A stretch of DNA of 52,545 nt, from NCBI GenBank assembly GCA_025358705.1, contig JANYII010000229.1, positions 1 through 52,545 on the forward strand. Reading direction: 5' to 3'. This document shows, piece after piece, positions 1 to 52,545 of the stretch. The first letter of the stretch is position 1; each line of letters starts with the position of its first letter. The notes under the pieces were generated by a model. It ran no database searches, was not told the origin of the DNA, and saw only the letters and a list, made by a program, of their open reading frames with translations. A program made the position numbers and the translations under genes. This DNA comes from Betaproteobacteria bacterium (GTDB lineage: Bacteria > Pseudomonadota > Gammaproteobacteria > Burkholderiales > SG8-39).

Positions 1-774
1 GCCGATCTTGTAGTCGGCGATGGTCTTCTGCCCCTCGGCGGAGACCACCCAGTCCACGAACGCCTGGCCCATCTCCTTTTTCACGTGCGGGTGCTTGGCT
101 GGGTTCACCAGCATCACGCCGTACTGGTTGAACAGGCGCTGGTCACCCTCCACCGAGATCACCAGCTCGCCACGGTTCTTGAAGGACAGCCAGGTGCCGC
201 GGTCGGTGAGCGCATAGGCATTCATTCCGGCCGCCGTGTTCAGCGTGGGACCCATGCCGGAACCCGTGTCCCGATACCAAGGCCCCTTGTCCTTCGCCAT
301 GTCGACGCCGGCGAGCTTCCACAGTTCCAGCTCGGCGAAATGCGTGCCGCTCTTGTCGCCGCGCGAGGCGAAGGGCGCCTGCGCCGTCCGGATTTTCTGC
401 AGCGCCGCGACAATGCCCTTGCTGCCCCCCACTTTCGCGGCATCGGACTTCGGCCCCACAAGAATGAAGTCGTTGTACATCACGTCGAAGCGCTGCACGC
501 CGAAACCATCCGCCAGGAACTTCTCCTCCAGCGGCTTCGCGTGCACGAATACGACATCGGCGTCGCCGCGTCTTCCCATGTCGAGCGCCTGGCCGGTGCC
601 AAGCGCAACCACTCGCACCTGGATGCCTGTTTCCCGTTCGAAAACGGGCAGCAGGTGCTTGAAGAGGCCAGACTGCTCGGTCGAGGTCGTGGAGGCGACC
701 GTAATGAATTTCTGCTGTGCGAACACAGAGGTGCACAACAGCAGTCCAAGGATCACCCGCGGCATCAAGCCCAT
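1..774 (-). CDS. tupA: Tungstate ABC transporter substrate-binding protein (TupA-like). The C-terminal end runs off the window.
   Basis: My own reverse translation from ATG 774..772 (GGAGA 7 nt upstream) gives MGLMPRVILGLLLCTSVFAQQKFITVASTTSTEQSGLFKHLLPVFERETGIQVRVVALGTGQALDMGRRGDADVVFVHAKPLEEKF...MYNDFILVGPKSD... It has a signal peptide, and the STTSTE / GTGQAL / GDADV motifs are typical of TupA-type binding proteins. The frame is open to nt 1, so it is missing from the ORF track (no stop in the window). Alternative start ATG 765 (TGATG overlap with the tupC stop). Confidence 0.8.
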   Translation of the reverse strand, partial: MGLMPRVILGLLLCTSVFAQQKFITVASTTSTEQSGLFKHLLPVFERETGIQVRVVALGTGQALDMGRRGDADVVFVHAKPLEEKFLADGFGVQRFDVMYNDFILVGPKSDAAKVGGSKGIVAALQKIRTAQAPFASRGDKSGTHFAELELWKLAGVDMAKDKGPWYRDTGSGMGPTLNTAAGMNAYALTDRGTWLSFKNRGELVISVEGDQRLFNQYGVMLVNPAKHPHVKKEMGQAFVDWVVSAEGQKTIADYKIG

Positions 775-1484
775 GGCAGTTCTCCTTTGATGAACGCAGC
801 CGCCTCCGGCGAGACTGGTTGCTTGAAAAACGTTTCCACTGGAGCGCGCTCGACGAGGCGGCCCTGGTGGATGAACAGGACTTCATCGCCCAGGCGCTGT
901 GCCTGGCCGAGGTTGTGGGTTGCCATCACGATCTTGGTTCCAGAAGCGTCAAAGGCCTTGATGATGGTCTCGATTTCACGCGTGGCGCTGGGATCGAGGC
1001 TCGCCGTCGGCTCGTCGAGAAACAGCACTTCCGGATGCAGCGCCCAGGCACGCGCCAGCGCGAGCCGCTGCTGCTCTCCGCCGGACAGCACCCTTGCGGA
1101 ACGTCCGGCCAGGTGCAAAAGGCCGACTTCCCGCAGAGCCTCATCCGTCCGGCGTTCACGCTCCGCGCGCGCAATGCCCGCCGCCTGCAAGGCGAAGGTC
1201 ACATTGGCGCGGGCGGACCTGCGCAGCATCACCGGACGCTGGAAAACCATCGCCTGCAGCCGGCGCGTCCGGACGCGGTCCGGGTCGCTCCAGTCGATGC
1301 GCCCGGCCGTGGGCGCGAGCAGGCCATGCATGAGCCGCATCAACACGCTCTTGCCGGCGCCGTTTGCTCCGAGGATCACCGTGCTCGGCCCGGCGCTGAT
1401 CTCGACACTCACCCGCTCGAGGATCGTGCGGCCGTCCACCGCAAAACTCACGTCACGCAACGTCAATGGAAGCAAGGCGCTCAT
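765..1484 (-). CDS. tupC: ABC transporter ATP-binding protein (tungstate TupC-like)
   Basis: Track ORF 765..1808 trimmed to the internal ATG at 1484 (MSALLPLTLRDVSF...), which overlaps the tupB stop as ATGA. Walker A GANGAGKS, ABC signature LSGGEQQR, Walker B LFLDEPT. Confidence 0.85.
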   Translation of the reverse strand: MSALLPLTLRDVSFAVDGRTILERVSVEISAGPSTVILGANGAGKSVLMRLMHGLLAPTAGRIDWSDPDRVRTRRLQAMVFQRPVMLRRSARANVTFALQAAGIARAERERRTDEALREVGLLHLAGRSARVLSGGEQQRLALARAWALHPEVLFLDEPTASLDPSATREIETIIKAFDASGTKIVMATHNLGQAQRLGDEVLFIHQGRLVERAPVETFFKQPVSPEAAAFIKGELPWA

Positions 1485-2176
1485 CCGTACTTCCTCTGCG
1501 CGGCTTCCTTGACCAGAAAAGCCGCGGCATTCAGCAATAGCACCAGCAGGATCAGGACGACGCCCAAGCTCAACGCCAGCGGAAGATCGCCCTTGGACGT
1601 TTCCAGCGCGATAGTGGTGGTCATGACGCGCGTAACGCCGTCGATATTGCCGCCGACGATCATCACGGCGCCGACTTCCGCGCTCGCCCGCCCCAGCCCT
1701 GCAAGGATGGCGGTGAGAAGCGAATACCGGATGTCCCACAGCAGGGTCATCGCCGCGGGCACTCCGCTCACGCCGAGCGAGCGCAGCTGCTCCTGGTATT
1801 CCAGCCACGCGTCCTCCACCGCCTGGCGCGTCAGCGCGGCGATGATCGGCAGAATGAGTATTGTCTGCGCCACCACCATCGCTGGAGGCGTGAACAGCAG
1901 CCCGAACTGTCCCAACGGCCCGGCACGCGACAGCAAAAGGTAGACCACCAGGCCCACGACCACCGGCGGCAGGCCCATCAGCGCGTTCAGCAGCACGATC
2001 AGCGCATGCCGGCCCGGGAAGCGCGCCACCGCCACCGCCGCACCGATCGGCAGCGCGAGCAGCGTCGCAAAGAACACCGCGCTCAGGCTCACCTTCAGGC
2101 TGAGGGCTACGATGTCGAGCAGTTTCGCGTCCCCTGAGGCGATCAGGGACGCGGCACCGGAAAGCGCTTCGATCAT
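1481..2176 (-). CDS. tupB: ABC transporter permease (tungstate TupB-like)
   Basis: 231-aa ORF with ATG start. Multi-TM BPD-type permease with an N-terminus (MIEALSGAASLIASGDAKLLDIVALSLKVS) typical of TupB. Sits between the DsrE-like gene (the two are directly abutting) and tupC (4-nt overlap). Confidence 0.8.
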   Translation of the reverse strand: MIEALSGAASLIASGDAKLLDIVALSLKVSLSAVFFATLLALPIGAAVAVARFPGRHALIVLLNALMGLPPVVVGLVVYLLLSRAGPLGQFGLLFTPPAMVVAQTILILPIIAALTRQAVEDAWLEYQEQLRSLGVSGVPAAMTLLWDIRYSLLTAILAGLGRASAEVGAVMIVGGNIDGVTRVMTTTIALETSKGDLPLALSLGVVLILLVLLLNAAAFLVKEAAQRKYG

Positions 2177-2554
2177 TCAGTAGACCAGCGTCACCCAGTC
2201 CTCGTCCATGCAGCGGCCCATCCAGGTCGTAGCGCCCGCCTGGCCCGCAACACCTTCGATCAGCATCTCGGCGCGCACGTCATGGGCGACCATGGATTGG
2301 CTGCAGGCGTAGAACTTCGCGCCTTGCTCCAGCGCGTGCGCCATGTATTCGAAGACTGTACGGTTGCCAGCCGGGCCCGGATACAGCCGGTCGGCCACCC
2401 CCTTCTCCAGCAGGCGCACCGACCTGCTGGTGAAGTACATCTCGACTTCCGTGCCCATCGCACCTGCCGCCGCCGCGTGAAAAAACGGCGTACCACATAG
2501 ATGCGGCATGCCTGGGTCCGTGGCCCAGAGCAGAATCGCGACTTTCTTTTTCAA
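2177..2554 (-). CDS. DsrE/DsrF-like family protein
   Basis: 125 aa: MKKKVAILLWATDP...CGTPFFHAAAAGAMGTEVEMYFTSRSVRLL...KFYACSQSM. Pattern fits the DsrE/F-like alpha/beta fold with conserved Cys residues. The start codon is TTG (2554..2552) with GAAGG upstream. Its stop directly abuts the tupB ATG. Confidence 0.6.
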   Translation of the reverse strand: MKKKVAILLWATDPGMPHLCGTPFFHAAAAGAMGTEVEMYFTSRSVRLLEKGVADRLYPGPAGNRTVFEYMAHALEQGAKFYACSQSMVAHDVRAEMLIEGVAGQAGATTWMGRCMDEDWVTLVY

Positions 2555-2564
2555 GGCTTGGCCT

Positions 2565-3665
2565 TCAAGCTGTGATTTCCCTTGCGCTGATCGTGTACTT
2601 GAAGCTGTCGGGATCGAGGGAGTCCAGCCGTCCCGCTGCCGTCTCCGCCTGCGGATACATCAGGAAGCCGACCTTTGGCCCTTTGGATCCTGGCAACGAA
2701 ACGTCGTGGGCCATGTTGTAGGCCAGCCAGTTCATTTCCCAGGCGCCGAACAGCTTGCGCCGCACCGCGGGCACCAACGGGTCCGCGAGGGTGGTCGGCG
2801 CCGCTCTTTCCTCCAGCACGACCTTGCGTACGTCCGCCGGATCGATCGGCACCCAGCCGAATCCAGCCAGCCACACTTCCGCGCGGCAATGCTGCGCGCG
2901 GGTAACGTTCGAACTGCCGGCACCCAGGCTGCGGTAGCCGAATTCGCTCTTGACCACCCGGATGCCGTATACATCGCGCGCGGGCAGGCCAATCGAGCGC
3001 GCGAGGCCGACGTAAAGCGCATTCAGGTCGGCGCACTTGCCAGCGAGGTTGCCGGCTTCCAGCATCGCTTTGATGTCGCCCACGCCGCAGCCGCGCGTCT
3101 TCGGATTGCGTTCCGTGTTGTCGACGATCCATTCATAGATCGCGCTGGCCTTCTCGAGGTCCGTGCGCTTGCCGCGCGTGATCTCGCGCGCCGTCTTCGC
3201 GACGATGCCGTCGGTCGGCATGAGTTCGGTCGGGCCGGTATAGAACGCGCGGTCGCTGGCAGCCAGGGGCTGCGCAACGCCCGGCCTGGAGAGATCCACC
3301 GCCCGATCGCGCGTCGCGAACCGGCTGGTGAGTTCGACTACCGGCGCCTTCTGGCTGTCCGGCCACTCCGCGTAAAGCATGGCCGCTCCATACTTCGGGT
3401 CGTGCGCCAGGCGCATCGTCGTGGCGTTGCCGTTCCAGGAATTTCCCACGGTGCGCTGCCAGCTTTCGTCCACTGCGGGCACCGGAATCCAAGCCCGCGC
3501 CGCGCTGCCCGCACCACCCGGCTTGACCACCTCGACCCGCGTCACGATCTCGAAGTTGCGCCATTTCTCGGACTGCCTGGGATCGAATTCCCTCTGCTGC
3601 GCGAAGGAAAGCCTCGGCAAAGCGGCGAGCGCGGCGGTAGATGCGATAAAGTCACGTCTCTTCAT
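2565..3665 (-). CDS. Tat-exported transglutaminase-like (Cys-His-Asp core) protein
   Basis: 366 aa. The N-terminus MKRRDFIASTAALAALPRLSFAQQ is a twin-arginine signal. Transglutaminase-core pattern GKCADLNALYVGLARSIGLPARDVYG ... AQHCRAEVWLAGFGWVPIDPAD. Confidence 0.75.
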   Translation of the reverse strand: MKRRDFIASTAALAALPRLSFAQQREFDPRQSEKWRNFEIVTRVEVVKPGGAGSAARAWIPVPAVDESWQRTVGNSWNGNATTMRLAHDPKYGAAMLYAEWPDSQKAPVVELTSRFATRDRAVDLSRPGVAQPLAASDRAFYTGPTELMPTDGIVAKTAREITRGKRTDLEKASAIYEWIVDNTERNPKTRGCGVGDIKAMLEAGNLAGKCADLNALYVGLARSIGLPARDVYGIRVVKSEFGYRSLGAGSSNVTRAQHCRAEVWLAGFGWVPIDPADVRKVVLEERAAPTTLADPLVPAVRRKLFGAWEMNWLAYNMAHDVSLPGSKGPKVGFLMYPQAETAAGRLDSLDPDSFKYTISAREITA

Positions 3666-3705
3666 GTCAGCAGCCCCTTCCGATTCATCAGAGCCGTGAT
3701 TCTAC

Positions 3706-4716
3706 GTGACTGACCTCTGGCCGAGTTGCGGCTACCGACTTTTGCGCAGGAACGCGGACGGGCGCCTGCTGGTGACCGACGACTACCTGCGCCTGTACTA
3801 CGGGCGGCCGGAACTGCTGCCGCCTCCTGAGGCGGAATCCGTCGAACTCGCACTGCACGCGTCGCTGCTGGACGCCCCGCGCCGTGAGGTAACGGACGCC
3901 GAGATAAATTCGCTCACGGACCCGGACGCGCGCGAGAACTATCGCGTCATGCTGCGCTTTCGCACCCGGCTCCTGGAGGCGCCGACGCTGGAGGCGTTTT
4001 ACGCAGACCTGTTCCGCCGCGACATCGCGGTGCCGCCGGACTTCGTCCACCACACGGCGCAGGTGATCCTGCGCAACGTCCTCGATGGGACGGGCAAAGG
4101 TCTCCAAGCGCGCGCCGCAGAGCTGTTTTTCCGCCGGCAGCGCGTCACCATCCAGGACGGCGCCATCATGGCGGCCGACGATGAAACGGTGCAGATGCAC
4201 GCTGAAACCGGTGGCTTCGGCAACCTTGGCAAGCTGCTGCGGGAAGGCCAGGCGTCCCCACGGACGATCGAGCTCGACGTGCTCGACGACAGGAACGCGG
4301 ACCTCTACTTCGAGCGCGACGAGCGCCACGATACCGTCCTCCAGCTGAACTCGGGACGGCCCGGCTGCGCGGCGCTATGCCGGGTGCTCGAGCGCTGGAT
4401 AGCGCATTTTCACGGCGTGCGCACCACGGTGACATCCGTGCGCGAGATTCCCGACGAGGACTGGGTCTGGCACGTCGGCCTCGACGCAGAGGCGACCGGC
4501 GTGCTGAACGAGGTTTACAGCGGAGCCGAAGTCGACGAGGCGCGCATGAAGCGCATCGTCGGCCTGTTTCGCGTGGATTTCCAGGATCCCGCCGTATTGC
4601 GTCCAGAAAATGCCGGTTCCCCGGTGTTCCTGGGGATGGCGACGACGCCGGACGGATCGCTGCGCATGAAGCCGCAGAACCTGCTCACGAACCTGCCGCT
4701 CGCCGCCCGGCTATAA
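3706..4716 (+). CDS. Conserved hypothetical protein (no motif I can assign)
   Basis: 336-aa ORF with a GTG start, G/C-rich third codon positions, and no signal peptide or TM segment. Divergent from the transglutaminase-like gene with only a 40-nt spacer. Confidence 0.55.
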   Translation: MTDLWPSCGYRLLRRNADGRLLVTDDYLRLYYGRPELLPPPEAESVELALHASLLDAPRREVTDAEINSLTDPDARENYRVMLRFRTRLLEAPTLEAFYADLFRRDIAVPPDFVHHTAQVILRNVLDGTGKGLQARAAELFFRRQRVTIQDGAIMAADDETVQMHAETGGFGNLGKLLREGQASPRTIELDVLDDRNADLYFERDERHDTVLQLNSGRPGCAALCRVLERWIAHFHGVRTTVTSVREIPDEDWVWHVGLDAEATGVLNEVYSGAEVDEARMKRIVGLFRVDFQDPAVLRPENAGSPVFLGMATTPDGSLRMKPQNLLTNLPLAARL

Positions 4717-4734
4717 GGGCCGCGCCTGTAAACG

Positions 4735-5439
4735 TCAGCAGCGGATCTGCTGCCGGCAGAACTGCTGGAGGTCTTTGACCACGGCCCCGTCCGCGACCTT
4801 CTGCCGCGCCTTGCTGCCGCCGTGCTCCATCGCCAGCTTGAACTCGAACTTGGCGAAGAAAGCGTCGAACAGTTCGCCGCCCAGCGTACCCACCGCGTAC
4901 AGGCCGTCGCTCTTTGTATCGTACTCAAGCAGGACAGCCGAGAGCGGCTGGGGCGCCGGCCCGCTCACCACCTTGGCGCCGGCGGCCGGGTCATACTCGC
5001 TGTGCTCCGAACAGCAGTGGATCACATTGGCGCGCGCGGTCGATGAAGCCGTCGACTTGTCGCGGTAGCTGATGAAGCTGACCTGCGGCGTCGGATAGTT
5101 CAGGCGATGCGCGCAGATCGCCGAAAAACCGACGATGGCGCGCTTCGGCCCGACGCCCCCGGACCACTTGTACGCCGAACCATCCTCCGTCTTCAGTTCC
5201 ACGTCGCGCACCGTGGGCTTGCCCAGGTTGAGCAGGAAACAGGGCGTGGCCTCGAACGGGTAGTGGAATATGTAGTTGCGGTCGACCACCAGGTCCGCCG
5301 CCCGCAGCGGCCCACCGAATTCGTTTAGCAGCTGCGTGCGCGAATAAAAGCGCGGCTTGAGGTCCTGCGCCGAAAGCGCGTCGGGCGCGGCGAGCGCGCA
5401 GGTCGCGGCGCAGGCCTTGATGAACTCACGTCGCTGCAT
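4735..5439 (-). CDS. Tat-exported Rieske-type [2Fe-2S] domain protein
   Basis: 234 aa. MQRREFIKACAATCALAAPDALSAQ is a Tat signal. Rieske-like ligand boxes CAH (..SAICAHRLNY..) and CSEH (..IHCCSEHSEYD..). Confidence 0.6.
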   Translation of the reverse strand: MQRREFIKACAATCALAAPDALSAQDLKPRFYSRTQLLNEFGGPLRAADLVVDRNYIFHYPFEATPCFLLNLGKPTVRDVELKTEDGSAYKWSGGVGPKRAIVGFSAICAHRLNYPTPQVSFISYRDKSTASSTARANVIHCCSEHSEYDPAAGAKVVSGPAPQPLSAVLLEYDTKSDGLYAVGTLGGELFDAFFAKFEFKLAMEHGGSKARQKVADGAVVKDLQQFCRQQIRC

Positions 5440-5512
5440 GGAAGATGCATCCTATGGCGAACATTGCCTATTGTTGAGAATCCACGTGCGCAGTGTCAAA
5501 CTGAATCTCAAT

Positions 5513-6259
5513 ATGCTGAAACTGATCGCTGGGCTGGTGTTTGCAGCCGCCATCGCCAATCCTGCGGCTGCCCAATCCCCGCTGGTGTTCGCCGCCGCCA
5601 GCCTGAAGAACGCGCTCGACGACGTCGCCGCGCTGGCTCCATCCAAGCCGGTCATTTCCTACGGTGCGAGCCCCGCGCTGGCGAAGCAGATCGAGGCGGG
5701 CGCTCCTGCCCAATTGTTCATCTCGGCCGACCTCGACTGGATGGATTACCTTGACGAGCGCAAGCTGCTGCGCAGCGGGACGCGCAAGAATCTCCTTGGC
5801 AACAGGCTCGTGTTGATCGCGCCATCCGATAGCACCGTAAAAGCGGAAATCCGGCCTGGATTTCCGCTTGCCGCGCTGCTCGGAAATGGACGGCTGGCAA
5901 CAGCGGATCCGCAGTCCGTGCCCGCGGGGAAGTACACCAAGGCCGCACTTGAAAAGCTCGGCGTGTGGGATTTAGTCGCCGGCAAGCTGGCGCCGGCGGA
6001 AAACGTGCGCGTGGCGCTCACGCTGGTGGCACGCGGCGAAACCCCGCTCGGCACCGTCTACGCGACGGATGCCGCAGTCGAGGCGAAGGTGCGCGTGGTC
6101 GCGGTATTCCCGGACGGCCTGCACCCGCCGATCGTCTATCCTGCGGCGCTTACCTCGGCCGCGCCCGCTTCCGGGACTGCCGCGGAATTCCTGTCCCTGC
6201 TCTCTTCGCCTGCGGCCCGCAAAGTCTTCGAAAAATACGGATTCACGCCGCTAAACTGA
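5513..6259 (+). CDS. modA: Molybdate ABC transporter substrate-binding protein
   Basis: Track ORF 5357..6259 trimmed to ATG 5513 (MLKLIAGLVFAAAIANPAAAQ signal peptide). The mature part SPLVFAAASLKNALDDV...ISADLDWMDYL...VPAGKYTKAALEKLGVW...VYATDA is typical of ModA. An in-frame GTG at 5486 is an alternative start. Confidence 0.85.
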   Translation: MLKLIAGLVFAAAIANPAAAQSPLVFAAASLKNALDDVAALAPSKPVISYGASPALAKQIEAGAPAQLFISADLDWMDYLDERKLLRSGTRKNLLGNRLVLIAPSDSTVKAEIRPGFPLAALLGNGRLATADPQSVPAGKYTKAALEKLGVWDLVAGKLAPAENVRVALTLVARGETPLGTVYATDAAVEAKVRVVAVFPDGLHPPIVYPAALTSAAPASGTAAEFLSLLSSPAARKVFEKYGFTPLN

Positions 6260-6263
6260 CGGG

Positions 6264-6968
6264 GTGTTTGACGCCATCACCCTGTCCGAGCTGGAGGCAG
6301 TCCGCCTCAGCCTGAAGGTTGCCGCCGCCAGTACGGTGGCGAGCCTGCCCATTGGTTTCGGCCTCGCCTGGCTGCTGGCCCGCTTCCAGTTTCCCGGTAA
6401 GACGCTGCTCGATGCGGTCATCCACCTGCCGCTGGTGCTGCCGCCGGTGGTGATCGGCTACCTGCTGCTGGTGCTGTTCGGACGCCGCGGGCCGGTCGGC
6501 CAGTGGCTGGACGAGACCTTCGGCATCGTGGTGGCGTTCCGCTGGACGGGCGCCGCGCTCGCCTGCGCGCTGATGGGCCTGCCGCTCATGGTGCGCGCGA
6601 TGCGTCAGTCGCTTGAGGCGATCGACCGCAGGCTGGAGCCGGCGGCGGCCACGCTGGGCGCCGGGCGCCTCTGGGTACTGGCGACCGTGACGATTCCGCT
6701 CAGCATGCCGGGCATCATCACCGGAACGCTACTGTCGTTCGCGCGCAGCCTGGGCGAGTTCGGCGCCACCATCACCTTCGTCTCCAACATCCCCGGCGAG
6801 ACGCAGACGCTGCCGCTCGCCATCTATTCCTACACGCAGGTGCCCGGCGGCGACGCGCAGGCGATGCGGCTATGCGTCCTGTCGGTGCTGCTCTCGCTCG
6901 CGGCCCTGCTGGTTTCCGAACTTCTGGTGCGGCGCTCCAACCGCAGGGTGCATGGCGATGCGCATTGA
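6264..6968 (+). CDS. modB: Molybdate ABC transporter permease
   Basis: 234 aa with a GTG start. N-terminus ...LSELEAVRLSLKVAAAST, and the EAA-type loop ARSLGEFGATITFVSNIPGETQTLPLAIY is typical of ModB. Confidence 0.9.
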   Translation: MFDAITLSELEAVRLSLKVAAASTVASLPIGFGLAWLLARFQFPGKTLLDAVIHLPLVLPPVVIGYLLLVLFGRRGPVGQWLDETFGIVVAFRWTGAALACALMGLPLMVRAMRQSLEAIDRRLEPAAATLGAGRLWVLATVTIPLSMPGIITGTLLSFARSLGEFGATITFVSNIPGETQTLPLAIYSYTQVPGGDAQAMRLCVLSVLLSLAALLVSELLVRRSNRRVHGDAH

Positions 6969-8049
6969 AGTAGATGTCGAGAAGCGCCTGGGCGCCTTCC
7001 ACCTGCGAGCGGCGTTCTCAACCGACGCTGCGGTCACCGCACTGTTCGGCCGCTCAGGCTGCGGCAAGAGCAGCGTGCTCAATCTCGTCGCCGGCCTGAT
7101 GCGCCCGGACGCAGGACGCATTGCCGTCGGCGATCGCGTGCTGTTCGACAGCGCCGCAGGCGTTGGCATCGCACCGGAGAGGCGGCGCGTGGGCTACGTA
7201 TTCCAGGACGGGCTGCTGCTACCGCACCTGAGCGTGCGCCAGAACCTGCTCTACGGCCGCTTTTTCACGCCGCAGGCGGAGCGCTGGGCGGATTTCGACC
7301 GCATTGTCGCGCTGCTCGATCTCGCGCCGCTGCTTGACCGCCGGCCCCACCGCCTGTCCGGCGGCGAGAAACAGCGCGTCGCCATCGGCCGCGCGCTACT
7401 GGCGAGCCCGCGCCTGCTGCTGATGGACGAGCCGCTCGCGTCGCTGGATGCCGGCCGGCGCGGCGAGATCCTCTACTACATCGAGCGCCTGCGCGACGAA
7501 GTCGGCGTGCCGATCCTCTATGTCAGCCACGAAATCGAGGAAGTGGTGCGCCTCGCCGGTCATATGGTGCTGCTGTCCGACGGCGGCGTCGCCGCCTCAG
7601 GCTCGGTGCACGAGTTGATGAGCCGCATCGAACTGCGCCGCCTCATCGGCCGCTACGAGGGTGGCGCGGTGATCGAGGCTAAAGTCGCTTCCCAGGATCT
7701 GCAGACCGGCCTCGCGCACCTCGCGTTTCCGGGCGGCGAATTGCTGGTCGCGGACGTGGATGCGCTAGTCGGCGAACCGCTGCGCGTGCGCATCCGTGCG
7801 CGCGACGTATCCATCGCTCTCGAACGACCGCGCGACATCAGCGTGCTCAACTGCCTGCCCGGGCGCATCGTTGAGATCGGCAAGGAGCCGGGCTCCAGCG
7901 TCGACGTGCGTGTGGACGTATCCGGCACGCCGATCCTCGCCCGCATCACGCGCCATTCCGCCGAGCGCCTCGGACTCGCCCCTGGCAAGGATGTCTGGAC
8001 GCTGGTGAAGGCCGTGTCGCTGGACCGGCACAGCGTCGGTTACGCCTGA
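6952..8049 (+). CDS. modC: Molybdate ABC transporter ATP-binding protein with a C-terminal TOBE/Mop-like domain
   Basis: 365 aa. Walker A GRSGCGKSS, signature LSGGEKQR, Walker B LLMDEPL, plus a ~130-aa C-terminal extension. Overlaps the modB stop by 17 nt. Confidence 0.9.
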   Translation: MAMRIEVDVEKRLGAFHLRAAFSTDAAVTALFGRSGCGKSSVLNLVAGLMRPDAGRIAVGDRVLFDSAAGVGIAPERRRVGYVFQDGLLLPHLSVRQNLLYGRFFTPQAERWADFDRIVALLDLAPLLDRRPHRLSGGEKQRVAIGRALLASPRLLLMDEPLASLDAGRRGEILYYIERLRDEVGVPILYVSHEIEEVVRLAGHMVLLSDGGVAASGSVHELMSRIELRRLIGRYEGGAVIEAKVASQDLQTGLAHLAFPGGELLVADVDALVGEPLRVRIRARDVSIALERPRDISVLNCLPGRIVEIGKEPGSSVDVRVDVSGTPILARITRHSAERLGLAPGKDVWTLVKAVSLDRHSVGYA

Positions 8050-8141
8050 TATAATTTTCGCGTGGGGAATGCAGACTCCCCGCAAGCAACATCCAAGACG
8101 CCGGTGCGTCCAAGCTCTGCAGGACTCTTAAGGAGAGAGCC

Positions 8142-9062
8142 ATGGACGCACCCGCAATTCTTCCCCTGCCTTTCGACGCCGCAATGCTGCGCGGCCTTTC
8201 GGAGCGGCTCCTGCAATCCCATCACCAGAACAACTACGGCGGTGCCGTCAAGCGGCTGCGTGCAATTCGCGCCGAACTCGCCGGCCTCGACTGGACGACT
8301 GCGCCGGTGTTTCGCATCAACGGGCTGAAGCGCGAAGAACTGGTCGCGGCGAACTCCATGGTGCTGCACGAGCTCTATTTCGCCAGCCTAGGCGGCGACG
8401 GCAAGCTCAAGCCGGCTGGAAAGCCGGCGGGCTTCGGCGTCGGCCTGAAGCGCGATTTCGGATCCTTCGAGCACTGGTGCGCCGAATTCGTCGCGCTGGC
8501 AACGGCGATGGGCGGCGGCTCCGGCTGGGCGCTGTTCTCCTGGTCCGCGCGCGAAAACCGGCTCGTCAACCACTGGGCCGCCGACCACACCCACTTGCTC
8601 GCGGGTGCGACGCCAATCCTTGCGCTCGACATGTACGAGCATTCGTATCACATGGACTTCGGCACCAACGCCAAAGCCTATGTCGCCGCGTTCATGGAGA
8701 ACATCGACTGGGATGGCGTGGCGCTGCGCTACGCGGCCGCGGTCGAGGGTTCCACCGCGGCGCTCGCGGTTGGCGCGAAGGAAATCCAGAATGGGAATTC
8801 CAAGCGCATCGACGTACGCCGCAAGGGCGCCTACGAAGCCGCGCCGGAATTGATCGAAGGCGCCGTCTGGCTCGATCCGGAGAAAGTTGACGAATGGGCG
8901 GGCGGATTGGCGGGCACGGAGGTGGTCGTCTATTGCGTTTACGGACATGAAGTCGGGCAATCGACCGCCGCTCGCCTGCGCGATGCCGGCGTCTCGGCAC
9001 GCTATCTGGCGGGAGGCATCGAGGACTGGAAGGCCGCTGGCCTGCCAATGAAGGCGAAATGA
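8142..9062 (+). CDS. Fe/Mn superoxide dismutase-like (ChrC-like) domain fused to a C-terminal rhodanese-like domain
   Basis: 306 aa with a strong RBS (AAGGAGAGAGCC-ATG). SOD-family motifs: SHHQNNYGGAV, VLHELYF, LALDMYEHSYHMDF. The C-terminal ~95 aa (VVVYCVYGHEVGQSTAARLRDAGVSARYLAGGIEDWKAAGLP) fits the rhodanese fold with a Cys in the active-site loop. The stop overlaps the chrA start (ATGA). Confidence 0.7.
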   Translation: MDAPAILPLPFDAAMLRGLSERLLQSHHQNNYGGAVKRLRAIRAELAGLDWTTAPVFRINGLKREELVAANSMVLHELYFASLGGDGKLKPAGKPAGFGVGLKRDFGSFEHWCAEFVALATAMGGGSGWALFSWSARENRLVNHWAADHTHLLAGATPILALDMYEHSYHMDFGTNAKAYVAAFMENIDWDGVALRYAAAVEGSTAALAVGAKEIQNGNSKRIDVRRKGAYEAAPELIEGAVWLDPEKVDEWAGGLAGTEVVVYCVYGHEVGQSTAARLRDAGVSARYLAGGIEDWKAAGLPMKAK

Positions 9063-10357
9063 ATACCCCTCCACTACCAGTTTCCTTTGCCGAGGCTTTC
9101 CGCTTCTGGCTGAAGCTGGGCTTCATCAGCTTCGGCGGGCCGACGGGGCAGATCGCGATCATGCACCAGGAGCTGGTGGAGCGCCGGCGCTGGATTTCTG
9201 AGAAGCGCTTCCTGCACGCGCTCAATTTCTGCATGGTGCTGCCGGGCCCGGAGGCGCAGCAGCTTGCCACTTATATCGGCTGGCTCATGCACCGGACCTG
9301 GGGCGGCGTCGTCGCCGGCGGCCTGTTCGTTCTGCCTTCGGTGTTTATCCTGATCGCGCTTTCCTGGATCTACGTCACTTACGGCAACGTGCCGCTGGTA
9401 GCGGGGATCTTCTACGGCATCAAGCCCGCAGTCGTGGCGATCGTCCTCGCGGCTGCCTGGCGCATCGCGCAGCGCGCGTTGAAGCATCCCGCGCTGTGGG
9501 GGGTCTGCGCCGCCGCTTTCGTCGCGATTTTCGCGTTCGACGCGCCCTTTCCCGCGATCGTTCTCGTGGCGGGAATCGTCGGCTACCTCGGTGGCCGTTT
9601 CTATCCGGACATTTTCACCGGCGGCGGTCACGGCGCGGCAAAAACGGGCTTTGGTCCCGCGCTGATCGACGACGACACGCCGACCCCGGTACACGCCCTA
9701 TTTTCATGGGGCCGGATGTGGACCATCGCCGCGATCGGCCTTGTGCTGTGGGCCGCCGCCATGGGCGCCCTGGTGATGGCTGGAGGCTGGGACGCGACGC
9801 TCACGCAGATGGGATGGTTCTTCACCAAGGCGGCGCTGCTCACATTCGGCGGCGCCTACGCGGTGCTGCCCTACGTGTTTCAGGGCGCGGTGGAGCACTA
9901 TGGCTGGCTCACCGCGCCGCAGATGATCGACGGCCTGGCGCTGGGCGAAACCACTCCCGGCCCGCTGATAATGGTCGTGGCATTCGTCGGCTATTTGGGG
10001 GCGGCAACCGCGGGCGCGCTGGTGGCGACCTGGTTCACCTTCCTGCCTTCCTTCGTCTTCATCTTCATGGGCGCGCCCTTCATCGAGACGACCCACGGCA
10101 ACCTCAAGTTCAGCGCGCCGCTCGCCGGCATTACCGCCGCAGTGGTCGGCGTGATCCTCAACCTCGCCCTGTTCTTCGCTTGGCACGTATTCATGCCAGA
10201 GGGACGATTTGATTGGCCGTCTGCACTGATCGGAGCCGCGGCGTTCGTCGCCTTGTTCCGCTACAAGGCCGGCGTCATGCCGGTGATCGGCGCTTGCGCC
10301 CTCGCCGGGCTCGCCGCTAGTGCCCTTCTGGGCGCTCCTGCTACGCTATTGCGCTGA
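9059..10357 (+). CDS. chrA: Chromate ion transporter (CHR family)
   Basis: 432 aa and polytopic. The N-terminus FRFWLKLGFISFGGPTGQIAIMHQELVERRRWISEKRFLHALNFCMVLPGPEAQQLATYIG is the canonical ChrA motif. The internal duplication (second half ...LLTFGGAYAVLPYV...GETTPGP) is typical of long-chain CHR proteins. Confidence 0.9.
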   Translation: MNTPPLPVSFAEAFRFWLKLGFISFGGPTGQIAIMHQELVERRRWISEKRFLHALNFCMVLPGPEAQQLATYIGWLMHRTWGGVVAGGLFVLPSVFILIALSWIYVTYGNVPLVAGIFYGIKPAVVAIVLAAAWRIAQRALKHPALWGVCAAAFVAIFAFDAPFPAIVLVAGIVGYLGGRFYPDIFTGGGHGAAKTGFGPALIDDDTPTPVHALFSWGRMWTIAAIGLVLWAAAMGALVMAGGWDATLTQMGWFFTKAALLTFGGAYAVLPYVFQGAVEHYGWLTAPQMIDGLALGETTPGPLIMVVAFVGYLGAATAGALVATWFTFLPSFVFIFMGAPFIETTHGNLKFSAPLAGITAAVVGVILNLALFFAWHVFMPEGRFDWPSALIGAAAFVALFRYKAGVMPVIGACALAGLAASALLGAPATLLR

Positions 10358-10372
10358 AACCGGAGAACAACT

Positions 10373-10660
10373 ATGGCCGCTTACGTGATTGTCGAAGTGG
10401 AGGTGACCGATCCGCAGCTGTTCGGTGAATATGCCAAGGGCGTACCCGCGACGATCGCCGCCTACGGTGGCAAATACCTCGTACGCGGCGGCAAGACCGA
10501 GACCAAGGAAGGCGGCTGGGAGCCCAAGCGCATGGTGGTCCTGGAATTTCCCTCGATGGACCAGGCGCGCAAGTGGTATCACTCGCCCGAATACAAGCCG
10601 CTCCTCGCCATGCGGCTCAAGGCCGCCAAAGCGAAGCTGATCCTGGTCGAGGGAACCTAG
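10373..10660 (+). CDS. DUF1330 family protein
   Basis: 95 aa: MAAYVIVEVEVTDPQLFGEYAKGVPATIAAYGGKYLVRGGK...VVLEFPSMDQARKWYHSPEY. This is the typical DUF1330 (dimeric alpha/beta barrel) pattern. RBS GGAGAA. Confidence 0.8.
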   Translation: MAAYVIVEVEVTDPQLFGEYAKGVPATIAAYGGKYLVRGGKTETKEGGWEPKRMVVLEFPSMDQARKWYHSPEYKPLLAMRLKAAKAKLILVEGT

Positions 10661-11181
10661 CTGCGCTGAATCACGGCGCAGGCACTTCTTGCGCCGGCAT
10701 TGCCGGTGGGCTGGGTCTTGAAATCGTCCGGCTGCGCGTGAACGATCAGGCCGCGTCCGACGATGCTCGCCGGTCCCGGCGCCACGGTGATGACGTCGAG
10801 ATCCACCGTCAGGCTGGCGTTGCCGCCGCCGTCCGACTTGAGGCTGGTCAGGTCGCCCGCGTGGCGCTCGGGCGTGCCAGCATGCGCGTGGGGCTTGCCG
10901 TACGGATTGAAATGGCCCTTGGCGCTCATGCCGTCGCCCGAACTGCAGTCGCCGGCCTCATGGATGTGAAAACCGTATTCTCCATTCGGTTTCAAGCCGC
11001 TGACACTGGCGGAGACGCGCACCTTGTCGCCGATCTGCACGAAGTTGACGCTGCCGCGCACGGTGCTGCCCTTGGTCGGCTCGAGCGCCGCTCCCGCCCT
11101 GGGTGCGTCGGGAGGAATGCTCTGGCAGGCACCAAGCAGCGCTGCTGCCGCTACGCCGACCGCCGCGTACAAGGTTCTCAT
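10657..11181 (-). CDS. sodC: Cu/Zn superoxide dismutase, lipoprotein form
   Basis: 174 aa. Lipobox LLGAC. Cu/Zn SOD motifs GFHIHEAGDCS, GHFNP, RHAGDL, GRGLIVHAQPDD. RBS GGGAGGA. Its 3' end overlaps the convergent DUF1330 gene by 4 nt. Confidence 0.9.
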   Translation of the reverse strand: MRTLYAAVGVAAAALLGACQSIPPDAPRAGAALEPTKGSTVRGSVNFVQIGDKVRVSASVSGLKPNGEYGFHIHEAGDCSSGDGMSAKGHFNPYGKPHAHAGTPERHAGDLTSLKSDGGGNASLTVDLDVITVAPGPASIVGRGLIVHAQPDDFKTQPTGNAGARSACAVIQRS

Positions 11182-11217
11182 GGTGTCGTCCTCCCAGGGT
11201 GCAGAGCACCCACTGTA

Positions 11218-11493
11218 CTACTTCTTCTTGCCGGACGTGGTCGCAGCGGAAGTCTTGGCCGGCGCTTTGGGTTCGACGATGCCTTTGTTCTTCTTGTAGT
11301 TCGACACGGCTTTGTCCTGCGCCTTGGCGTTGTCCGCGCCTTCCTTCGCCTTCGTCGCGGCCGCCTTCTCCGCCTCGACGGATTTCTCCGCGTCGCTCTT
11401 GGCCGGCGGCTTGGGCAGCGCGGCGTTCACGCCGGCAAGAGAACCGATGCCGAGCCCGGCCGCAACGGCGGCGGCAATCACGAGCCTTTTCAT
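11218..11493 (-). CDS. Small secreted Lys/Ala-rich protein (hypothetical)
   Basis: 91 aa. Signal peptide MKRLVIAAAVAAGLGIGSLAGVNAA, then a low-complexity K/A/E-rich tail ending in GKKK. The ATG overlaps the stop of the FDH gamma gene (ATGA). Third codon positions are G/C-rich. Confidence 0.5.
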   Translation of the reverse strand: MKRLVIAAAVAAGLGIGSLAGVNAALPKPPAKSDAEKSVEAEKAAATKAKEGADNAKAQDKAVSNYKKNKGIVEPKAPAKTSAATTSGKKK

Positions 11494-12512
11494 GATCTCT
11501 TCGCTCCTTTGACGTCGTTGTACCAGAGCTCGTGGTGCTCCTTGGCCCAGGTTTCGTCGGTCACGCCGTCGCGCATGTTGCGGTAGGCGCCCTCCATCCC
11601 GATGGTTCCCATGTAGATATGGCCGAGACCCGCCGAGATCACCAGCACCGCGGCGATGGCGTGCACCACGCTCGCCTGCTGCATGGTGACGCGCAGCTGG
11701 TCAAAATTCGGGAACAGCAGTACCAGCCCCGAGGCGCTGATGATCAGGCACAACACGACCACGCCACCCCAGAACCAGGCCTTCTCGCCGGCGTTGAAGC
11801 GCCCGGAAGGCAGGTGCTCGCCCTTGAACATCTTCCAGCCGTTGACCAGCCAGGCGAGGTCGCCCTTCTCCGGCAGGTTGTCCTTGATGTACATGACGAT
11901 GAACACCAGCAGGCCGGCGATGAACAGCGGCGCGACGAAGTTGTGCAGGTTCTTGGCCAGCGACGTGAGCCAGCCGAACAGCGTGTGCCCGATCACAGGC
12001 AGCAGCACGTACTTGCCGAACAGCATGATCAGGCCCGAGGCGCCCAGCACGCAGAAGCTGATCGCCACGATCCAGTGCGTCCAGCGCTCGGCGAGCGAGA
12101 AGCGCTCGATCATGCGGCCACTGGGCTTGTCGTGCAGCTTGATCGGGCCCTGCCCGAAATAGATCGCGGCGATGATCGCAATGACCGCGACCACCAGCCA
12201 GCCGCCATAGAAGGTGATCGGGCCGTTCCTGTATTTGCGCCAGGCCTCGCCCGCGGTGGTCATGCCGTCCTGACCCGGAAAGCGCGCCTGCGGCTGCACC
12301 AGCACCCCAACCTCGCGGCCGGGAATGCTGGCGTAGTTTGGCTGGCCGGAGCGCACCTCGCGCCACACCTCGGAGTTATTGCCCGGCTGGTTGACGGTGC
12401 GTTGTTGCTGGTCCTTCGCAAGATCTTTCTGCGCAGTGCTCTGCTGTTGCGCGGCAACAGGCAACACGAATATCAGGACCAACCAACCAATCAGGCGGGA
12501 AAGTTTTTGCAT
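11490..12512 (-). CDS. Formate dehydrogenase gamma subunit (cytochrome b, FdnI/FdoI-like) with an N-terminal periplasmic extension
   Basis: 340 aa. A signal/anchor plus ~100-aa extension is followed by four TM helices with conserved His residues (ERWTHW, NLHNF, VVHAIAAV, GHIYMG) and a C-terminus typical of FDH-N/O gamma (WAKEHHELWY). Confidence 0.85.
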   Translation of the reverse strand: MQKLSRLIGWLVLIFVLPVAAQQQSTAQKDLAKDQQQRTVNQPGNNSEVWREVRSGQPNYASIPGREVGVLVQPQARFPGQDGMTTAGEAWRKYRNGPITFYGGWLVVAVIAIIAAIYFGQGPIKLHDKPSGRMIERFSLAERWTHWIVAISFCVLGASGLIMLFGKYVLLPVIGHTLFGWLTSLAKNLHNFVAPLFIAGLLVFIVMYIKDNLPEKGDLAWLVNGWKMFKGEHLPSGRFNAGEKAWFWGGVVVLCLIISASGLVLLFPNFDQLRVTMQQASVVHAIAAVLVISAGLGHIYMGTIGMEGAYRNMRDGVTDETWAKEHHELWYNDVKGAKRS

Positions 12513-12516
12513 GGCG

Positions 12517-12759
12517 CTATTGGTAGATGCGCCGGTCTTCGTGCTGCGAGAGCTGCCGCTTCTTGATCTGCTCTTCCCAGCTCGCGCGATCGCCCTTGCT
12601 CCACTGCGGGCCGTTGGCGAGCGAGTCGTTGTTCCAGGCGGCGGTATCCCGCTTCACCGTCTGGCCGGCCTGCTGTCCGGGCGTGCTCGCCTGCTCGACT
12701 TCCATGCAGCCGGCAAGCGCCAGCGCCGCGCAGATCACCGGCAGGAAGCGCCGCGTCAC
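12517..12759 (-). CDS. Small lipoprotein encoded between the FDH beta and gamma genes (hypothetical)
   Basis: Track ORF 12517..12948 trimmed to GTG 12759, which has GGAGG 6 nt upstream and forms a GTGA overlap with the beta-subunit stop. Product VTRRFLPVICAALALAGCMEVEQAS... has a lipobox (LALAGC). 80 aa. Confidence 0.5.
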   Translation of the reverse strand: MTRRFLPVICAALALAGCMEVEQASTPGQQAGQTVKRDTAAWNNDSLANGPQWSKGDRASWEEQIKKRQLSQHEDRRIYQ

Positions 12760-13412
12760 GATTTTCCTCCGGCAGGAGACGAAGGCGCAACCCCGGGCGC
12801 CGCACCTGCCGCACCCTTCGGCGGCTGGCCATACGCGCTGCCCCAGCCCCAGGCCTCGGCACCCTTGTTGCCGCGGCGCGCGACGCGCTCGCGGTAGATG
12901 TCGGCAATCACGTCGCCGTCGCCGCCCAGCAACGCCTTGGTCGAGCACATCTCGGCGCAGGCCGGCAGCTTGCCCTCGGACAGGCGGTTGCGGCCGTATT
13001 TCTTGAACTCGGCGTCAGAGCGATCGGCCTCGGGGCCGCCGGCGCAGAAGGTGCACTTGTCCATCTTGCCGCGCAGGCCGAACGCGCCCGCCTGCGGAAA
13101 TTGCGGCGCGCCGAACGGGCAGGCATAGAAGCAGTAGCCGCAGCCGATGCACAGGTCCTTGTCGTGGAGCACGACGCCATCCGAGGTCCTGTAGAAGCAG
13201 TCCACCGGGCACACCGCCATGCAGGGCGCGTCCGAGCAGTGCATGCAGGCGACCGAGATCGATTTCTCGGCACCGATCACGCCGTCGTTGATGGTGACGA
13301 CGCGGCGGCGGTTGACGCCCCAAGGCACTTCGTTCTCGTTCTTGCATGCGGTGACACAGCCGTTGCACTCGATGCAGCGCTCGGCGTCGCACAGGAATTT
13401 CATTCTGGCCAT
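12756..13412 (-). CDS. Formate dehydrogenase beta subunit (4x[4Fe-4S] ferredoxin-type)
   Basis: 218 aa with RBS AAGGAGA. Cys clusters CIECNGCVTAC, CMHCSDAPCMAVCP, CIGCGYCFYACP, CTFC...CAEMC. Confidence 0.9.
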   Translation of the reverse strand: MARMKFLCDAERCIECNGCVTACKNENEVPWGVNRRRVVTINDGVIGAEKSISVACMHCSDAPCMAVCPVDCFYRTSDGVVLHDKDLCIGCGYCFYACPFGAPQFPQAGAFGLRGKMDKCTFCAGGPEADRSDAEFKKYGRNRLSEGKLPACAEMCSTKALLGGDGDVIADIYRERVARRGNKGAEAWGWGSAYGQPPKGAAGAAPGVAPSSPAGGKS

Positions 13413-13424
13413 GGCTCTCTCTCC

Positions 13425-16379
13425 TTAAGCCTGGAACTTCGCCACTTGGCAAAGCGTGGTCTTGGTTTCCTGCATCATGGTGACGCGGTCGTAGCCGTAG
13501 GTGGTCGCCGTGTTCACCGCTTCGCCGCGCACAATCGGCGCGGCCCCGTCCGGGTAGTAGGGCAGCATGTCCTGCCCCTGCCACCAGCCCGAGAAGTGGA
13601 ACGGGATGAAGCAGGTGTCGGGCCCGACCCGTTCGGTCACCTGCGCCTTCACCTTCAGCTTCGCGCCCGAAGGCGTGCTCACCCAGACATATTCGCCATT
13701 CCGGATGCCGCGGTCGGCCGCCGACTTCGGGTTGATCTCGACGAAGTTGTCCTGCTGCAGTTCGGCCAGCCAGGGATTGGAGCGCGTTTCCTCGCCCCCG
13801 CCCTCGTATTCCACCAGGCGGCCGCTGGTCAGGACCAGCGGGAATTTCTTGTGCGCTTCGTTCTTGATGGCTTCGGCCTGCTCCGACTTGAACTTGGTCG
13901 GCAGCCGCCAGAGCACCTTGACGTCGTCGTGCTGCGGATACTTCTCGACCATGTCCGGCCGCGGGCTGTAGAGCGGCTCGCGATGCTGCGGGATGCCGTC
14001 GGGGAAATTCCAGACGATCGCGCGCGCCTTGGCATTGCCGAACGGATGGCAGCCATGCTTCAACGCGACGCGCTGGATGCCGCCCGAGAGGTCGTTCGCC
14101 CAGGTCTTTCCCTCGGCTTCCCTCTTCTCGTCCTCGGTGAGGTCATCCCACCAGCCGAGCTTTTTCAGCAGTACGTGATCGAATTGCGGGTGGCCGGTGG
14201 TGATCTCGGCTCCCTTCGGATGCGAGCCGTCTTCCGCCAGCAGGTTGACGCCATCGCGCTCGACTCCGAACAGGGCGCGGAAATTGCCGCCGCCGTCCAT
14301 GACGTGCTTGGACGTGTCATACAGGTTGGGCGAACCCGGGTGCTTGATCGCGGCGGTGCCGTAGCACGGCCACGGCAGTCCGTAGTAGTCGCCGGTCATG
14401 TCGTAGCCCGTTTTCGCGTCCTTGCCGCCCTTGCAGCGCAGCGTCTTGACGTCGAACAGGTGCATGTTGCGCATGTGCGCCTGCAGCCGCTCGGGCGTCT
14501 GGCCGGTGTAGCCGATGGTCCAGGCGCCACGGTTGATCTCGCGCAGCGTGTCTTCCATCGACGGCTCGTCGCCGCCCTTGCCCTTGACCAGACGAATGTT
14601 GGGTTTGCTGCTGTTTTTTATTCCAATTAATTCTTTTTCAAAACCCAACTTCGCAGCCAGCTGGTACATGATCATGTGGTCGGTGCGCGACTCGAACACC
14701 GGGTCGATCACCTTCTCGCGCCACTGGAGCGAGCGGTTAGAGCAGGTCGCCGAACCTTCGGTTTCCAGCTGGGTCGCCACCGGCAGCAGGTAGGCGCCCT
14801 CCTTGCGTACCATCGCGAACATCGCCGCCGAGGCCGACGGATACGGGTCGACTACCACCATCAGGTCGAGTTTCTTCATCGCCTCGACCATCTCCAGGCC
14901 GCGCGACTGGCTGTTGGGCGCATGGCCCCAATAGACGATCGCGCGCAGGTTGGTCGGCTGGTCGATGGTGTCGTCCTTCAGCAGCACGCCGTCGATCCAG
15001 CGCGACACCGTCATGCCCGGCTTGGCCATCAGTGCTTCCGACGCGTACTGCTTCTTCAGCCAGTCGAGGTCCACGTTCCAGACCCGCGACCAGTGCGCCC
15101 ACGAACCGGGCACCGCGACCGGGTAGTAGCCCGGCAGCGTATCCGGGTTCGGGCCGATATCGGTCGCGCCCTGCACGTTGTCGTGGCCGCGGTAGATATT
15201 GCAGCCGCCGCCCGAGCGCCCGACGTTGCCGAGCGCGAGCATCAGGATGTTGGAGGCGCGCACGATGGCGTTGGCGTTGGTGTGCTGCGTCTGGCCCATC
15301 GCCCAGATGATGAAGCCGGGGCGGTTCTCCGCCAGCGTCTTGGCGATGTTGTGGATCTCTTCCTCGCTGCAGCCGGTGGCCTCGGTGACTTTGTCCGGCG
15401 TCCACTTGGCCATCACTTCCTTCTTCACGTCCTCCATGCCATAGACGCGGTCGTGGATGTACTGCTTGTCCTCCCAGCTGTTCTTGAAGACATGGTGCAA
15501 GATGCCGAACAGCAGCGGCACATCGGTGCCGGAGCGGAAGCGCACGTAGATATCGGCTTTCGCCGCGGTGCGCGTATAGCGCGGGTCGGCGACGATCACC
15601 TTGCAGCCGTTCTCCTTGGCGTGCAGCGTGTGCAGCATCGACACCGGATGCGCTTCCGCCGCGTTGGAGCCGAGGAAGAACAACGACTTCGAGTTCTGTT
15701 CGTCGTTGTACGAATTGGTCATCGCGCCGTAGCCCCAGGTCTGGGCGACGCCGGCAACGGTGGTGGAATGGCAGATGCGCGCCTGGTGATCGCAATTGTT
15801 GGTGCCCCAGAGCGACACCCACTTGCGCAGCAGGTAGGACTGTTCGTTGTTGTGCTTCGAGGAACCGACCACGAACAGCGCATCCGGGCCGGATTCCTTG
15901 CGGATCTTCAGCAGCTTGTCGGAAATTTCCGCGTACGCGGTGTCCCAGGTAATCCGTTTCCACTTGCCGCCCTCGAGCTTCATCGGGTACTTCAGGCGAT
16001 GCGAGTCGTGCGTGATGCCGTGCTCGCGGATCGAGGCGCCCTTGGCGCAGTGCGCGCCGAGGTTGATCGGCGAATCGAACACCGGCTCCTGGCGGATCCA
16101 GACGCCGTCCTGCACGTGCGCGTCGATCGCGCAGCCCACCGAGCAATGCGTGCAGATGGTGCGCTTGACTTCGATCTTGCCGCCCGAGTCATCCTTCGCT
16201 TTTGCCTCGCCGATCATGTTGAACGGCAGTTGGGCGGCGGCGACACCCGCGCCGGCGGTGAGGCCGGAGCGCTTGAGGAAGCTGCGTCTATCGATGGTCT
16301 TGGCGAGGACGCCGTTCAGGCCCTGCGCAAGACGAGATTGAGAAGCGACGCTTCCGTTCGCTTTACGGGTAAGCAGCAT
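13425..16379 (-). CDS. Formate dehydrogenase alpha subunit (Mo/W-bisPGD), Tat-exported, Cys-type active site
   Basis: Track ORF 13425..16535 trimmed to ATG 16379 (GGAGG upstream). The upstream extension would overlap the Tat-target gene. Tat motif DRRSFLKRSG. N-terminal [4Fe-4S] motif CTHCSVGC...C. Active-site segment NNCDHQARICHSTTVAG aligns to the FDH-N ...ARVUH... segment with Cys (TGC, 15773..15771) in place of Sec. Confidence 0.92.
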   Translation of the reverse strand: MLLTRKANGSVASQSRLAQGLNGVLAKTIDRRSFLKRSGLTAGAGVAAAQLPFNMIGEAKAKDDSGGKIEVKRTICTHCSVGCAIDAHVQDGVWIRQEPVFDSPINLGAHCAKGASIREHGITHDSHRLKYPMKLEGGKWKRITWDTAYAEISDKLLKIRKESGPDALFVVGSSKHNNEQSYLLRKWVSLWGTNNCDHQARICHSTTVAGVAQTWGYGAMTNSYNDEQNSKSLFFLGSNAAEAHPVSMLHTLHAKENGCKVIVADPRYTRTAAKADIYVRFRSGTDVPLLFGILHHVFKNSWEDKQYIHDRVYGMEDVKKEVMAKWTPDKVTEATGCSEEEIHNIAKTLAENRPGFIIWAMGQTQHTNANAIVRASNILMLALGNVGRSGGGCNIYRGHDNVQGATDIGPNPDTLPGYYPVAVPGSWAHWSRVWNVDLDWLKKQYASEALMAKPGMTVSRWIDGVLLKDDTIDQPTNLRAIVYWGHAPNSQSRGLEMVEAMKKLDLMVVVDPYPSASAAMFAMVRKEGAYLLPVATQLETEGSATCSNRSLQWREKVIDPVFESRTDHMIMYQLAAKLGFEKELIGIKNSSKPNIRLVKGKGGDEPSMEDTLREINRGAWTIGYTGQTPERLQAHMRNMHLFDVKTLRCKGGKDAKTGYDMTGDYYGLPWPCYGTAAIKHPGSPNLYDTSKHVMDGGGNFRALFGVERDGVNLLAEDGSHPKGAEITTGHPQFDHVLLKKLGWWDDLTEDEKREAEGKTWANDLSGGIQRVALKHGCHPFGNAKARAIVWNFPDGIPQHREPLYSPRPDMVEKYPQHDDVKVLWRLPTKFKSEQAEAIKNEAHKKFPLVLTSGRLVEYEGGGEETRSNPWLAELQQDNFVEINPKSAADRGIRNGEYVWVSTPSGAKLKVKAQVTERVGPDTCFIPFHFSGWWQGQDMLPYYPDGAAPIVRGEAVNTATTYGYDRVTMMQETKTTLCQVAKFQA

Positions 16380-16389
16380 GGCGCGCCTC

Positions 16390-16587
16390 CTAAACCTTGG
16401 TGGTGCGGTAGTAGTTCTCGATGTGCGCGCTGACCTTGTAGCCGCTGGTCGCGCGCTTGTCGTCGCTTGCCGTCTGGGCCGGCTCGGAGGCGTTCTTGCC
16501 GACGACAGCCGCGACAGCCGCCGCGCCGCCTGCACCTGCCGTCAAAAGGAAATTCCTGCGGGAAAGGACCGTCTTTTTCGGACTCAT
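16390..16587 (-). CDS. Small twin-arginine signal protein of FDH loci ('formate dehydrogenase region TAT target' type)
   Basis: 65 aa: MSPKKTVLSRRNFLLTAGAGGAAAVAAVVG... Strong RBS AAGGAGG. Stops 10 nt before the alpha-subunit ATG. Confidence 0.7.
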   Translation of the reverse strand: MSPKKTVLSRRNFLLTAGAGGAAAVAAVVGKNASEPAQTASDDKRATSGYKVSAHIENYYRTTKV

Positions 16588-16653
16588 GCCTGCCTCCTTT
16601 TTATGCGTCGCCCTCTTTGCACCAACTCGGGGCTCGCTTATGAAATCATTTGC

Positions 16654-16682
16654 AAGTTACCTGTGTCTTACTCATTGATCAA
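16654..16682 (-). promoter_or_regulatory. Candidate sigma70-type promoter for the FDH structural genes
   Basis: On the minus strand: TTGATC (16682..16677), a 17-nt spacer, then TAACTT (16659..16654). It lies ~65 nt upstream of the ATG at 16587, inside the only AT-rich gap (171 nt, 16588..16758) in the FDH region. Identified by eye only. Confidence 0.3.
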
Positions 16683-16758
16683 GTGCGGAAAACAGCCCAA
16701 CCGAAAATAATTCTTGTCTGTGCGCCGACAGTTGATAGCGGTTCTCAGTGACGGTTTA

Positions 16759-17361
16759 TCAAAGCATCTCGAAAGCTTCGCGCTCGAGTTCGAAAAATGC
16801 GCGCGCAAAGCGCGCCACGAGGCGGTAAAAAACTGCTTTGGGGGAAGCGCTTACCGCATCGCAAAAGGCGATTGCGCCGCGATAAAGAAAGCGTTCGAAA
16901 TACTCTTTCTGCTCTTCGTCCGCGCGATGCTGCACCGCAATAGCAAAGCGCATGGTTTCGCACAGGCCGGCGATGTGGTCTTCGGGCTCATGCACTGTCT
17001 CGCGCCGCGCCATTCCCCAGCGTTTCAGCTGCTGACGCAGCTCAACCAGCGGGTTGTCGGTCGCGTACTTGATCGTGTAATGCGTCAGGTACGGCGTCAC
17101 CTCCGCCCTGCCCGTGCCGACGAAGAGTTCGGTGTGCTCGTTCTCCAGCACCACCGGGAAAGCGGTTTTCGCCGCGGCAACCAGCTCGCGCCAGGCGAGC
17201 GCAACCGGCTCCTGGCTGCCTTCGAAGGCGTTCGCATGCAGCAACTGGGCGAGCACGCCTTCGTCCGGCGCGGCGTAAAACAAACGCGCGATGAGCCCGT
17301 AGATGCCCGCCCGCGCCTCGTCTTCGGGCTCAAGCGCCCGGCCGTTCACGGGTTCAATCAC
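16759..17361 (-). CDS. TorD/DmsD-family redox-enzyme maturation chaperone (likely FDH-specific)
   Basis: Track ORF 16759..17436 trimmed to GTG 17361 (GTGA overlap with the upstream Fe-S gene stop). EDEARAGIYGLIARLFY...ELFVG...PYLTHY...EDHIAGLCETM is the typical TorD-family pattern. Confidence 0.7.
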   Translation of the reverse strand: MIEPVNGRALEPEDEARAGIYGLIARLFYAAPDEGVLAQLLHANAFEGSQEPVALAWRELVAAAKTAFPVVLENEHTELFVGTGRAEVTPYLTHYTIKYATDNPLVELRQQLKRWGMARRETVHEPEDHIAGLCETMRFAIAVQHRADEEQKEYFERFLYRGAIAFCDAVSASPKAVFYRLVARFARAFFELEREAFEML

Positions 17362-19478
17362 TTCGGCCGGGTGTAATCGAAGATCGAGGGCTCGCTGGTC
17401 GAGCCCGCCATGTCGATCACGCGGCAGTCGCCGCACATCTGCAGGCGCTTGAGCGCGCCGCCGCCGGCGAACATTGAATGCGCCGCCAGCTTGCCGGTCA
17501 TGTTCTCGATCATGCGCCGGGTGCCGAAAGGCTTACCGCAGCTGACGCAGTTGAACGGGTCGGCCTCGTTGAGTGTTGCAGGTTGCTTTGCTTTTTCTTC
17601 AAAAGACAATCTTGGAACAAGAGCAATTGCGCTTTCTGGGCATGTCTTCTCGCACAGGCCGCACTGCACGCAGTTTCGCTCGATGAAGCGCAGCACCGGC
17701 GCTTCCGGGGAATCGAGCAACGCTGCTTCCGGACAGGCGCTGATGCAGGCCTTGCACAGCGTGCAGGTCTCCTTGTTGACCGTGATTGCCCCGAAGGGAG
17801 CACCCGCCGGGAGAGCCAGTTCCTGTTTTTTGTTTTCAGAGTCTTTAAGCAGAAAATCGAATGAGAAATCCAGCGAGGTCCGCTTCTCGGTCGACAGATT
17901 GAACGTCGCCGCCTTCTTCACCGTCTTTGCCGGCACCAGGTCCCAGAGATTCTTCTCCAGTTTCGCGCCATCGATAACCAGGAAATGCGCGCCCGTATAG
18001 CCAAGGCCCTGCAGGATCGCCTCGGCGAACGACATCTGCTTTTTCAGGGCAGCGATGTAACCCTCCGGCTCGCGGCCAGTCGCCAGTACCGCTACCTGGC
18101 TCGCGCCGTAGCACACCGCGCCAAGCAGCAGGTCGATGCCGATGGAGGCGATGTGGAAGCACTCAAGAGGGATCACGCGCGCCGGCAATCCGCGTCCGGC
18201 ACCCTGCGGCGAGAGCCCACGCGCACCGAAGCCGGCGCGCTTGCCGACCGAGCGGACCGCGTCGCGGCCTGATTCGACATCGTGCAGCAGCACGCAGGCG
18301 TCCTTGCCGCCCGCTTCTCGGTACACGGACAGCAGGGTTTTCAGCCGCGCGCCCAGGTCCGGCACTGGCGGGTAGACGTAGCTCATCGCGCCTGACGGGC
18401 AGACCGTCGCGCAACCGCCGCAGCCTGCGCAAAGGTGCGGCTCGACCCGCACGTGGTCGCCGTCGGCGCTGATGGCGCCCGTGGAACAGACGTCGATGCA
18501 TTGCGTGCAGCCGGTCTTGCCCGAGCGGCCGTGCGCGCAGATGCGTTCCCGGTACTGCGTGAAGCGAGGCTTGCTGAACTCGCCGACCAGCGCCGTGAGC
18601 TTCTGCGCCGCCAGCGCCTGCTCGAGCGGCTCGGCGCCCGGCGCGGCGTAACCCTGCGGCAGGTCCGGCACGCGGATGAGTGGCTGGCGCGACAAATCGA
18701 GCACCAGGTCGAAGCGTTCCTTGCGCGGCGGAGCCTGGCGCGCGAAATCGATCGCGTTCACCGGGCCGCAGGCCTTGACGCACTCGCGGTGCGCCTTGCA
18801 CTTGTCCAGGTCGATCTGGTAGCTGAAATCGATCGCGCCTTCCGGGCAGGCGCGCAGGCAGGCGTTGCAACGGGTGCACAGGTCGAGGTCGATCGGGTTG
18901 TCCTGCATCCATTCCACTTCAAACGCACCCAGCCAGCCGGAGATCGACGTGACTTTGCCCGACCACACCGGGAAGCTGCGCTCGCCGGGCTGCTCGCCCG
19001 AGCCCTTGCCCGTCAGCAGGACGCTCACCTCCAGCGAACCCGCGAGCCGCCCGGCCCAGTCGAGCGCCGCGTCCGAAGGGCCGATGATCAGCAACTGGCC
19101 GGACGACTTGTAATCCACTTGCGCGACCGACTCGGGCTCCGGCAGCGCGGCCCCCGCGAGCAGCGCCGCCATCTTCGGCCCGGCGCCCCTGCCCTCGACC
19201 GACCAGCCGGCCAGTTCGCGGATGTTGACGAAGGAAATCCGCGCCTGCGACTGCGCCGCCGACGCAAGTTCGGAAAACAGCGGCGCTTCCTGCGTGCAGG
19301 CGACGATCAGGTCGGGATCAGCCAGTGCGGCCTGGAACGCGCCCGCCTCCTTGCGGCACAGCTCGCGATGCACCATGACTGGCTGCTGCAACTTCAGCGC
19401 CTCACCGAGGCGCTTGGCGTCGATGGGGAGCGTGCCGTTGCAGGAACAGAGCTTAAGCGTCTTGCTTGCCAGCGACAT
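17358..19478 (-). CDS. Large multi-cluster 4Fe-4S ferredoxin-domain protein (FDH-associated, function unknown)
   Basis: 706 aa. At least six ferredoxin-type motifs (CTRCNACLRACP, CKAHRECVKACG, CTQCIDVCSTG, CAGCGGCATVCP, CTLCKACISACP, CVQCGLCEKTCP) plus a C-terminal CVSCG...CGDC pair. No signal peptide or TM segment. Confidence 0.8.
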   Translation of the reverse strand: MSLASKTLKLCSCNGTLPIDAKRLGEALKLQQPVMVHRELCRKEAGAFQAALADPDLIVACTQEAPLFSELASAAQSQARISFVNIRELAGWSVEGRGAGPKMAALLAGAALPEPESVAQVDYKSSGQLLIIGPSDAALDWAGRLAGSLEVSVLLTGKGSGEQPGERSFPVWSGKVTSISGWLGAFEVEWMQDNPIDLDLCTRCNACLRACPEGAIDFSYQIDLDKCKAHRECVKACGPVNAIDFARQAPPRKERFDLVLDLSRQPLIRVPDLPQGYAAPGAEPLEQALAAQKLTALVGEFSKPRFTQYRERICAHGRSGKTGCTQCIDVCSTGAISADGDHVRVEPHLCAGCGGCATVCPSGAMSYVYPPVPDLGARLKTLLSVYREAGGKDACVLLHDVESGRDAVRSVGKRAGFGARGLSPQGAGRGLPARVIPLECFHIASIGIDLLLGAVCYGASQVAVLATGREPEGYIAALKKQMSFAEAILQGLGYTGAHFLVIDGAKLEKNLWDLVPAKTVKKAATFNLSTEKRTSLDFSFDFLLKDSENKKQELALPAGAPFGAITVNKETCTLCKACISACPEAALLDSPEAPVLRFIERNCVQCGLCEKTCPESAIALVPRLSFEEKAKQPATLNEADPFNCVSCGKPFGTRRMIENMTGKLAAHSMFAGGGALKRLQMCGDCRVIDMAGSTSEPSIFDYTRPK

Positions 19479-19905
19479 CTTCCGGTTCTTGCTTTGGCAT
19501 CTCGGCTTTTTCCGCCTGATTGGATTGTTCCGCCTCTTCGGCCAGGCGCTCTTCCTCGGCCACCTTCTCAGGGCCCTTCACCGCCACGTCGCGCACGCGG
19601 TTGATCGCCTTCAGCATCTCCAGCGGAATCGGCTCGCTCTGCGTGTAATCCTCGGAATACGCTTCGAAGGGATCCGGAATGTTGTAGTGCGCGTCGGCAA
19701 ACAGTTTCTTCAAGGCATCCCGGCGCGTTCCGGGGTCCACCTTCGGATTCATGAAGGGCGTGAAATCCGAATCGGGATTGAGTTCTTCCACAGGCTGCAA
19801 CGGAGGCATCGATTCTTCCTTTGCCTCTGGAACGACAGGTTTTTCCTCAGGCTGCTGTTTCAGCCGCGACCAACGATCAAGAAACGCCTCTTTTTCCTGC
19901 GTCAT
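19453..19905 (-). CDS. DUF3306-like acidic protein
   Basis: Track ORF 19453..20124 trimmed to ATG 19905 (ATGA overlap with the DUF3305 stop). MTQEKEAFLDRWSRLK...DFTPFM...RRDALKKLF matches my memory of DUF3306. It overlaps the start of the Fe-S gene by 26 nt. Confidence 0.6.
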   Translation of the reverse strand: MTQEKEAFLDRWSRLKQQPEEKPVVPEAKEESMPPLQPVEELNPDSDFTPFMNPKVDPGTRRDALKKLFADAHYNIPDPFEAYSEDYTQSEPIPLEMLKAINRVRDVAVKGPEKVAEEERLAEEAEQSNQAEKAEMPKQEPEDVAGKQDA

Positions 19906-20378
19906 CGTTCGACCCGGTCCTTGGGATGGACGAAAGAGCGCGGCTTGATGCGCTTCTTCGGTTCGGGCCGGTAGTTCTTCTCCACGTATTCGCCGATCCA
20001 GCCGAAGATCGCAGGCGGCATGGTCACGCTGTCCACCGAGTGCCCGCCGTCCATCCAGCGCCCGCCTTCGTCGTAGCTCGCAGTAACCTGAAGAGGCAGG
20101 CCCTGCTCGCCCTCCATGCGCCACAACACGAACACGCGCGGCGATTCGGAGGAGACGTTCATGTAGTAGCCCTCGATCTCGTCACGGTGAATGGCGAGCT
20201 CGAAACCAGGATGCAGCCATTGCTCATAATCGTCCTGCTGCATGAGCAGGCGCGCGGCGCCCGGCGGCTCTTCGGATTCGAGCACCGATACCGGCTCCCA
20301 GATCACACTCTCCCAGCGGCTGCGTGCGATGCGCCGCTGCATGACGACCGCGAGCGTTTTGGGGGCCTTTTCCATCAT
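19902..20378 (-). CDS. DUF3305-like protein
   Basis: 158 aa and first gene of the accessory block. Assigned to DUF3305 from memory of its usual pairing with DUF3306 next to molybdoenzyme/FDH genes. Confidence 0.55.
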   Translation of the reverse strand: MMEKAPKTLAVVMQRRIARSRWESVIWEPVSVLESEEPPGAARLLMQQDDYEQWLHPGFELAIHRDEIEGYYMNVSSESPRVFVLWRMEGEQGLPLQVTASYDEGGRWMDGGHSVDSVTMPPAIFGWIGEYVEKNYRPEPKKRIKPRSFVHPKDRVER

Positions 20379-20454
20379 GTGAACGGGGTTTCCTATCCGG
20401 GACGAACTATACTGCTATATGATCGTCAGAGCCCTCTGAAGTGCCAATAAACCC

Positions 20455-21528
20455 ATGCCGCAAAAGGTGATTTCGATCCGGCCACAGTCCCGCATGCCAG
20501 GGACGAAGGCGCCGCGGTACGACGGCTCGCAGCTGGCGGACACGCGCGGACGGCCGATGCGCGACCTGCGCATTTCGGTCACCGATCGCTGCAATTTCCG
20601 CTGCACCTACTGCATGCCGCGCGAGGTATTCGACGCGGATTACAAATTCCTGCCGCACGAGGCGATCCTGAGCTTCGAGGAAATCGCGCGCCTCGCCGGC
20701 ATCTTCATCGGCCTGGGCGTGAAGAAGATCCGCCTTACCGGCGGCGAGCCGCTGCTGCGCAAGGGCCTGCCCGATCTGGTGGCGATGCTCGCTCCGCTGG
20801 GCGCGGACCTGACGCTCACCACCAACGGTTCGACACTGGTGAAGCACGCGCAGGCGCTGAAGGACGCGGGCCTGGATCGCCTCACGGTAAGCCTCGATTC
20901 GCTCGATGAGGCCACCTTCCGCGCCATGAACGACGCCGACTTTCCGGTCGAGAAAGTGCTGGATGGCATCGCCGCCGCGGCCGATTCCGGCTTTTCGCCG
21001 GTCAAGATCAACATGGTGGTGAAGCGCGGCGTGAACGACCAGCAGATCGTCGAGGCGGCCCGGCACTGGCGCGATTCGGGCCACATCCTGCGCTTCATCG
21101 AATTCATGGACGTCGGCAGCACCAACGGCTGGCGCATGGACGACGTGATTCCGTCGGCGGAGGTCGTGCGGCGGATTTCCGAAGCCTTCCCGCTCGAGCC
21201 GGTCGAAGCGAACTATGCCGGTGAAGTGGCCGGGCGCTGGCGCTACAAGGACGGCGCCGGCGAGATCGGCGTCATCTCCTCCGTCACGCAGGCCTTCTGC
21301 GCCGACTGCAACCGCATGCGCCTCTCGACCGAAGGCTCGCTCTATACCTGCCTGTTCGCCCAGCAGGGCCACGACCTGAAATCGCTGCTGCGCGGCGGCG
21401 CCGATGACGATGCGATCCGCGATTCCATCGCTGCCGTCTGGCGCCTGCGCGACGACCGCTACTCGGAACTGCGCACTGCCGAGACGGCGAAGAAGCCCAA
21501 AGTGGAAATGTCCTACATCGGTGGCTAA
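20455..21528 (+). CDS. moaA: GTP 3',8-cyclase (molybdenum cofactor biosynthesis protein A)
   Basis: 357 aa. Radical-SAM motif [19 protein letters not shown]-terminal cluster motif [15 protein letters not shown]-terminal ...YIGG. Divergent from the FDH accessory block across a 76-nt spacer. Confidence 0.92.
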
Positions 21529-22363
21529 GCCCTACCGCCCCAAACTCACCAACGCCGCCCGGCCCGCGACCTTCGAGGTCGAGGCCGTCAACGAGCGCGG
21601 CGAGATGGTGCCGACCTCGATTGCGGGCGAGCATCCGCTGACGCTGTACCTCGACAAGCGGGAGCTGGTGACGCTGATGACGCTCGGCCATGCGCCGGAG
21701 GCGCTGGCGGTCGGCTTCCTGCGCAACCAGCGGCTGGTCGCGGGCATCGAGGACATCGAAGCGGTACAGGTGGACTGGGAAACGGATTCCGTAGCGGTGA
21801 CCACAAACCGGGTTTTTAAGGGCGTTGAAGAGAAACTGCAAAAGAAAACGGTCACCACCGGTTGCGGCCAGGGCACGGTCTACGGCGACCTGATGGAGGA
21901 GATCGACAGCATCAAGCTGCGCGACGATGTGAAGCTCGCGGACACCGACCTGTTCGTGCTGCTGGAGAAGGTGCGCAAGCACGAAACCATCTACAAGCAG
22001 TCGGGCGCCGTGCATGGCTGCGCGCTGGCGACCCTCGACGGCGAAATCCTGATGTTCGTGGAAGACGTCGGCCGCCACAACGCGGTGGACGCGATCGCCG
22101 GTTTCATGTGGCTTGACGCAATCGACGGCTCGGACAAGCTGTTCTACACCACCGGCAGGCTGACCTCGGAAATGGTGACCAAGTGCGCGCAGATGCGCAT
22201 CCCGTTCCTGGTCTCGCGTTCGGGCCTGACCAAGATGGGCCACGACATCGCGGGCCAGGTCGGCCTGACGATGCTCGGGCGCGCGAGCGGCCGCCACTAC
22301 CTGGCGTTCACCGGCAAGCACCGCCTGCAACGCACTGCGACGCAGCCGACCGCGATCGCCTGA
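21521..22363 (+). CDS. fdhD: Formate dehydrogenase accessory sulfurtransferase FdhD
   Basis: Track ORF 21404..22363 trimmed to GTG 21521 (8-nt overlap with the moaA end). Motifs [34 protein letters not shown] (active Cys loop), [17 protein letters not shown]. The start is uncertain. The next in-frame start candidate I can see is an ATG near 21605. Confidence 0.85.
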
Positions 22364-23278
22364 ATGCTGCCCCAGCTGCCAGCCTCCCAGGCTGCCGCCG
22401 CTCCCTGCGAGAGCGTGGCCGACTGGTGGCCGCGCCACCGCGCCATCGCGCGCGATCACGCCGATCCCATCCACCAGGCCATCGTCGGCGGCTTTGTCGC
22501 CGACCGAGTCGGCTGGGCGTTCGCTTCCGGCTACCAGGCCGCGCTGCACGCCCTCTTCCCGGATGCGCCCGCCGACCGCATCTGCGCGCTCTGCGTGACC
22601 GAAGCCGACGGCAACAGTCCGAAAGCCATCAAGAGTTCGTTACGGCAAACCGGCGACGACTGGGTGCTCAACGGGTCGAAGCGCTGGACGACGCTCGGGC
22701 CGGAAGGCGCGCTTTTCTTCGTCGCTGCGCGCGACGAAGCCGCGTCGGCAGCCCGGGTCAGGATACGGATTGCAAAAGTTGATTCAAAAGCCGAAGGACT
22801 GAAGATAGAGAGCATGCCGGCGACGAAATTCGTGCCCGAAGTTCCGCATGCGCGGCTTCGATTCGAAAACCTGAAGGTAGAAGAAGCCGAAATCCTGCCG
22901 GGCGACGGCTATGACGAGTACGTGAAGCCGTTCCGCACCGTGGAGGACATCCACGTGCAGGCCGCAGTGCTGTCCTACCTCATGCGCGAGGGCCAGCGGC
23001 TGTCGTGGCCGCAGGACTGGCTCGAGCGGCTGTCCGCGCTCCTCGCCGCTCTTGGAAAACTCTCGGACATGCCCGCCTCGCACGCCGAGACGCATATTGC
23101 GCTTGCCGGCGCGCTTGCGATCGGTGCGGGCCTGATCGGCGAAACCGAGGCATTCTGGCAGGCCGCTGCCGCGGATCCGGCGGCGCTGCGCTGGCGCAGG
23201 GACCGGGAGCTCCTGAAAATTGCCGGTGGCGCGCGCGAGCAGCGCACCAGGCGGGCCTGGGAGCGATTGCGGGCGTAG
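22364..23278 (+). CDS. Acyl-CoA dehydrogenase-family-like protein (short form)
   Basis: 304 aa. WVLNGSKRWTTLG resembles the ACAD middle-domain motif and the C-terminus is helical. The ATG directly follows the fdhD stop (TGAATG). Confidence 0.5.
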   Translation: MLPQLPASQAAAAPCESVADWWPRHRAIARDHADPIHQAIVGGFVADRVGWAFASGYQAALHALFPDAPADRICALCVTEADGNSPKAIKSSLRQTGDDWVLNGSKRWTTLGPEGALFFVAARDEAASAARVRIRIAKVDSKAEGLKIESMPATKFVPEVPHARLRFENLKVEEAEILPGDGYDEYVKPFRTVEDIHVQAAVLSYLMREGQRLSWPQDWLERLSALLAALGKLSDMPASHAETHIALAGALAIGAGLIGETEAFWQAAAADPAALRWRRDRELLKIAGGAREQRTRRAWERLRA

Positions 23279-23357
23279 GCAAATTCCCTACCTGTGGCGG
23301 GGGCCATTCCCCGCGTCACCGCGCGGCGCCACTCAGCTAACGTTACGAGTTCTCCCG

Positions 23358-24122
23358 ATGAAATACTCGCTCTTCCAGGATACGCGCGCCGGCAAGCGTC
23401 CTTACAACGAGGACCGGCTCGGTTGCTGGCAAAACAATAGCGCCCTGCTGCTCGCGGTTGCCGATGGCATGGGCGGCCACGCCCACGGCGAAGTTGCCGC
23501 CCAGATCGCGGTGGACCATTTCGGGCAGGCATTCGCCAACGCGGCAAGGCCGACGCTGGCGGCACCGGAGCAATTTCTCAATGGCGCGGTTCGCCAGGCC
23601 CATGCCCAGATCCTGGAACAGGCACAGCAGCGCAAACTGGGCGATACGCCACGCACTACCGTGGTCGCCTGCCTGGTGCAGGACGGGCGAGCATGGTGGA
23701 CGCACGTTGGCGATTCGCGCTTCTACCTGATCCGCAAGGGCCGCGTCGCCGCGCGCACGCGCGACCACACCTACGTCCAGCAACTTGTCGATTCCGGAAA
23801 AATCAGGGAAGAGGCTGCGGAAAACCATCCGGACCGCAACCGGGTAATGCGCTGCCTGGGCGGCCCGCAGGCGCCGGAAATCGATCCGGCGCAAAGCATG
23901 GTGCTGGAAAAGGACGACGTCCTGCTGCTTTGCTCGGACGGCCTGTGGGGCCCCCTGACCCAGCGCCAGATTCTGATCGGGCTGATCGGCCGGGATCCGG
24001 CGCTGGCGCTGCCCGAACTGATCGCGCTCGCCGAGGCGCGCGCTGGCGCGCAGTGCGACAACATATCGGTAGTCGCCATGCATTGGCAGGAGATAGAATC
24101 GGCAGCAGCATCGCGGGAATGA
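23358..24122 (+). CDS. PP2C-family Ser/Thr protein phosphatase
   Basis: Track ORF 23220..24122 trimmed to ATG 23358. Motifs RPYNEDR, LLAVADGMGGHAHGEVAA, THVGDSRFYL, LLLCSDGLW, DNISVV. Confidence 0.88.
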   Translation: MKYSLFQDTRAGKRPYNEDRLGCWQNNSALLLAVADGMGGHAHGEVAAQIAVDHFGQAFANAARPTLAAPEQFLNGAVRQAHAQILEQAQQRKLGDTPRTTVVACLVQDGRAWWTHVGDSRFYLIRKGRVAARTRDHTYVQQLVDSGKIREEAAENHPDRNRVMRCLGGPQAPEIDPAQSMVLEKDDVLLLCSDGLWGPLTQRQILIGLIGRDPALALPELIALAEARAGAQCDNISVVAMHWQEIESAAASRE

Positions 24123-24138
24123 CGGGGGATAGCGTCGC

Positions 24139-25686
24139 ATGAACGATGTTGGATTGCAGCGCGACAGCCAGGCGCAGGGAGATGTCCCGCCGGCGCCCGG
24201 GCCGCTGCGCATCCTGGCGGTGGAGGATTCGCCGTCCGACTACGAGTACCTGCTGGCGGTGCTGGGCGGCTCGGGCCGGTCCGTGATTTCGCGGCGCGTG
24301 GAGGACGAGCAGAGCATGGCCGCGGCGCTCGCCGACGCCGAATGGGATGCGGTGATATCCGACAACAAGCTGCCGCGCTTCAGCGCCACCGGCGCGCTCG
24401 AAACGCTGCGGCGCTCCGGCAAGGACCTGCCCTTCATCATCGTCTCCGGAACCATCGGCGAAGAAGTCGCGGTGCAGGCGATGCAGGCGGGCGCCGACGA
24501 TTACGTCATGAAAAGCAACCTGCTGCGGCTCATGCCCGCGGTGGAGCGCAGCATCCAGGCGGCCGAGTCGCGCCGCAAGCGGCGCAAGGCGAAACGCAAG
24601 CAGCGCGAAAGTGAGGAACGCCTGCAGGCGGTGGCCTCGAATTTTCCGGGCGTCGTGTTCCAGCTGCGCTACGACCAGCGCCGGCACCGGTTCACATCCG
24701 GCTTTTTCAGCGCAGGCGCCGAACGCCTGATGGGCGTTTCGGCCGAGGAACTCGGCGACGCACCGGAAGTTTTCTTCACCTTCATCGGCGCCTCCGACCG
24801 CGCGAGCCTCGAGCAGGCGGTGAACGCCGGAGCGCGCAACGGCGAGACGATACGCTGGGAAGGCCGCCTCAAGTCGGCGCCCGGCAGCGAGCCGCCGTGG
24901 GTCGAGCTGTGCGCTACCCCCAGGGCGCACAGCGCCGAGAAGGACACGCTGATCTGGGAGGGCGTGATCATCGATGCCACCGCGCGCAAGCGCGCCGAAC
25001 AAAAGCTGATCGAATCGCAGGAGACGCTGCGCGCGGTGACCGTTCACCATGAATCGGAGATCGAGGAAGAGCGCGAGCGCTTCGCGCGCGAGCTGCACGA
25101 CGAAAGCGGCAGCCTCCTTACCGCGCTCAAGATATCGATCGCGAATCTTGCCGGCCGCTGCGAGGCGAATGACGATGTGGCCTCGGCGACGCGCCAGTGC
25201 ACCGAACTCGTCGACGCGGCGGCGCAAAGCGCGCGGCGCATCGCGCTGGCACTGCGCCCTCCGGTGCTCGATTCCGGCATCGTCGAGACTGCCCGCTGGC
25301 AGTCGCGCGAATTCGAGAAGCACACCGGCATTCGCTGCAAGGTCTCGAGCAATGTCGCCGAGTGCGACCCTGGCCGCGCGCAGACCACCGCGCTGTTCCG
25401 CATCCTCCAGGAAGCGCTCACCAATATCGCCAAGCACGCGGGCGCGACCGAAGTCGACATCCAGCTGTTTGCCGATAGCAGCGAAATAACCCTGGAAATC
25501 CGCGACAACGGCAAAGGGTTGCCGGAGAAGCAGACGGCACGCCCTGACGCGTTCGGCCTGCGCGGCATGACGGAGCGGGCGCGGGTGCATGGCGGCTGGG
25601 TCGAATTTTCGAGCCAGCCGGGCAAAGGCACCACGGTGATGGCTGCGGTCCCGCTGGCAGCGGGCGGCGAAGGAACCGCGCAATGA
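24139..25686 (+). CDS. Hybrid sensor kinase: N-terminal REC, PAS, HisKA_3, HATPase_c (NarL/UhpA-partner type)
   Basis: 515 aa. REC (RILAVEDSPSDYE...VISDNKLPRF...VMKS), PAS-like middle region, H-box ERERFARELHDESGS, N/G boxes EALTNIAKHA and DNGKGL...GLRGMTERA. Confidence 0.85.
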   Translation: MNDVGLQRDSQAQGDVPPAPGPLRILAVEDSPSDYEYLLAVLGGSGRSVISRRVEDEQSMAAALADAEWDAVISDNKLPRFSATGALETLRRSGKDLPFIIVSGTIGEEVAVQAMQAGADDYVMKSNLLRLMPAVERSIQAAESRRKRRKAKRKQRESEERLQAVASNFPGVVFQLRYDQRRHRFTSGFFSAGAERLMGVSAEELGDAPEVFFTFIGASDRASLEQAVNAGARNGETIRWEGRLKSAPGSEPPWVELCATPRAHSAEKDTLIWEGVIIDATARKRAEQKLIESQETLRAVTVHHESEIEEERERFARELHDESGSLLTALKISIANLAGRCEANDDVASATRQCTELVDAAAQSARRIALALRPPVLDSGIVETARWQSREFEKHTGIRCKVSSNVAECDPGRAQTTALFRILQEALTNIAKHAGATEVDIQLFADSSEITLEIRDNGKGLPEKQTARPDAFGLRGMTERARVHGGWVEFSSQPGKGTTVMAAVPLAAGGEGTAQ

Positions 25687-26318
25687 TCCGGATCCTGATC
25701 GCGGACGATCATCCGCTGGTGCGCACCGGGCTGCGCCAGATCCTGGCGAAGCACGAGGACATGTCCGTGCTCGGCGAAGCCGAGGACTACAACGGCATCC
25801 TCGCGCATCTGCGCGACACCGAGTTCGACGTGATGCTGCTCGATGTATCGCTGCCGGGTAAGAATGGCATCGAAATCCTGAAATCGCTGCGCGAAATACA
25901 TCCGGCGCTCAAGGTGCTGATCATCAGCACCCATCCCGAGGACCAGTACGGGCTGCGCGCGCTGCGCGCCGGCGCCGCGGGCTACCTGACCAAATCAATC
26001 TCGCTCGAGCACCTGGTCGAGGCAGTGCGGGAAATCGCCAAAGGCCGCCGCTACATCAGCCGGGAACTGGCCTCGCTGCTGGCCGATAGCGTCGGCCGCA
26101 AGGATGCCGACGCGCCGGCGCATGAGTCCCTCTCGGATCGCGAGCTGCAGACACTGAAGCTGATCGCCGCGGGACGCAAGCCGGCGGACATCGCGGCCGA
26201 GCTCGCCCTGAGCCCGAAGACCGTCAGCGTGTACCGCGCGCGCATCCTCGACAAGCTGGGCCTGAAGAGCAACGCGGAACTGGCGCGCTACGCGCAGCGC
26301 CACGGCCTGGTGGACTAG
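25683..26318 (+). CDS. NarL/FixJ-family response regulator (REC + LuxR-type HTH)
   Basis: 211 aa with an ATGA overlap with the kinase stop. IRILIADDHPLVR...VMLLDVSLPG...YLTKS, and HTH LSDRELQTLKLIAAGRKPADIAAELALSPKTVSVYRARILDKLG. Confidence 0.92.
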   Translation: MIRILIADDHPLVRTGLRQILAKHEDMSVLGEAEDYNGILAHLRDTEFDVMLLDVSLPGKNGIEILKSLREIHPALKVLIISTHPEDQYGLRALRAGAAGYLTKSISLEHLVEAVREIAKGRRYISRELASLLADSVGRKDADAPAHESLSDRELQTLKLIAAGRKPADIAAELALSPKTVSVYRARILDKLGLKSNAELARYAQRHGLVD

Positions 26319-26459
26319 CGAAGGGGGATTCCTTACCTGCCGAGCGGCAAATACCCTGCGAGGCCTGACGAACCCTTACAGGCGACTGGCTACCCCTCAG
26401 GTATCATTTTGCACAGCACTTGCAGGTGGTGAAAATTACAACAGGGGGAGGGGCAAAAA

Positions 26460-26954
26460 ATGAAATTCGATCTGAGATTCATCGCGGCATCCACCGCGAT
26501 TTCCATCGCCGCACTCGGCGCCGGCAGTCATGCACTGGCGCAGCAGAAGGCGCAGAAAAAGGGCGAATTCGCCACCAAGGAAGAAGCGCAGACGATGGTT
26601 AAGAAAGGCATTGCCTTCATCAAGAAGGAAGGCAAGGACAAAGGCTATGCCGAAATCACGAACAAGAAGGGGCAGTTCAACGACCGCGACCTGTACCTGG
26701 TGGTGTACGGCCTGGACGGCGTGGTGCGCGCGCACGGGGCGAACGAGAAGATGGTCTCGCAGAACCTCATGGACCTGAAGGACGTGGACGGCAAGGCGTT
26801 CGTCAAGGAACGGGTCGAACTCGCCCACAGCAAGGGAACGTTCTGGCAGGAATACAAATTCACCAACCCGATATCCAAGAAGATCGAGCCCAAGCTGGCG
26901 TATTGCGAGAAACTCGAAGACACCGCGGTCTGCGGTGGCGTCTACAAGCACTGA
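26460..26954 (+). CDS. Free-standing periplasmic single-Cache (sCache_2-like) domain protein
   Basis: 164 aa with RBS GGGAGG. Signal peptide MKFDLRFIAASTAISIAALGAGSHALA. DRDLYLVVYGLDGVVRAHGANEKMVSQNLMDLKDVDGKAFVKE...GTFWQEYKFTNPISKKIEPKLAYC...CGGVYK is the characteristic Cache_2 pattern. No TM segment or output domain. Confidence 0.75.
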   Translation: MKFDLRFIAASTAISIAALGAGSHALAQQKAQKKGEFATKEEAQTMVKKGIAFIKKEGKDKGYAEITNKKGQFNDRDLYLVVYGLDGVVRAHGANEKMVSQNLMDLKDVDGKAFVKERVELAHSKGTFWQEYKFTNPISKKIEPKLAYCEKLEDTAVCGGVYKH

Positions 26955-26960
26955 GTCGTC

Positions 26961-28598
26961 ATGAAACTGTCCGGCAAGCTCATGATCGCGCCCCTGGTCG
27001 CGATCGGATTTCTCGTCGCGCTGGCAATGGCGGGCTTCTACGCGCTCACGCTGCAGCAGCGGGCGGCGGACAATTTCTACCAGGGGATTTTCTCGCGCTA
27101 CCAGGCCGCGGTGCAGACCGAGACCGCGGTCGGCAAGGTGCATGCGGGAATCTATCGCCTGCTGAACCTCTCGGATGCCATCGGCGCGGAGCGGACCGCC
27201 CAGGAAGCCGCGGCCTACAAGCAGCAGCTGACCATGGCGCAGAATTCGTTCAGGAAGCTCACCGGCCGGACTGAAGAGGAGCAAAAGCAGGTCCAGGCCG
27301 CGGGCGCCAAGCTCGCCGAGTACATCAAGGCGGCCGACCTTGCGATCAGGCTGGGCTCGGTCGACGTCAATACCGGCACGGCGGCGATGCAGACGGCCGA
27401 CCAGGCGTTCGTCGAGATGGCCAAGATCCTCGCCGCCGTCGTCGAGGCGGAGCGCCACACGGCGGAGGAGATCTTCGAAAGCACCCGCAGTTCGTACCAG
27501 ACCGCATGGATCACGATGCTGGCCCTCGCCATCGCGGCCGTGGTCGTCAGCCTGCTTGCCGCGACGATCCAGTCGCGCAGCATCGTCTCGCGCCTGCGCA
27601 TGGCGATGGCTTCCGCCGAGGCGCTCGCACGGGGCGATCTCACGCACCGCGTAGCGGCTGATTCCAGGGACGAGGTCGGCCAGACGCTTGCGGCGCTCGC
27701 GAATTCAACCGAGCAGCTTGCGAAACTCGTCGGCACGGTGCGCCACATCACGGAGTCGGTTGCAGGGGCTTCGGGCGAAATCGCGCGCGGCAACCAGAAC
27801 CTTTCCGAACGCACGGAAGAACAGGCTTCGAGCCTCGAGCAGACCGCCGCGTCGCTGGAGGAACTGACCACGACGGTGCGGCAGAACGTGGATAGCGCGC
27901 GCCAGGCGACCCAGCTGGCGTCCGCCGCCTCGGGCGCCGCGGGCAAGGGCGGCCAGGTGGTGGGCAGGGTCGTCGAGACGATGGATGGCATCACCGGCTC
28001 TTCGAAGAAAATATCGGAGATCATCGCGGTGATCGACGGCATCGCATTCCAGACGAACATCCTGGCGCTGAATGCTGCCGTGGAAGCCGCGCGTGCCGGC
28101 GAACAGGGGCGCGGTTTCGCCGTTGTCGCCGCCGAAGTGAGGAATCTCGCGCAGCGCAGCGCGGCGGCCGCCAAGGAGATCAAGAACCTGATCGAGGAAT
28201 CGGTGCAGCGCATCGAATCGGGCTCGCTGCTGGTCGCCGAAGCGGGCGCCACGATGCGGGAGATCGTCGGCGCGGTCAGGCAGGTGACTGAAATCGTCGG
28301 CACGATCGCCGTCGCGTCGCAGGAACAGAGCGGCGGCATCGACCAGGTAAACCAGGCCATGTCGCAGATCGACGGCGTTACGCAGCAAAACGCGGCGCTC
28401 GTCGAGGAGGCGGCCGCCGCGGCCGCGAGCCTCCAGGATCAGGCATCGCAACTGACCTCGGCAGTGGTCGCGTTCAAGATTGACGATGACCGTGCCGCGC
28501 CCGGGTCGGAGACCGTGGCGGAAGTCATTCCCACGGTGGACACGCAAATCGAACACCGGCCGGCGGCAAGGCGCACTCGCCTCGCCCGCCCGGCGTAG
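26961..28598 (+). CDS. Methyl-accepting chemotaxis protein (two TM segments, helical periplasmic sensor, HAMP)
   Basis: 545 aa, starting 6 nt after the Cache gene stop. Signalling hairpin [40 protein letters not shown]. No C-terminal xWxxF pentapeptide. Confidence 0.92.
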
Positions 28599-28603
28599 CC
28601 GCC

Positions 28604-29431
28604 CTACTCGCGCAGGCGCGCCGGCACCACCGCCGCCTTGAGGCGGTTGTCGATGGACGCCACTCCCTTGAGCCGCGCAACCACGTCGGCGCAGATCTTG
28701 ATTTGATCCGCGCGATCGACGCCGCCTTCGAGCGTCACGCGCCCGTTCTCCGCAGTGACCCGCAACTTGCAATGCGACGTGCTCGATTCCGTGCGCAGCG
28801 CCGCCCGCACCCGGTGCACCAGCGCCGTATCGCGCAACTGCACGCGCGACGCTTCGGTCTCGGCGAACCGCTGGGACCTGGCCAGCCTCACGATCTCGTC
28901 GACGCACTCCACCACCGACAACCGGTCGGTGTTCAGGCACATGTCGTACTCGTCGATGTCGCGGCTGCCGATGTGGAAATGCCGGCGCATCACCACGCCG
29001 GAGGCCTCGTCGTTCTGGTCGACGATACGCTCGACCTCCCGCTCGTCGACGGACCCGAGGCGCTCCATCATGCGCTTGACGCGCAGCGAACGTGACGCGG
29101 ACACGCACACCCGCACCGCGTGCGGCACCTCTTTCAGCAGCGAGGTCGCGCCCCAGCCACGCAGGACGATGCCGTCCTGCGACTCGGCGAGCGACAGGAT
29201 CTCGTCAGCGGTGAGCAGGCGCAGCATGAGCTGGTCGGTGGTCAGGCGCTCGATCAGGCCCTGCTTGCCCTCTAGAAAGCTGATGACATGGCTCTTGCGG
29301 ATGCGCGTGCGGTTGGCAAGCGTATCGATCATCTCGTGGTGTTGTACCTTGATGCCAAGCGACTCGGCGACGCCTTGCGCGACGTCCTTGCCGAGCGACC
29401 CTATTTCCCGATTCATTGCAATCAGCGGCAT
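28604..29431 (-). CDS. Cytidylate-kinase-like family (Cytidylate_kin2-type) protein with a C-terminal BON domain
   Basis: Track ORF 28604..29884 trimmed to ATG 29431 (GGGGGAA upstream). N-terminus MPLIAMNREIGSLGKDVAQGVAESLGIKV... resembles the Cytidylate_kin2 N-terminus. C-terminus LRVTAENGRVTLEGGVDRADQIKICADVVARLKGVASIDNRLK fits BON. Confidence 0.6.
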   Translation of the reverse strand: MPLIAMNREIGSLGKDVAQGVAESLGIKVQHHEMIDTLANRTRIRKSHVISFLEGKQGLIERLTTDQLMLRLLTADEILSLAESQDGIVLRGWGATSLLKEVPHAVRVCVSASRSLRVKRMMERLGSVDEREVERIVDQNDEASGVVMRRHFHIGSRDIDEYDMCLNTDRLSVVECVDEIVRLARSQRFAETEASRVQLRDTALVHRVRAALRTESSTSHCKLRVTAENGRVTLEGGVDRADQIKICADVVARLKGVASIDNRLKAAVVPARLRE

Positions 29432-29526
29432 GACTGTTGTTCCCCCTGCCGCTATTCTAGCTTCGCCGCTTCCGCCGATCGCGTGTTTGCAAATCCTTGC
29501 AATATGCTTGCGTCCCGGCCGCCGCA

Positions 29527-30933
29527 CTAAACCCGGTAGCCGATGCGCAAGCCACCCCAGTGGCGGCCGTTGACGTAGATCGGCGCCGACGCGTCCTTCA
29601 TCATTACGAACACGCCGCCTCCCATGTCGCGCCGGTAGGTCTGGAGGAGGAACGCCTGTGTATTCTGGCCCGCGCCGAGGCCGGTGCGGTCGTTGAACAT
29701 CCGCCTGTTGCGGCAATTCGCGGTGTTCCAAACCGGATCCGCGCCCTGCGGCTGGGAGAACTTGAGATTGTGGGTGGGCAGGTAGCCGTTGACGTCGACG
29801 GCGGCGGAGAACGCCACCCTCGGGTCGAGGTCCAGCATGGGTTCCTGGATCGTGGGCAGCACGCGATCGGTCACGGGCAGGCACCGCGAGAGCATTTGCC
29901 GGGGGTTGGTACCGGGCACCGGCACGTAGTCCGAGTCGAACAGGTCGGCCTCGGAGATCTCGCCGCTGGAGATTGCGGCCTCGAACAGCTTTCCGGCGCG
30001 CGCCGCGCCCTCCTGCACCGCGCGGATGAAGCGCGTGTCCGCGGACTCCGCGCCGGTCGCCGCGATCAGCTGGATCACCGTCTCGGACGCCGACAGCAGG
30101 TTGCCGATCCGCACCCTGGCCTGGTCGAAGTTATCGCTCGATTGCGCGACCCCGACGGCCAGCTCGTCCACCCGCTCCGCCAACGCCGCGCACTGCGTCT
30201 CGATGGCCTCCGTGGATTCCGCGATCCGGCCCACTTCGTTGTCGAACGACGACATCGCGCGGCCCGCGGTATCGATCACCGCGCCGATCGCCTGCGTGCC
30301 CGCCCGCACGCGCTCGGCCCGCCGCATGTTGGTGGCGCTTTCAGCCACCACGACATCCGCGCTCGCGGTGAGGCGCACCATGGATTCCTCGATCTTGCTC
30401 GTCGCATCGGCCGTCATTCCCGCCAGATTCTTCACCTCGGAGGCGACCACGGCGAAACTGCGCCCCGCGACGCCGGCACGCGCCGCTTCGATCGCCGCAT
30501 TCAGCGCGAGCAGGTGCGACTGGCGCGCTATGCGCGCAATGCCGCCGGTCACCTCGGCGACATGGGAAAGCGTCTGGCGCAGGCTCACGATCTCGCGCTC
30601 GATCGCGGCGACTCCTTCCACCATGCTGCGGATTTCCTTGAGCGAAACTTCAACGGTTTCGCGCGAAGCGGAGACCTCCGCGCCGGCGCGCCGCGACACC
30701 TCGCGCGCCTCCCGCGCGGCGACCGCGATGCCATGGTTGCCGCTCGTGGTCGCGGCCGATGCCTGCCGCAGGTCGCCGCAGACTTCTGCCTGGCGCTTGA
30801 ATCGCGCCGTCACCTCCTCGACGTGACCCGCGACATCGCAGATCTCGATGCCCAGCTTGCCGGCCTCGTCGGCAATCTTGCCGATGACCTCAACATTGCT
30901 TCCGGATCGTCCCCATCTCCAGAGCTTCATCAT
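29527..30933 (-). CDS. Soluble, inverted-architecture MCP: N-terminal MCP signalling domain plus an uncharacterised ~190-aa C-terminal domain
   Basis: 468 aa with a very strong RBS (GGAGGAGGAAAGG). No TM segment. Hairpin [33 protein letters not shown] at residues ~140-175. C-terminal region ...[40 protein letters not shown]...YRRDMGGG...[16 protein letters not shown]. Confidence 0.8.
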
Positions 30934-30957
30934 TGCCTTTCCTCCTCCATTGCATGC

Positions 30958-31605
30958 TCATTTCCCCGGCAGGCGGCCTAGAATCTGCCGCAGGGTCGCG
31001 CGCAGGCTTTCGACCGCGACCGGCTTGCTCAGGTAGCCGTTGGCGCCCAGGGACAGGCCGCGCATCACGTCCGACATCTCGGCCCGCGAGGTCACCATCA
31101 GGACTGGAATCGCGCGCATTTCCGGATGCTTGCGGATGCGCGTCAGAATCTGCAACCCGCTGACGTTCGGCAACTCGATGTCCAGCAGGATCATGTCCGG
31201 CAGGCCATGCTGCTTCAGCAGCGCGCCCAGGCCCGCGGCATCGAACGCGCCGTACGCCTCGAATCCGTCCGTGGTGAGCACCTTCTTGAGCACCGCATTG
31301 GTGACCGGCTCGTCCTCGACGAACATGACCTTGTTGCCGGCGGCATCGGCCGCTCCGGGGCTGCGCCGCGCAACCGCGACGTAGAAACCTTCGGCCTCGA
31401 GCTTCGAGGTGCCGATCCTGAACTCCGGATCGAGCACCACTTTTTCGGGCGCCTGATTCTTCACCGCGGCGGCCGTCGCCGAGGCGGCAGGCGCCTTCGC
31501 GGCCGGCTGTTCCCTAGCCGCCGGCGGGAGCTTCTCGGACTGCACCGCGGCATTGGCGAAATGCACCGTGAAATCCAGGTCGAATTCGTCGCTGGCGGCT
31601 CCCAT
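30958..31605 (-). CDS. Response regulator: C-terminal REC domain with a ~90-aa Ala/Pro-rich N-terminal extension
   Basis: 215 aa. REC: KVMFVEDEPVTNAVL...MILLDIELPNVSG...VLMVTSR...GANGYLSKP. Confidence 0.85.
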   Translation of the reverse strand: MGAASDEFDLDFTVHFANAAVQSEKLPPAAREQPAAKAPAASATAAAVKNQAPEKVVLDPEFRIGTSKLEAEGFYVAVARRSPGAADAAGNKVMFVEDEPVTNAVLKKVLTTDGFEAYGAFDAAGLGALLKQHGLPDMILLDIELPNVSGLQILTRIRKHPEMRAIPVLMVTSRAEMSDVMRGLSLGANGYLSKPVAVESLRATLRQILGRLPGK

Positions 31606-31616
31606 GGCAGGCTCCG

Positions 31617-32720
31617 TCAGCCGCGCGACAATTCGACCAGCCGCGCGCTTATTTCGCGCAGTGGCAGTATGTCGTGCACCGCACCCGCGGCGATGGCCTG
31701 CTTCGGCATGCCAAATACGACGCAGCTCGCTTCATCCTGGGCGATGTTGTGCGCGCCCCTCTGGCGCAACTCGAGCATCGCCTGCGCGCCGTCGGCCCCC
31801 ATGCCCGACAGCATCACGCCGATGCATTTGCCGCCGGCAGTCTGGGCAGCGGAGCGAAATAGCGGATCCACGGACGGCCGATGGCGATTGACCGGAGGGC
31901 CATCCGAAAGGCGGATGGTAAGGCGGCCCTGCTTGCGCTCGACCAGCAGGTGCCAGTCGCCGGGTGCGATGTAGGCGCTGCCGCTGGCCAGAAACTCGCC
32001 ATCGTCCGCTTCCTTCACGTGAATGCGGCATTGGGTATCGAGGCGCTGCGCGAAGGTGCGCGTAAAACCGCCCGGCATGTGCTGCGCGATCAGGATCGGC
32101 GGCATGTCCTCCGGCAGCGGCATCAGCACTTCGCGCAACGCTTCGACGCCGCCCGTCGAGGCGCCGATCACGATGGTCTTGTCGCTGGCCGTTCCCACGC
32201 TGCGCGCAAGCGGCGGCGGGGCCGCGCCTCTCGCGATGGATGGCAACGCCGCACCGCGGGGCGGCAGCGTCCGGTCGCCGACGGGCGTGCGCGCGACCCG
32301 GCGCGTCACCCGCGCGGCCGCCGCGGCGCGCACCTTCTCGGCGACCTCCTCCGTATAGGCGGCCAGGCTCTCGGCATCGCCGGCAACCGGCTTGGCGACG
32401 AAATCCACGGCGCCCAGCTCCAGCGCCCGCATCGTCACTTCCGCGCCGCGCGCGGTCAGCGACGACACCATGACGACAGGCAGCGGCCGGATGCGCATCA
32501 GTTTTTCGAGGAACTGCAGCCCATCCATGCGCGGCATCTCGACATCGAGCGTCAGCACGTCCGGCGTGGAAGCCTTGAGCCGCTCGATCGCGGCGATCGG
32601 GTCGCTCGCGACCGCGATCACGGTCATGTCCGGCTGCGAATTGATGGCGCGGCTCAGCAGGCCTCGGACCACCGCCGAGTCGTCGACCACGAGGACGCGG
32701 ATCTTGCCGGCGCCGTTCAT
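31617..32720 (-). CDS. cheB: Chemotaxis response regulator protein-glutamate methylesterase
   Basis: 367 aa. REC ([13 protein letters not shown]...[12 protein letters not shown]) plus a methylesterase domain ([23 protein letters not shown]). Confidence 0.93.
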
Positions 32721-33328
32721 TTCCGGCCCTTCGAGAAAAGCTCGAAATCCCCCGACGCGGTGACCTGGTTCATGCGCTCGAGGTAGTTGTGCTCGCGTTG
32801 TCCAACGGTGTCGTTGCTCAACGAGCGCAGCTTCTTCACCAGCACCTTGCCGGTCCTGGGGAAGAAATAGACCTTGCGCGGCCAGACATCGTAGAGGTCC
32901 CTGGCAACGACCGGGATGCGTTCCTCGCGCAGGAAATCGAGCACGAACTCGCCGTTCTGGTCGCCGACGTTCAGCGTGTCCAGCCCGTCGAGAACCTTGC
33001 CTCCGCCGAACACCTTTGCGACCAGCTTGGCGCGCGCGGCGCCGAGCTTGACCACCTGGTTGATGAGCAGTTCCATCGCGTACACGCCGAGCCGGGCCGA
33101 CACCGACGCCACGTCATTCACCGCGCGCGACTTCCCCGGCAGCATGAAATGATTCATGCCGCCGACGCACGCCGAGGCGTCCCAGAGGCAGGCGGAGACG
33201 CAGGAACCGAGCACGGTCACGATCATCACGTCGCGCCGCGCGGCGTAGCACTGCCCCGGCAGGATCTTGATCGCTTCGAGTTGGAAGCGCGTGTCGAAAT
33301 AGCGGGCGAGGACCGGCGCGTCGGTCAT
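32717..33328 (-). CDS. cheD: Chemoreceptor glutamine deamidase
   Basis: 203 aa. [14 protein letters not shown]...[10 protein letters not shown] motif. 4-nt overlap with cheB. Confidence 0.9.
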
Positions 33329-33340
33329 CGCGTCAGGTTT

Positions 33341-34204
33341 CTACGGGGCGCGCGGCGAGTCGACGGCACGCCGTTCATAGGACGTCTTGCCGCAGTTGCG
33401 CAGCGCCGCGTGCCCAGTGGCGTAACTCTCGGAATGGCCGACGAACAACAATCCGCCTGGCCGCAGCACATCGATGAACCGGTCGAGGACCTGGCGCTGC
33501 GATTCCTTGGAGAAATAAATCATCACGTTGCGGCAAAAGATCACGTCGAAGCGCTCGCCCGAGGGCCAATCGTTTCCCTGCAGGTTGCATGGCGAAAATC
33601 TTACCATCGCCTGCAGTTCCGGCCGGACCATGATGCGCCCCTCGTTCGGCCCGACGCCCTTCAGAAAAAATCGCCGCAGGCGCTCCGGATTCATGTTGTC
33701 GACCGCCTCGAGCGCGTAGGATCCGCGCCGCGCGCGGCTCAATACCTCGGTGTCGATATCGGTGGCGATGATTTCCGCCGGGCATTCCACCTCGCGTAGC
33801 GCGATCGCCGCTGAATAGGGCTCTTCGCCGGTAGAACAGGCGCTGCTCCAGACCCGCAGCCGTCCGCCGCCCGGCGCGCTGCGGCGGCGCGCCGCCGCGT
33901 AGGTGGCCAGCATCTCGAAGTGATGGCCTTCGCGGAAAAAAGACGTCAGGTTGGTCGTCAGCGCATTGACGAACTGCCCGCGCTCCACGCCGTCCGGCTG
34001 CTCGACCAGGTCAAGGTACTCGCCGAAATTGCCGATCCCGGTGCTGCGCAGGCGCCGAGCCAGGCGGTTGTAGACCATGTTCTCCTTGTGCTCCGCAAGC
34101 GCAATGCCCGCGAGCTTCGCGATCAGTTCACGCACGCGCCGGAAGTCACCCGGAGAGAAGGGATATTCCCGCTGCGCGCTGAACGCGTTCGCCGCAGATT
34201 TCAT
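33341..34204 (-). CDS. cheR: Chemotaxis protein methyltransferase
   Basis: Track ORF 33341..34222 (GTG start). I prefer the ATG at 34204 (MKSAANAF...). MVYNRLARRLR, TSFFRE, VWSSACSTGEEPYS, IFCRNVMIYF are CheR motifs. Confidence 0.92.
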   Translation of the reverse strand: MKSAANAFSAQREYPFSPGDFRRVRELIAKLAGIALAEHKENMVYNRLARRLRSTGIGNFGEYLDLVEQPDGVERGQFVNALTTNLTSFFREGHHFEMLATYAAARRRSAPGGGRLRVWSSACSTGEEPYSAAIALREVECPAEIIATDIDTEVLSRARRGSYALEAVDNMNPERLRRFFLKGVGPNEGRIMVRPELQAMVRFSPCNLQGNDWPSGERFDVIFCRNVMIYFSKESQRQVLDRFIDVLRPGGLLFVGHSESYATGHAALRNCGKTSYERRAVDSPRAP

Positions 34205-34247
34205 GGATTTTTTCTCAGGCACGGTACTGGATGAAGCGTGAAGAAGG

Positions 34248-35852
34248 CTAAAACTCCTCCCAGCCCTCTTCGCCGGCCTTGCCGGCCTTGCCCTCGCTGC
34301 GCTTCTCTTCCCGCCCGCGCGGCAGCTCGGCCACCGGCGCCTTCGCCTCCTGCCGGGCCAGTGCGGTCGCCTTCGGTTTCTTCTGCGCAGCCGCGGTTGC
34401 CTGCACCGCCGCCGGCGCCGCCGCCCTCCCCGCCTCGGCCAGCTTGAAGCTGCCCACCGCGCGCGTCAGCGTCGTCGCCTGCTCCTCCAGCGACGCCGAG
34501 GCCGCCGTCGCCTCCTCCACCATCGCCGCGTTCTGCTGCGTCACCTTCTCCAGCTGCTGCACCGTGTCGCTCACCTGCGTCAGGCTCTGCGACTGCTCCT
34601 GCGAAGCCGCCGAAATCTCCGCAATCAGCCCGTTCACCCGTTTCACCGACTCCACGATCTCGACCATCGTCTTGCCCGCCTCCGCCACCTGCTTCGACCC
34701 GGCGTCGATGCGCCCTACCGAGTCCGAGATCAGCTGCCGGATTTCCTTCGCCGCCGCCGCCGAGCGCTGTGCCAGGCTCCTCACCTCCGAGGCCACCACC
34801 GCAAACCCCCGCCCCTGCTCCCCCGCCCTCGCCGCCTCCACCGCCGCGTTCAACGCCAATATGTTCGTCTGGAACGCAATCCCGTCGATCACCCCGATGA
34901 TGTCGGCGATCTTCTTCGACGACGCCGAGATCCCCGACATCGTGCTCACCACCGCCCCCACCGCGTCGCCCCCGCGTGCCGCCACGTCCGAGGCCGCCGA
35001 AGCGTGCTGGCTCGCCTTTTTCGCGTTCTCCGCGTTCTGCGACACCGTCGCGGTCATCTCCTCCATCGAGGCCGCCGTCTGCTCCAGGCTCGAGGCCTGC
35101 TCCTCCGTCCGGCTCGACAGGTCCGCGTGGCCTTGCGCAATCTCCGCGCTGGACACCTGGATCGATCCGGCAGCCTCGCGGATGTTTCCCACGATCGGCC
35201 GCAGTTGCTGCTGCATGCGCGCCAGCGCCGACATCAGGCTGGTTGAATCTCCGGCGGCAATCCTCGCGTTGCGGGTGAGGTCGCCCGAGGCAATGCCGTC
35301 GGCGAACCCGACCGCTTCTTCCGGTTCGGCGCCGATCGTCTTCATCACCTGCCGCGCCGACCACAGCAGCATGCCGGCGACCACCGCCAGAACGGCCAGC
35401 ATGCCTCCGCCGATCGCGGACAACACCAGGTCGCGCGCCACCATTGCGCCGTGGTCCCGGAATCCCGCCTTGAGACGGCCTACGGTCTTGCCGGAGGCAT
35501 CCTTCATCTCGCGTTCCACCAGCAGCAGACCCGAAACATCCGCCGGCGTCTTCGCCACATCGGAAGTCAGCGACTTGCCATCGGCGTCAAAAAACTCGGC
35601 GAAAGCCACCTGCTTGTCGCGCGAAATTTCCTTGACGAACGTGCCGAGCGCGGTCAAGTCATAGTTGGTTACGTAGGGCGTGCCCACGTGCGCGAACATT
35701 TCCACGGTGTGCTCGGCCTGCTGCGCGAAACCCTCGCTCAAATGGCGCACGACCATGCTCGCGCCGATCGCCGCCGCCGCCACCATGACGAGGATCGACA
35801 GCGACAACGCCGGTACGAGCAGCCGCGCGCGCAGCGATTTGAACTTGAGCAT
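34248..35852 (-). CDS. Methyl-accepting chemotaxis protein ending in the GWEEF pentapeptide
   Basis: The track ORF starts at TTG 35861. An ATG at 35852 ([12 protein letters not shown]...) is more likely. Two TM segments, HAMP, hairpin [40 protein letters not shown]. The last five residues are G-W-E-E-F (34265..34251). Confidence 0.92.
34501..34580. repeat. 80-nt near-identical segment shared by two MCP paralogues (copy 1)
   Basis: 34501..34580 and 37301..37380 differ at 4 of 80 positions in a by-eye alignment. Both encode the ...[15 protein letters not shown]... C-terminal helix of the MCP signalling domain. Confidence 0.85.
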
Positions 35853-35863
35853 CTGCTTCAAGC

Positions 35864-37012
35864 TCAGAGCTTGTCGACCTGGACGGCCTTGCCGCCGCGC
35901 ACGACGGTGAGGAAGACATCCTTCGCGCCCTGGTGGCTGGTCGCGGAGAATCCGACCTTCAGGCCGCCGACGTCGGTATTGAGTCCTTCCAGGGCACCGA
36001 TGAAGCTCGCGCGCGTCAGATTGGCGCCCGCCTTCTTCAATGCTTCGACCAGCACCGCGGCGTCGACATAGCCTTCCAGCGACGAGTAATTTACCGGGCC
36101 GCCCTTCATGTCCTGGTGGAACTGCTTGACCACCGGCACCCCGCTGTCCGGCGAAGGCATCACCTGGGTGATGTAAACGCCGTCGCCGTCGGCACCCGCT
36201 TCGCGGATGAAATCGGCCGTGCCAATGAACGAGACCGTCATGAAACGCGCCTTGATGCCCTGGGCCTTGGCCTTTTTCACCACGGCGGAAAGCGACGCGT
36301 AGGTGCCGACGAAGATCACCGCATCCGGCGCCGCGGCCTTGATCTTGGCCAGCCCTTCGTCCACGTCGAGCGTGTTGCGCTTGTAGCGCGCCTCTTCCGC
36401 AACTTTCATGTCGCGCTTGTGCAACGCGCGGTTGACGCCTGCCTTGCCGGCCTCGCCGAATGCGTCATCCTGGATGAAAAGTGCGATCTTCTTGGCCCCG
36501 GCGTCCTTGGTCAGGCGCTCGACCATGACCTCGGTCTCGTCGAAGTACGACGCGCGCACGTTGAACACCCACTTGTTGACCGGGTTGCGCAGGAATTCCG
36601 CGCCGGTAAAAGGAAACAGGTACGGCACGCTGGCACGCGCCGCAAGCGGCACCGCCGCCGCCGAGGTCGGAGTGCCGACATAGCCGAACAACGCGAACAC
36701 CTTGTCCTGCTCGATCAGCGCCTTGGTCACGGCCGCGGTCTTTTCCGGCTCGTAACCGTCATCCTTGCTGACGAGGACAACCTTGCGTCCATTGACGCCG
36801 CCTGCCGCGTTGATCCGGGCCAGGTACGCATCGGCGCCTGCTTTCAGGTTGACCCCGAGACCGGACGCCGGCCCGCTCAACGCGTTTGCCATGCCGATGT
36901 GTATTTCCTTGTCGGTAACACCATCTTCGGCGAGCGCCGGCATCCCGAGCGCTGCGAGAACCACGCCAGCGCAAAGCAGGTTACGTCGTGTTCTGTTCAG
37001 GTTCTTTGTCAT
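35864..37012 (-). CDS. Periplasmic solute-binding protein, LivJ/Peripla_BP_6-like (branched-chain amino acid / amide type)
   Basis: Track ORF 35864..37060 trimmed to ATG 37012 (GGAGGATCAC-ATG). Signal peptide [28 protein letters not shown]. The mature start [25 protein letters not shown] is typical of the family. Its stop lies 11 nt before the downstream MCP ATG. Confidence 0.85.
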
Positions 37013-37083
37013 GTGATCCTCCAGGTAGCAAGTATGCGCGGCCAAAGGCCACGCCGACAATCAAAGATTGTTCGAATCCGCGC

Positions 37084-38772
37084 CTAGAACTCTTCCCAGT
37101 CTTGCTGCGCCGCACCGCCGCCTGCGGCGATGCGCTTTCCCGCGGGCTTGACCGGCGCGAGCGCCGGCCGCGGGTCGGCCTTCTTGCGCAACGGTGTCAC
37201 GGTCGCGGTGCGCAATGCGGCCGGCTTCGCCTGTCCCGCCAGTTTGAATATGGCGACCGCCTGGATTAGCGTCGATGCCTGTTCTTCGAGCGAACCGGCC
37301 GCCGCCGTCGCTTCTTCCACCATCGCCGCGTTCTGCTGCGTCACCTTTTCCAGCTGCTGCACGGTGTCGCTCACCTGCGTGATGTTCTGCGATTGCTCCT
37401 GCGAGGCCATCGCAATCTCGGCGACCAGGCTGTTCACGCCCTTCACGGCAGCGACGACCTCGGCGATGGTGCTGCCGGCCTGGGCCACCTGCTTCGAACC
37501 GGCATCCACCCGGGCCACCGACTCGGAAATAAGCTGCCGGATTTCCTTCGCGGCGCCGGAGGAGCGCTGCGCCAGGGTCCGGACTTCGCTCGCCACCACG
37601 GCGAAACCGCGGCCCTGCTCGCCCGCCCGCGCGGCTTCCACCGCCGCGTTCAGCGCCAGGATGTTGGTCTGGAACGCAATACCGTCGATGACGCCGATGA
37701 TGTCGGCAATCTTCTTCGAGGATTCCGAAATCCCGGTCATCGTGCCCACGACCTCGCCGACCGCCTGGCCGCCGCGCGCCGCCACTTCGGAGGCGCCGGA
37801 CGCAAGCTGGCTCGCCTTCTTCGCGTTTTCAGCGTTCTGCAGGACGGTCGCCGTCATTTCCTCCATCGATGCCGCCGTTTCCTCCAGCGACGACGCCTGT
37901 TCTTCCGTGCGGCTGGAAAGATCAGTATGCCCCTGCGCGATTTCCTGCGCCGCGGTATTCACGGTATCCGCGGCTTGCCGGACATCACCGGCGATGCGCC
38001 GCAGGCCTTCCTGCATCGCGGCAAGCGCGGACACCAGTTCCGCCACCTCGTCGCGTCCGCGTACTGCCAGGTCCTGCGTGAGATCGCCCGCCGCAATGCG
38101 CTTCGCGCCCTCGTGCGCCTCGCCGATCGGAACGAGGATCGAGCGCGCGATGAGGATCGCCGCGCCCAGGGCGACAATCACCCCGATCACCGCCATCGCG
38201 ACCATGAGAATGCGCGTGCGCTGCACGGCGTCGTCCGCGAAAACCTTGGCGACCTGGAGCTGCTTTTGCTGATAGGCGACGAAGGTTCGCACCGCTCCGA
38301 GATAGCTCTCGGCCACCGGCACCAGGTTCTTGTTCAGGTCTTCGTTGACATTTTCGCCGGCGCTCTTGCGCTTGAGCATGACAGTGCGCAGTTCGCGGTA
38401 ATGCGCGCGGACTTCGCTGATACCTGCGAGCAGGCGCTTTTCGTCCTCGGATACCGCGACCGTCTCGATCTGCTTCTGCAGTTCGGAAATCCTGGCCGAC
38501 GTCGCATCCATGTCCTTCCTCAGGCCCTCCGCGACCAGGCCGTCCAGGATCTGCATCGAATTGTGCGTGCGCACCAGGTTTACCGCGATGTTCTTTTCCC
38601 ATTGCTCGGCGAGCACCAGCTTGGCGGCATCCTGCGTGACGATTCGGTCGATGATGGCGCCCAGCTCGCCAAGCCGCCATACGCCGGCCATGGCGCTTGC
38701 GCCCACCAGCAGCAGCACCGCGCAAAACCCGATCGCCAGCCGGGTGCCAATTTTCAGATTCACGAGTTTCAC
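37084..38772 (-). CDS. Methyl-accepting chemotaxis protein ending in the DWEEF pentapeptide
   Basis: 562 aa with a GTG start (AAGGGA upstream). Two TM segments, helical periplasmic domain, HAMP, and the same hairpin core as 34248..35852. The last five residues are D-W-E-E-F (37101..37087). Confidence 0.92.
37301..37380. repeat. 80-nt near-identical segment shared by two MCP paralogues (copy 2)
   Basis: See 34501..34580. Direct repeats about 2.8 kb apart on the same strand, flanking the solute-binding-protein gene. Confidence 0.85.
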
Positions 38773-38792
38773 GATCTATCCCTTGCGTATGT

Positions 38793-39308
38793 TCAATGTG
38801 TTGCCGCGTGCGCGGCGTCGCCGACCAGCTGCATGTCGCGGCTGGTCATCAGTTTCTCGATGTCCAGCAGGATCAGCATACGCTCCTCGAGCGTCCCGAG
38901 CCCAGTGATGAACTGCGTCTCCAGCGCCGCGCTGAACTCCGGCGCCGGCTTGATCTGCCCCGCCGAGAGCGACAGCACGTCCGACACCGCATCCACCACC
39001 GCCCCCACCACCCTCTTGGCCACGCTCAGGATGATCACCACCGTAAATTCGTCGTACTTCGCCTCGCCCAGGTTGAATTTCAGCCGCAGGTCCACGATCG
39101 GCACGATGATCCCCCTCAGGTTGATCACCCCCTTGATGAACGCCGGCGTATTGGCGATCGCCGTGGGCTGCTCCCAGCCACGGATCTCCTGCACCTTCAG
39201 GATCTCGATCCCATACTCCTCCGCGCCCAGCCGAAAACTCAGGAATTCGCGCAATTCCCCGGCACCCGATTGCGAATGCGTTGCTCCTCCTGCCATGCCG
39301 ACACTCAT
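38793..39308 (-). CDS. cheW: Chemotaxis coupling protein
   Basis: 171 aa. [23 protein letters not shown]...[14 protein letters not shown] is the CheW-like domain. Confidence 0.93.
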
Positions 39309-39332
39309 AGGTCCCCCAATTCGATCAGTAGT

Positions 39333-41543
39333 TCAAAGCCTGGCGCGCGCGCCCTTGCCAGCAAGCTGCACGATCTGCGCGAGGTCCAGGATCAACGCGA
39401 CACGCCCGTCGCCCATGATGGTGGCGCTCGAGACGCCCGGCATCCTGCGGAAATTGGCTTCCAGGCTCTTCACCACCACCTGCTGCTGGCCCAGCAGTTC
39501 GTCAACCAGCAGGGCCGCCTTGCCGCCCTCGGACTCGACGATCACGGCGATGCCGCCCTGCTCGGGCGCGGCGCCGTTGCCCTCGCGGAATACTTCGCTC
39601 AGTCGAACCACCGGCAGAAATTCGTCCCGAACGCGAAGAGTGTGGCCCTGGCCGGCAATGCCGGCGATATCCCCCGCCTGGATGCTCCGCGACTCGATCA
39701 CCGCCGACAGGGGCAGCACGTAAGTGGCCGGGCCGACCGCCACCGACATCGCCTCCATGATCGCGAGCGTCAGCGGCACGCTGACGGTGACCGTGGTGCC
39801 GGCACCTTCGCGCGAATGCAGTCCGACTTTTCCGCCGCCCAGCACCTGGATGTTCCGGCGCACCACGTCCATGCCGACGCCCCGGCCAGAAACATCCGTG
39901 ACTGTCTCGGCGGTGGAAAAGCCCGCCTCGAAAATGAGCTGCCATACCTCGTCGTCGTCCGCGTTCGGGTCGATGCGTATGCCGCGCTCGGCGGCGCGCT
40001 CCAGGATGCGCTTGCGATTCAGTCCCTTGCCGTCGTCGCGCACCTCGATCACGATGCTGCCGCCCTTCTGGCTCGCGCTCAGCCAGATCATTCCGCAACG
40101 CGGCTTGCCCGCGGCCTCACGCTCCGCCGGCGACTCGATGCCGTGGTCGATCGAATTGCGCACCAGATGCGTCAACGGGTCGGTGATCTTCTCGATCAGG
40201 CCGCGGTCGAACTCCGTCGTCTCGCCCGAAACCTTGAGTTCCACCTCCTTGCCGAAGCGCTGCGAGAGCTCGCGCGCCAGGCGCGGGAAGCGCGTGAAGA
40301 CGGTCGAGATCGGCACCATGCGGATCGACATCACCGCTTCCTGGAGGTTGCGCGCATGCCGCCCGAGATCGACAAGGCCAGTGGCGTAGCGCGAATCGCT
40401 CTCCTCCTGGCGCTGCTGCTGCGCAAGCATGGCCTCGGTAATCACCAGTTCGCCGACCAGGTTCACCAGCAGGTCGACTTTCTCGATGCTGACGCGGATC
40501 GAGGCCGCTTCGGCCAGCGCCTGCATCCCGCGTTCCGAGTCGCGCCGGCCGCGCCGCTCGGCGCCCGGCACGACGTCGCTCGCGCGCCTGCCGAACAAGT
40601 TCGGCTCGGCGGCGGGATCATCGGTCGCACGCCGTCCGGGGCCGCGCGGCTTGGCGTCCGATACGGCCTCTTGCGGCTCGCCCCCCCCGCGCCGAGCGCG
40701 AAATTTTTCCGGCGATACGAACGAATCAAACGAGGAATCGCCGGATTCCGCCGGCGGCGCAGCCGCGGGCGCGGCGACCGTCGCTTTCTGCTTCTTCTTC
40801 CATTCCGCCGGGTCGAAAAAAATCTCGCCGCCGTGGTCGTCGGCGACAATTGCCTTCGCCGGTGCCGCGGGTGCCGCCTTGTCGACGCGAATTGCGTCGG
40901 CCGGCACCACCAGCGCGAGCACGCTGCGCAGGTCGGCCTCGGCGCCGCTCAACTCGACCTCGAATCGGATCTCGCCGCCAGCGACGTTGCTCGTCGCGAC
41001 GGCTTCCACCTTGCCCATCTCGCCGAGGCCGGAGAGCATCAAGTCCAGTTCCGCGCTGTCGATCGGGGCCGCGAGCGGTCCCAGGCGCACGGCGTAGCGT
41101 CGCGGAGCCGAGGCCGGCCGGCCGCCCACGTCGCGTTCCATCAGCGCGCGCAATTCCTGTTCGATCGCGGCCGAGTCCGGCGCCTCCTGCACGGTGCCGC
41201 GCCGGAACGCGACCTGCATCTTGACCACGTCGCCGGCGCGCAGCATGAGATCGAGCGCTTCCTCGGTCAGCTGGCGCTCGCCCTTGCGCAGGTCGTCCAG
41301 CAGGTTCTCCAGGACGTGCGTGACCGAAGTGATCTCGCTGAATCCGAGCATGCCGCTGGTGCCCTTGATCGAGTGCGCGGCGCGGAATATCGCGTTCAGG
41401 TCCTCGGCGTCGGGCGCCGCCTGGTTCAGGCGCAGCAGGACGCTTTCGATGGCGGCGACGTGCTCGTCGGCCTCCTCGAAGAAAATGGCGCGGAAATCGG
41501 AGGTATCGCCGAACGCGCCGGAACCGGAACTGGATGAAGACAC
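39333..41543 (-). CDS. cheA: Chemotaxis histidine kinase
   Basis: 736 aa with a GTG start. P1 Hpt (FRAAHSIKGTSGMLGF), long Ala/Pro/Arg-rich linker, dimerisation domain plus HATPase (HLVRNSIDHGIE, DDGKGL, GRGVGMDVV), C-terminal CheW-like domain. No fused REC. Confidence 0.95.
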   Translation of the reverse strand: MSSSSSGSGAFGDTSDFRAIFFEEADEHVAAIESVLLRLNQAAPDAEDLNAIFRAAHSIKGTSGMLGFSEITSVTHVLENLLDDLRKGERQLTEEALDLMLRAGDVVKMQVAFRRGTVQEAPDSAAIEQELRALMERDVGGRPASAPRRYAVRLGPLAAPIDSAELDLMLSGLGEMGKVEAVATSNVAGGEIRFEVELSGAEADLRSVLALVVPADAIRVDKAAPAAPAKAIVADDHGGEIFFDPAEWKKKQKATVAAPAAAPPAESGDSSFDSFVSPEKFRARRGGGEPQEAVSDAKPRGPGRRATDDPAAEPNLFGRRASDVVPGAERRGRRDSERGMQALAEAASIRVSIEKVDLLVNLVGELVITEAMLAQQQRQEESDSRYATGLVDLGRHARNLQEAVMSIRMVPISTVFTRFPRLARELSQRFGKEVELKVSGETTEFDRGLIEKITDPLTHLVRNSIDHGIESPAEREAAGKPRCGMIWLSASQKGGSIVIEVRDDGKGLNRKRILERAAERGIRIDPNADDDEVWQLIFEAGFSTAETVTDVSGRGVGMDVVRRNIQVLGGGKVGLHSREGAGTTVTVSVPLTLAIMEAMSVAVGPATYVLPLSAVIESRSIQAGDIAGIAGQGHTLRVRDEFLPVVRLSEVFREGNGAAPEQGGIAVIVESEGGKAALLVDELLGQQQVVVKSLEANFRRMPGVSSATIMGDGRVALILDLAQIVQLAGKGARARL

Positions 41544-41565
41544 AACGCGGGCAGGCCTTGCGCGC

Positions 41566-41931
41566 TCAGTCGATGAACTGGCGGACGATGGAGAGCATCT
41601 TTTCCGGATCGAACGGCTTGGCCATCCAGCCGGTCGCGCCGGCCTCGCGGCCCTTCGCCTTCAGCTCGGCGCCCGTTTCGGTCGACAGCACGATGATCGC
41701 GACGTTGTCGTACGCGGAGATGCCGCGCAGCAGGCGCACCAGTGTGACGCCGTCCGTGCCCGGCATGTTGTGATCGGTGACGACCAGGTCGAATACCTGC
41801 TTCTTCGCCTTCTCCAGCGCTTCGTCGCCGTCGCCGGCTTCCTCGACGCTGTAGCCCGCACCCTGCAGCACGGCAACGACCATCTTGCGCATCGAGCGCG
41901 TGTCATCGACAACCAGTATCGACTTTCCCAT
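41566..41931 (-). CDS. cheY: Single-domain chemotaxis response regulator
   Basis: 121 aa with RBS AAGAGGAA. ILVVDDTRSMRKM...VVTDHNMPGTDG...GWMAKPF. Confidence 0.9.
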   Translation of the reverse strand: MGKSILVVDDTRSMRKMVVAVLQGAGYSVEEAGDGDEALEKAKKQVFDLVVTDHNMPGTDGVTLVRLLRGISAYDNVAIIVLSTETGAELKAKGREAGATGWMAKPFDPEKMLSIVRQFID

Positions 41932-41963
41932 GTCCGCAGTTCCTCTTGATGTCCTGTGTCCGC

Positions 41964-42842
41964 TCAGCCGCCGCCCGCGCGCGCCGACGGCACGAATTTG
42001 GCGATGACTTCGAGCAGGTGGTTCTCGTCGACCGGCTTGGTAAGGTATTCATCGCAACCTGCAAGCGAGCCGCGCAGCATGTCGAACGGCGAACTGCGGC
42101 TGGTCAGCATGACCACCGCGGTGCGCTTGACGGCCTGCTTGTTGCCCTTGATCAGCTTGCACACCTGGTAGCCGTCGATGCCGGGCAGCACGACATCGAG
42201 GAACACGCAGGTGTACTCGTTGGTGCCCGTGAGGCCGACCGCCTGTTCGCCGGTCTCCGCGAAATCGACATTGAAACCGTAGGGCGCGAGACGCGTTTCC
42301 ATGAATTTGCGCACGGTGGCGTTGTCATCCACCACCAGCACCGCATCCGCCGGGCGCCGCGGACGTGCCGCCGCCGGAGCAGGCCTGGCCGGGGCACCGG
42401 CCCCGGGATTGGTGCGCGCCGCCGCGCCGGGCGGCGGCGTACGCGAACCGGTGCCGGTAGAGGTCCGCTGCAATACCATGGTCTTCTCGTTCTCCGACGT
42501 GGCGGCAGGCGCGCCACCCTGGATCGCGTCGTCGAACGACTGCAGCACCCGTGCCCACTGCAACGGCCGCGACAGCAGCGCCAGCCCGGTGTTGCGGTCC
42601 GACGTGCCGATCAGCACCACCGGCGCCGCAACCCTGCCGCGGATCGCGGTGAATTCCGCCATCGCGGTATCGTTGTCCGCGTCCACCAGGTAAAGATCGG
42701 TGCGCTGCGCCGAGCTTGGCTCGCGCAGCAGGAAGCTCGGGTCGCGGCGTGCCGCCAGTCCGAAGATGCTGGACAGCATCAGGCGCTCGGTTTCGTTGAA
42801 CCCGATCACGTCCACCAGGTAGCTGGATTCTTCATTCGCCAT
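41964..42842 (-). CDS. Two-domain receiver protein: N-terminal receiver-like (probably degenerate) domain, Pro/Ala-rich linker, C-terminal canonical REC
   Basis: 292 aa. The C-terminal REC has VLVVDDNATVRKF...VFLDVVLPGIDG...EYLTKP. The N-terminal ~105 aa have the beta-alpha periodicity and an LYLVDAD strand but lack the N-terminal acidic pair. Confidence 0.75.
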   Translation of the reverse strand: MANEESSYLVDVIGFNETERLMLSSIFGLAARRDPSFLLREPSSAQRTDLYLVDADNDTAMAEFTAIRGRVAAPVVLIGTSDRNTGLALLSRPLQWARVLQSFDDAIQGGAPAATSENEKTMVLQRTSTGTGSRTPPPGAAARTNPGAGAPARPAPAAARPRRPADAVLVVDDNATVRKFMETRLAPYGFNVDFAETGEQAVGLTGTNEYTCVFLDVVLPGIDGYQVCKLIKGNKQAVKRTAVVMLTSRSSPFDMLRGSLAGCDEYLTKPVDENHLLEVIAKFVPSARAGGG

Positions 42843-42868
42843 CAGTCAACCTCGATCACGCAGCGACA

Positions 42869-44965
42869 TCATTGGGATGGTACCCCAAGCTTCATCTGGA
42901 TCGACTGGCTGGTCCAGATGCGGTCGATCTCCGCAAGCAGGGCGTCAGCATCCGGGAAGCGGTCCTTGGGGCGCTTGGCGAGCAGGCCGTCGATCAGCGG
43001 CTGGTAGTCCTCGAGTTCCGCAGGCAGCCTGGGGATCGGCGCGATGATGTGCTGCGACAGGATCTCGAGGATGGTCTCGCCGGTGAACACCCTTTTGCCG
43101 GTGAGCATTTCGTAGAAGATCACGCCCAGGCTGTACAGGTCGGCGCTCGGCCCCACTTCACCGGCCTGCGCCTGCTCGGGCGATATGTAGTGCGGCGTGC
43201 CGAGCACTTCCCCCTGGATCGTATGCCCGCTGGCGTGCTCGGTGCGCTTGGCTACGCCAAAATCGGTCAGCACCAGCACGCCTTCGGTGCGCAACATCAG
43301 GTTCGCGGGCTTGATGTCGCGATGCACGATGCCGCGCGAGTGGATCGCGGCCAGGCCGCTGGCCGCCTGCGACAGCAGCGACAGCGCCTGGCGCCGCGAC
43401 AATCCCCGGTCGATGACTTCGCGCAGGCTGCCGCCGGCCAGGTGCTCCATGGCGATATAGGCCATTTCGTCGCCGAAGCCCTGGTCGTAGATGCGCACCA
43501 CGTGCTCGTGATCGATCGCGGAGAGGATGGCGCATTCCTGGAAGAAGCGCTGCCAGAGTTCCTCGTCCTCCTTGCGGCGCACCTTGAGGATTTTCAGTAC
43601 CGCCTTGCGGCCGTGCACCTCGTCGTCGGCGAGGAACACCGTGGACATGCCGCCCTCGCCGATTTTCTCGAGCACCTTGTAGCCGCGGATGCGCAGTTCT
43701 TCCCCGCCGGGCGCCGCGGCGAAAGCCGCGGTCATGTCGCCGATCAGGTGCAGATCCTGGTCGAGCGCCGCCTTCGAGGCTTCTGCCGTGGCGCGCGCGT
43801 TCTCGATCAAGACCGCGCCCGCACCGGCGGGCAGCGTCATGTCGAGATCCGGCGCCGGCGGTTCCCGATCGGCATCCATGGCAATCACGTGGCCCACCGA
43901 TACGTGCGCGTCGCGGCCCAGCACCTCCACTTCGCGCATCTCGGCGACCACGAACCCCGGGCCCGCGGCTTCGATCGTCGTGCTGCTCGCGACAATCGGC
44001 CAGCGCAGTTCCTTGCATTTCGCTTCGAGCCGCGATGCCACATTGACCGTGTCGCCCACCGGCGTGAGGTCGCCCACGCCGCCCACCGCGAGGCGGAAGA
44101 ACATCACCTCCCCGGTGTGCACGCCCACGCCGACGTTGAACTCCGGCAACTCGGCCATTTCGTAGCGCGAATTCAGCCAGCCGCGGAACTCGCGCGCCAC
44201 CTTGAGGATGCCGAGCGCGGCGCGCAGCCCCGCCGCCGCATGCGCCTGGACTTCGTTCGGCGAGTCATAGCCGAATACCGCCATCATGCCGTCGCCCATG
44301 AACTTCATCACGCGCCCGCCATTGGCGAGAACCGGCTGGCAGGCTTCGCGCAGGTAGGCGGTCAGGAATTCGGCAACCGCCGTCGCCGGCAGGCGCTCCG
44401 AAATGCGGGTGAAGGAGCGGATATCGGTGAACAGCACCGTCTGCATGATCAGGCGGCCGGTCTGGTTCTTGAACGCCGCTTCGTCGGGCTGCTGCAGCTT
44501 GTCGCGCTCCGCGCGGTTCTTGTAGCGGTCGCGCAGCTCGCCGGTCTGCGACAGCACGTGGCTGGAGAAGATCTCGGTCAGCCGTGCGCGCTTCTCGAAC
44601 ACCTGGTTCACCGCATCGATCAGTTCCTGGCGCTTGAACGGCTTGGAGATGAAATCGTCGGCGCCCATCTGCATCGCCTTGCGCACATTTTCGCGCTCGT
44701 CGGCGGAAGTCAGCAGGATGAACGGCAGCGTCACGGTCGCCGGATCGGCGCGCACGCGCTGCAGGACCTCGAAGCCTTCCATGTCGGGCATGTTGACGTC
44801 GCACACCACCGCGTCCGGCTGGGCGGAATGCGACATTTCCAGCCCCGCGACGCCGCCCGAGGCCGTCACCACTTCGAAGCCCGACACCGTGAGCACGCGC
44901 GATACCGCGAGGAGAATGCTCTCGTCGTCGTCGATCAGCAGGATTTTCTTGCGGGATGCCGTCAT
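42869..44965 (-). CDS. REC - class III adenylate/guanylate cyclase - Hanks-type Ser/Thr protein kinase triple fusion
   Basis: 698 aa. REC: KILLIDDDESILL...VVCDVNMPDMEG...DFISKPF. Cyclase homology domain: VLFTDIRSFT, KFMGDGMMAVFG, VGVHTGEV, GDTVNVASRLE. Kinase: IGEGGMSTVF, AVLKILK, HRDIKPANLM, DFGVAK, GTPHYISPEQ. Confidence 0.9.
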   Translation of the reverse strand: MTASRKKILLIDDDESILLAVSRVLTVSGFEVVTASGGVAGLEMSHSAQPDAVVCDVNMPDMEGFEVLQRVRADPATVTLPFILLTSADERENVRKAMQMGADDFISKPFKRQELIDAVNQVFEKRARLTEIFSSHVLSQTGELRDRYKNRAERDKLQQPDEAAFKNQTGRLIMQTVLFTDIRSFTRISERLPATAVAEFLTAYLREACQPVLANGGRVMKFMGDGMMAVFGYDSPNEVQAHAAAGLRAALGILKVAREFRGWLNSRYEMAELPEFNVGVGVHTGEVMFFRLAVGGVGDLTPVGDTVNVASRLEAKCKELRWPIVASSTTIEAAGPGFVVAEMREVEVLGRDAHVSVGHVIAMDADREPPAPDLDMTLPAGAGAVLIENARATAEASKAALDQDLHLIGDMTAAFAAAPGGEELRIRGYKVLEKIGEGGMSTVFLADDEVHGRKAVLKILKVRRKEDEELWQRFFQECAILSAIDHEHVVRIYDQGFGDEMAYIAMEHLAGGSLREVIDRGLSRRQALSLLSQAASGLAAIHSRGIVHRDIKPANLMLRTEGVLVLTDFGVAKRTEHASGHTIQGEVLGTPHYISPEQAQAGEVGPSADLYSLGVIFYEMLTGKRVFTGETILEILSQHIIAPIPRLPAELEDYQPLIDGLLAKRPKDRFPDADALLAEIDRIWTSQSIQMKLGVPSQ

Positions 44966-44977
44966 GCGCGCTCGGGT

Positions 44978-46483
<1,506 letters not shown>

Positions 46484-46513
46484 GGGCTATCGTGTCTTCA
46501 ACTCGTCCAGTGA

Positions 46514-46849
46514 TCAGTTGCTTGCATTCAACCATGACCCAAGATACCCCGTAATGCGCGCCGTCTCACGGTCGATGTCCGCGACCGCATTCGCGATCAA
46601 CCCGGCATCTCCCGTCCGTACTGCTTCCTCGGCCCGCTCGCAGGCTTCCGCGAGCGGCATTGCGCCGACCATCTGGCAGGCGCCCTTCAACCGATGCGCC
46701 CAGCGCAGGACGCCCTTGCTGTCGTTCCTGGAGAGCGCGACTCCCAGCGCGCTCGCGTCCCCGGGGCAGGAGACGCAGAACTGCCGCAATACTACTCCGA
46801 CCGCCTCCTGGTCATCTGACAGCAGCCTGTCGAGGACCGTGTGGTCCAT
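46514..46849 (-). CDS. Stand-alone histidine phosphotransfer (Hpt) domain protein
   Basis: Track ORF 46514..46957 trimmed to ATG 46849, because G/C content at third codon positions drops in the 46850..46957 extension. The AHRLKGACQMVGA motif (HxxKG) sits in a ~110-aa helical protein. Alternative starts at 46915 and 46957. Confidence 0.7.
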   Translation of the reverse strand: MDHTVLDRLLSDDQEAVGVVLRQFCVSCPGDASALGVALSRNDSKGVLRWAHRLKGACQMVGAMPLAEACERAEEAVRTGDAGLIANAVADIDRETARITGYLGSWLNASN

Positions 46850-47081
46850 GGGGCCGGCGTCGCCTTGCGCGCCAGCTCGCCGCTGCGCGCCTTCCCGATT
46901 CGATGTGCGAGGCATGTGAAAGGTCTCGATGTCCAGTGTCCGGTGTCTGCTCGGCACGCAACCATTGCGGCCAAAGAGCTATTCTGGCCGCGCGCCGGCC
47001 ATTTTCCAATGCGCGCGGACGCCACCGGTGCGTTGGCACAACCGGCCACGGTCGTGTAGGTAAATCCGCTACACTCGCGCC

Positions 47082-48299
47082 ATGAAGATCTTCGCGGTCG
47101 ACGACGATCCGATCACGCTCGCGCTCGTCGCGGAAGTGCTGCGCAGCGCCGGCCACGAGGTCACCACCTGCGGCTCCAGCCGCGACGCCCTGCGCGACAT
47201 CCCGCGCGCGCAGCCGGACTGCGTGATCAGCGACATCATGATGCCGGAGATGGATGGCTTCGAGCTGATACGCGAGCTGCGGCGGCGGCCGGAGCTCGCG
47301 GCACTGAAGATCGTCGTGCTGTCGACCAAGTCCTACGATTTCGACCGGCGCCGTGCCAAAGAACTGGGTGCCGACGGCTACCTCATCAAGCCGATCGAGC
47401 GCACCACCTTCGTCCAGTCGATCGTGGAAATCGTGTCCGAGGACGTACTCGTCACATACTGGGGCGTGCACGGCACGCTGCCGGTTCCCGGCGTGCGCAC
47501 GCTGCGCCGCGGCGGCAACACGCCCTGCGTCAGCGTCGAGGTGGGCGGCGAGCCGCTCTACGTGTTCGACTGCGGCTCGGGTATCAAGGGACTGTCCGAC
47601 CGGCTGCTCGCGATGCAGCAGGGGCGGATCACGGTGCGTATTTTCCTGTCGCACCCACACTGGGACCACATCAATACCATCCCCTTCTTCGCGCCGCTCT
47701 ACGCCCCGGGAAACCAGATCGAGATCCACGGCCCCTACCAGGGCGACCTGTCGATCGAGCAGGTGGTCAGCGCGCAGATGGAGAGCGTCTATTTCCCCGT
47801 GACCATCCGCGAATTCGGCGCGCATCTCGTATTCCGCGACCTGCGCGAGGAGAGCCTTTCTTTCGGCCCAGTGCGCATCGACACGATGCTGCTTAGCCAC
47901 CCCGGATACTGCCTTGGCTACCGCCTCACATGCCGCGGCCGCAAAGTTTGCTACATCACGGACAACGAACTGTTTCTGCGAGGCGATCCGCACCGGGACG
48001 AACACTACCTGGAGCGCCTCGCCGATTTCGTGCGCGGCGCCGACGTGCTGATCACCGACACGACCTATCGCGACCACGAGTACCCGGCCAAGATCGGCTG
48101 GGGCCACTCCTGCGTCAGCGAGGTGGCCGAACTCGCGGCACGGGCGCAGGTGAAGCGATTGCACCTGTTTCATCACGATCCGGACCAGTCGGACGACGAC
48201 ATCGACCTCAAGCTGGCCGAGACGCGTGCCGCGCTGGCGAAGCTCGATGCCAGCGTGGAATGCGACGCGCCCGCGGAAGGTACCGACCTGGTGCTGTAG
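47082..48299 (+). CDS. REC - metallo-beta-lactamase-fold hydrolase fusion
   Basis: 405 aa. REC: KIFAVDDDPITLAL...VISDIMMPEMDG...GYLIKP. MBL fold: FDCGSG, LSHPHWDHINT (HxHxDH), LLSHPG, ITDNE, HSCV..., LFHHDP. Confidence 0.85.
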   Translation: MKIFAVDDDPITLALVAEVLRSAGHEVTTCGSSRDALRDIPRAQPDCVISDIMMPEMDGFELIRELRRRPELAALKIVVLSTKSYDFDRRRAKELGADGYLIKPIERTTFVQSIVEIVSEDVLVTYWGVHGTLPVPGVRTLRRGGNTPCVSVEVGGEPLYVFDCGSGIKGLSDRLLAMQQGRITVRIFLSHPHWDHINTIPFFAPLYAPGNQIEIHGPYQGDLSIEQVVSAQMESVYFPVTIREFGAHLVFRDLREESLSFGPVRIDTMLLSHPGYCLGYRLTCRGRKVCYITDNELFLRGDPHRDEHYLERLADFVRGADVLITDTTYRDHEYPAKIGWGHSCVSEVAELAARAQVKRLHLFHHDPDQSDDDIDLKLAETRAALAKLDASVECDAPAEGTDLVL

Positions 48300-48475
48300 G
48301 AGTTACTGCGCCGCAGCGTAGGAAAACTCCCTACGCATGCACTGCCCGATTCCGTCTGTGGCCATCGACGCCGGGGGCATAACATCCGGCAGTGAAGAAT
48401 GCGCGCAACCCTGCCCGGCGTGGGGGTCCATTGGAGGAACAACCGCATGCCGCGGCACCCGGCGGCGAACCCCTC

Positions 48476-50347
48476 ATGGCCGAACGCCTGCTTGCGGCAT
48501 TCGAGCATCTGAGGGAATCCATCGTCCTTACCGACCCCGAGGACCGTTTTCTTCTCACCAACCGTGCGTTCCGGGAGCTAAACCGCAACGTCGCACATGC
48601 CATTCGGCCGGGCCTGAAATTCGAGGACTACATGCGCGCCGGCATCGCCGCGGGCAATTACCCGGATGCCATCGGCAGGGAAGAGGAATGGCTCGCGGCC
48701 CGGCTCGCGGAGCGGCGCAACCCGGGGAAACCCGTGGAGCGCCAGCGCAGCGGCGGACGCTGGTTCATGATCGACGACCGGCGGCTGCCCGACGGCTGCA
48801 CGATCCGGTTCGGCACCGAGATTACGGAGCGCAAGCGCGCCGAGGCTTCGTTGAACGAGCGCAATCGCGAGCTGCAGCTGGTGATCGACAGCGTCCCGGT
48901 GATGATCACGCGGCTCGACCGGGACGAGCGCTTCCTTTTCGCCAACCGTGCCTATACCAGGCTGATGGAGCAACCGATCGAGGATATTGTCGGCCGCCGC
49001 GTTGCGGACGTGATGCCACCCGGGATTTACGCGCAGATCAAGCCGGCGCTCGACCGCGCGCTGTCCGGCGATCCGGTGTCGATCGAACGGCTGCAGGTGC
49101 GCTCGAATGGCGAACTGGTCGAAGTCGAAGGACGCTACATTCCCGATGTCGACATAGCGGGCCGCGTCATCGGCATGTTCGCGGTGCACCGCGACGTCAC
49201 CGCCGAGCGGCGGGCGCGGGAGTCCCTGGCGAAGAGCGAAGCCCGTTTCCGCGGCCTCGCGGCCCTGTCCTCGGACTGGTTCTGGGAGCAGGACGCGCAG
49301 TTCCGCTACATCTACATCTCTGAAGACGCCGATGCCCGCGGCGCCATAGGCATGAAGCTGCGCGCGGGAAAAACGCGCTGGGAGTTGCCCTCGACCGGCG
49401 TGACTGAAGCACAGTGGGCAGCGCACCGGGCGCAACTCGAGGCACATCAGGTATTCCACGATTTCGAGGTCGGACGCCCTGGACCGAATGGCGAAACGAC
49501 CTGGGTCTCGGTGAGCGGAGAGCCGATATTCGACACCCAGGGCAATTTCACCGGATATCGCGGGATCACCCGCAACATGACCGAGGCAGTGCGCTCGCGC
49601 GCACGCATCGAGCGCATGAACGCCGAGCTAGAGGAGCGCGTGGAAACGCGCACCGCCGAACTGCGCGCGGCAATGAAGGAACTGGATGCCTTCACCTATT
49701 CGGTGTCGCATGACCTGCGCGCACCGATCGGGGCGGTCAGCGGTTTTGCGCACCTGCTGCGCAGCGCCGAGGCCGAGCGACTGAGCGAGGATGGCCAGCG
49801 CCTGCTCGGCTTCATCGAGCACAACGCGGAGCGCATGACCCGCCTGATCGAGGGCCTGCTGCGCTTCTCGCGGCTCGGGCGCAGCGAGTTGCGGCGCTCG
49901 CGCGTGTCGATGAACGGCCTGGTTGGAGAATCGCTGATGGATTTCGTGGATGAAGTCGCGCGCGCGAACATCAGCGCGGCGGCGATGCCCGACTGCAACG
50001 GCGATCCGGCACTGCTAAGCCAGGTCTGGTCCAACCTGCTGGGCAATGCCCTCAAATACTCGCGCGGCGCCAACCCGCCGCGCGTCGATGCCGGCTGGGA
50101 CGTGGAGCGCAATGCCTACTACGTGCGCGACAACGGCATCGGCTTCGACATGGCCTATTCCGGCAAGCTGTTCGGCGTCTTCGAGCGGCTGCACGCGGAA
50201 TCCGAATTCGAAGGCAGCGGCATCGGCCTCGCTATCGCGGAGCGCATCGTCCGGCTGCACGGCGGGGCCATCTGGGCCGACGCCGCGCCCGGCCACGGCG
50301 CCACCTTCTGGTTCACGGTGCCGTCGGCCGAAAAATGGGAGAATTGA
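48476..50347 (+). CDS. Cytoplasmic multi-PAS sensor histidine kinase (HisKA + HATPase_c)
   Basis: The track ORF starts at 48392. I prefer ATG 48476 (MAERLLAAFEHL...) because G/C content at third codon positions is low over 48392..48475. About three PAS-like repeats, H-box FTYSVSHDLRAPI, N-box LGNALKYS, G-boxes DNGIGF and GSGIGLAI. No TM segment. Confidence 0.85.
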   Translation: MAERLLAAFEHLRESIVLTDPEDRFLLTNRAFRELNRNVAHAIRPGLKFEDYMRAGIAAGNYPDAIGREEEWLAARLAERRNPGKPVERQRSGGRWFMIDDRRLPDGCTIRFGTEITERKRAEASLNERNRELQLVIDSVPVMITRLDRDERFLFANRAYTRLMEQPIEDIVGRRVADVMPPGIYAQIKPALDRALSGDPVSIERLQVRSNGELVEVEGRYIPDVDIAGRVIGMFAVHRDVTAERRARESLAKSEARFRGLAALSSDWFWEQDAQFRYIYISEDADARGAIGMKLRAGKTRWELPSTGVTEAQWAAHRAQLEAHQVFHDFEVGRPGPNGETTWVSVSGEPIFDTQGNFTGYRGITRNMTEAVRSRARIERMNAELEERVETRTAELRAAMKELDAFTYSVSHDLRAPIGAVSGFAHLLRSAEAERLSEDGQRLLGFIEHNAERMTRLIEGLLRFSRLGRSELRRSRVSMNGLVGESLMDFVDEVARANISAAAMPDCNGDPALLSQVWSNLLGNALKYSRGANPPRVDAGWDVERNAYYVRDNGIGFDMAYSGKLFGVFERLHAESEFEGSGIGLAIAERIVRLHGGAIWADAAPGHGATFWFTVPSAEKWEN

Positions 50348-50349
50348 GG

Positions 50350-50823
50350 ATGCGTACGGAAGAACAACAAGAAGCACCCGCCGTGGCAGGCGAAGGTGTC
50401 GAGATCCTGCTGGTCGAGGACAATCCGAGCTACGTCGAACTGACGCTGCGCGCGCTGCGCGAGATCGCCAAGGACAGCGTGCGCGTGGACATCGCGGGCG
50501 ACGGCGAGCGCGCGCTCGCGATGCTGCTCTCGCCGAAGGTGTACCGCCTGCCGCGCCTCGTGATCCTCGACCTCAAGCTGCCGAAGCTCGGCGGCCTGGA
50601 GGTGTTGCGTCAGCTGCGCGCCAACCCGGCGACGCGGTACCTGCCGGTGGTGATGCTGACCTCTTCGCGAGTGCCGAGCGACGTCGCCGAGAGCTACCGT
50701 CTCGGCGCCAACAGCTTCGTGGTGCGGCCGATGAACTTCCCGACCTACCTGCGCGTGCTGGGCGAAATCATCAACTACTGGCTGGTGACCAACGAGCAGC
50801 CGCCGGAAAGCAGCGCGCAGTAG
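50350..50823 (+). CDS. Single-domain response regulator (Rcp-like CheY-type receiver)
   Basis: ATG 50350 lies 2 nt after the kinase stop, with GAGG upstream. EILLVEDNPSYVEL...VILDLKLPKLGG...SFVVRP. Confidence 0.88.
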   Translation: MRTEEQQEAPAVAGEGVEILLVEDNPSYVELTLRALREIAKDSVRVDIAGDGERALAMLLSPKVYRLPRLVILDLKLPKLGGLEVLRQLRANPATRYLPVVMLTSSRVPSDVAESYRLGANSFVVRPMNFPTYLRVLGEIINYWLVTNEQPPESSAQ

Positions 50824-50825
50824 CG

Positions 50826-52022
50826 CTACCCGGCCTGGGCGGCGAGCTTTTCCCGGTGGGCCGTCAACTCGGACCGCGAAGGGAAGAAGAACGAGGCCAG
50901 CATGACGCCGCCGGCAAGCACGGCGAGCACCAGGAAAACGTTGGCGAAGCCGCCTTGCGTGCGATGCAGTGTGGCGATCATGGGCACCGCGACCGCGGCC
51001 ACGCCCAGCGACACCACGTAGCGCACGCCCAGCACCCTCGCGCGGTACTCATCGGCGACGTACCTGCCGACAATGGCGTCATTCAGCGGGATCTGCCCGA
51101 ACACCGCGAGCATCATCAACAGGGCCACGCCGAGCATCGCCCAGCCCTGCAGGTTGGCCGCGAGCCAGAGCATCGGGATCTGCAGCAGGCCAACGCCGAT
51201 CATGAGGCGGCGCAATTCCATCCGGTCGATCAGCGCCCCCATCAACACCTGGGCAAAAGCCGCCATCGTGTAGACCACCGCGACCAGCGCGCCGATGCCG
51301 AAACTCGTCTGCGTCAGCTCCGAGAGGCGCTCGTCGAACACCTTCGGCATGGAGATCGTCGTCGAATTGAAGATGATGCCGCCGCAGGCGGTGGCGATCA
51401 GCATGATTGCCATGATGCGCGACATCATGCGCGCGTCCACGTGCAGTCCCATCGATTTGGAAGTCTTTTTGACCTTGCCCGGGTCTTTTACAAGAATCAA
51501 AAATGAAATCCCCGCAAAAATGCAAAGAATCCCCGGCACGCAAAAGGCCGCACGCCAGCCGAACGAATCGACCAGCGCGCCAGTGAGCAGCGCCGCCGAG
51601 GCCAGGCCCAGGTTGCCCCAGAGACCGTTCCAGCCCAGCAGCTTTCCCATTTTTTCCGGCGAGGCGACCAGCATCGCAATGCCCACCGGGTGATAGATGG
51701 CGGCGAAGGCGCCGACGACGATCAGGCCGGCGGCGATCTGCCAGTCCGACTGCGCGAAGCCGGTGACAAAGAGCGATGCGCCGATACCGAAGTAGAACAG
51801 CGCCATCACCTTGTAGCGGCTCCAGTGGTCGGCCAGCCAGCCGGCGGGGATCGCGAACACGCCGAAGGCGATGAAACTGCCGAGCGCGAGCGGCAGCAAC
51901 TCGGCGTAAGGCCTTCCCCACTCGCGCCCGATCGCCACCACCGCGGTCGGGAAGACCAGCATGGCGAGGTGGTCGAGCAGATGCCCCAGGTTGAGAAACG
52001 GAACCAGCCAGCGATTGTTCAT
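50826..52022 (-). CDS. MFS transporter
   Basis: Track ORF 50826..52430 trimmed to ATG 52022 (MNNRWLVPFLNLGHLLDH...). About 12 hydrophobic segments. The upstream extension is Ser/Pro/Arg-rich and looks non-coding, and it overlaps the ccmA 5' region. Confidence 0.8.
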   Translation of the reverse strand: MNNRWLVPFLNLGHLLDHLAMLVFPTAVVAIGREWGRPYAELLPLALGSFIAFGVFAIPAGWLADHWSRYKVMALFYFGIGASLFVTGFAQSDWQIAAGLIVVGAFAAIYHPVGIAMLVASPEKMGKLLGWNGLWGNLGLASAALLTGALVDSFGWRAAFCVPGILCIFAGISFLILVKDPGKVKKTSKSMGLHVDARMMSRIMAIMLIATACGGIIFNSTTISMPKVFDERLSELTQTSFGIGALVAVVYTMAAFAQVLMGALIDRMELRRLMIGVGLLQIPMLWLAANLQGWAMLGVALLMMLAVFGQIPLNDAIVGRYVADEYRARVLGVRYVVSLGVAAVAVPMIATLHRTQGGFANVFLVLAVLAGGVMLASFFFPSRSELTAHREKLAAQAG

Positions 52023-52086
52023 CGCCAGCACGATACTCCTTTTGCGGGGTGCTGGCCTTGGCAGTTTCGCAAGTAAAATCAGCGGC

Positions 52087-52545
52087 ATGCTTGAGACAAG
52101 AGGGCTCGCCTGCGAACGCGGCGGGCTGCGCCTGCTCTCGGATCTTTCCTTCTCGCTCGCGCCGGGCGGGTTGCTGCGCGTGCGCGGCGCCAACGGCAGC
52201 GGCAAGACCACGCTGCTGCGCGCGCTCGCCGGGCTTACGCGCCCGGCCGCGGGAACCATCCACTGGCGGGGAAACCCGATTGGCGACGACTTTCGCGGCG
52301 AGATGCTGTTTCTCGGGCACGCGCCCGCGATCAAGGATGAATTGACGGTCCTTGAGAACCTGGAATTTTCCGCGCGACTCTCCGGGCTGAAGGACTCCCG
52401 TTTGACGAATGCACTGGAGCGGCTCGGCATCGCCCGCCTCGCTGACCTGCCTGCGCGCTACCTGTCGCAGGGCCAGCGCAGGCGCGCCGCGCTGGCACGC
52501 CTCGCGCTTTCTTCCTCCGTGCCGCTGTGGCTGCTGGATGAACCG
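52087..52545 (+). CDS. ccmA: Cytochrome c biogenesis heme exporter ATP-binding protein, 5' part (runs off the window)
   Basis: My own translation from ATG 52087: MLETRGLACERGGLRLLSDLSFSLAPGGLLRVRGANGSGKTTLLRALAGLTRPAAGTIHWRG...LSQGQRRRAALARLALSSSVPLWLLDEP. Walker A GANGSGKT, signature LSQGQRRR and Walker B LLDEP are typical of CcmA. No stop in the window, so it is absent from the ORF track. Confidence 0.8.
   Translation, partial: MLETRGLACERGGLRLLSDLSFSLAPGGLLRVRGANGSGKTTLLRALAGLTRPAAGTIHWRGNPIGDDFRGEMLFLGHAPAIKDELTVLENLEFSARLSGLKDSRLTNALERLGIARLADLPARYLSQGQRRRAALARLALSSSVPLWLLDEP

Follow-up and report, generated by a model that had tools for sequence, protein, structure and literature searches.

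Among described chemosensory systems, the Che2 cluster of Pseudomonas aeruginosa has the gene order cheY2-cheA2-cheW2-mcpB/aer2-cheR2-cheD-cheB2. According to passages of PMC7698151, the McpB pentapeptide GWEEF recruits CheR2 and CheB2, and the function of Che2 is given there as unknown. Passages of PMC6391922 describe the Wsp system, of the ACF class, in which the CheA-REC protein WspE signals to the REC-GGDEF protein WspR, and cite work in which the Pil-Chp system of P. aeruginosa controls cAMP through the class III adenylate cyclase CyaB. The Che3 systems of R. centenum (CheA3/CheS3/CheY3) and M. xanthus (with CrdS/CrdA) control development, not motility, as related in parts of PMC3868531 and PMC3147164, and the M. 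xanthus Frz system has FrzZ as its dual CheY-like output (work cited in part of PMC10782961). A preliminary description of the locus studied here treated class III cyclases and Hanks kinases as otherwise separate signalling currencies; this was overstated, since kinase-cyclase fusions are catalogued (TIGR03903; M. xanthus Pkn2, in part of PMC1262709) and Pil-Chp controls cAMP.

Here we describe a 15-gene array on the minus strand of the window, a 52,545-nucleotide stretch of DNA from an uncultured Burkholderiales-like soil betaproteobacterium. The new element is a conserved head module, with two Hanks kinases and a pseudo-receiver/receiver protein, on a che operon. We found no description of such a pathway in the searchable literature, in keeping with the initial claim that no che-type pathway with this output had been described. 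The conserved kinase/cyclase-headed operon suggests that chemoreceptor signalling may have an output of a new kind.

All four head-module open reading frames first reported are present on the minus strand, and their translations were read. The first gene of the array encodes a stand-alone Hpt protein of 111 aa (46514..46849; Pfam Hpt, E=3e-15). It is followed by a pseudo-cyclase::Hanks kinase (44978..46483; degenerate class III cyclase-homology domain (CHD) ~1-235, Ser/Thr kinase 245-491, Pkinase 3e-45), a triple fusion (42869..44965; receiver 8-120, class III adenylate-cyclase domain ~176-353, Hanks-type kinase 429-670) and the two-domain response regulator xREC (41964..42842; beta/alpha domain ~7-108, linker, canonical receiver 168-280). 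Downstream lie a CheY-like single-domain receiver of 121 aa (41566..41931; Response_reg 5.5e-27), the histidine kinase CheA (39333..41543; Pfam P1 Hpt, long linker, P3, P4 and P5) and the coupling protein CheW (38793..39308; CheW 2e-39; NF007903 228 bits against a cut-off of 260). The array proved longer than originally given, running on past CheW through the transmembrane chemoreceptor MCP1 (37084..38772; 4HB sensor, HAMP and signalling domain by Pfam; C-terminus DWEEF), a periplasmic solute-binding protein encoded between both receptor genes (35864..37060; Peripla_BP_6, Pfam 1.1e-68), the chemoreceptor MCP2 (34248..35861; MCPsignal 1.8e-52; C-terminus GWEEF), the methyltransferase CheR (33341..34222; Pfam CheR and CheR_N), the deamidase CheD (32717..33328; Pfam CheD 2.8e-28), the methylesterase CheB (31617..32720; Pfam REC and CheB_methylest; NF001965 454.6 bits, above cut-off) and the 215-aa REC215 (30958..31605; a Pfam receiver after an N-terminal part of ~90 residues without assignment). 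The last gene encodes a soluble MCP-like protein (29527..30933; MCPsignal 6e-22 over residues 90-266 only, and a C-terminal domain of ~170 aa without assignment).

The recomputed gaps from Hpt to cheY are 30, 12, 26 and 32 nt, exactly as first reported, and that between cheY and cheA is 22 nt. Spacing across the 15 genes ranges from -4 to 32 nt, with a 4-nt overlap of cheD and cheB, 2 nt between the binding-protein and MCP2 genes, and 24 nt before the soluble-MCP gene. A terminator scan likewise agreed that terminator-like hairpins are absent from every head-module gap; across 29-48.5 kb its nine sites were all intragenic, against 11.7 expected by chance. Over the same region, the 232-nt divergent intergenic region (46850..47081) included, there was no match to the sigma-70 consensus; this intergenic region is the likely array promoter region. 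The head module forms the 5' part of a single chemosensory operon of ~17 kb, from 46849 down to 29527, whose 15 genes are probably co-transcribed. On the plus strand lie a divergent receiver::metallo-beta-lactamase/RNase Z-like gene (47082..48299; Pfam, NCBIfam RNase Z), possibly a member of the system, and a gene for a PAS-PAS-HisKA-HATPase histidine kinase (48392..50347; Pfam), a candidate alternative phosphodonor; the membership of both is uncertain. Within the window, tblastn identified no cNMP-binding protein homologue, and Pfam scans of selected ORFs identified no PP2C phosphatase.

The che genes form a core of the same kind as E. coli / P. aeruginosa Che2, with a CheA lacking a C-terminal receiver (Pfam), receptors of Tar/Tsr length and the order cheY-A-W-mcp-R-D-B. 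CheA matches the E. coli-type model NF007835 end to end at 621 bits, under the 793-bit cut-off. MCP1 residues 187-523 align to positions 191-527 of the E. coli Tar profile, an equal span, and MCP2 residues 155-502 to positions 194-543; neither receptor has indels relative to Tar/Tsr, and their tails read D/GWEEF. The core resembles a class that in Comamonadaceae serves flagellar chemotaxis as well, as described in parts of PMC6391922.

In the triple fusion, Pfam recognises Response_reg (2.1e-28), Guanylate_cyc (9.9e-13) and Pkinase (8.4e-51). The receiver residues D12/D13/D56/T86/K108 are conserved, the kinase catalytic residues are invariant among homologues, and the cyclase signature D,D,K,T,N,R (D181, D225, K221, T301, N308 and R312), which aligns identically with that of the adenylate cyclase CyaC (1wc0, E=7.7e-17), is retained in 106 of 114 homologues of 46-100% identity. 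With the catalytic residues of receiver, adenylate cyclase and kinase all in place, the protein is predicted from its sequence to be enzymatically active. The pseudo-cyclase kinase, in which Pfam finds Pkinase only and no cyclase, can be aligned over its whole length with the CHD and kinase portion of the triple fusion (35% identity, E=5e-81); its CHD part alone matches the fusion at E=2e-10, and its family profile matches solved class III adenylate cyclases (1wc0, 5e-8; 2w01, 3e-6). Its catalytic positions are substituted (D to R, K to Q/M, D kept, T to R/H, N to E, R to hydrophobic) and the domain is degenerate in all 119 homologues, which bears out its first designation as a degenerate CHD. 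The kinase residues K/E/D/N/D are invariant in the same set, and this kinase domain is apparently active. The pseudo-cyclase domain also has invariant residues of its own (R11, D55, E138 and R141), which, given its consistent degeneracy, implies a conserved non-catalytic role. Mammalian adenylate cyclase C1/C2 is a pseudo-heterodimer, and a pairing of catalytic and degenerate cyclase domains here would recall it.

The phospho-accepting His of the stand-alone Hpt sits within AHRLKG. Its nearest matches are relay Hpt domains (RcsD/TorS; 7c1i, RcsD/YojN, ArcB), and CheA P1 gives a local match of 21 aa only. In type A loci, which are the window's close relatives, the Hpt gene always precedes the kinase genes; in other subtypes its place is taken by a REC protein of 200 aa or by a REC-Hpt fusion. 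In type B loci a REC215 homologue is the first gene, directly 5' of the pseudo-cyclase kinase, and REC215-like or REC-Hpt genes recur within kinase-che operons. The Hpt once proposed to link CheA to the fusion is accordingly present and of relay type (RcsD/ArcB-like), but confined to the window's close relatives.

The original label of dual receiver for xREC holds for its C-terminal domain, a receiver by sequence (one Pfam Response_reg, residues 168-280, 5.4e-24; D172/D173/D216/T247/K269), but not for its N-terminal ~105 residues, for which hhalign found no profile similarity to a receiver and which have no acidic pocket. This N-terminal domain is conserved and predicted to be beta/alpha (AF2 model, pLDDT about 80), and in Foldseek the whole model matches best, over its full length, tandem proteins of the pseudo-receiver/receiver type (RcsC ABL+REC, PleD and ShkA). 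The linker is variable and Ala/Pro/Thr-rich; many xREC proteins share a conserved motif with Thr there, and the linker motif EKTMVLRRT is not kept across all subtypes. No other piece of the array is as well conserved as the xREC receiver, which has 79-98% identity across loci. An unrelated gammaproteobacterial che cluster combines an xREC-like protein with CheA-REC and a REC-kinase.

Synteny was assessed in 80 loci with a pseudo-cyclase kinase (44-95% identity), counting only those with enough DNA present. On this basis the second kinase was found in 29 of 29 loci, xREC in 24 of 24, and CheY and CheA in 22 of 22, where every pseudo-cyclase kinase gene heads a che operon; cultured Caenimonas terrae is among the loci with the conserved arrangement. 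Conservation across dozens of loci over this identity range puts the arrangement far outside what chance would produce. Five parts are invariant: the pseudo-cyclase kinase, a second kinase, xREC, CheY and CheA, the last being the only histidine kinase present in all loci. The kinase genes overlap by 4 nt in L001 and L002, and the receiver::metallo-beta-lactamase gene is conserved at the divergent position in all type A loci. The second kinase lacks cyclase and receiver in 17 loci, the form of the Ramlibacter/Caenimonas subtype, and a REC-kinase without CHD occurs in two more; therefore cAMP cannot be a universal output. Of the output first envisaged, the Ser/Thr kinase pair thus proved invariant and cNMP synthesis did not prove part of the core. 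Linkage of the triple fusion to che genes, on which the earlier interpretation leaned, was found for all examined homologues of at least 49% identity and was absent from relatives at 41-46%, of which one is translationally coupled to a PAS histidine kinase and two lie among unrelated genes; a non-CheA donor for the triple-fusion receiver is therefore a live alternative.

The best explanation, which we hold with moderate confidence, is that the receptor array and CheA control the head module, with cAMP and Ser/Thr phosphorylation as outputs; the CHD pairing, activities and targets are those that we infer, and the direction of phosphotransfer is read from linkage only. The receptor array would set CheA activity, the co-encoded periplasmic binding protein probably serving one receptor. 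CheA~P would then phosphorylate the operon receivers CheY, xREC and CheB, and its phosphoryl group would also reach D56 of the triple fusion, either directly or through a relay that runs from REC215 or CheY to the relay-type Hpt. Receiver phosphorylation may alter the dimer state of the cyclase domain, switching cAMP synthesis, and the changed dimer may juxtapose the kinase domains, leading to activation-loop phosphorylation. The pseudo-cyclase kinase may pair with the triple fusion through the CHDs; by residue logic this heterodimer would have no complete active site and would therefore act as a regulator or scaffold and bring in a further kinase. The Thr-rich linker of xREC is one candidate target. 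We judge the locus to be a real, conserved variant of an alternative-output chemosensory pathway; the wiring model of the preliminary description is plausible but supported only in part.

It is possible, if rather unlikely, that the kinases instead form an input or side branch, in which a PAS-type histidine kinase would serve the triple-fusion receiver and the kinase pair would modulate the che system, merging a second signal, with xREC, CheA or the receptors, for instance, as Ser/Thr phosphorylation targets. The triple fusion of L003 (46% identity) is coupled to a PAS-HisKA kinase and has no che genes, L001 encodes a PAS-GAF kinase and a REC protein directly 5' of the kinase genes in the same operon, and a PAS kinase lies close to the cluster in the window (1.5 kb away) and in 5-6 of 14 receiver-type loci, against 0 of 6 kinase-only loci. 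The Thr-containing motif of many xREC linkers points the same way, and M. xanthus Che3, which works with the CrdS/CrdA two-component system (part of PMC3147164), offers a precedent. However, 8 of the 14 receiver-type loci, each with at least 4 kb of upstream sequence, lack any PAS kinase within 4-10 kb, whereas CheA occurs in all; the subtype without a receiver on its kinase retains the whole arrangement; and the receiver alpha-1 region of the triple-fusion alignment differs strongly between che-linked and kinase-linked clades.

We consider it improbable that the CHDs are dimerisation or regulatory modules only, with Ser/Thr phosphorylation as the sole output and cAMP synthesis absent or incidental. 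The six catalytic residues kept in 106 of 114 triple fusions are hard to explain without selection for catalysis, and small cNMP-binding protein genes adjoin four cyclase-bearing loci, even though the first kinase's CHD is uniformly degenerate, the second kinase does without one in the 17 and two loci above, 3 of the 114 triple fusions have a degenerate CHD, and a heterodimer of both CHDs would not form a complete active site. An ordinary flagellar chemotaxis operon with unrelated passenger kinase genes upstream is very improbable. Its core does resemble E. coli-type components and has CheD like the Comamonas flagellar F7 cluster (part of PMC6391922), but such passengers are at odds with synteny in 22 of 22 loci at 44-95% identity, 4-nt overlaps and gaps no wider than 32 nt; CheY falls far under the E. 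coli-type, motor-type model (71.7 against 189 bits), Pfam scans of selected ORFs in the window found no cheZ, mot or fli genes, and L128 and L131 carry a second complete che cluster beside the kinase-che cluster.

Set against the described systems, Che2 shares with the window its gene order, the presence of CheD and a CheA without receiver domain, and the MCP2 tail GWEEF is the exact McpB pentapeptide; Che2 has, however, no kinase, cyclase, Hpt or xREC genes, and its single receptor is a soluble PAS-haem protein, whereas the window's are transmembrane 4HB receptors accompanied by a binding protein. In Wsp, as we propose here, an array drives a receiver-fused nucleotide cyclase, giving second-messenger output and not motor control; there the output is GGDEF, whereas the window fusion joins its receiver to a class III adenylate cyclase and a protein kinase, and the window has a CheA without C-terminal receiver and receptors of Tar/Tsr length. 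Pil-Chp is likewise tied to a class III adenylate cyclase and cAMP, but CyaB is a membrane protein of its own on which the system acts indirectly, through PilG, and the core is of the Tfp class, with a multi-Hpt ChpA and no Hanks kinase. The R. centenum and M. xanthus Che3 clusters also have additional receivers and a second histidine kinase, and signal in a phosphorelay-like manner, but their outputs are histidine-kinase or NtrC-type regulators, without Ser/Thr kinases or cyclases. FrzZ and the tandem receivers of PleD/RcsC are, like xREC, two-domain receiver-type proteins encoded in or working with a signalling cluster, whereas the xREC N-terminal domain has neither sequence similarity to receivers nor their acidic pocket. 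Finally, the TOMM kinase/cyclase (TIGR03903, which scores 163 bits here against a cut-off of 706), M. xanthus Pkn2 and animal receptor guanylyl cyclases join a kinase or kinase-homology domain to a class III cyclase in one chain, as here; they are not che-linked, whereas in the window the receiver comes first and the cyclase precedes the kinase, and, unlike the animal kinase-homology domain, both window kinases look active.

ORF listing and translation reproduced exactly the four minus-strand genes described at the head of the che operon, namely an Hpt protein (46849..46514, Pfam Hpt), a first kinase (46483..44978) in which Pfam recognises a protein kinase domain in the C-terminal half only, a triple fusion (44965..42869) with Pfam receiver, Guanylate_cyc and protein kinase domains, and xREC (42842..41964), a two-domain receiver protein with one Pfam receiver at residues 168-280. 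In agreement with the preliminary description, the gaps are short (recomputed as 30, 12, 26, 32 and 22 nt) and a hairpin scan places no terminator in them; the terminator-like sites it does report are fewer than expected by chance, and each is intragenic. No sigma-70-like promoter was found in a scan that is uninformative here, since the G+C content of the window is 65%. Downstream of xREC lie CheY, a complete CheA and CheW (Pfam), followed by the receptor MCP1 (4HB-HAMP), a Peripla_BP_6 protein, a second receptor (MCP2), CheR, CheD, CheB, the 215-aa receiver protein REC215 (31605..30958) and a soluble MCP, with gaps of -4 to 25 nt in this extension, which reaches 29527. The whole array thereby comprises 15 genes on a single strand over about 17.3 kb. 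The divergent genes begin at 47082 with a receiver/metallo-beta-lactamase gene (REC-MBL, RNase Z-like), followed by a PAS-PAS histidine kinase (48392..50347, plus strand).

Several features in and around the array deserve mention in their own right. The Peripla_BP_6 (LivJ-like) periplasmic binding protein gene (35864-37060, minus strand) lies between the genes for MCP1 and MCP2, only 2 nt away from the latter, a position that suggests binding-protein-mediated ligand sensing; the gene is missing from most related loci. The soluble MCP-like protein (29527-30933, minus strand) combines a short signalling domain at residues 90-266 with a C-terminal domain of ~170 aa, which has no Pfam match and ends [13 protein letters not shown]. 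REC-MBL (47082-48299, plus strand), divergent from the Hpt gene, keeps its position at 92-96% identity in close relatives with enough upstream DNA. A REC-PAS-HisKA_3-HATPase kinase followed by a REC-LuxR regulator (24139-26318, plus strand) forms a separate two-component pair a few kb off the che array. Further away, at 13425-20124 (minus strand), lies a redox-enzyme cluster with no relation to the kinase-che array; it comprises a large molybdopterin oxidoreductase of 1036 aa, a poly-ferredoxin of 706 aa that carries several 4Fe-4S domains, and a DUF3306 protein.

The chemosensory core itself is complete by Pfam, with CheW, three MCPsignal proteins and a 736-aa CheA (P1, P3, P4, P5) that unites Hpt, H-kinase_dim, HATPase_c and CheW domains, together with the adaptation enzymes CheR, CheD and CheB (CheB_methylest plus receiver). 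CheB passes the model NF001965 (454.6 bits against a cut-off of 293), CheA matches the E. coli-type model end to end with 621 bits, under its cut-off of 793, and CheW (228/260 bits) and CheR (303/435 bits) both fall under their E. coli-type NCBIfam cut-offs. As an indirect test, the spans of the three transmembrane receptors were compared with those of Tar and Tsr (36 heptads): residues 187-523 of MCP1 match 191-527 of the Tar profile, residues 155-502 of MCP2 match 194-543 of the same profile, and residues 154-515 of MCP4 match 164-525 of Tsr. The spans are thus equal or at most 2 residues apart, and there are therefore no heptad-sized indels. The operon receptors MCP1 (37084-38772, minus strand) and MCP2 (34248-35861, minus strand) end in DWEEF and GWEEF, respectively, both of which fit the xWxxF pentapeptide for CheR/CheB tethering. 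GWEEF is also the pentapeptide of P. aeruginosa McpB/Aer2, where it serves to recruit CheR2 and CheB2, the enzymes of Che2, a pathway of unknown function (PMC7698151). Such a tail is lacking in the unlinked receptor at 26961-28598. CheY reaches 71.7 bits against a cut-off of 189 on the motor-type model NF007901, and no cheZ, fli or mot genes were found in the window. With respect to Wsp-like ACF systems, CheA contains no Response_reg domain (Pfam) and so is not of the hybrid kind; the operon does encode an in-cluster receiver-fused enzyme, the REC-CHD-kinase triple fusion (CHD, class III cyclase-homology domain), which we infer to be the output of the pathway. Because of the receiver-less CheA, the model scores, the receptor spans and the pentapeptides, we place the core with the E. 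coli/Che2-like systems and not with the Wsp-like ones, as judged by NCBIfam models that serve as proxies only, a formal class assignment being the task of the MiST HMMs.

In the triple fusion, all three domains retain their key residues. Residue counts over 114 full-length homologues (46-100% identity) show that the receiver pocket (D12, D13, D56, T86, K108) is conserved and that the cyclase residues D181, D225, K221, T301, N308 and R312 are kept in 106 of them. The six residues align to identical ones in CyaC (1wc0), T301 occupying the substrate-specifying position, and the Guanylate_cyc match scores 48.5 bits against a cut-off of 21.9. With two metal-binding Asp residues, Lys, Thr, Asn and Arg, the CHD has the residue set of a putative class III adenylate cyclase. 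In class III cyclases, a Lys/Thr pair points to ATP as the substrate. The kinase residues K458, E477, H548-R-D550, K552, N555 and D568-F-G are invariant in the 114 homologues. Both kinase proteins (Pkinase scores of 155 and 173 bits against a cut-off of 31.7) carry the Hanks features, that is, the Gly-rich loop, the VAIK Lys, the alpha-C Glu, HRDxKxxN, DFG and SPE. The TOMM system kinase/cyclase fusion (TIGR03903) was considered and rejected as an identity, since the match reaches 163.4 bits against 705.75 and the domain order is the opposite of that family's kinase then cyclase.

The degenerate CHD proposed for the first kinase was borne out by an alignment that runs over the whole protein against the CHD and kinase portion of the neighbouring triple fusion (35% identity, E=5e-81; E=2e-10 for the cyclase part alone), and a family profile finds solved class III adenylate cyclases (CyaC 1wc0, 5e-8; Cya2 2w01, 3e-6). 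At the six cyclase positions the window's protein has R, D, M, R, E and A, and 119 homologues have R, D, Q/M, R/H, E and a hydrophobic residue. Since these catalytic positions are replaced, the domain has invariant residues of its own (R11, D55, E138, R141) and the kinase residues equivalent to those of the triple fusion are invariant in the 119 homologues, the first kinase is best read as an apparently active kinase that carries a conserved pseudo-cyclase. Given the known composite-site architecture of class III cyclases, pairing of the two CHDs as a heterodimer would leave no complete active site, and cAMP would be possible from triple-fusion homodimers only. The invariant pseudo-cyclase domain offers a natural case for how degenerate cyclase domains regulate their partners.

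The C-terminal receiver of xREC is the most conserved piece of the array (79-98% identity, against 45-75% in other proteins of the same loci), with D172, D173, D216, T247 and K269 all invariant. Its N-terminal ~105 residues are also conserved in the alignment; they have no Pfam match, and a receiver recognisable by sequence was ruled out (hhalign probability 0.2%), the only receiver-like motifs being D54 and R92-P93. AlphaFold predicts a beta/alpha fold (pLDDT about 80), and Foldseek's top matches over the full length are proteins with a pseudo-receiver and a receiver in tandem (RcsC ABL+REC, PleD, ShkA), which suggest that the N-domain may be a pseudo-receiver. The linker between the two contains, at residues ~118-128, EKTMVLRRT, with Thr and Arg invariant in many homologues, between variable, Ala/Pro-rich, low-complexity flanks. 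Kinases may target this motif or dock on it. It was rejected as a universal target, since several type B loci and every type C locus (see below) lack it or have a changed version; type C loci have ...TLPLG... instead. The stand-alone Hpt protein (56.7 bits against a Pfam cut-off of 24.6) aligns its AHRLKG with AHSFKG of 7c1i, and its matches include RcsD/YojN (1sr2) and ArcB. With its HxxKG motif it is a relay-type, RcsD/ArcB-like Hpt of the four-helix kind; a CheA-P1 paralogue was ruled out by comparison with P1 and by the relay-type matches. A relay-type Hpt, rather than a P1 copy, points to a possible step from receiver to Hpt to receiver, and the REC215-like and REC-Hpt genes of other subtypes fit such a relay.

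We then compared loci from other genomes and metagenomes (numbered L001 onwards). A metagenome scan with the pseudo-cyclase domain profile returned 74 loci, which, together with earlier loci and mapped with the window's proteins, gave 80. Where enough downstream DNA was available among these, a second kinase followed in 29/29, xREC in 24/24 and CheY with CheA in 22/22. In metagenomes of soil Burkholderiales the module is found widely. The che linkage proposed for the triple fusion holds in other genomes at 49-64% identity and fails at 41-46%. L001, L002 and L088 (56-64%) and L087 (49%) share the order pseudo-cyclase kinase, triple fusion, xREC, CheY, CheA, CheW/MCP, with CheR-D-B following in L001, L002 and L087, where the contig is long enough, and L086 (53%) has the triple-fusion gene among MCP and CheW genes, without CheA. 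At lower identity, the L003 homologue (46%) has no che genes around it and is coupled to a PAS histidine kinase, and the 41-42% relatives (Ramlibacter humi and a Pseudomonadota MAG) have unrelated neighbours. A genome-contig profile scan with full-length alignment informs little about cultured carriers: the matches listed were mostly generic kinase patterns, and the relatives among them all had at most 43% identity.

The loci fall into subtype A, that of the window (at least 74% identity), with Hpt upstream and the divergent REC-MBL gene; subtype B (51-61%), with a REC215-like gene upstream; and subtype C (44-50%), in which the second kinase lacks both receiver and cyclase. A REC-kinase without a cyclase domain occurs in two loci. 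The simpler subtype C form is found in cultured Caenimonas terrae, and genetics and biochemistry are therefore feasible; it also occurs in Ramlibacter, represented here by metagenome-assembled genomes only. The operon of the type B locus L001 additionally encodes a PAS-GAF histidine kinase and a cNMP-binding protein. This stand-alone 147-aa cNMP-binding protein (L001 3788-4231) also lies beside the kinase-che cluster in L116, L096 and L098, all cyclase-bearing, and may be the receptor for cAMP; by tblastn, the window has no homologue of it. L128 (1-3900) and L131 (1-8400) carry, beside the kinase-headed operon, a divergent second complete che cluster (CheY, CheA, MCP, CheW, CheR, CheD, CheB; 34-49% identity), and therefore two paralogous systems side by side. 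A different che cluster in a gammaproteobacterial MAG (L012 4181-13858), with genes for an xREC-like protein, CheW, MCP, CheA-REC, a REC-Hanks kinase and then a protein of the MATCAP family (tyrosine carboxypeptidase-like), provides an independent example of a che cluster with a kinase.

In the reading that we propose as the best supported, the locus is a chemosensory operon that includes a conserved module of Hanks kinases, the second of which, in the window's subtype, would double as an adenylate cyclase under receiver control. Control of the triple fusion probably comes from the receptor array and CheA, directly or via a relay, and cAMP and Ser/Thr phosphorylation would be the outputs. In its most specific form, the chemoreceptor array would directly govern a hetero-oligomer of the two Hanks kinases joined by the catalytic/degenerate CHD pair, turning His-Asp input into cAMP and Ser/Thr phosphorylation at once, a version that we offer tentatively and regard as somewhat doubtful. 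The main rival holds that a PAS kinase feeds the triple-fusion receiver and that the kinases modulate the che pathway. Among 14 receiver-type loci that have 4 kb or more of upstream DNA, such a kinase lies near 5-6 and is absent in 8; it is found at none of the 6 kinase-only loci, and CheA is the sole histidine kinase always present in the loci. As a second rival, the cyclase domains may act as dimerisation modules only, a reading to be set beside both the degenerate CHD of the first kinase and the residues retained in that of the triple fusion. That the kinase genes are passengers is very unlikely given the conserved synteny. The kinase-che module is real, conserved and experimentally tractable.

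Multiple chemosensory systems with unknown outputs are common among bacteria (PMC9239204), P. aeruginosa Che2 being a standing example (PMC7698151), and the module offers, for a core of the Che2-like kind, an output that is concrete and can be tested. Under the proposed control of the triple fusion by the array, a single operon would unite three signalling chemistries, with His-Asp phosphotransfer joined to cyclic nucleotide synthesis and to Ser/Thr phosphorylation. The preliminary description knew of no che-type pathway with such an output, and in the accessible literature, outside which many subscription papers lie, our searches likewise met no che pathway that includes genes for Hanks kinases or class III cyclases. 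The che systems mentioned in the Ramlibacter genome papers are only two, both ascribed to gliding or twitching, and the genome paper of Ramlibacter tataouinensis and its supplements give no information tying the cluster to the CheA Rta_19330. The Comamonas Flm pathway was ruled out as a counterpart, being of the Tfp class with single-domain receivers only. The elements themselves have precedents: kinase-cyclase fusions and che systems merged with two-component systems are already known, Wsp already has a receiver-fused cyclase output and Pil-Chp already exemplifies chemosensory control of cAMP. If true, the hetero-oligomer version of the proposed reading would add to these a hitherto unrecognised output class for chemosensory systems of the E. 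coli/Che2 type, and a clue to the role of those that do not serve motility.

Follow-up and report, generated by a model that had tools for sequence, protein, structure and literature searches.

Class III nucleotide cyclases are active only as head-to-tail dimers, and Ser/Thr kinases of the PknB type are switched on when they dimerise and trans-autophosphorylate their activation loops. P. aeruginosa CyaB, a class III cyclase, carries a membrane sensor domain. A hallmark of the class IIIb adenylate cyclases is a substrate-binding Asp swapped for Thr, and stimulation by CO2/bicarbonate has been reported for all prokaryotic IIIb enzymes examined (PMC2613629). Regulators that join a receiver (REC) to a mononucleotidyl cyclase are listed among the outputs of non-motility (ACF) Che clusters (PMC3447774), F7 stage 1 clusters, as described, contain anti-sigma antagonists and a serine phosphatase and no cyclase-kinase (PMC7184735), and in animal receptor cyclases the kinase part is a pseudokinase (PMC1262709). 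Full-text literature searches returned no paper on a REC-cyclase-kinase architecture; annotation pipelines already list the three domains of this architecture. The protein described here, encoded in the window (the whole stretch of 52,545 nucleotides that was analysed), joins three systems that are usually described as separate, two-component, cyclic nucleotide and Ser/Thr kinase signalling, in one polypeptide, with the following layout.

42869..44965, minus strand: REC-cyclase-kinase fusion gene, whole ORF, 698 aa, stop codon within the coordinates
44606..44944, minus strand: receiver domain, aa 8-120 (Pfam Response_reg, 2e-28)
44798..44800, minus strand: codon of the phospho-acceptor D56, in CDVNMP of the receiver domain
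44453..44605, minus strand: REC-cyclase linker, aa 121-171, low-confidence and poorly conserved after about residue 132
43877..44452, minus strand: class III (IIIb-like) nucleotide cyclase domain, aa 172-363 (Pfam, alignment, AF2, Foldseek)
43685..43876, minus strand: cyclase-kinase linker, aa 364-427, family-specific, with a long helix at 380-409 (AF2)
42890..43684, minus strand: PknB/StkP-like Ser/Thr kinase domain, aa 428-692 (Pfam, sequence and fold neighbours)

The domain order is receiver, class III cyclase and Hanks-type kinase. All three matches lie well above the Pfam cut-offs, which confirms the triple fusion described in a sequence-only reading of this DNA, and every motif quoted in that reading was found in its place in the 698-aa protein. 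The receiver holds the residues of a response regulator receiver (PF00072), namely the acidic pocket D12/D13 (in DDD 12-14), D56, T86 and K108, and two histidine kinases, an operon CheA and a PAS histidine kinase, are encoded nearby. Hydropathy analysis gives no transmembrane segment. On balance, the protein is probably a cytoplasmic response regulator whose output consists of two enzyme activities. Helix 5 of the receiver runs on into the first linker to about residue 132 (AF2 helix 112-132, pLDDT 54-77). Across the family, the mean identity of this linker is 0.34, and that of the cyclase-kinase linker, where the Pfam scan returned no match, is 0.35.

Pfam Guanylate_cyc (PF00211) matches the cyclase domain at aa 176-353 (E 1e-12) with 48.5 bits, a modest score although above the cut-off of 21.9. 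In HMMER alignments, six catalytic residues of the target are in register with the stretches FSD, KFVGD and dfTaiGpsvNiaaRlq of Spirulina CyaC (1wc0; E 4.5e-17), and the register is the same in P. aeruginosa CyaB (3r5g; E 1.2e-15). Both E-values are far beyond chance. The residues are D181 in FTDIRS, K221 and D225 in MKFMGD, and T301, N308 and R312 in DLTPVGDTVNVASRLE, encoded as follows.

44423..44425, minus strand: cyclase codon D181
44303..44305, minus strand: cyclase codon K221
44291..44293, minus strand: cyclase codon D225
44063..44065, minus strand: cyclase codon T301
44042..44044, minus strand: cyclase codon N308
44030..44032, minus strand: cyclase codon R312

We take their CyaC equivalents to be D1017, K1057, D1061, T1139, N1146 and R1150 (chain index + 983), in agreement with the alignment. 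The residues had been placed by eye in the sequence-only reading, and HMMER alignment to CyaC and CyaB upholds that placement: the Lys/Thr pair occupies the purine-specifying columns of both enzymes (K221 = K1057, T301 = T1139), and the metal-binding Asp pair (D181, D225) and the transition-state Asn/Arg pair (N308, R312) fall in the canonical CyaC columns. A score above the cut-off, canonical catalytic columns and a cyclase-homology fold place the domain in class III (PF00211), and Thr in place of the substrate-binding Asp, with the purine-specifying Lys retained, gives it the class IIIb residue pattern. In CyaC, we presume, the Lys that binds the triphosphate is K1184 in the strand 7-8 hairpin; its counterpart lies outside the HMMER alignment and by eye is an Arg in the target (G350-R351, nearly invariant). 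Kinases saturated the list of the full-length fold search, and the cyclase domain was therefore modelled separately (AF2, pLDDT 90.9). The nearest folds to this model are CyaC and CyaB (TM 0.83-0.88, rmsd 1.7-2.2 Å, Foldseek), the guanylate cyclase Cya2 (2w01) being about as near (TM 0.83-0.88), and PACs are also among the fold neighbours, after CyaC and CyaB.

The kinase domain (Pfam Pkinase, PF00069, aa 429-670, 8e-51) carries the full motif set of a Hanks-type Ser/Thr kinase, comprising the G-loop GEGGMSTV (436-443), K458 in AVLKILK, E477, HRDIKPAN (548-555, including N555), DFG (568-570) and the APE-like GTPHYISPE (589-597).

43592..43594, minus strand: kinase codon K458
43316..43318, minus strand: kinase codon D550 of HRD
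43262..43264, minus strand: kinase codon D568 of DFG
43220..43222, minus strand: codon of the activation-loop T582, invariant in the family

The nearest kinases by sequence are StkP (2e-47), PknA and PknB, at 30-34% identity, the fold matches that of PknB with a TM of 0.85 (Foldseek), and the activation-loop Thr of the target is no more than one position away from the phospho-Thr of StkP. The model for the PASTA kinase PknB/Stk1 (NF033483) scores 257.9 bits, short of its cut-off of 450, over the kinase part only, and this identity is further ruled out by the absence of both a PASTA match and a transmembrane segment. In PpkA, the type VI secretion kinase, a von Willebrand A domain follows the kinase at the C terminus, and the gene lies among T6SS genes; here Pfam gives no vWA domain and the gene context is chemosensory, and the JGI name PpkA on several relatives appears to be a best-hit transfer. 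The TOMM kinase/cyclase model (TIGR03903, 1267 positions) reaches 163.4 bits against a cut-off of 705.75, with its best stretch at model positions 3-242 (kinase).

More than 100 relatives have the same architecture, and the triple-fusion family is conserved and mostly betaproteobacterial (Burkholderiales). The close relatives found all come from metagenomes or MAGs, and no cultured host was identified among them; the Alcanivorax locus L050, considered as a cultured relative, encodes a kinase whose C-terminal region differs and is not a triple fusion. The closest relatives of the target cyclase domain include the two-domain REC-cyclase proteins P0149 and P0163. Conservation was counted in 92 relatives with 46-95% identity to the target. 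In the receiver, D56 is kept in 91/92, T86 in 90/92 and K108 in 92/92 (85-92/92 for the pocket and acceptor set overall); in the cyclase, D225 is kept in 92/92, D181, T301, N308 and R312 in 89/92 each, and K221 in 87/92; and in the kinase, K458, E477, HRD, N555, DFG and T582 are each present in 92/92. The catalytic signatures of both enzymes, which the sequence-only reading had described as retained, are thereby found in 87-92 of the 92 family members, and since catalytic residues and motifs are conserved across the family, both enzymes are probably catalytically competent. Because the Lys/Thr pair and the other catalytic residues sit in CyaC columns with the IIIb hallmark, the model resembles CyaC and CyaB, and the residues are conserved family-wide, the product is likelier to be cAMP than cGMP, as had been proposed, the sign of an ATP preference being the Lys/Thr pair only.

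The three modules differ in their mean identity (kinase 0.72, cyclase 0.62, REC 0.53), and the kinase is the constant module, relatives occurring with a dead cyclase, without a cyclase or with a dead kinase. These variants bear on whether the kinase might be the real output and the cyclase-homology domain a receiver-controlled dimerisation scaffold, cAMP being incidental or minor. Such an arrangement would fit the superior conservation of the kinase, with its catalytic residues intact in 92/92, the loss of cyclase catalytic residues in 3/92 members with an intact kinase, the tandem paralog described below, which likewise keeps the cyclase fold and not its catalysis, and the REC-kinase relatives that have no cyclase (L005, L006, L014). 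However, a mere scaffold would not be expected to keep six cyclase residues in about 95% of members at 46-95% identity, and the opposite decay is seen in L004: its kinase is dead while its cyclase is intact, and it is the sole relative mimicking the pseudokinase state. We consider this arrangement unlikely. Given that cyclase catalysis is lost in the 3/92 members and in the paralog, cAMP may nonetheless be a secondary output of a protein in which both enzymes are probably active.

The triple fusion lies in a chemotaxis-like operon, with gaps of 12 nt and 26 nt to its flanking genes. On the minus strand the order is Hpt, paralog, target, X-REC, CheY, CheA, CheW, MCP, periplasmic binding protein, MCP, CheR, CheD and CheB.

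46514..46957, minus strand: stand-alone Hpt phosphotransfer protein, with which the cluster begins (Pfam Hpt, 5.6e-15)
44978..46483, minus strand: tandem paralog, 501 aa, 12 nt upstream of the triple fusion, without REC
41964..42842, minus strand: 292-aa protein with a C-terminal REC (Pfam) and a Pro/Ala-rich linker
41566..41931, minus strand: single-domain CheY (Pfam), with 78-86% orthologs in L081 and L083
39333..41543, minus strand: CheA with Hpt, dimerisation, HATPase and CheW domains (Pfam), candidate phosphodonor
29527..39308, minus strand: remaining chemosensory operon (Pfam, hydropathy)
48392..50347, plus strand: PAS-PAS-HisKA-HATPase histidine kinase (Pfam), two genes away

The last of the minus-strand stretches encodes CheW, an MCP (4HB-HAMP), the periplasmic binding protein, a further MCP, CheR, CheD and CheB, together with a 215-aa REC protein and a soluble protein with an MCP signalling domain. 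The operon holds a full Che core (CheA, CheW, MCP, CheR, CheB) plus the multidomain REC protein, and beside the target there are at least five further receiver domains and the separate Hpt protein. The best model for CheA is enteric CheA (NCBIfam PRK10547, 3e-186, below its cut-off). The same gene order recurs at 57-61% identity in L081 and L083, and partly at 40% in L003. The 292-aa protein, whose N-terminal region has no Pfam match, stands directly downstream of the triple fusion in 4/4 Che-linked loci examined, with orthologs at 48-68% in L003, L081 and L083. In loci without che genes, histidine kinases related to the PAS enzyme adjoin the triple fusion; they do so in L004 and L002, in L082 (a 46% relative) the triple-fusion gene begins within a histidine kinase gene, and L081 also carries a related kinase. 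Such neighbours point to two-component wiring of the classical kind outside this window. No cNMP-binding domain, which could mark a cAMP receptor, was found in the window ORFs scanned; the only one is in L081, about 6 kb upstream. The scanned parts of the window gave no phosphatase or FHA protein, and a promoter and terminator scan of the operon gave no signal above shuffle expectation. The divergent REC-metallo-beta-lactamase gene at 47082..48299 was considered as a receiver-controlled partner that would degrade cAMP as a phosphodiesterase, and was set aside as an unproven lead: the catalytic domain resembles RNase Z, the PDB matches are confined to the REC domain, and no match to the MBL part was found beside the L081 and L083 homologs.

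The neighbourhood also raises the converse assignment, with the cyclase as the real output and the kinase as a feedback or adaptation device acting on itself, the paralog or neighbouring REC proteins. The adjoining REC proteins (the 292-aa protein and the 215-aa protein with its orthologs) have Ser/Thr/Pro-rich linkers, neither an FHA nor an obvious substrate gene occurs among the scanned ORFs, and the pseudokinase variant L004 persists on its cyclase alone, all of which would suit such a device. We nevertheless hold this to be distinctly improbable, in that decay affects the cyclase more often than the invariant kinase, two active tandem kinase genes seem too many for simple feedback, and present evidence does not pinpoint substrate candidates.

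The paralog aligns with the triple fusion at 34% over 519 aa (BLASTP, E 2e-76). Its kinase is intact (HRDLKPDN 364, DFG 384), whereas the catalytic columns of its pseudo-cyclase (about aa 1-200) hold R11, M51, D55, R131, E138 and A142, so that five of the six catalytic residues are replaced and D55 alone is retained. This region gives a CyaC match of 5.5e-4 and no Pfam cyclase match. Orthologs at 61-66% identity share the substitutions of Arg for D181, Arg for T301 and Glu for N308, the comparison covering three orthologs, as a homolog search with the pseudo-cyclase half gave mostly short fragments. Because the same substitutions recur at this divergence, the degenerate site appears to be under selection, as the ortholog sequences indicate. 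Mammalian C1 and C2 cyclase domains pair as a heterodimer, and the two tandem proteins could in a similar manner form an obligate heterodimer, an asymmetric or silent cyclase pair whose degenerate site is now a regulatory pocket. The genes are 12 nt apart, their pairing is kept in L001, L081 and L083, and the substitutions are non-random. On the other hand, with D55 alone retained in the paralog both composite sites would be defective and no cAMP would be made, and the fusion does not need the paralog, since it occurs without it in L003, L082, L004 and L002. An obligate pair is, in our estimation, very improbable. A further and somewhat speculative extension, which we think improbable as it stands, is that an array-fed dimer switch turns on both cAMP synthesis and Ser/Thr phosphorylation, that a heterodimer with the paralog is kinase-active and cAMP-silent, and that the ratio of homo- to heterodimers splits the signal. 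If true, Che-like pathways would have a new type of output logic, in which a single complex connects His-Asp, cyclic-nucleotide and Hanks-kinase signalling.

Overall, we favour with moderate confidence a receiver-controlled dimer switch with dual output. The class III cyclases and PknB-type kinases both depend on dimers, and one receiver-driven rearrangement could thus control both, which makes a single receiver for the two enzymes a reasonable proposal. A histidine kinase would phosphorylate D56 of the receiver; the donor would most likely be the operon CheA in this window and the adjacent PAS histidine kinase in other clades. Transfer from CheA to D56 is one possible wiring, because at least five other receivers and a separate Hpt lie in the operon, and the PAS histidine kinase is the alternative candidate donor. 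Drawing on general knowledge of REC domains, class III cyclases and PknB, with the structures predicted as monomers, we infer that D56 phosphorylation would shift the dimer state of the triple fusion. Two symmetric Lys/Thr active sites of the class IIIb type would then make cAMP, and the kinase would autophosphorylate, probably on the invariant T582, and phosphorylate its putative targets on Ser/Thr. The dead cyclase fold of the paralog would probably serve as a dimerisation module and may allow heterodimers with the active protein. In this way the readout of the chemosensory array would be a second messenger together with protein phosphorylation, in place of motor control or in addition to it, and a chemosensory signal may leave a chemotaxis-like operon through two chemical outputs simultaneously. 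If both enzymes are active, the family would offer a compact model of one phosphorylation event that gives rise to two signals, one diffusible and the other bound to protein, a variant series (both active, dead cyclase, dead kinase, no cyclase) for the origins of pseudoenzymes from dimeric enzymes, and a concrete output for one kind of Che-like gene cluster, the function of which has been called unclear (PMC7184735).

Compared with known systems, the target shares its cyclase fold and six catalytic residues, Lys/Thr included, with Spirulina CyaC and P. aeruginosa CyaB, but the identity is only 26-28%, neither of them has a Ser/Thr kinase, and the target cyclase is placed between REC and kinase, unlike theirs. 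REC-cyclase response regulators, some of them in Che clusters, have the same N-terminal receiver and class III cyclase, whereas the target adds a C-terminal kinase with active motifs and a paired pseudo-cyclase-kinase gene. Judged by gene order and content rather than class-specific models, the operon resembles F7 and ACF clusters: the order cheY, cheA, cheW, receptor, cheR, cheD, cheB matches that of the P. aeruginosa Che2 / F7 stage 1-2 clusters (PMC7184735), although its receptors are 4HB-HAMP instead of Aer2-like, and it differs from ACF clusters in a CheR without a detected TPR domain and in the presence of CheD and a plain CheY. PknB, StkP and PknA have a kinase domain with all catalytic motifs like that of the target, which in contrast has no transmembrane helix and no PASTA domain and takes its input from a receiver instead of an extracellular sensor. 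Fusions of kinase and class III cyclase folds are also found in M. xanthus Pkn2-type proteins (PMC1262709), TIGR03903 proteins and animal receptor guanylate cyclases; the target differs from these in its reversed order (cyclase, then kinase), its REC input and its lack of a transmembrane segment, and from the animal receptor cyclases in that both of its domains look active by sequence.

The target gene, an open reading frame on the minus strand (42869..44965, stop codon included), encodes a 698-aa protein and has a third-position GC of 0.88, as is usual for its neighbours. No transmembrane segment was found in the protein, and three Pfam domains lie above their curated cut-offs: Response_reg (REC) at aa 8-120 (2e-28), Guanylate_cyc at aa 176-353 (1e-12; 48.5 bits against a cut-off of 21.9) and Pkinase at aa 429-670 (8e-51). 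These borders bear out the triple fusion proposed in the sequence-only reading, and all motifs quoted there occur at the positions implied. The full-length model (pLDDT 88, pTM 0.76) is of low confidence in the two linkers and the activation loop.

Among all PDB sequences, the best phmmer matches to the cyclase region are CyaC of Spirulina (1wc0; 4.5e-17) and CyaB of P. aeruginosa (3r5g; 1.2e-15). The CyaC alignment pairs FTD with FSD, KFMGD with KFVGD and dlTpvGdtvNvasRle with dfTaiGpsvNiaaRlq, placing D181, K221, D225, T301, N308 and R312 of the target opposite D1017, K1057, D1061, T1139, N1146 and R1150, which we take to be the published catalytic numbers (1wc0 chain index plus 983) and which agree with the alignment. 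Modelled on its own with AlphaFold2 (18-sequence alignment; pLDDT 90.9, pTM 0.89), the cyclase domain superposes on CyaC (TM 0.83-0.87, rmsd about 2.2 Å) and CyaB (TM 0.86-0.88, rmsd 1.7 Å), the next fold neighbours being Cya2, a guanylate cyclase, and OaPAC and bPAC, two photoactivated adenylate cyclases. The residues placed by eye were thus in the correct register and, because they align and the model superposes with both enzymes, the earlier preference for cAMP over cGMP as the predicted product is supported. Sensitivity to CO2/bicarbonate is a further prediction. The Lys that binds triphosphate in the strand 7-8 hairpin, K1184 in CyaC, occupies a column outside the target alignment; an Arg appears to stand in its place (G350-R351, near-invariant in the family).

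In sequence the kinase domain comes nearest to StkP (2e-47), PknA and PknB, in fold to PknB (TM 0.85), and T582, invariant in the family, is at most one position away from the StkP phospho-Thr. The functional residues of the receiver are complete (D12/D13, D56, T86, K108), and both modules look functional in sequence and model. The target carries three conserved modules, all intact, and histidine kinase genes lie close by. Receivers usually work through their α4-β5-α5 face, class III cyclases depend on a head-to-tail dimer, and kinases of the PknB type are activated by dimerisation and trans-autophosphorylation of an activation-loop Thr, so that one switch could drive both outputs. Going by how such domains are known to behave, phosphorylation of D56 would alter the target dimer, and this single receiver-driven switch could promote both cAMP synthesis and kinase activation, a dual output that we regard as moderately probable.

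Among 5.8 billion proteins searched, >100 clusters share the three Pfam domains (46-96% identity), almost all of metagenome origin. The few names on relatives are "protein kinase [Burkholderiales bacterium]" or JGI strings, which read "PpkA" or name class 3 adenylate cyclase, CheY-like and Bud32. HMMER, run with the cyclase-plus-linker region against 1.84 billion representatives, gave 96 proteins at E <1e-30, about 18 of them triple fusions as judged from length and match position (5/5 of those checked with Pfam); after these, the nearest cyclases belong to two-domain REC-cyclase and CHASE2-cyclase proteins. By mean identity to the target (kinase 0.72, cyclase 0.62, REC 0.53, linkers about 0.34), the kinase is the constant module of the family. 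In an alignment of 92 full-length members, the receiver residues D56, T86 and K108 are kept in 91, 90 and 92 sequences; among the cyclase residues, D225 is kept in 92, D181, N308 and R312 in 89 each, T301 in 89 (Ser in 2) and K221 in 87; and K458, E477, HRD, K552, N555, DFG, T582 and T590 of the kinase are each kept in 92/92. These counts argue that selection maintains both active sites across the family.

D181, N308 and R312 are lost beside a perfect kinase in three of the 92 members (P0115, P0117, P0120), and K221 is replaced by Arg, Met or Glu in five further members. In one member, P0094, Glu replaces the purine-specifying Lys221 and Thr301 is kept; since guanylate cyclases typically have Glu here, nucleotide specificity may have switched. 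REC-kinase relatives of about 440 aa lack the cyclase altogether (loci L005, L006, L014). With these relatives on one side and the kept cyclase residues on the other, the main rival reading, in which the true output is the kinase and the cyclase is chiefly a scaffold, seems unlikely. The locus L004, a triple fusion 36% identical to the target in a Burkholderiales MAG (DASRIR010000206, 9992..11974, plus strand), has an intact cyclase (FTD, KFIGD, FTAIGDTVNIASRLE) and a degenerate kinase without HRD or DFG and with Lys changed to Arg. It is the bacterial analogue of the pseudokinase-cyclase found in animal receptor guanylate cyclases, with the domain order reversed. That the cyclase is the real output of the target and the kinase serves feedback is distinctly improbable. 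Given these variants, the family samples active/active, dead-cyclase, no-cyclase and dead-kinase states by its motifs, and the target is active/active on every sequence criterion. The closest genome-collection match, L001 (JANLXF010000122.1, 92% identity), is a 2.2-kb contig in an 'Actinomycetes' MAG; as full-length triple-fusion relatives otherwise come from Proteobacteria, mostly Betaproteobacteria/Burkholderiales, this assignment is probably a binning error.

The target sits within a tightly packed minus-strand cluster, with flanking gaps of 12 and 26 nt.

Genes of the cluster, in transcription order
1. 46514..46957, minus, stand-alone Hpt, 147 aa
2. 44978..46483, minus, kinase (the paralog), 501 aa
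3. 42869..44965, minus, target, 698 aa
4. 41964..42842, minus, REC-ending protein, 292 aa
5. minus, CheY, 121 aa
6. minus, CheA, 736 aa
7. minus, CheW, 171 aa
8. minus, MCP with 4HB and HAMP, 562 aa
9. 35864..37060, minus, periplasmic binding protein, 398 aa (Peripla_BP_6 1e-68)
10. minus, MCP, 537 aa
11. minus, CheR, 293 aa
12. minus, CheD, 203 aa
13. minus, CheB, 367 aa
14. 30958..31605, minus, REC-ending protein, 215 aa
15. 29527..30933, minus, soluble MCP-signalling-domain protein, 468 aa

The related loci L081 (61% identity) and L083 (57%) share the core order from paralog through CheB. L003 (40%) keeps part of it (target, 288-aa REC protein, CheY, then a CheW-domain protein), and in L001 the 3' end of the paralog directly precedes the target homolog. 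A second clade is devoid of che genes: a PAS-HisKA-HATPase gene overlaps the triple-fusion start in L082 (46%), and a histidine kinase gene adjoins the fusion in L004 and L002. Related PAS histidine kinases, 35% identical to each other, lie one to three genes off in the window and L081. From this gene context, CheA is probably the phosphodonor of the target, a nearby PAS histidine kinase being a conceivable alternative. F7 stage 1-2 clusters, whose function has been called unclear (PMC7184735), are alike in the order cheY, cheA, cheW, receptor, cheR, cheD, cheB. REC-mononucleotidyl-cyclase proteins are listed among the multidomain regulators of non-motility Che clusters (PMC3447774), which provides a precedent, at census level, for a Che pathway with a cyclase output.

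The stand-alone Hpt at the cluster head, the Hpt domain of CheA and at least six receiver domains nearby suggest a branched phosphorelay; the gene at this position in L081 and L083 encodes a REC protein instead of Hpt. The 292-aa protein directly follows the target in 4/4 Che-linked loci examined. Its N-terminal ~110 residues have no Pfam match and resemble, by eye, a degenerate receiver (LVDVIG..., LYLVDADND, VVLIGTSD), followed by a Pro/Ala/Thr-rich linker and a normal REC; it is possibly a kinase substrate or phosphate sink. In the 215-aa protein the REC is C-terminal, and a 'DLDFT' motif lies near the N-terminus. Orthologs of this protein (41-42% identity; L081 7921..8514, L083 7880..8497) are encoded upstream of the paralog, its own gene downstream of CheB, which points to a conserved component in a rearranged operon. 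The gene for the periplasmic binding protein, between two membrane MCP genes, suggests indirect ligand sensing; it was not seen at the corresponding position in L081 or L083. At the distal end, the 468-aa protein (MCP signalling domain, 6e-22) is probably a soluble chemoreceptor, as it has no hydrophobic segment.

The paralog, without REC, aligns with target residues 176-680 across cyclase, linker and kinase (34% identity, E 2e-76). Its N-terminal half has no Pfam match and matches CyaC at 5.5e-4; the columns of D181, K221, D225, T301, N308 and R312 hold R11, M51, D55 (kept), R131, E138 and A142, and the kinase motifs are intact, as expected of a conserved pseudo-cyclase fused to an active kinase. 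Since its orthologs in L081 and L083 (61-66% identity) share the Arg, Arg and Glu replacements, the dead site is old and under selection rather than recently decayed. In class III dimers one subunit supplies both Asp of a site and its partner supplies Lys, Thr/Asp, Asn and Arg, so that a target-paralog heterodimer would have no complete cyclase site. That the two proteins form an obligate heterodimer we consider very unlikely; a dimerisation scaffold for a second kinase and a cyclase-poisoning partner are the roles considered for the paralog.

Divergently transcribed at 47082..48299 (plus strand) is a REC fused to an RNase Z-like metallo-β-lactamase domain, which could be a receiver-controlled phosphodiesterase or nuclease; as no match to its metallo-β-lactamase part was found beside the homologs in L081 and L083, the possible connection with cAMP turnover is no more than a lead. 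A second signalling cluster (24139..28598, plus strand) encodes a REC-HisKA_3-HATPase hybrid kinase, a LuxR-type response regulator, a small Cache-domain protein and a further 4HB-HAMP MCP. The stretch at 13425..23278 (molybdopterin oxidoreductase of 1036 aa, 706-aa poly-ferredoxin, DUF3305, MoaA-like radical SAM protein, FdhD) looks like a formate-dehydrogenase-type module unrelated to the target. The gene at 8142..9062 (plus strand), which adjoins a chromate transporter gene, unusually joins the C-terminal domain of an Fe/Mn superoxide dismutase to a rhodanese domain; a Cu/Zn superoxide dismutase gene lies at 10657..11181.

New with respect to the literature searched are a triple fusion in which both sites are under selection, its place within a Che operon, the pseudo-cyclase-kinase paralog conserved along with it and the natural series of decayed variants. 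The target clearly merits experiment, yet is no surprise in kind, and its functional claims are predictions. Annotation pipelines already list the three domains for relatives, and each domain and each pairwise fusion is already known: REC-cyclase proteins, the cyclase-less REC-kinase relatives, and kinase-cyclase fusions with these two domains in the order opposite to that of the target (Pkn2, PMC1262709; TIGR03903).
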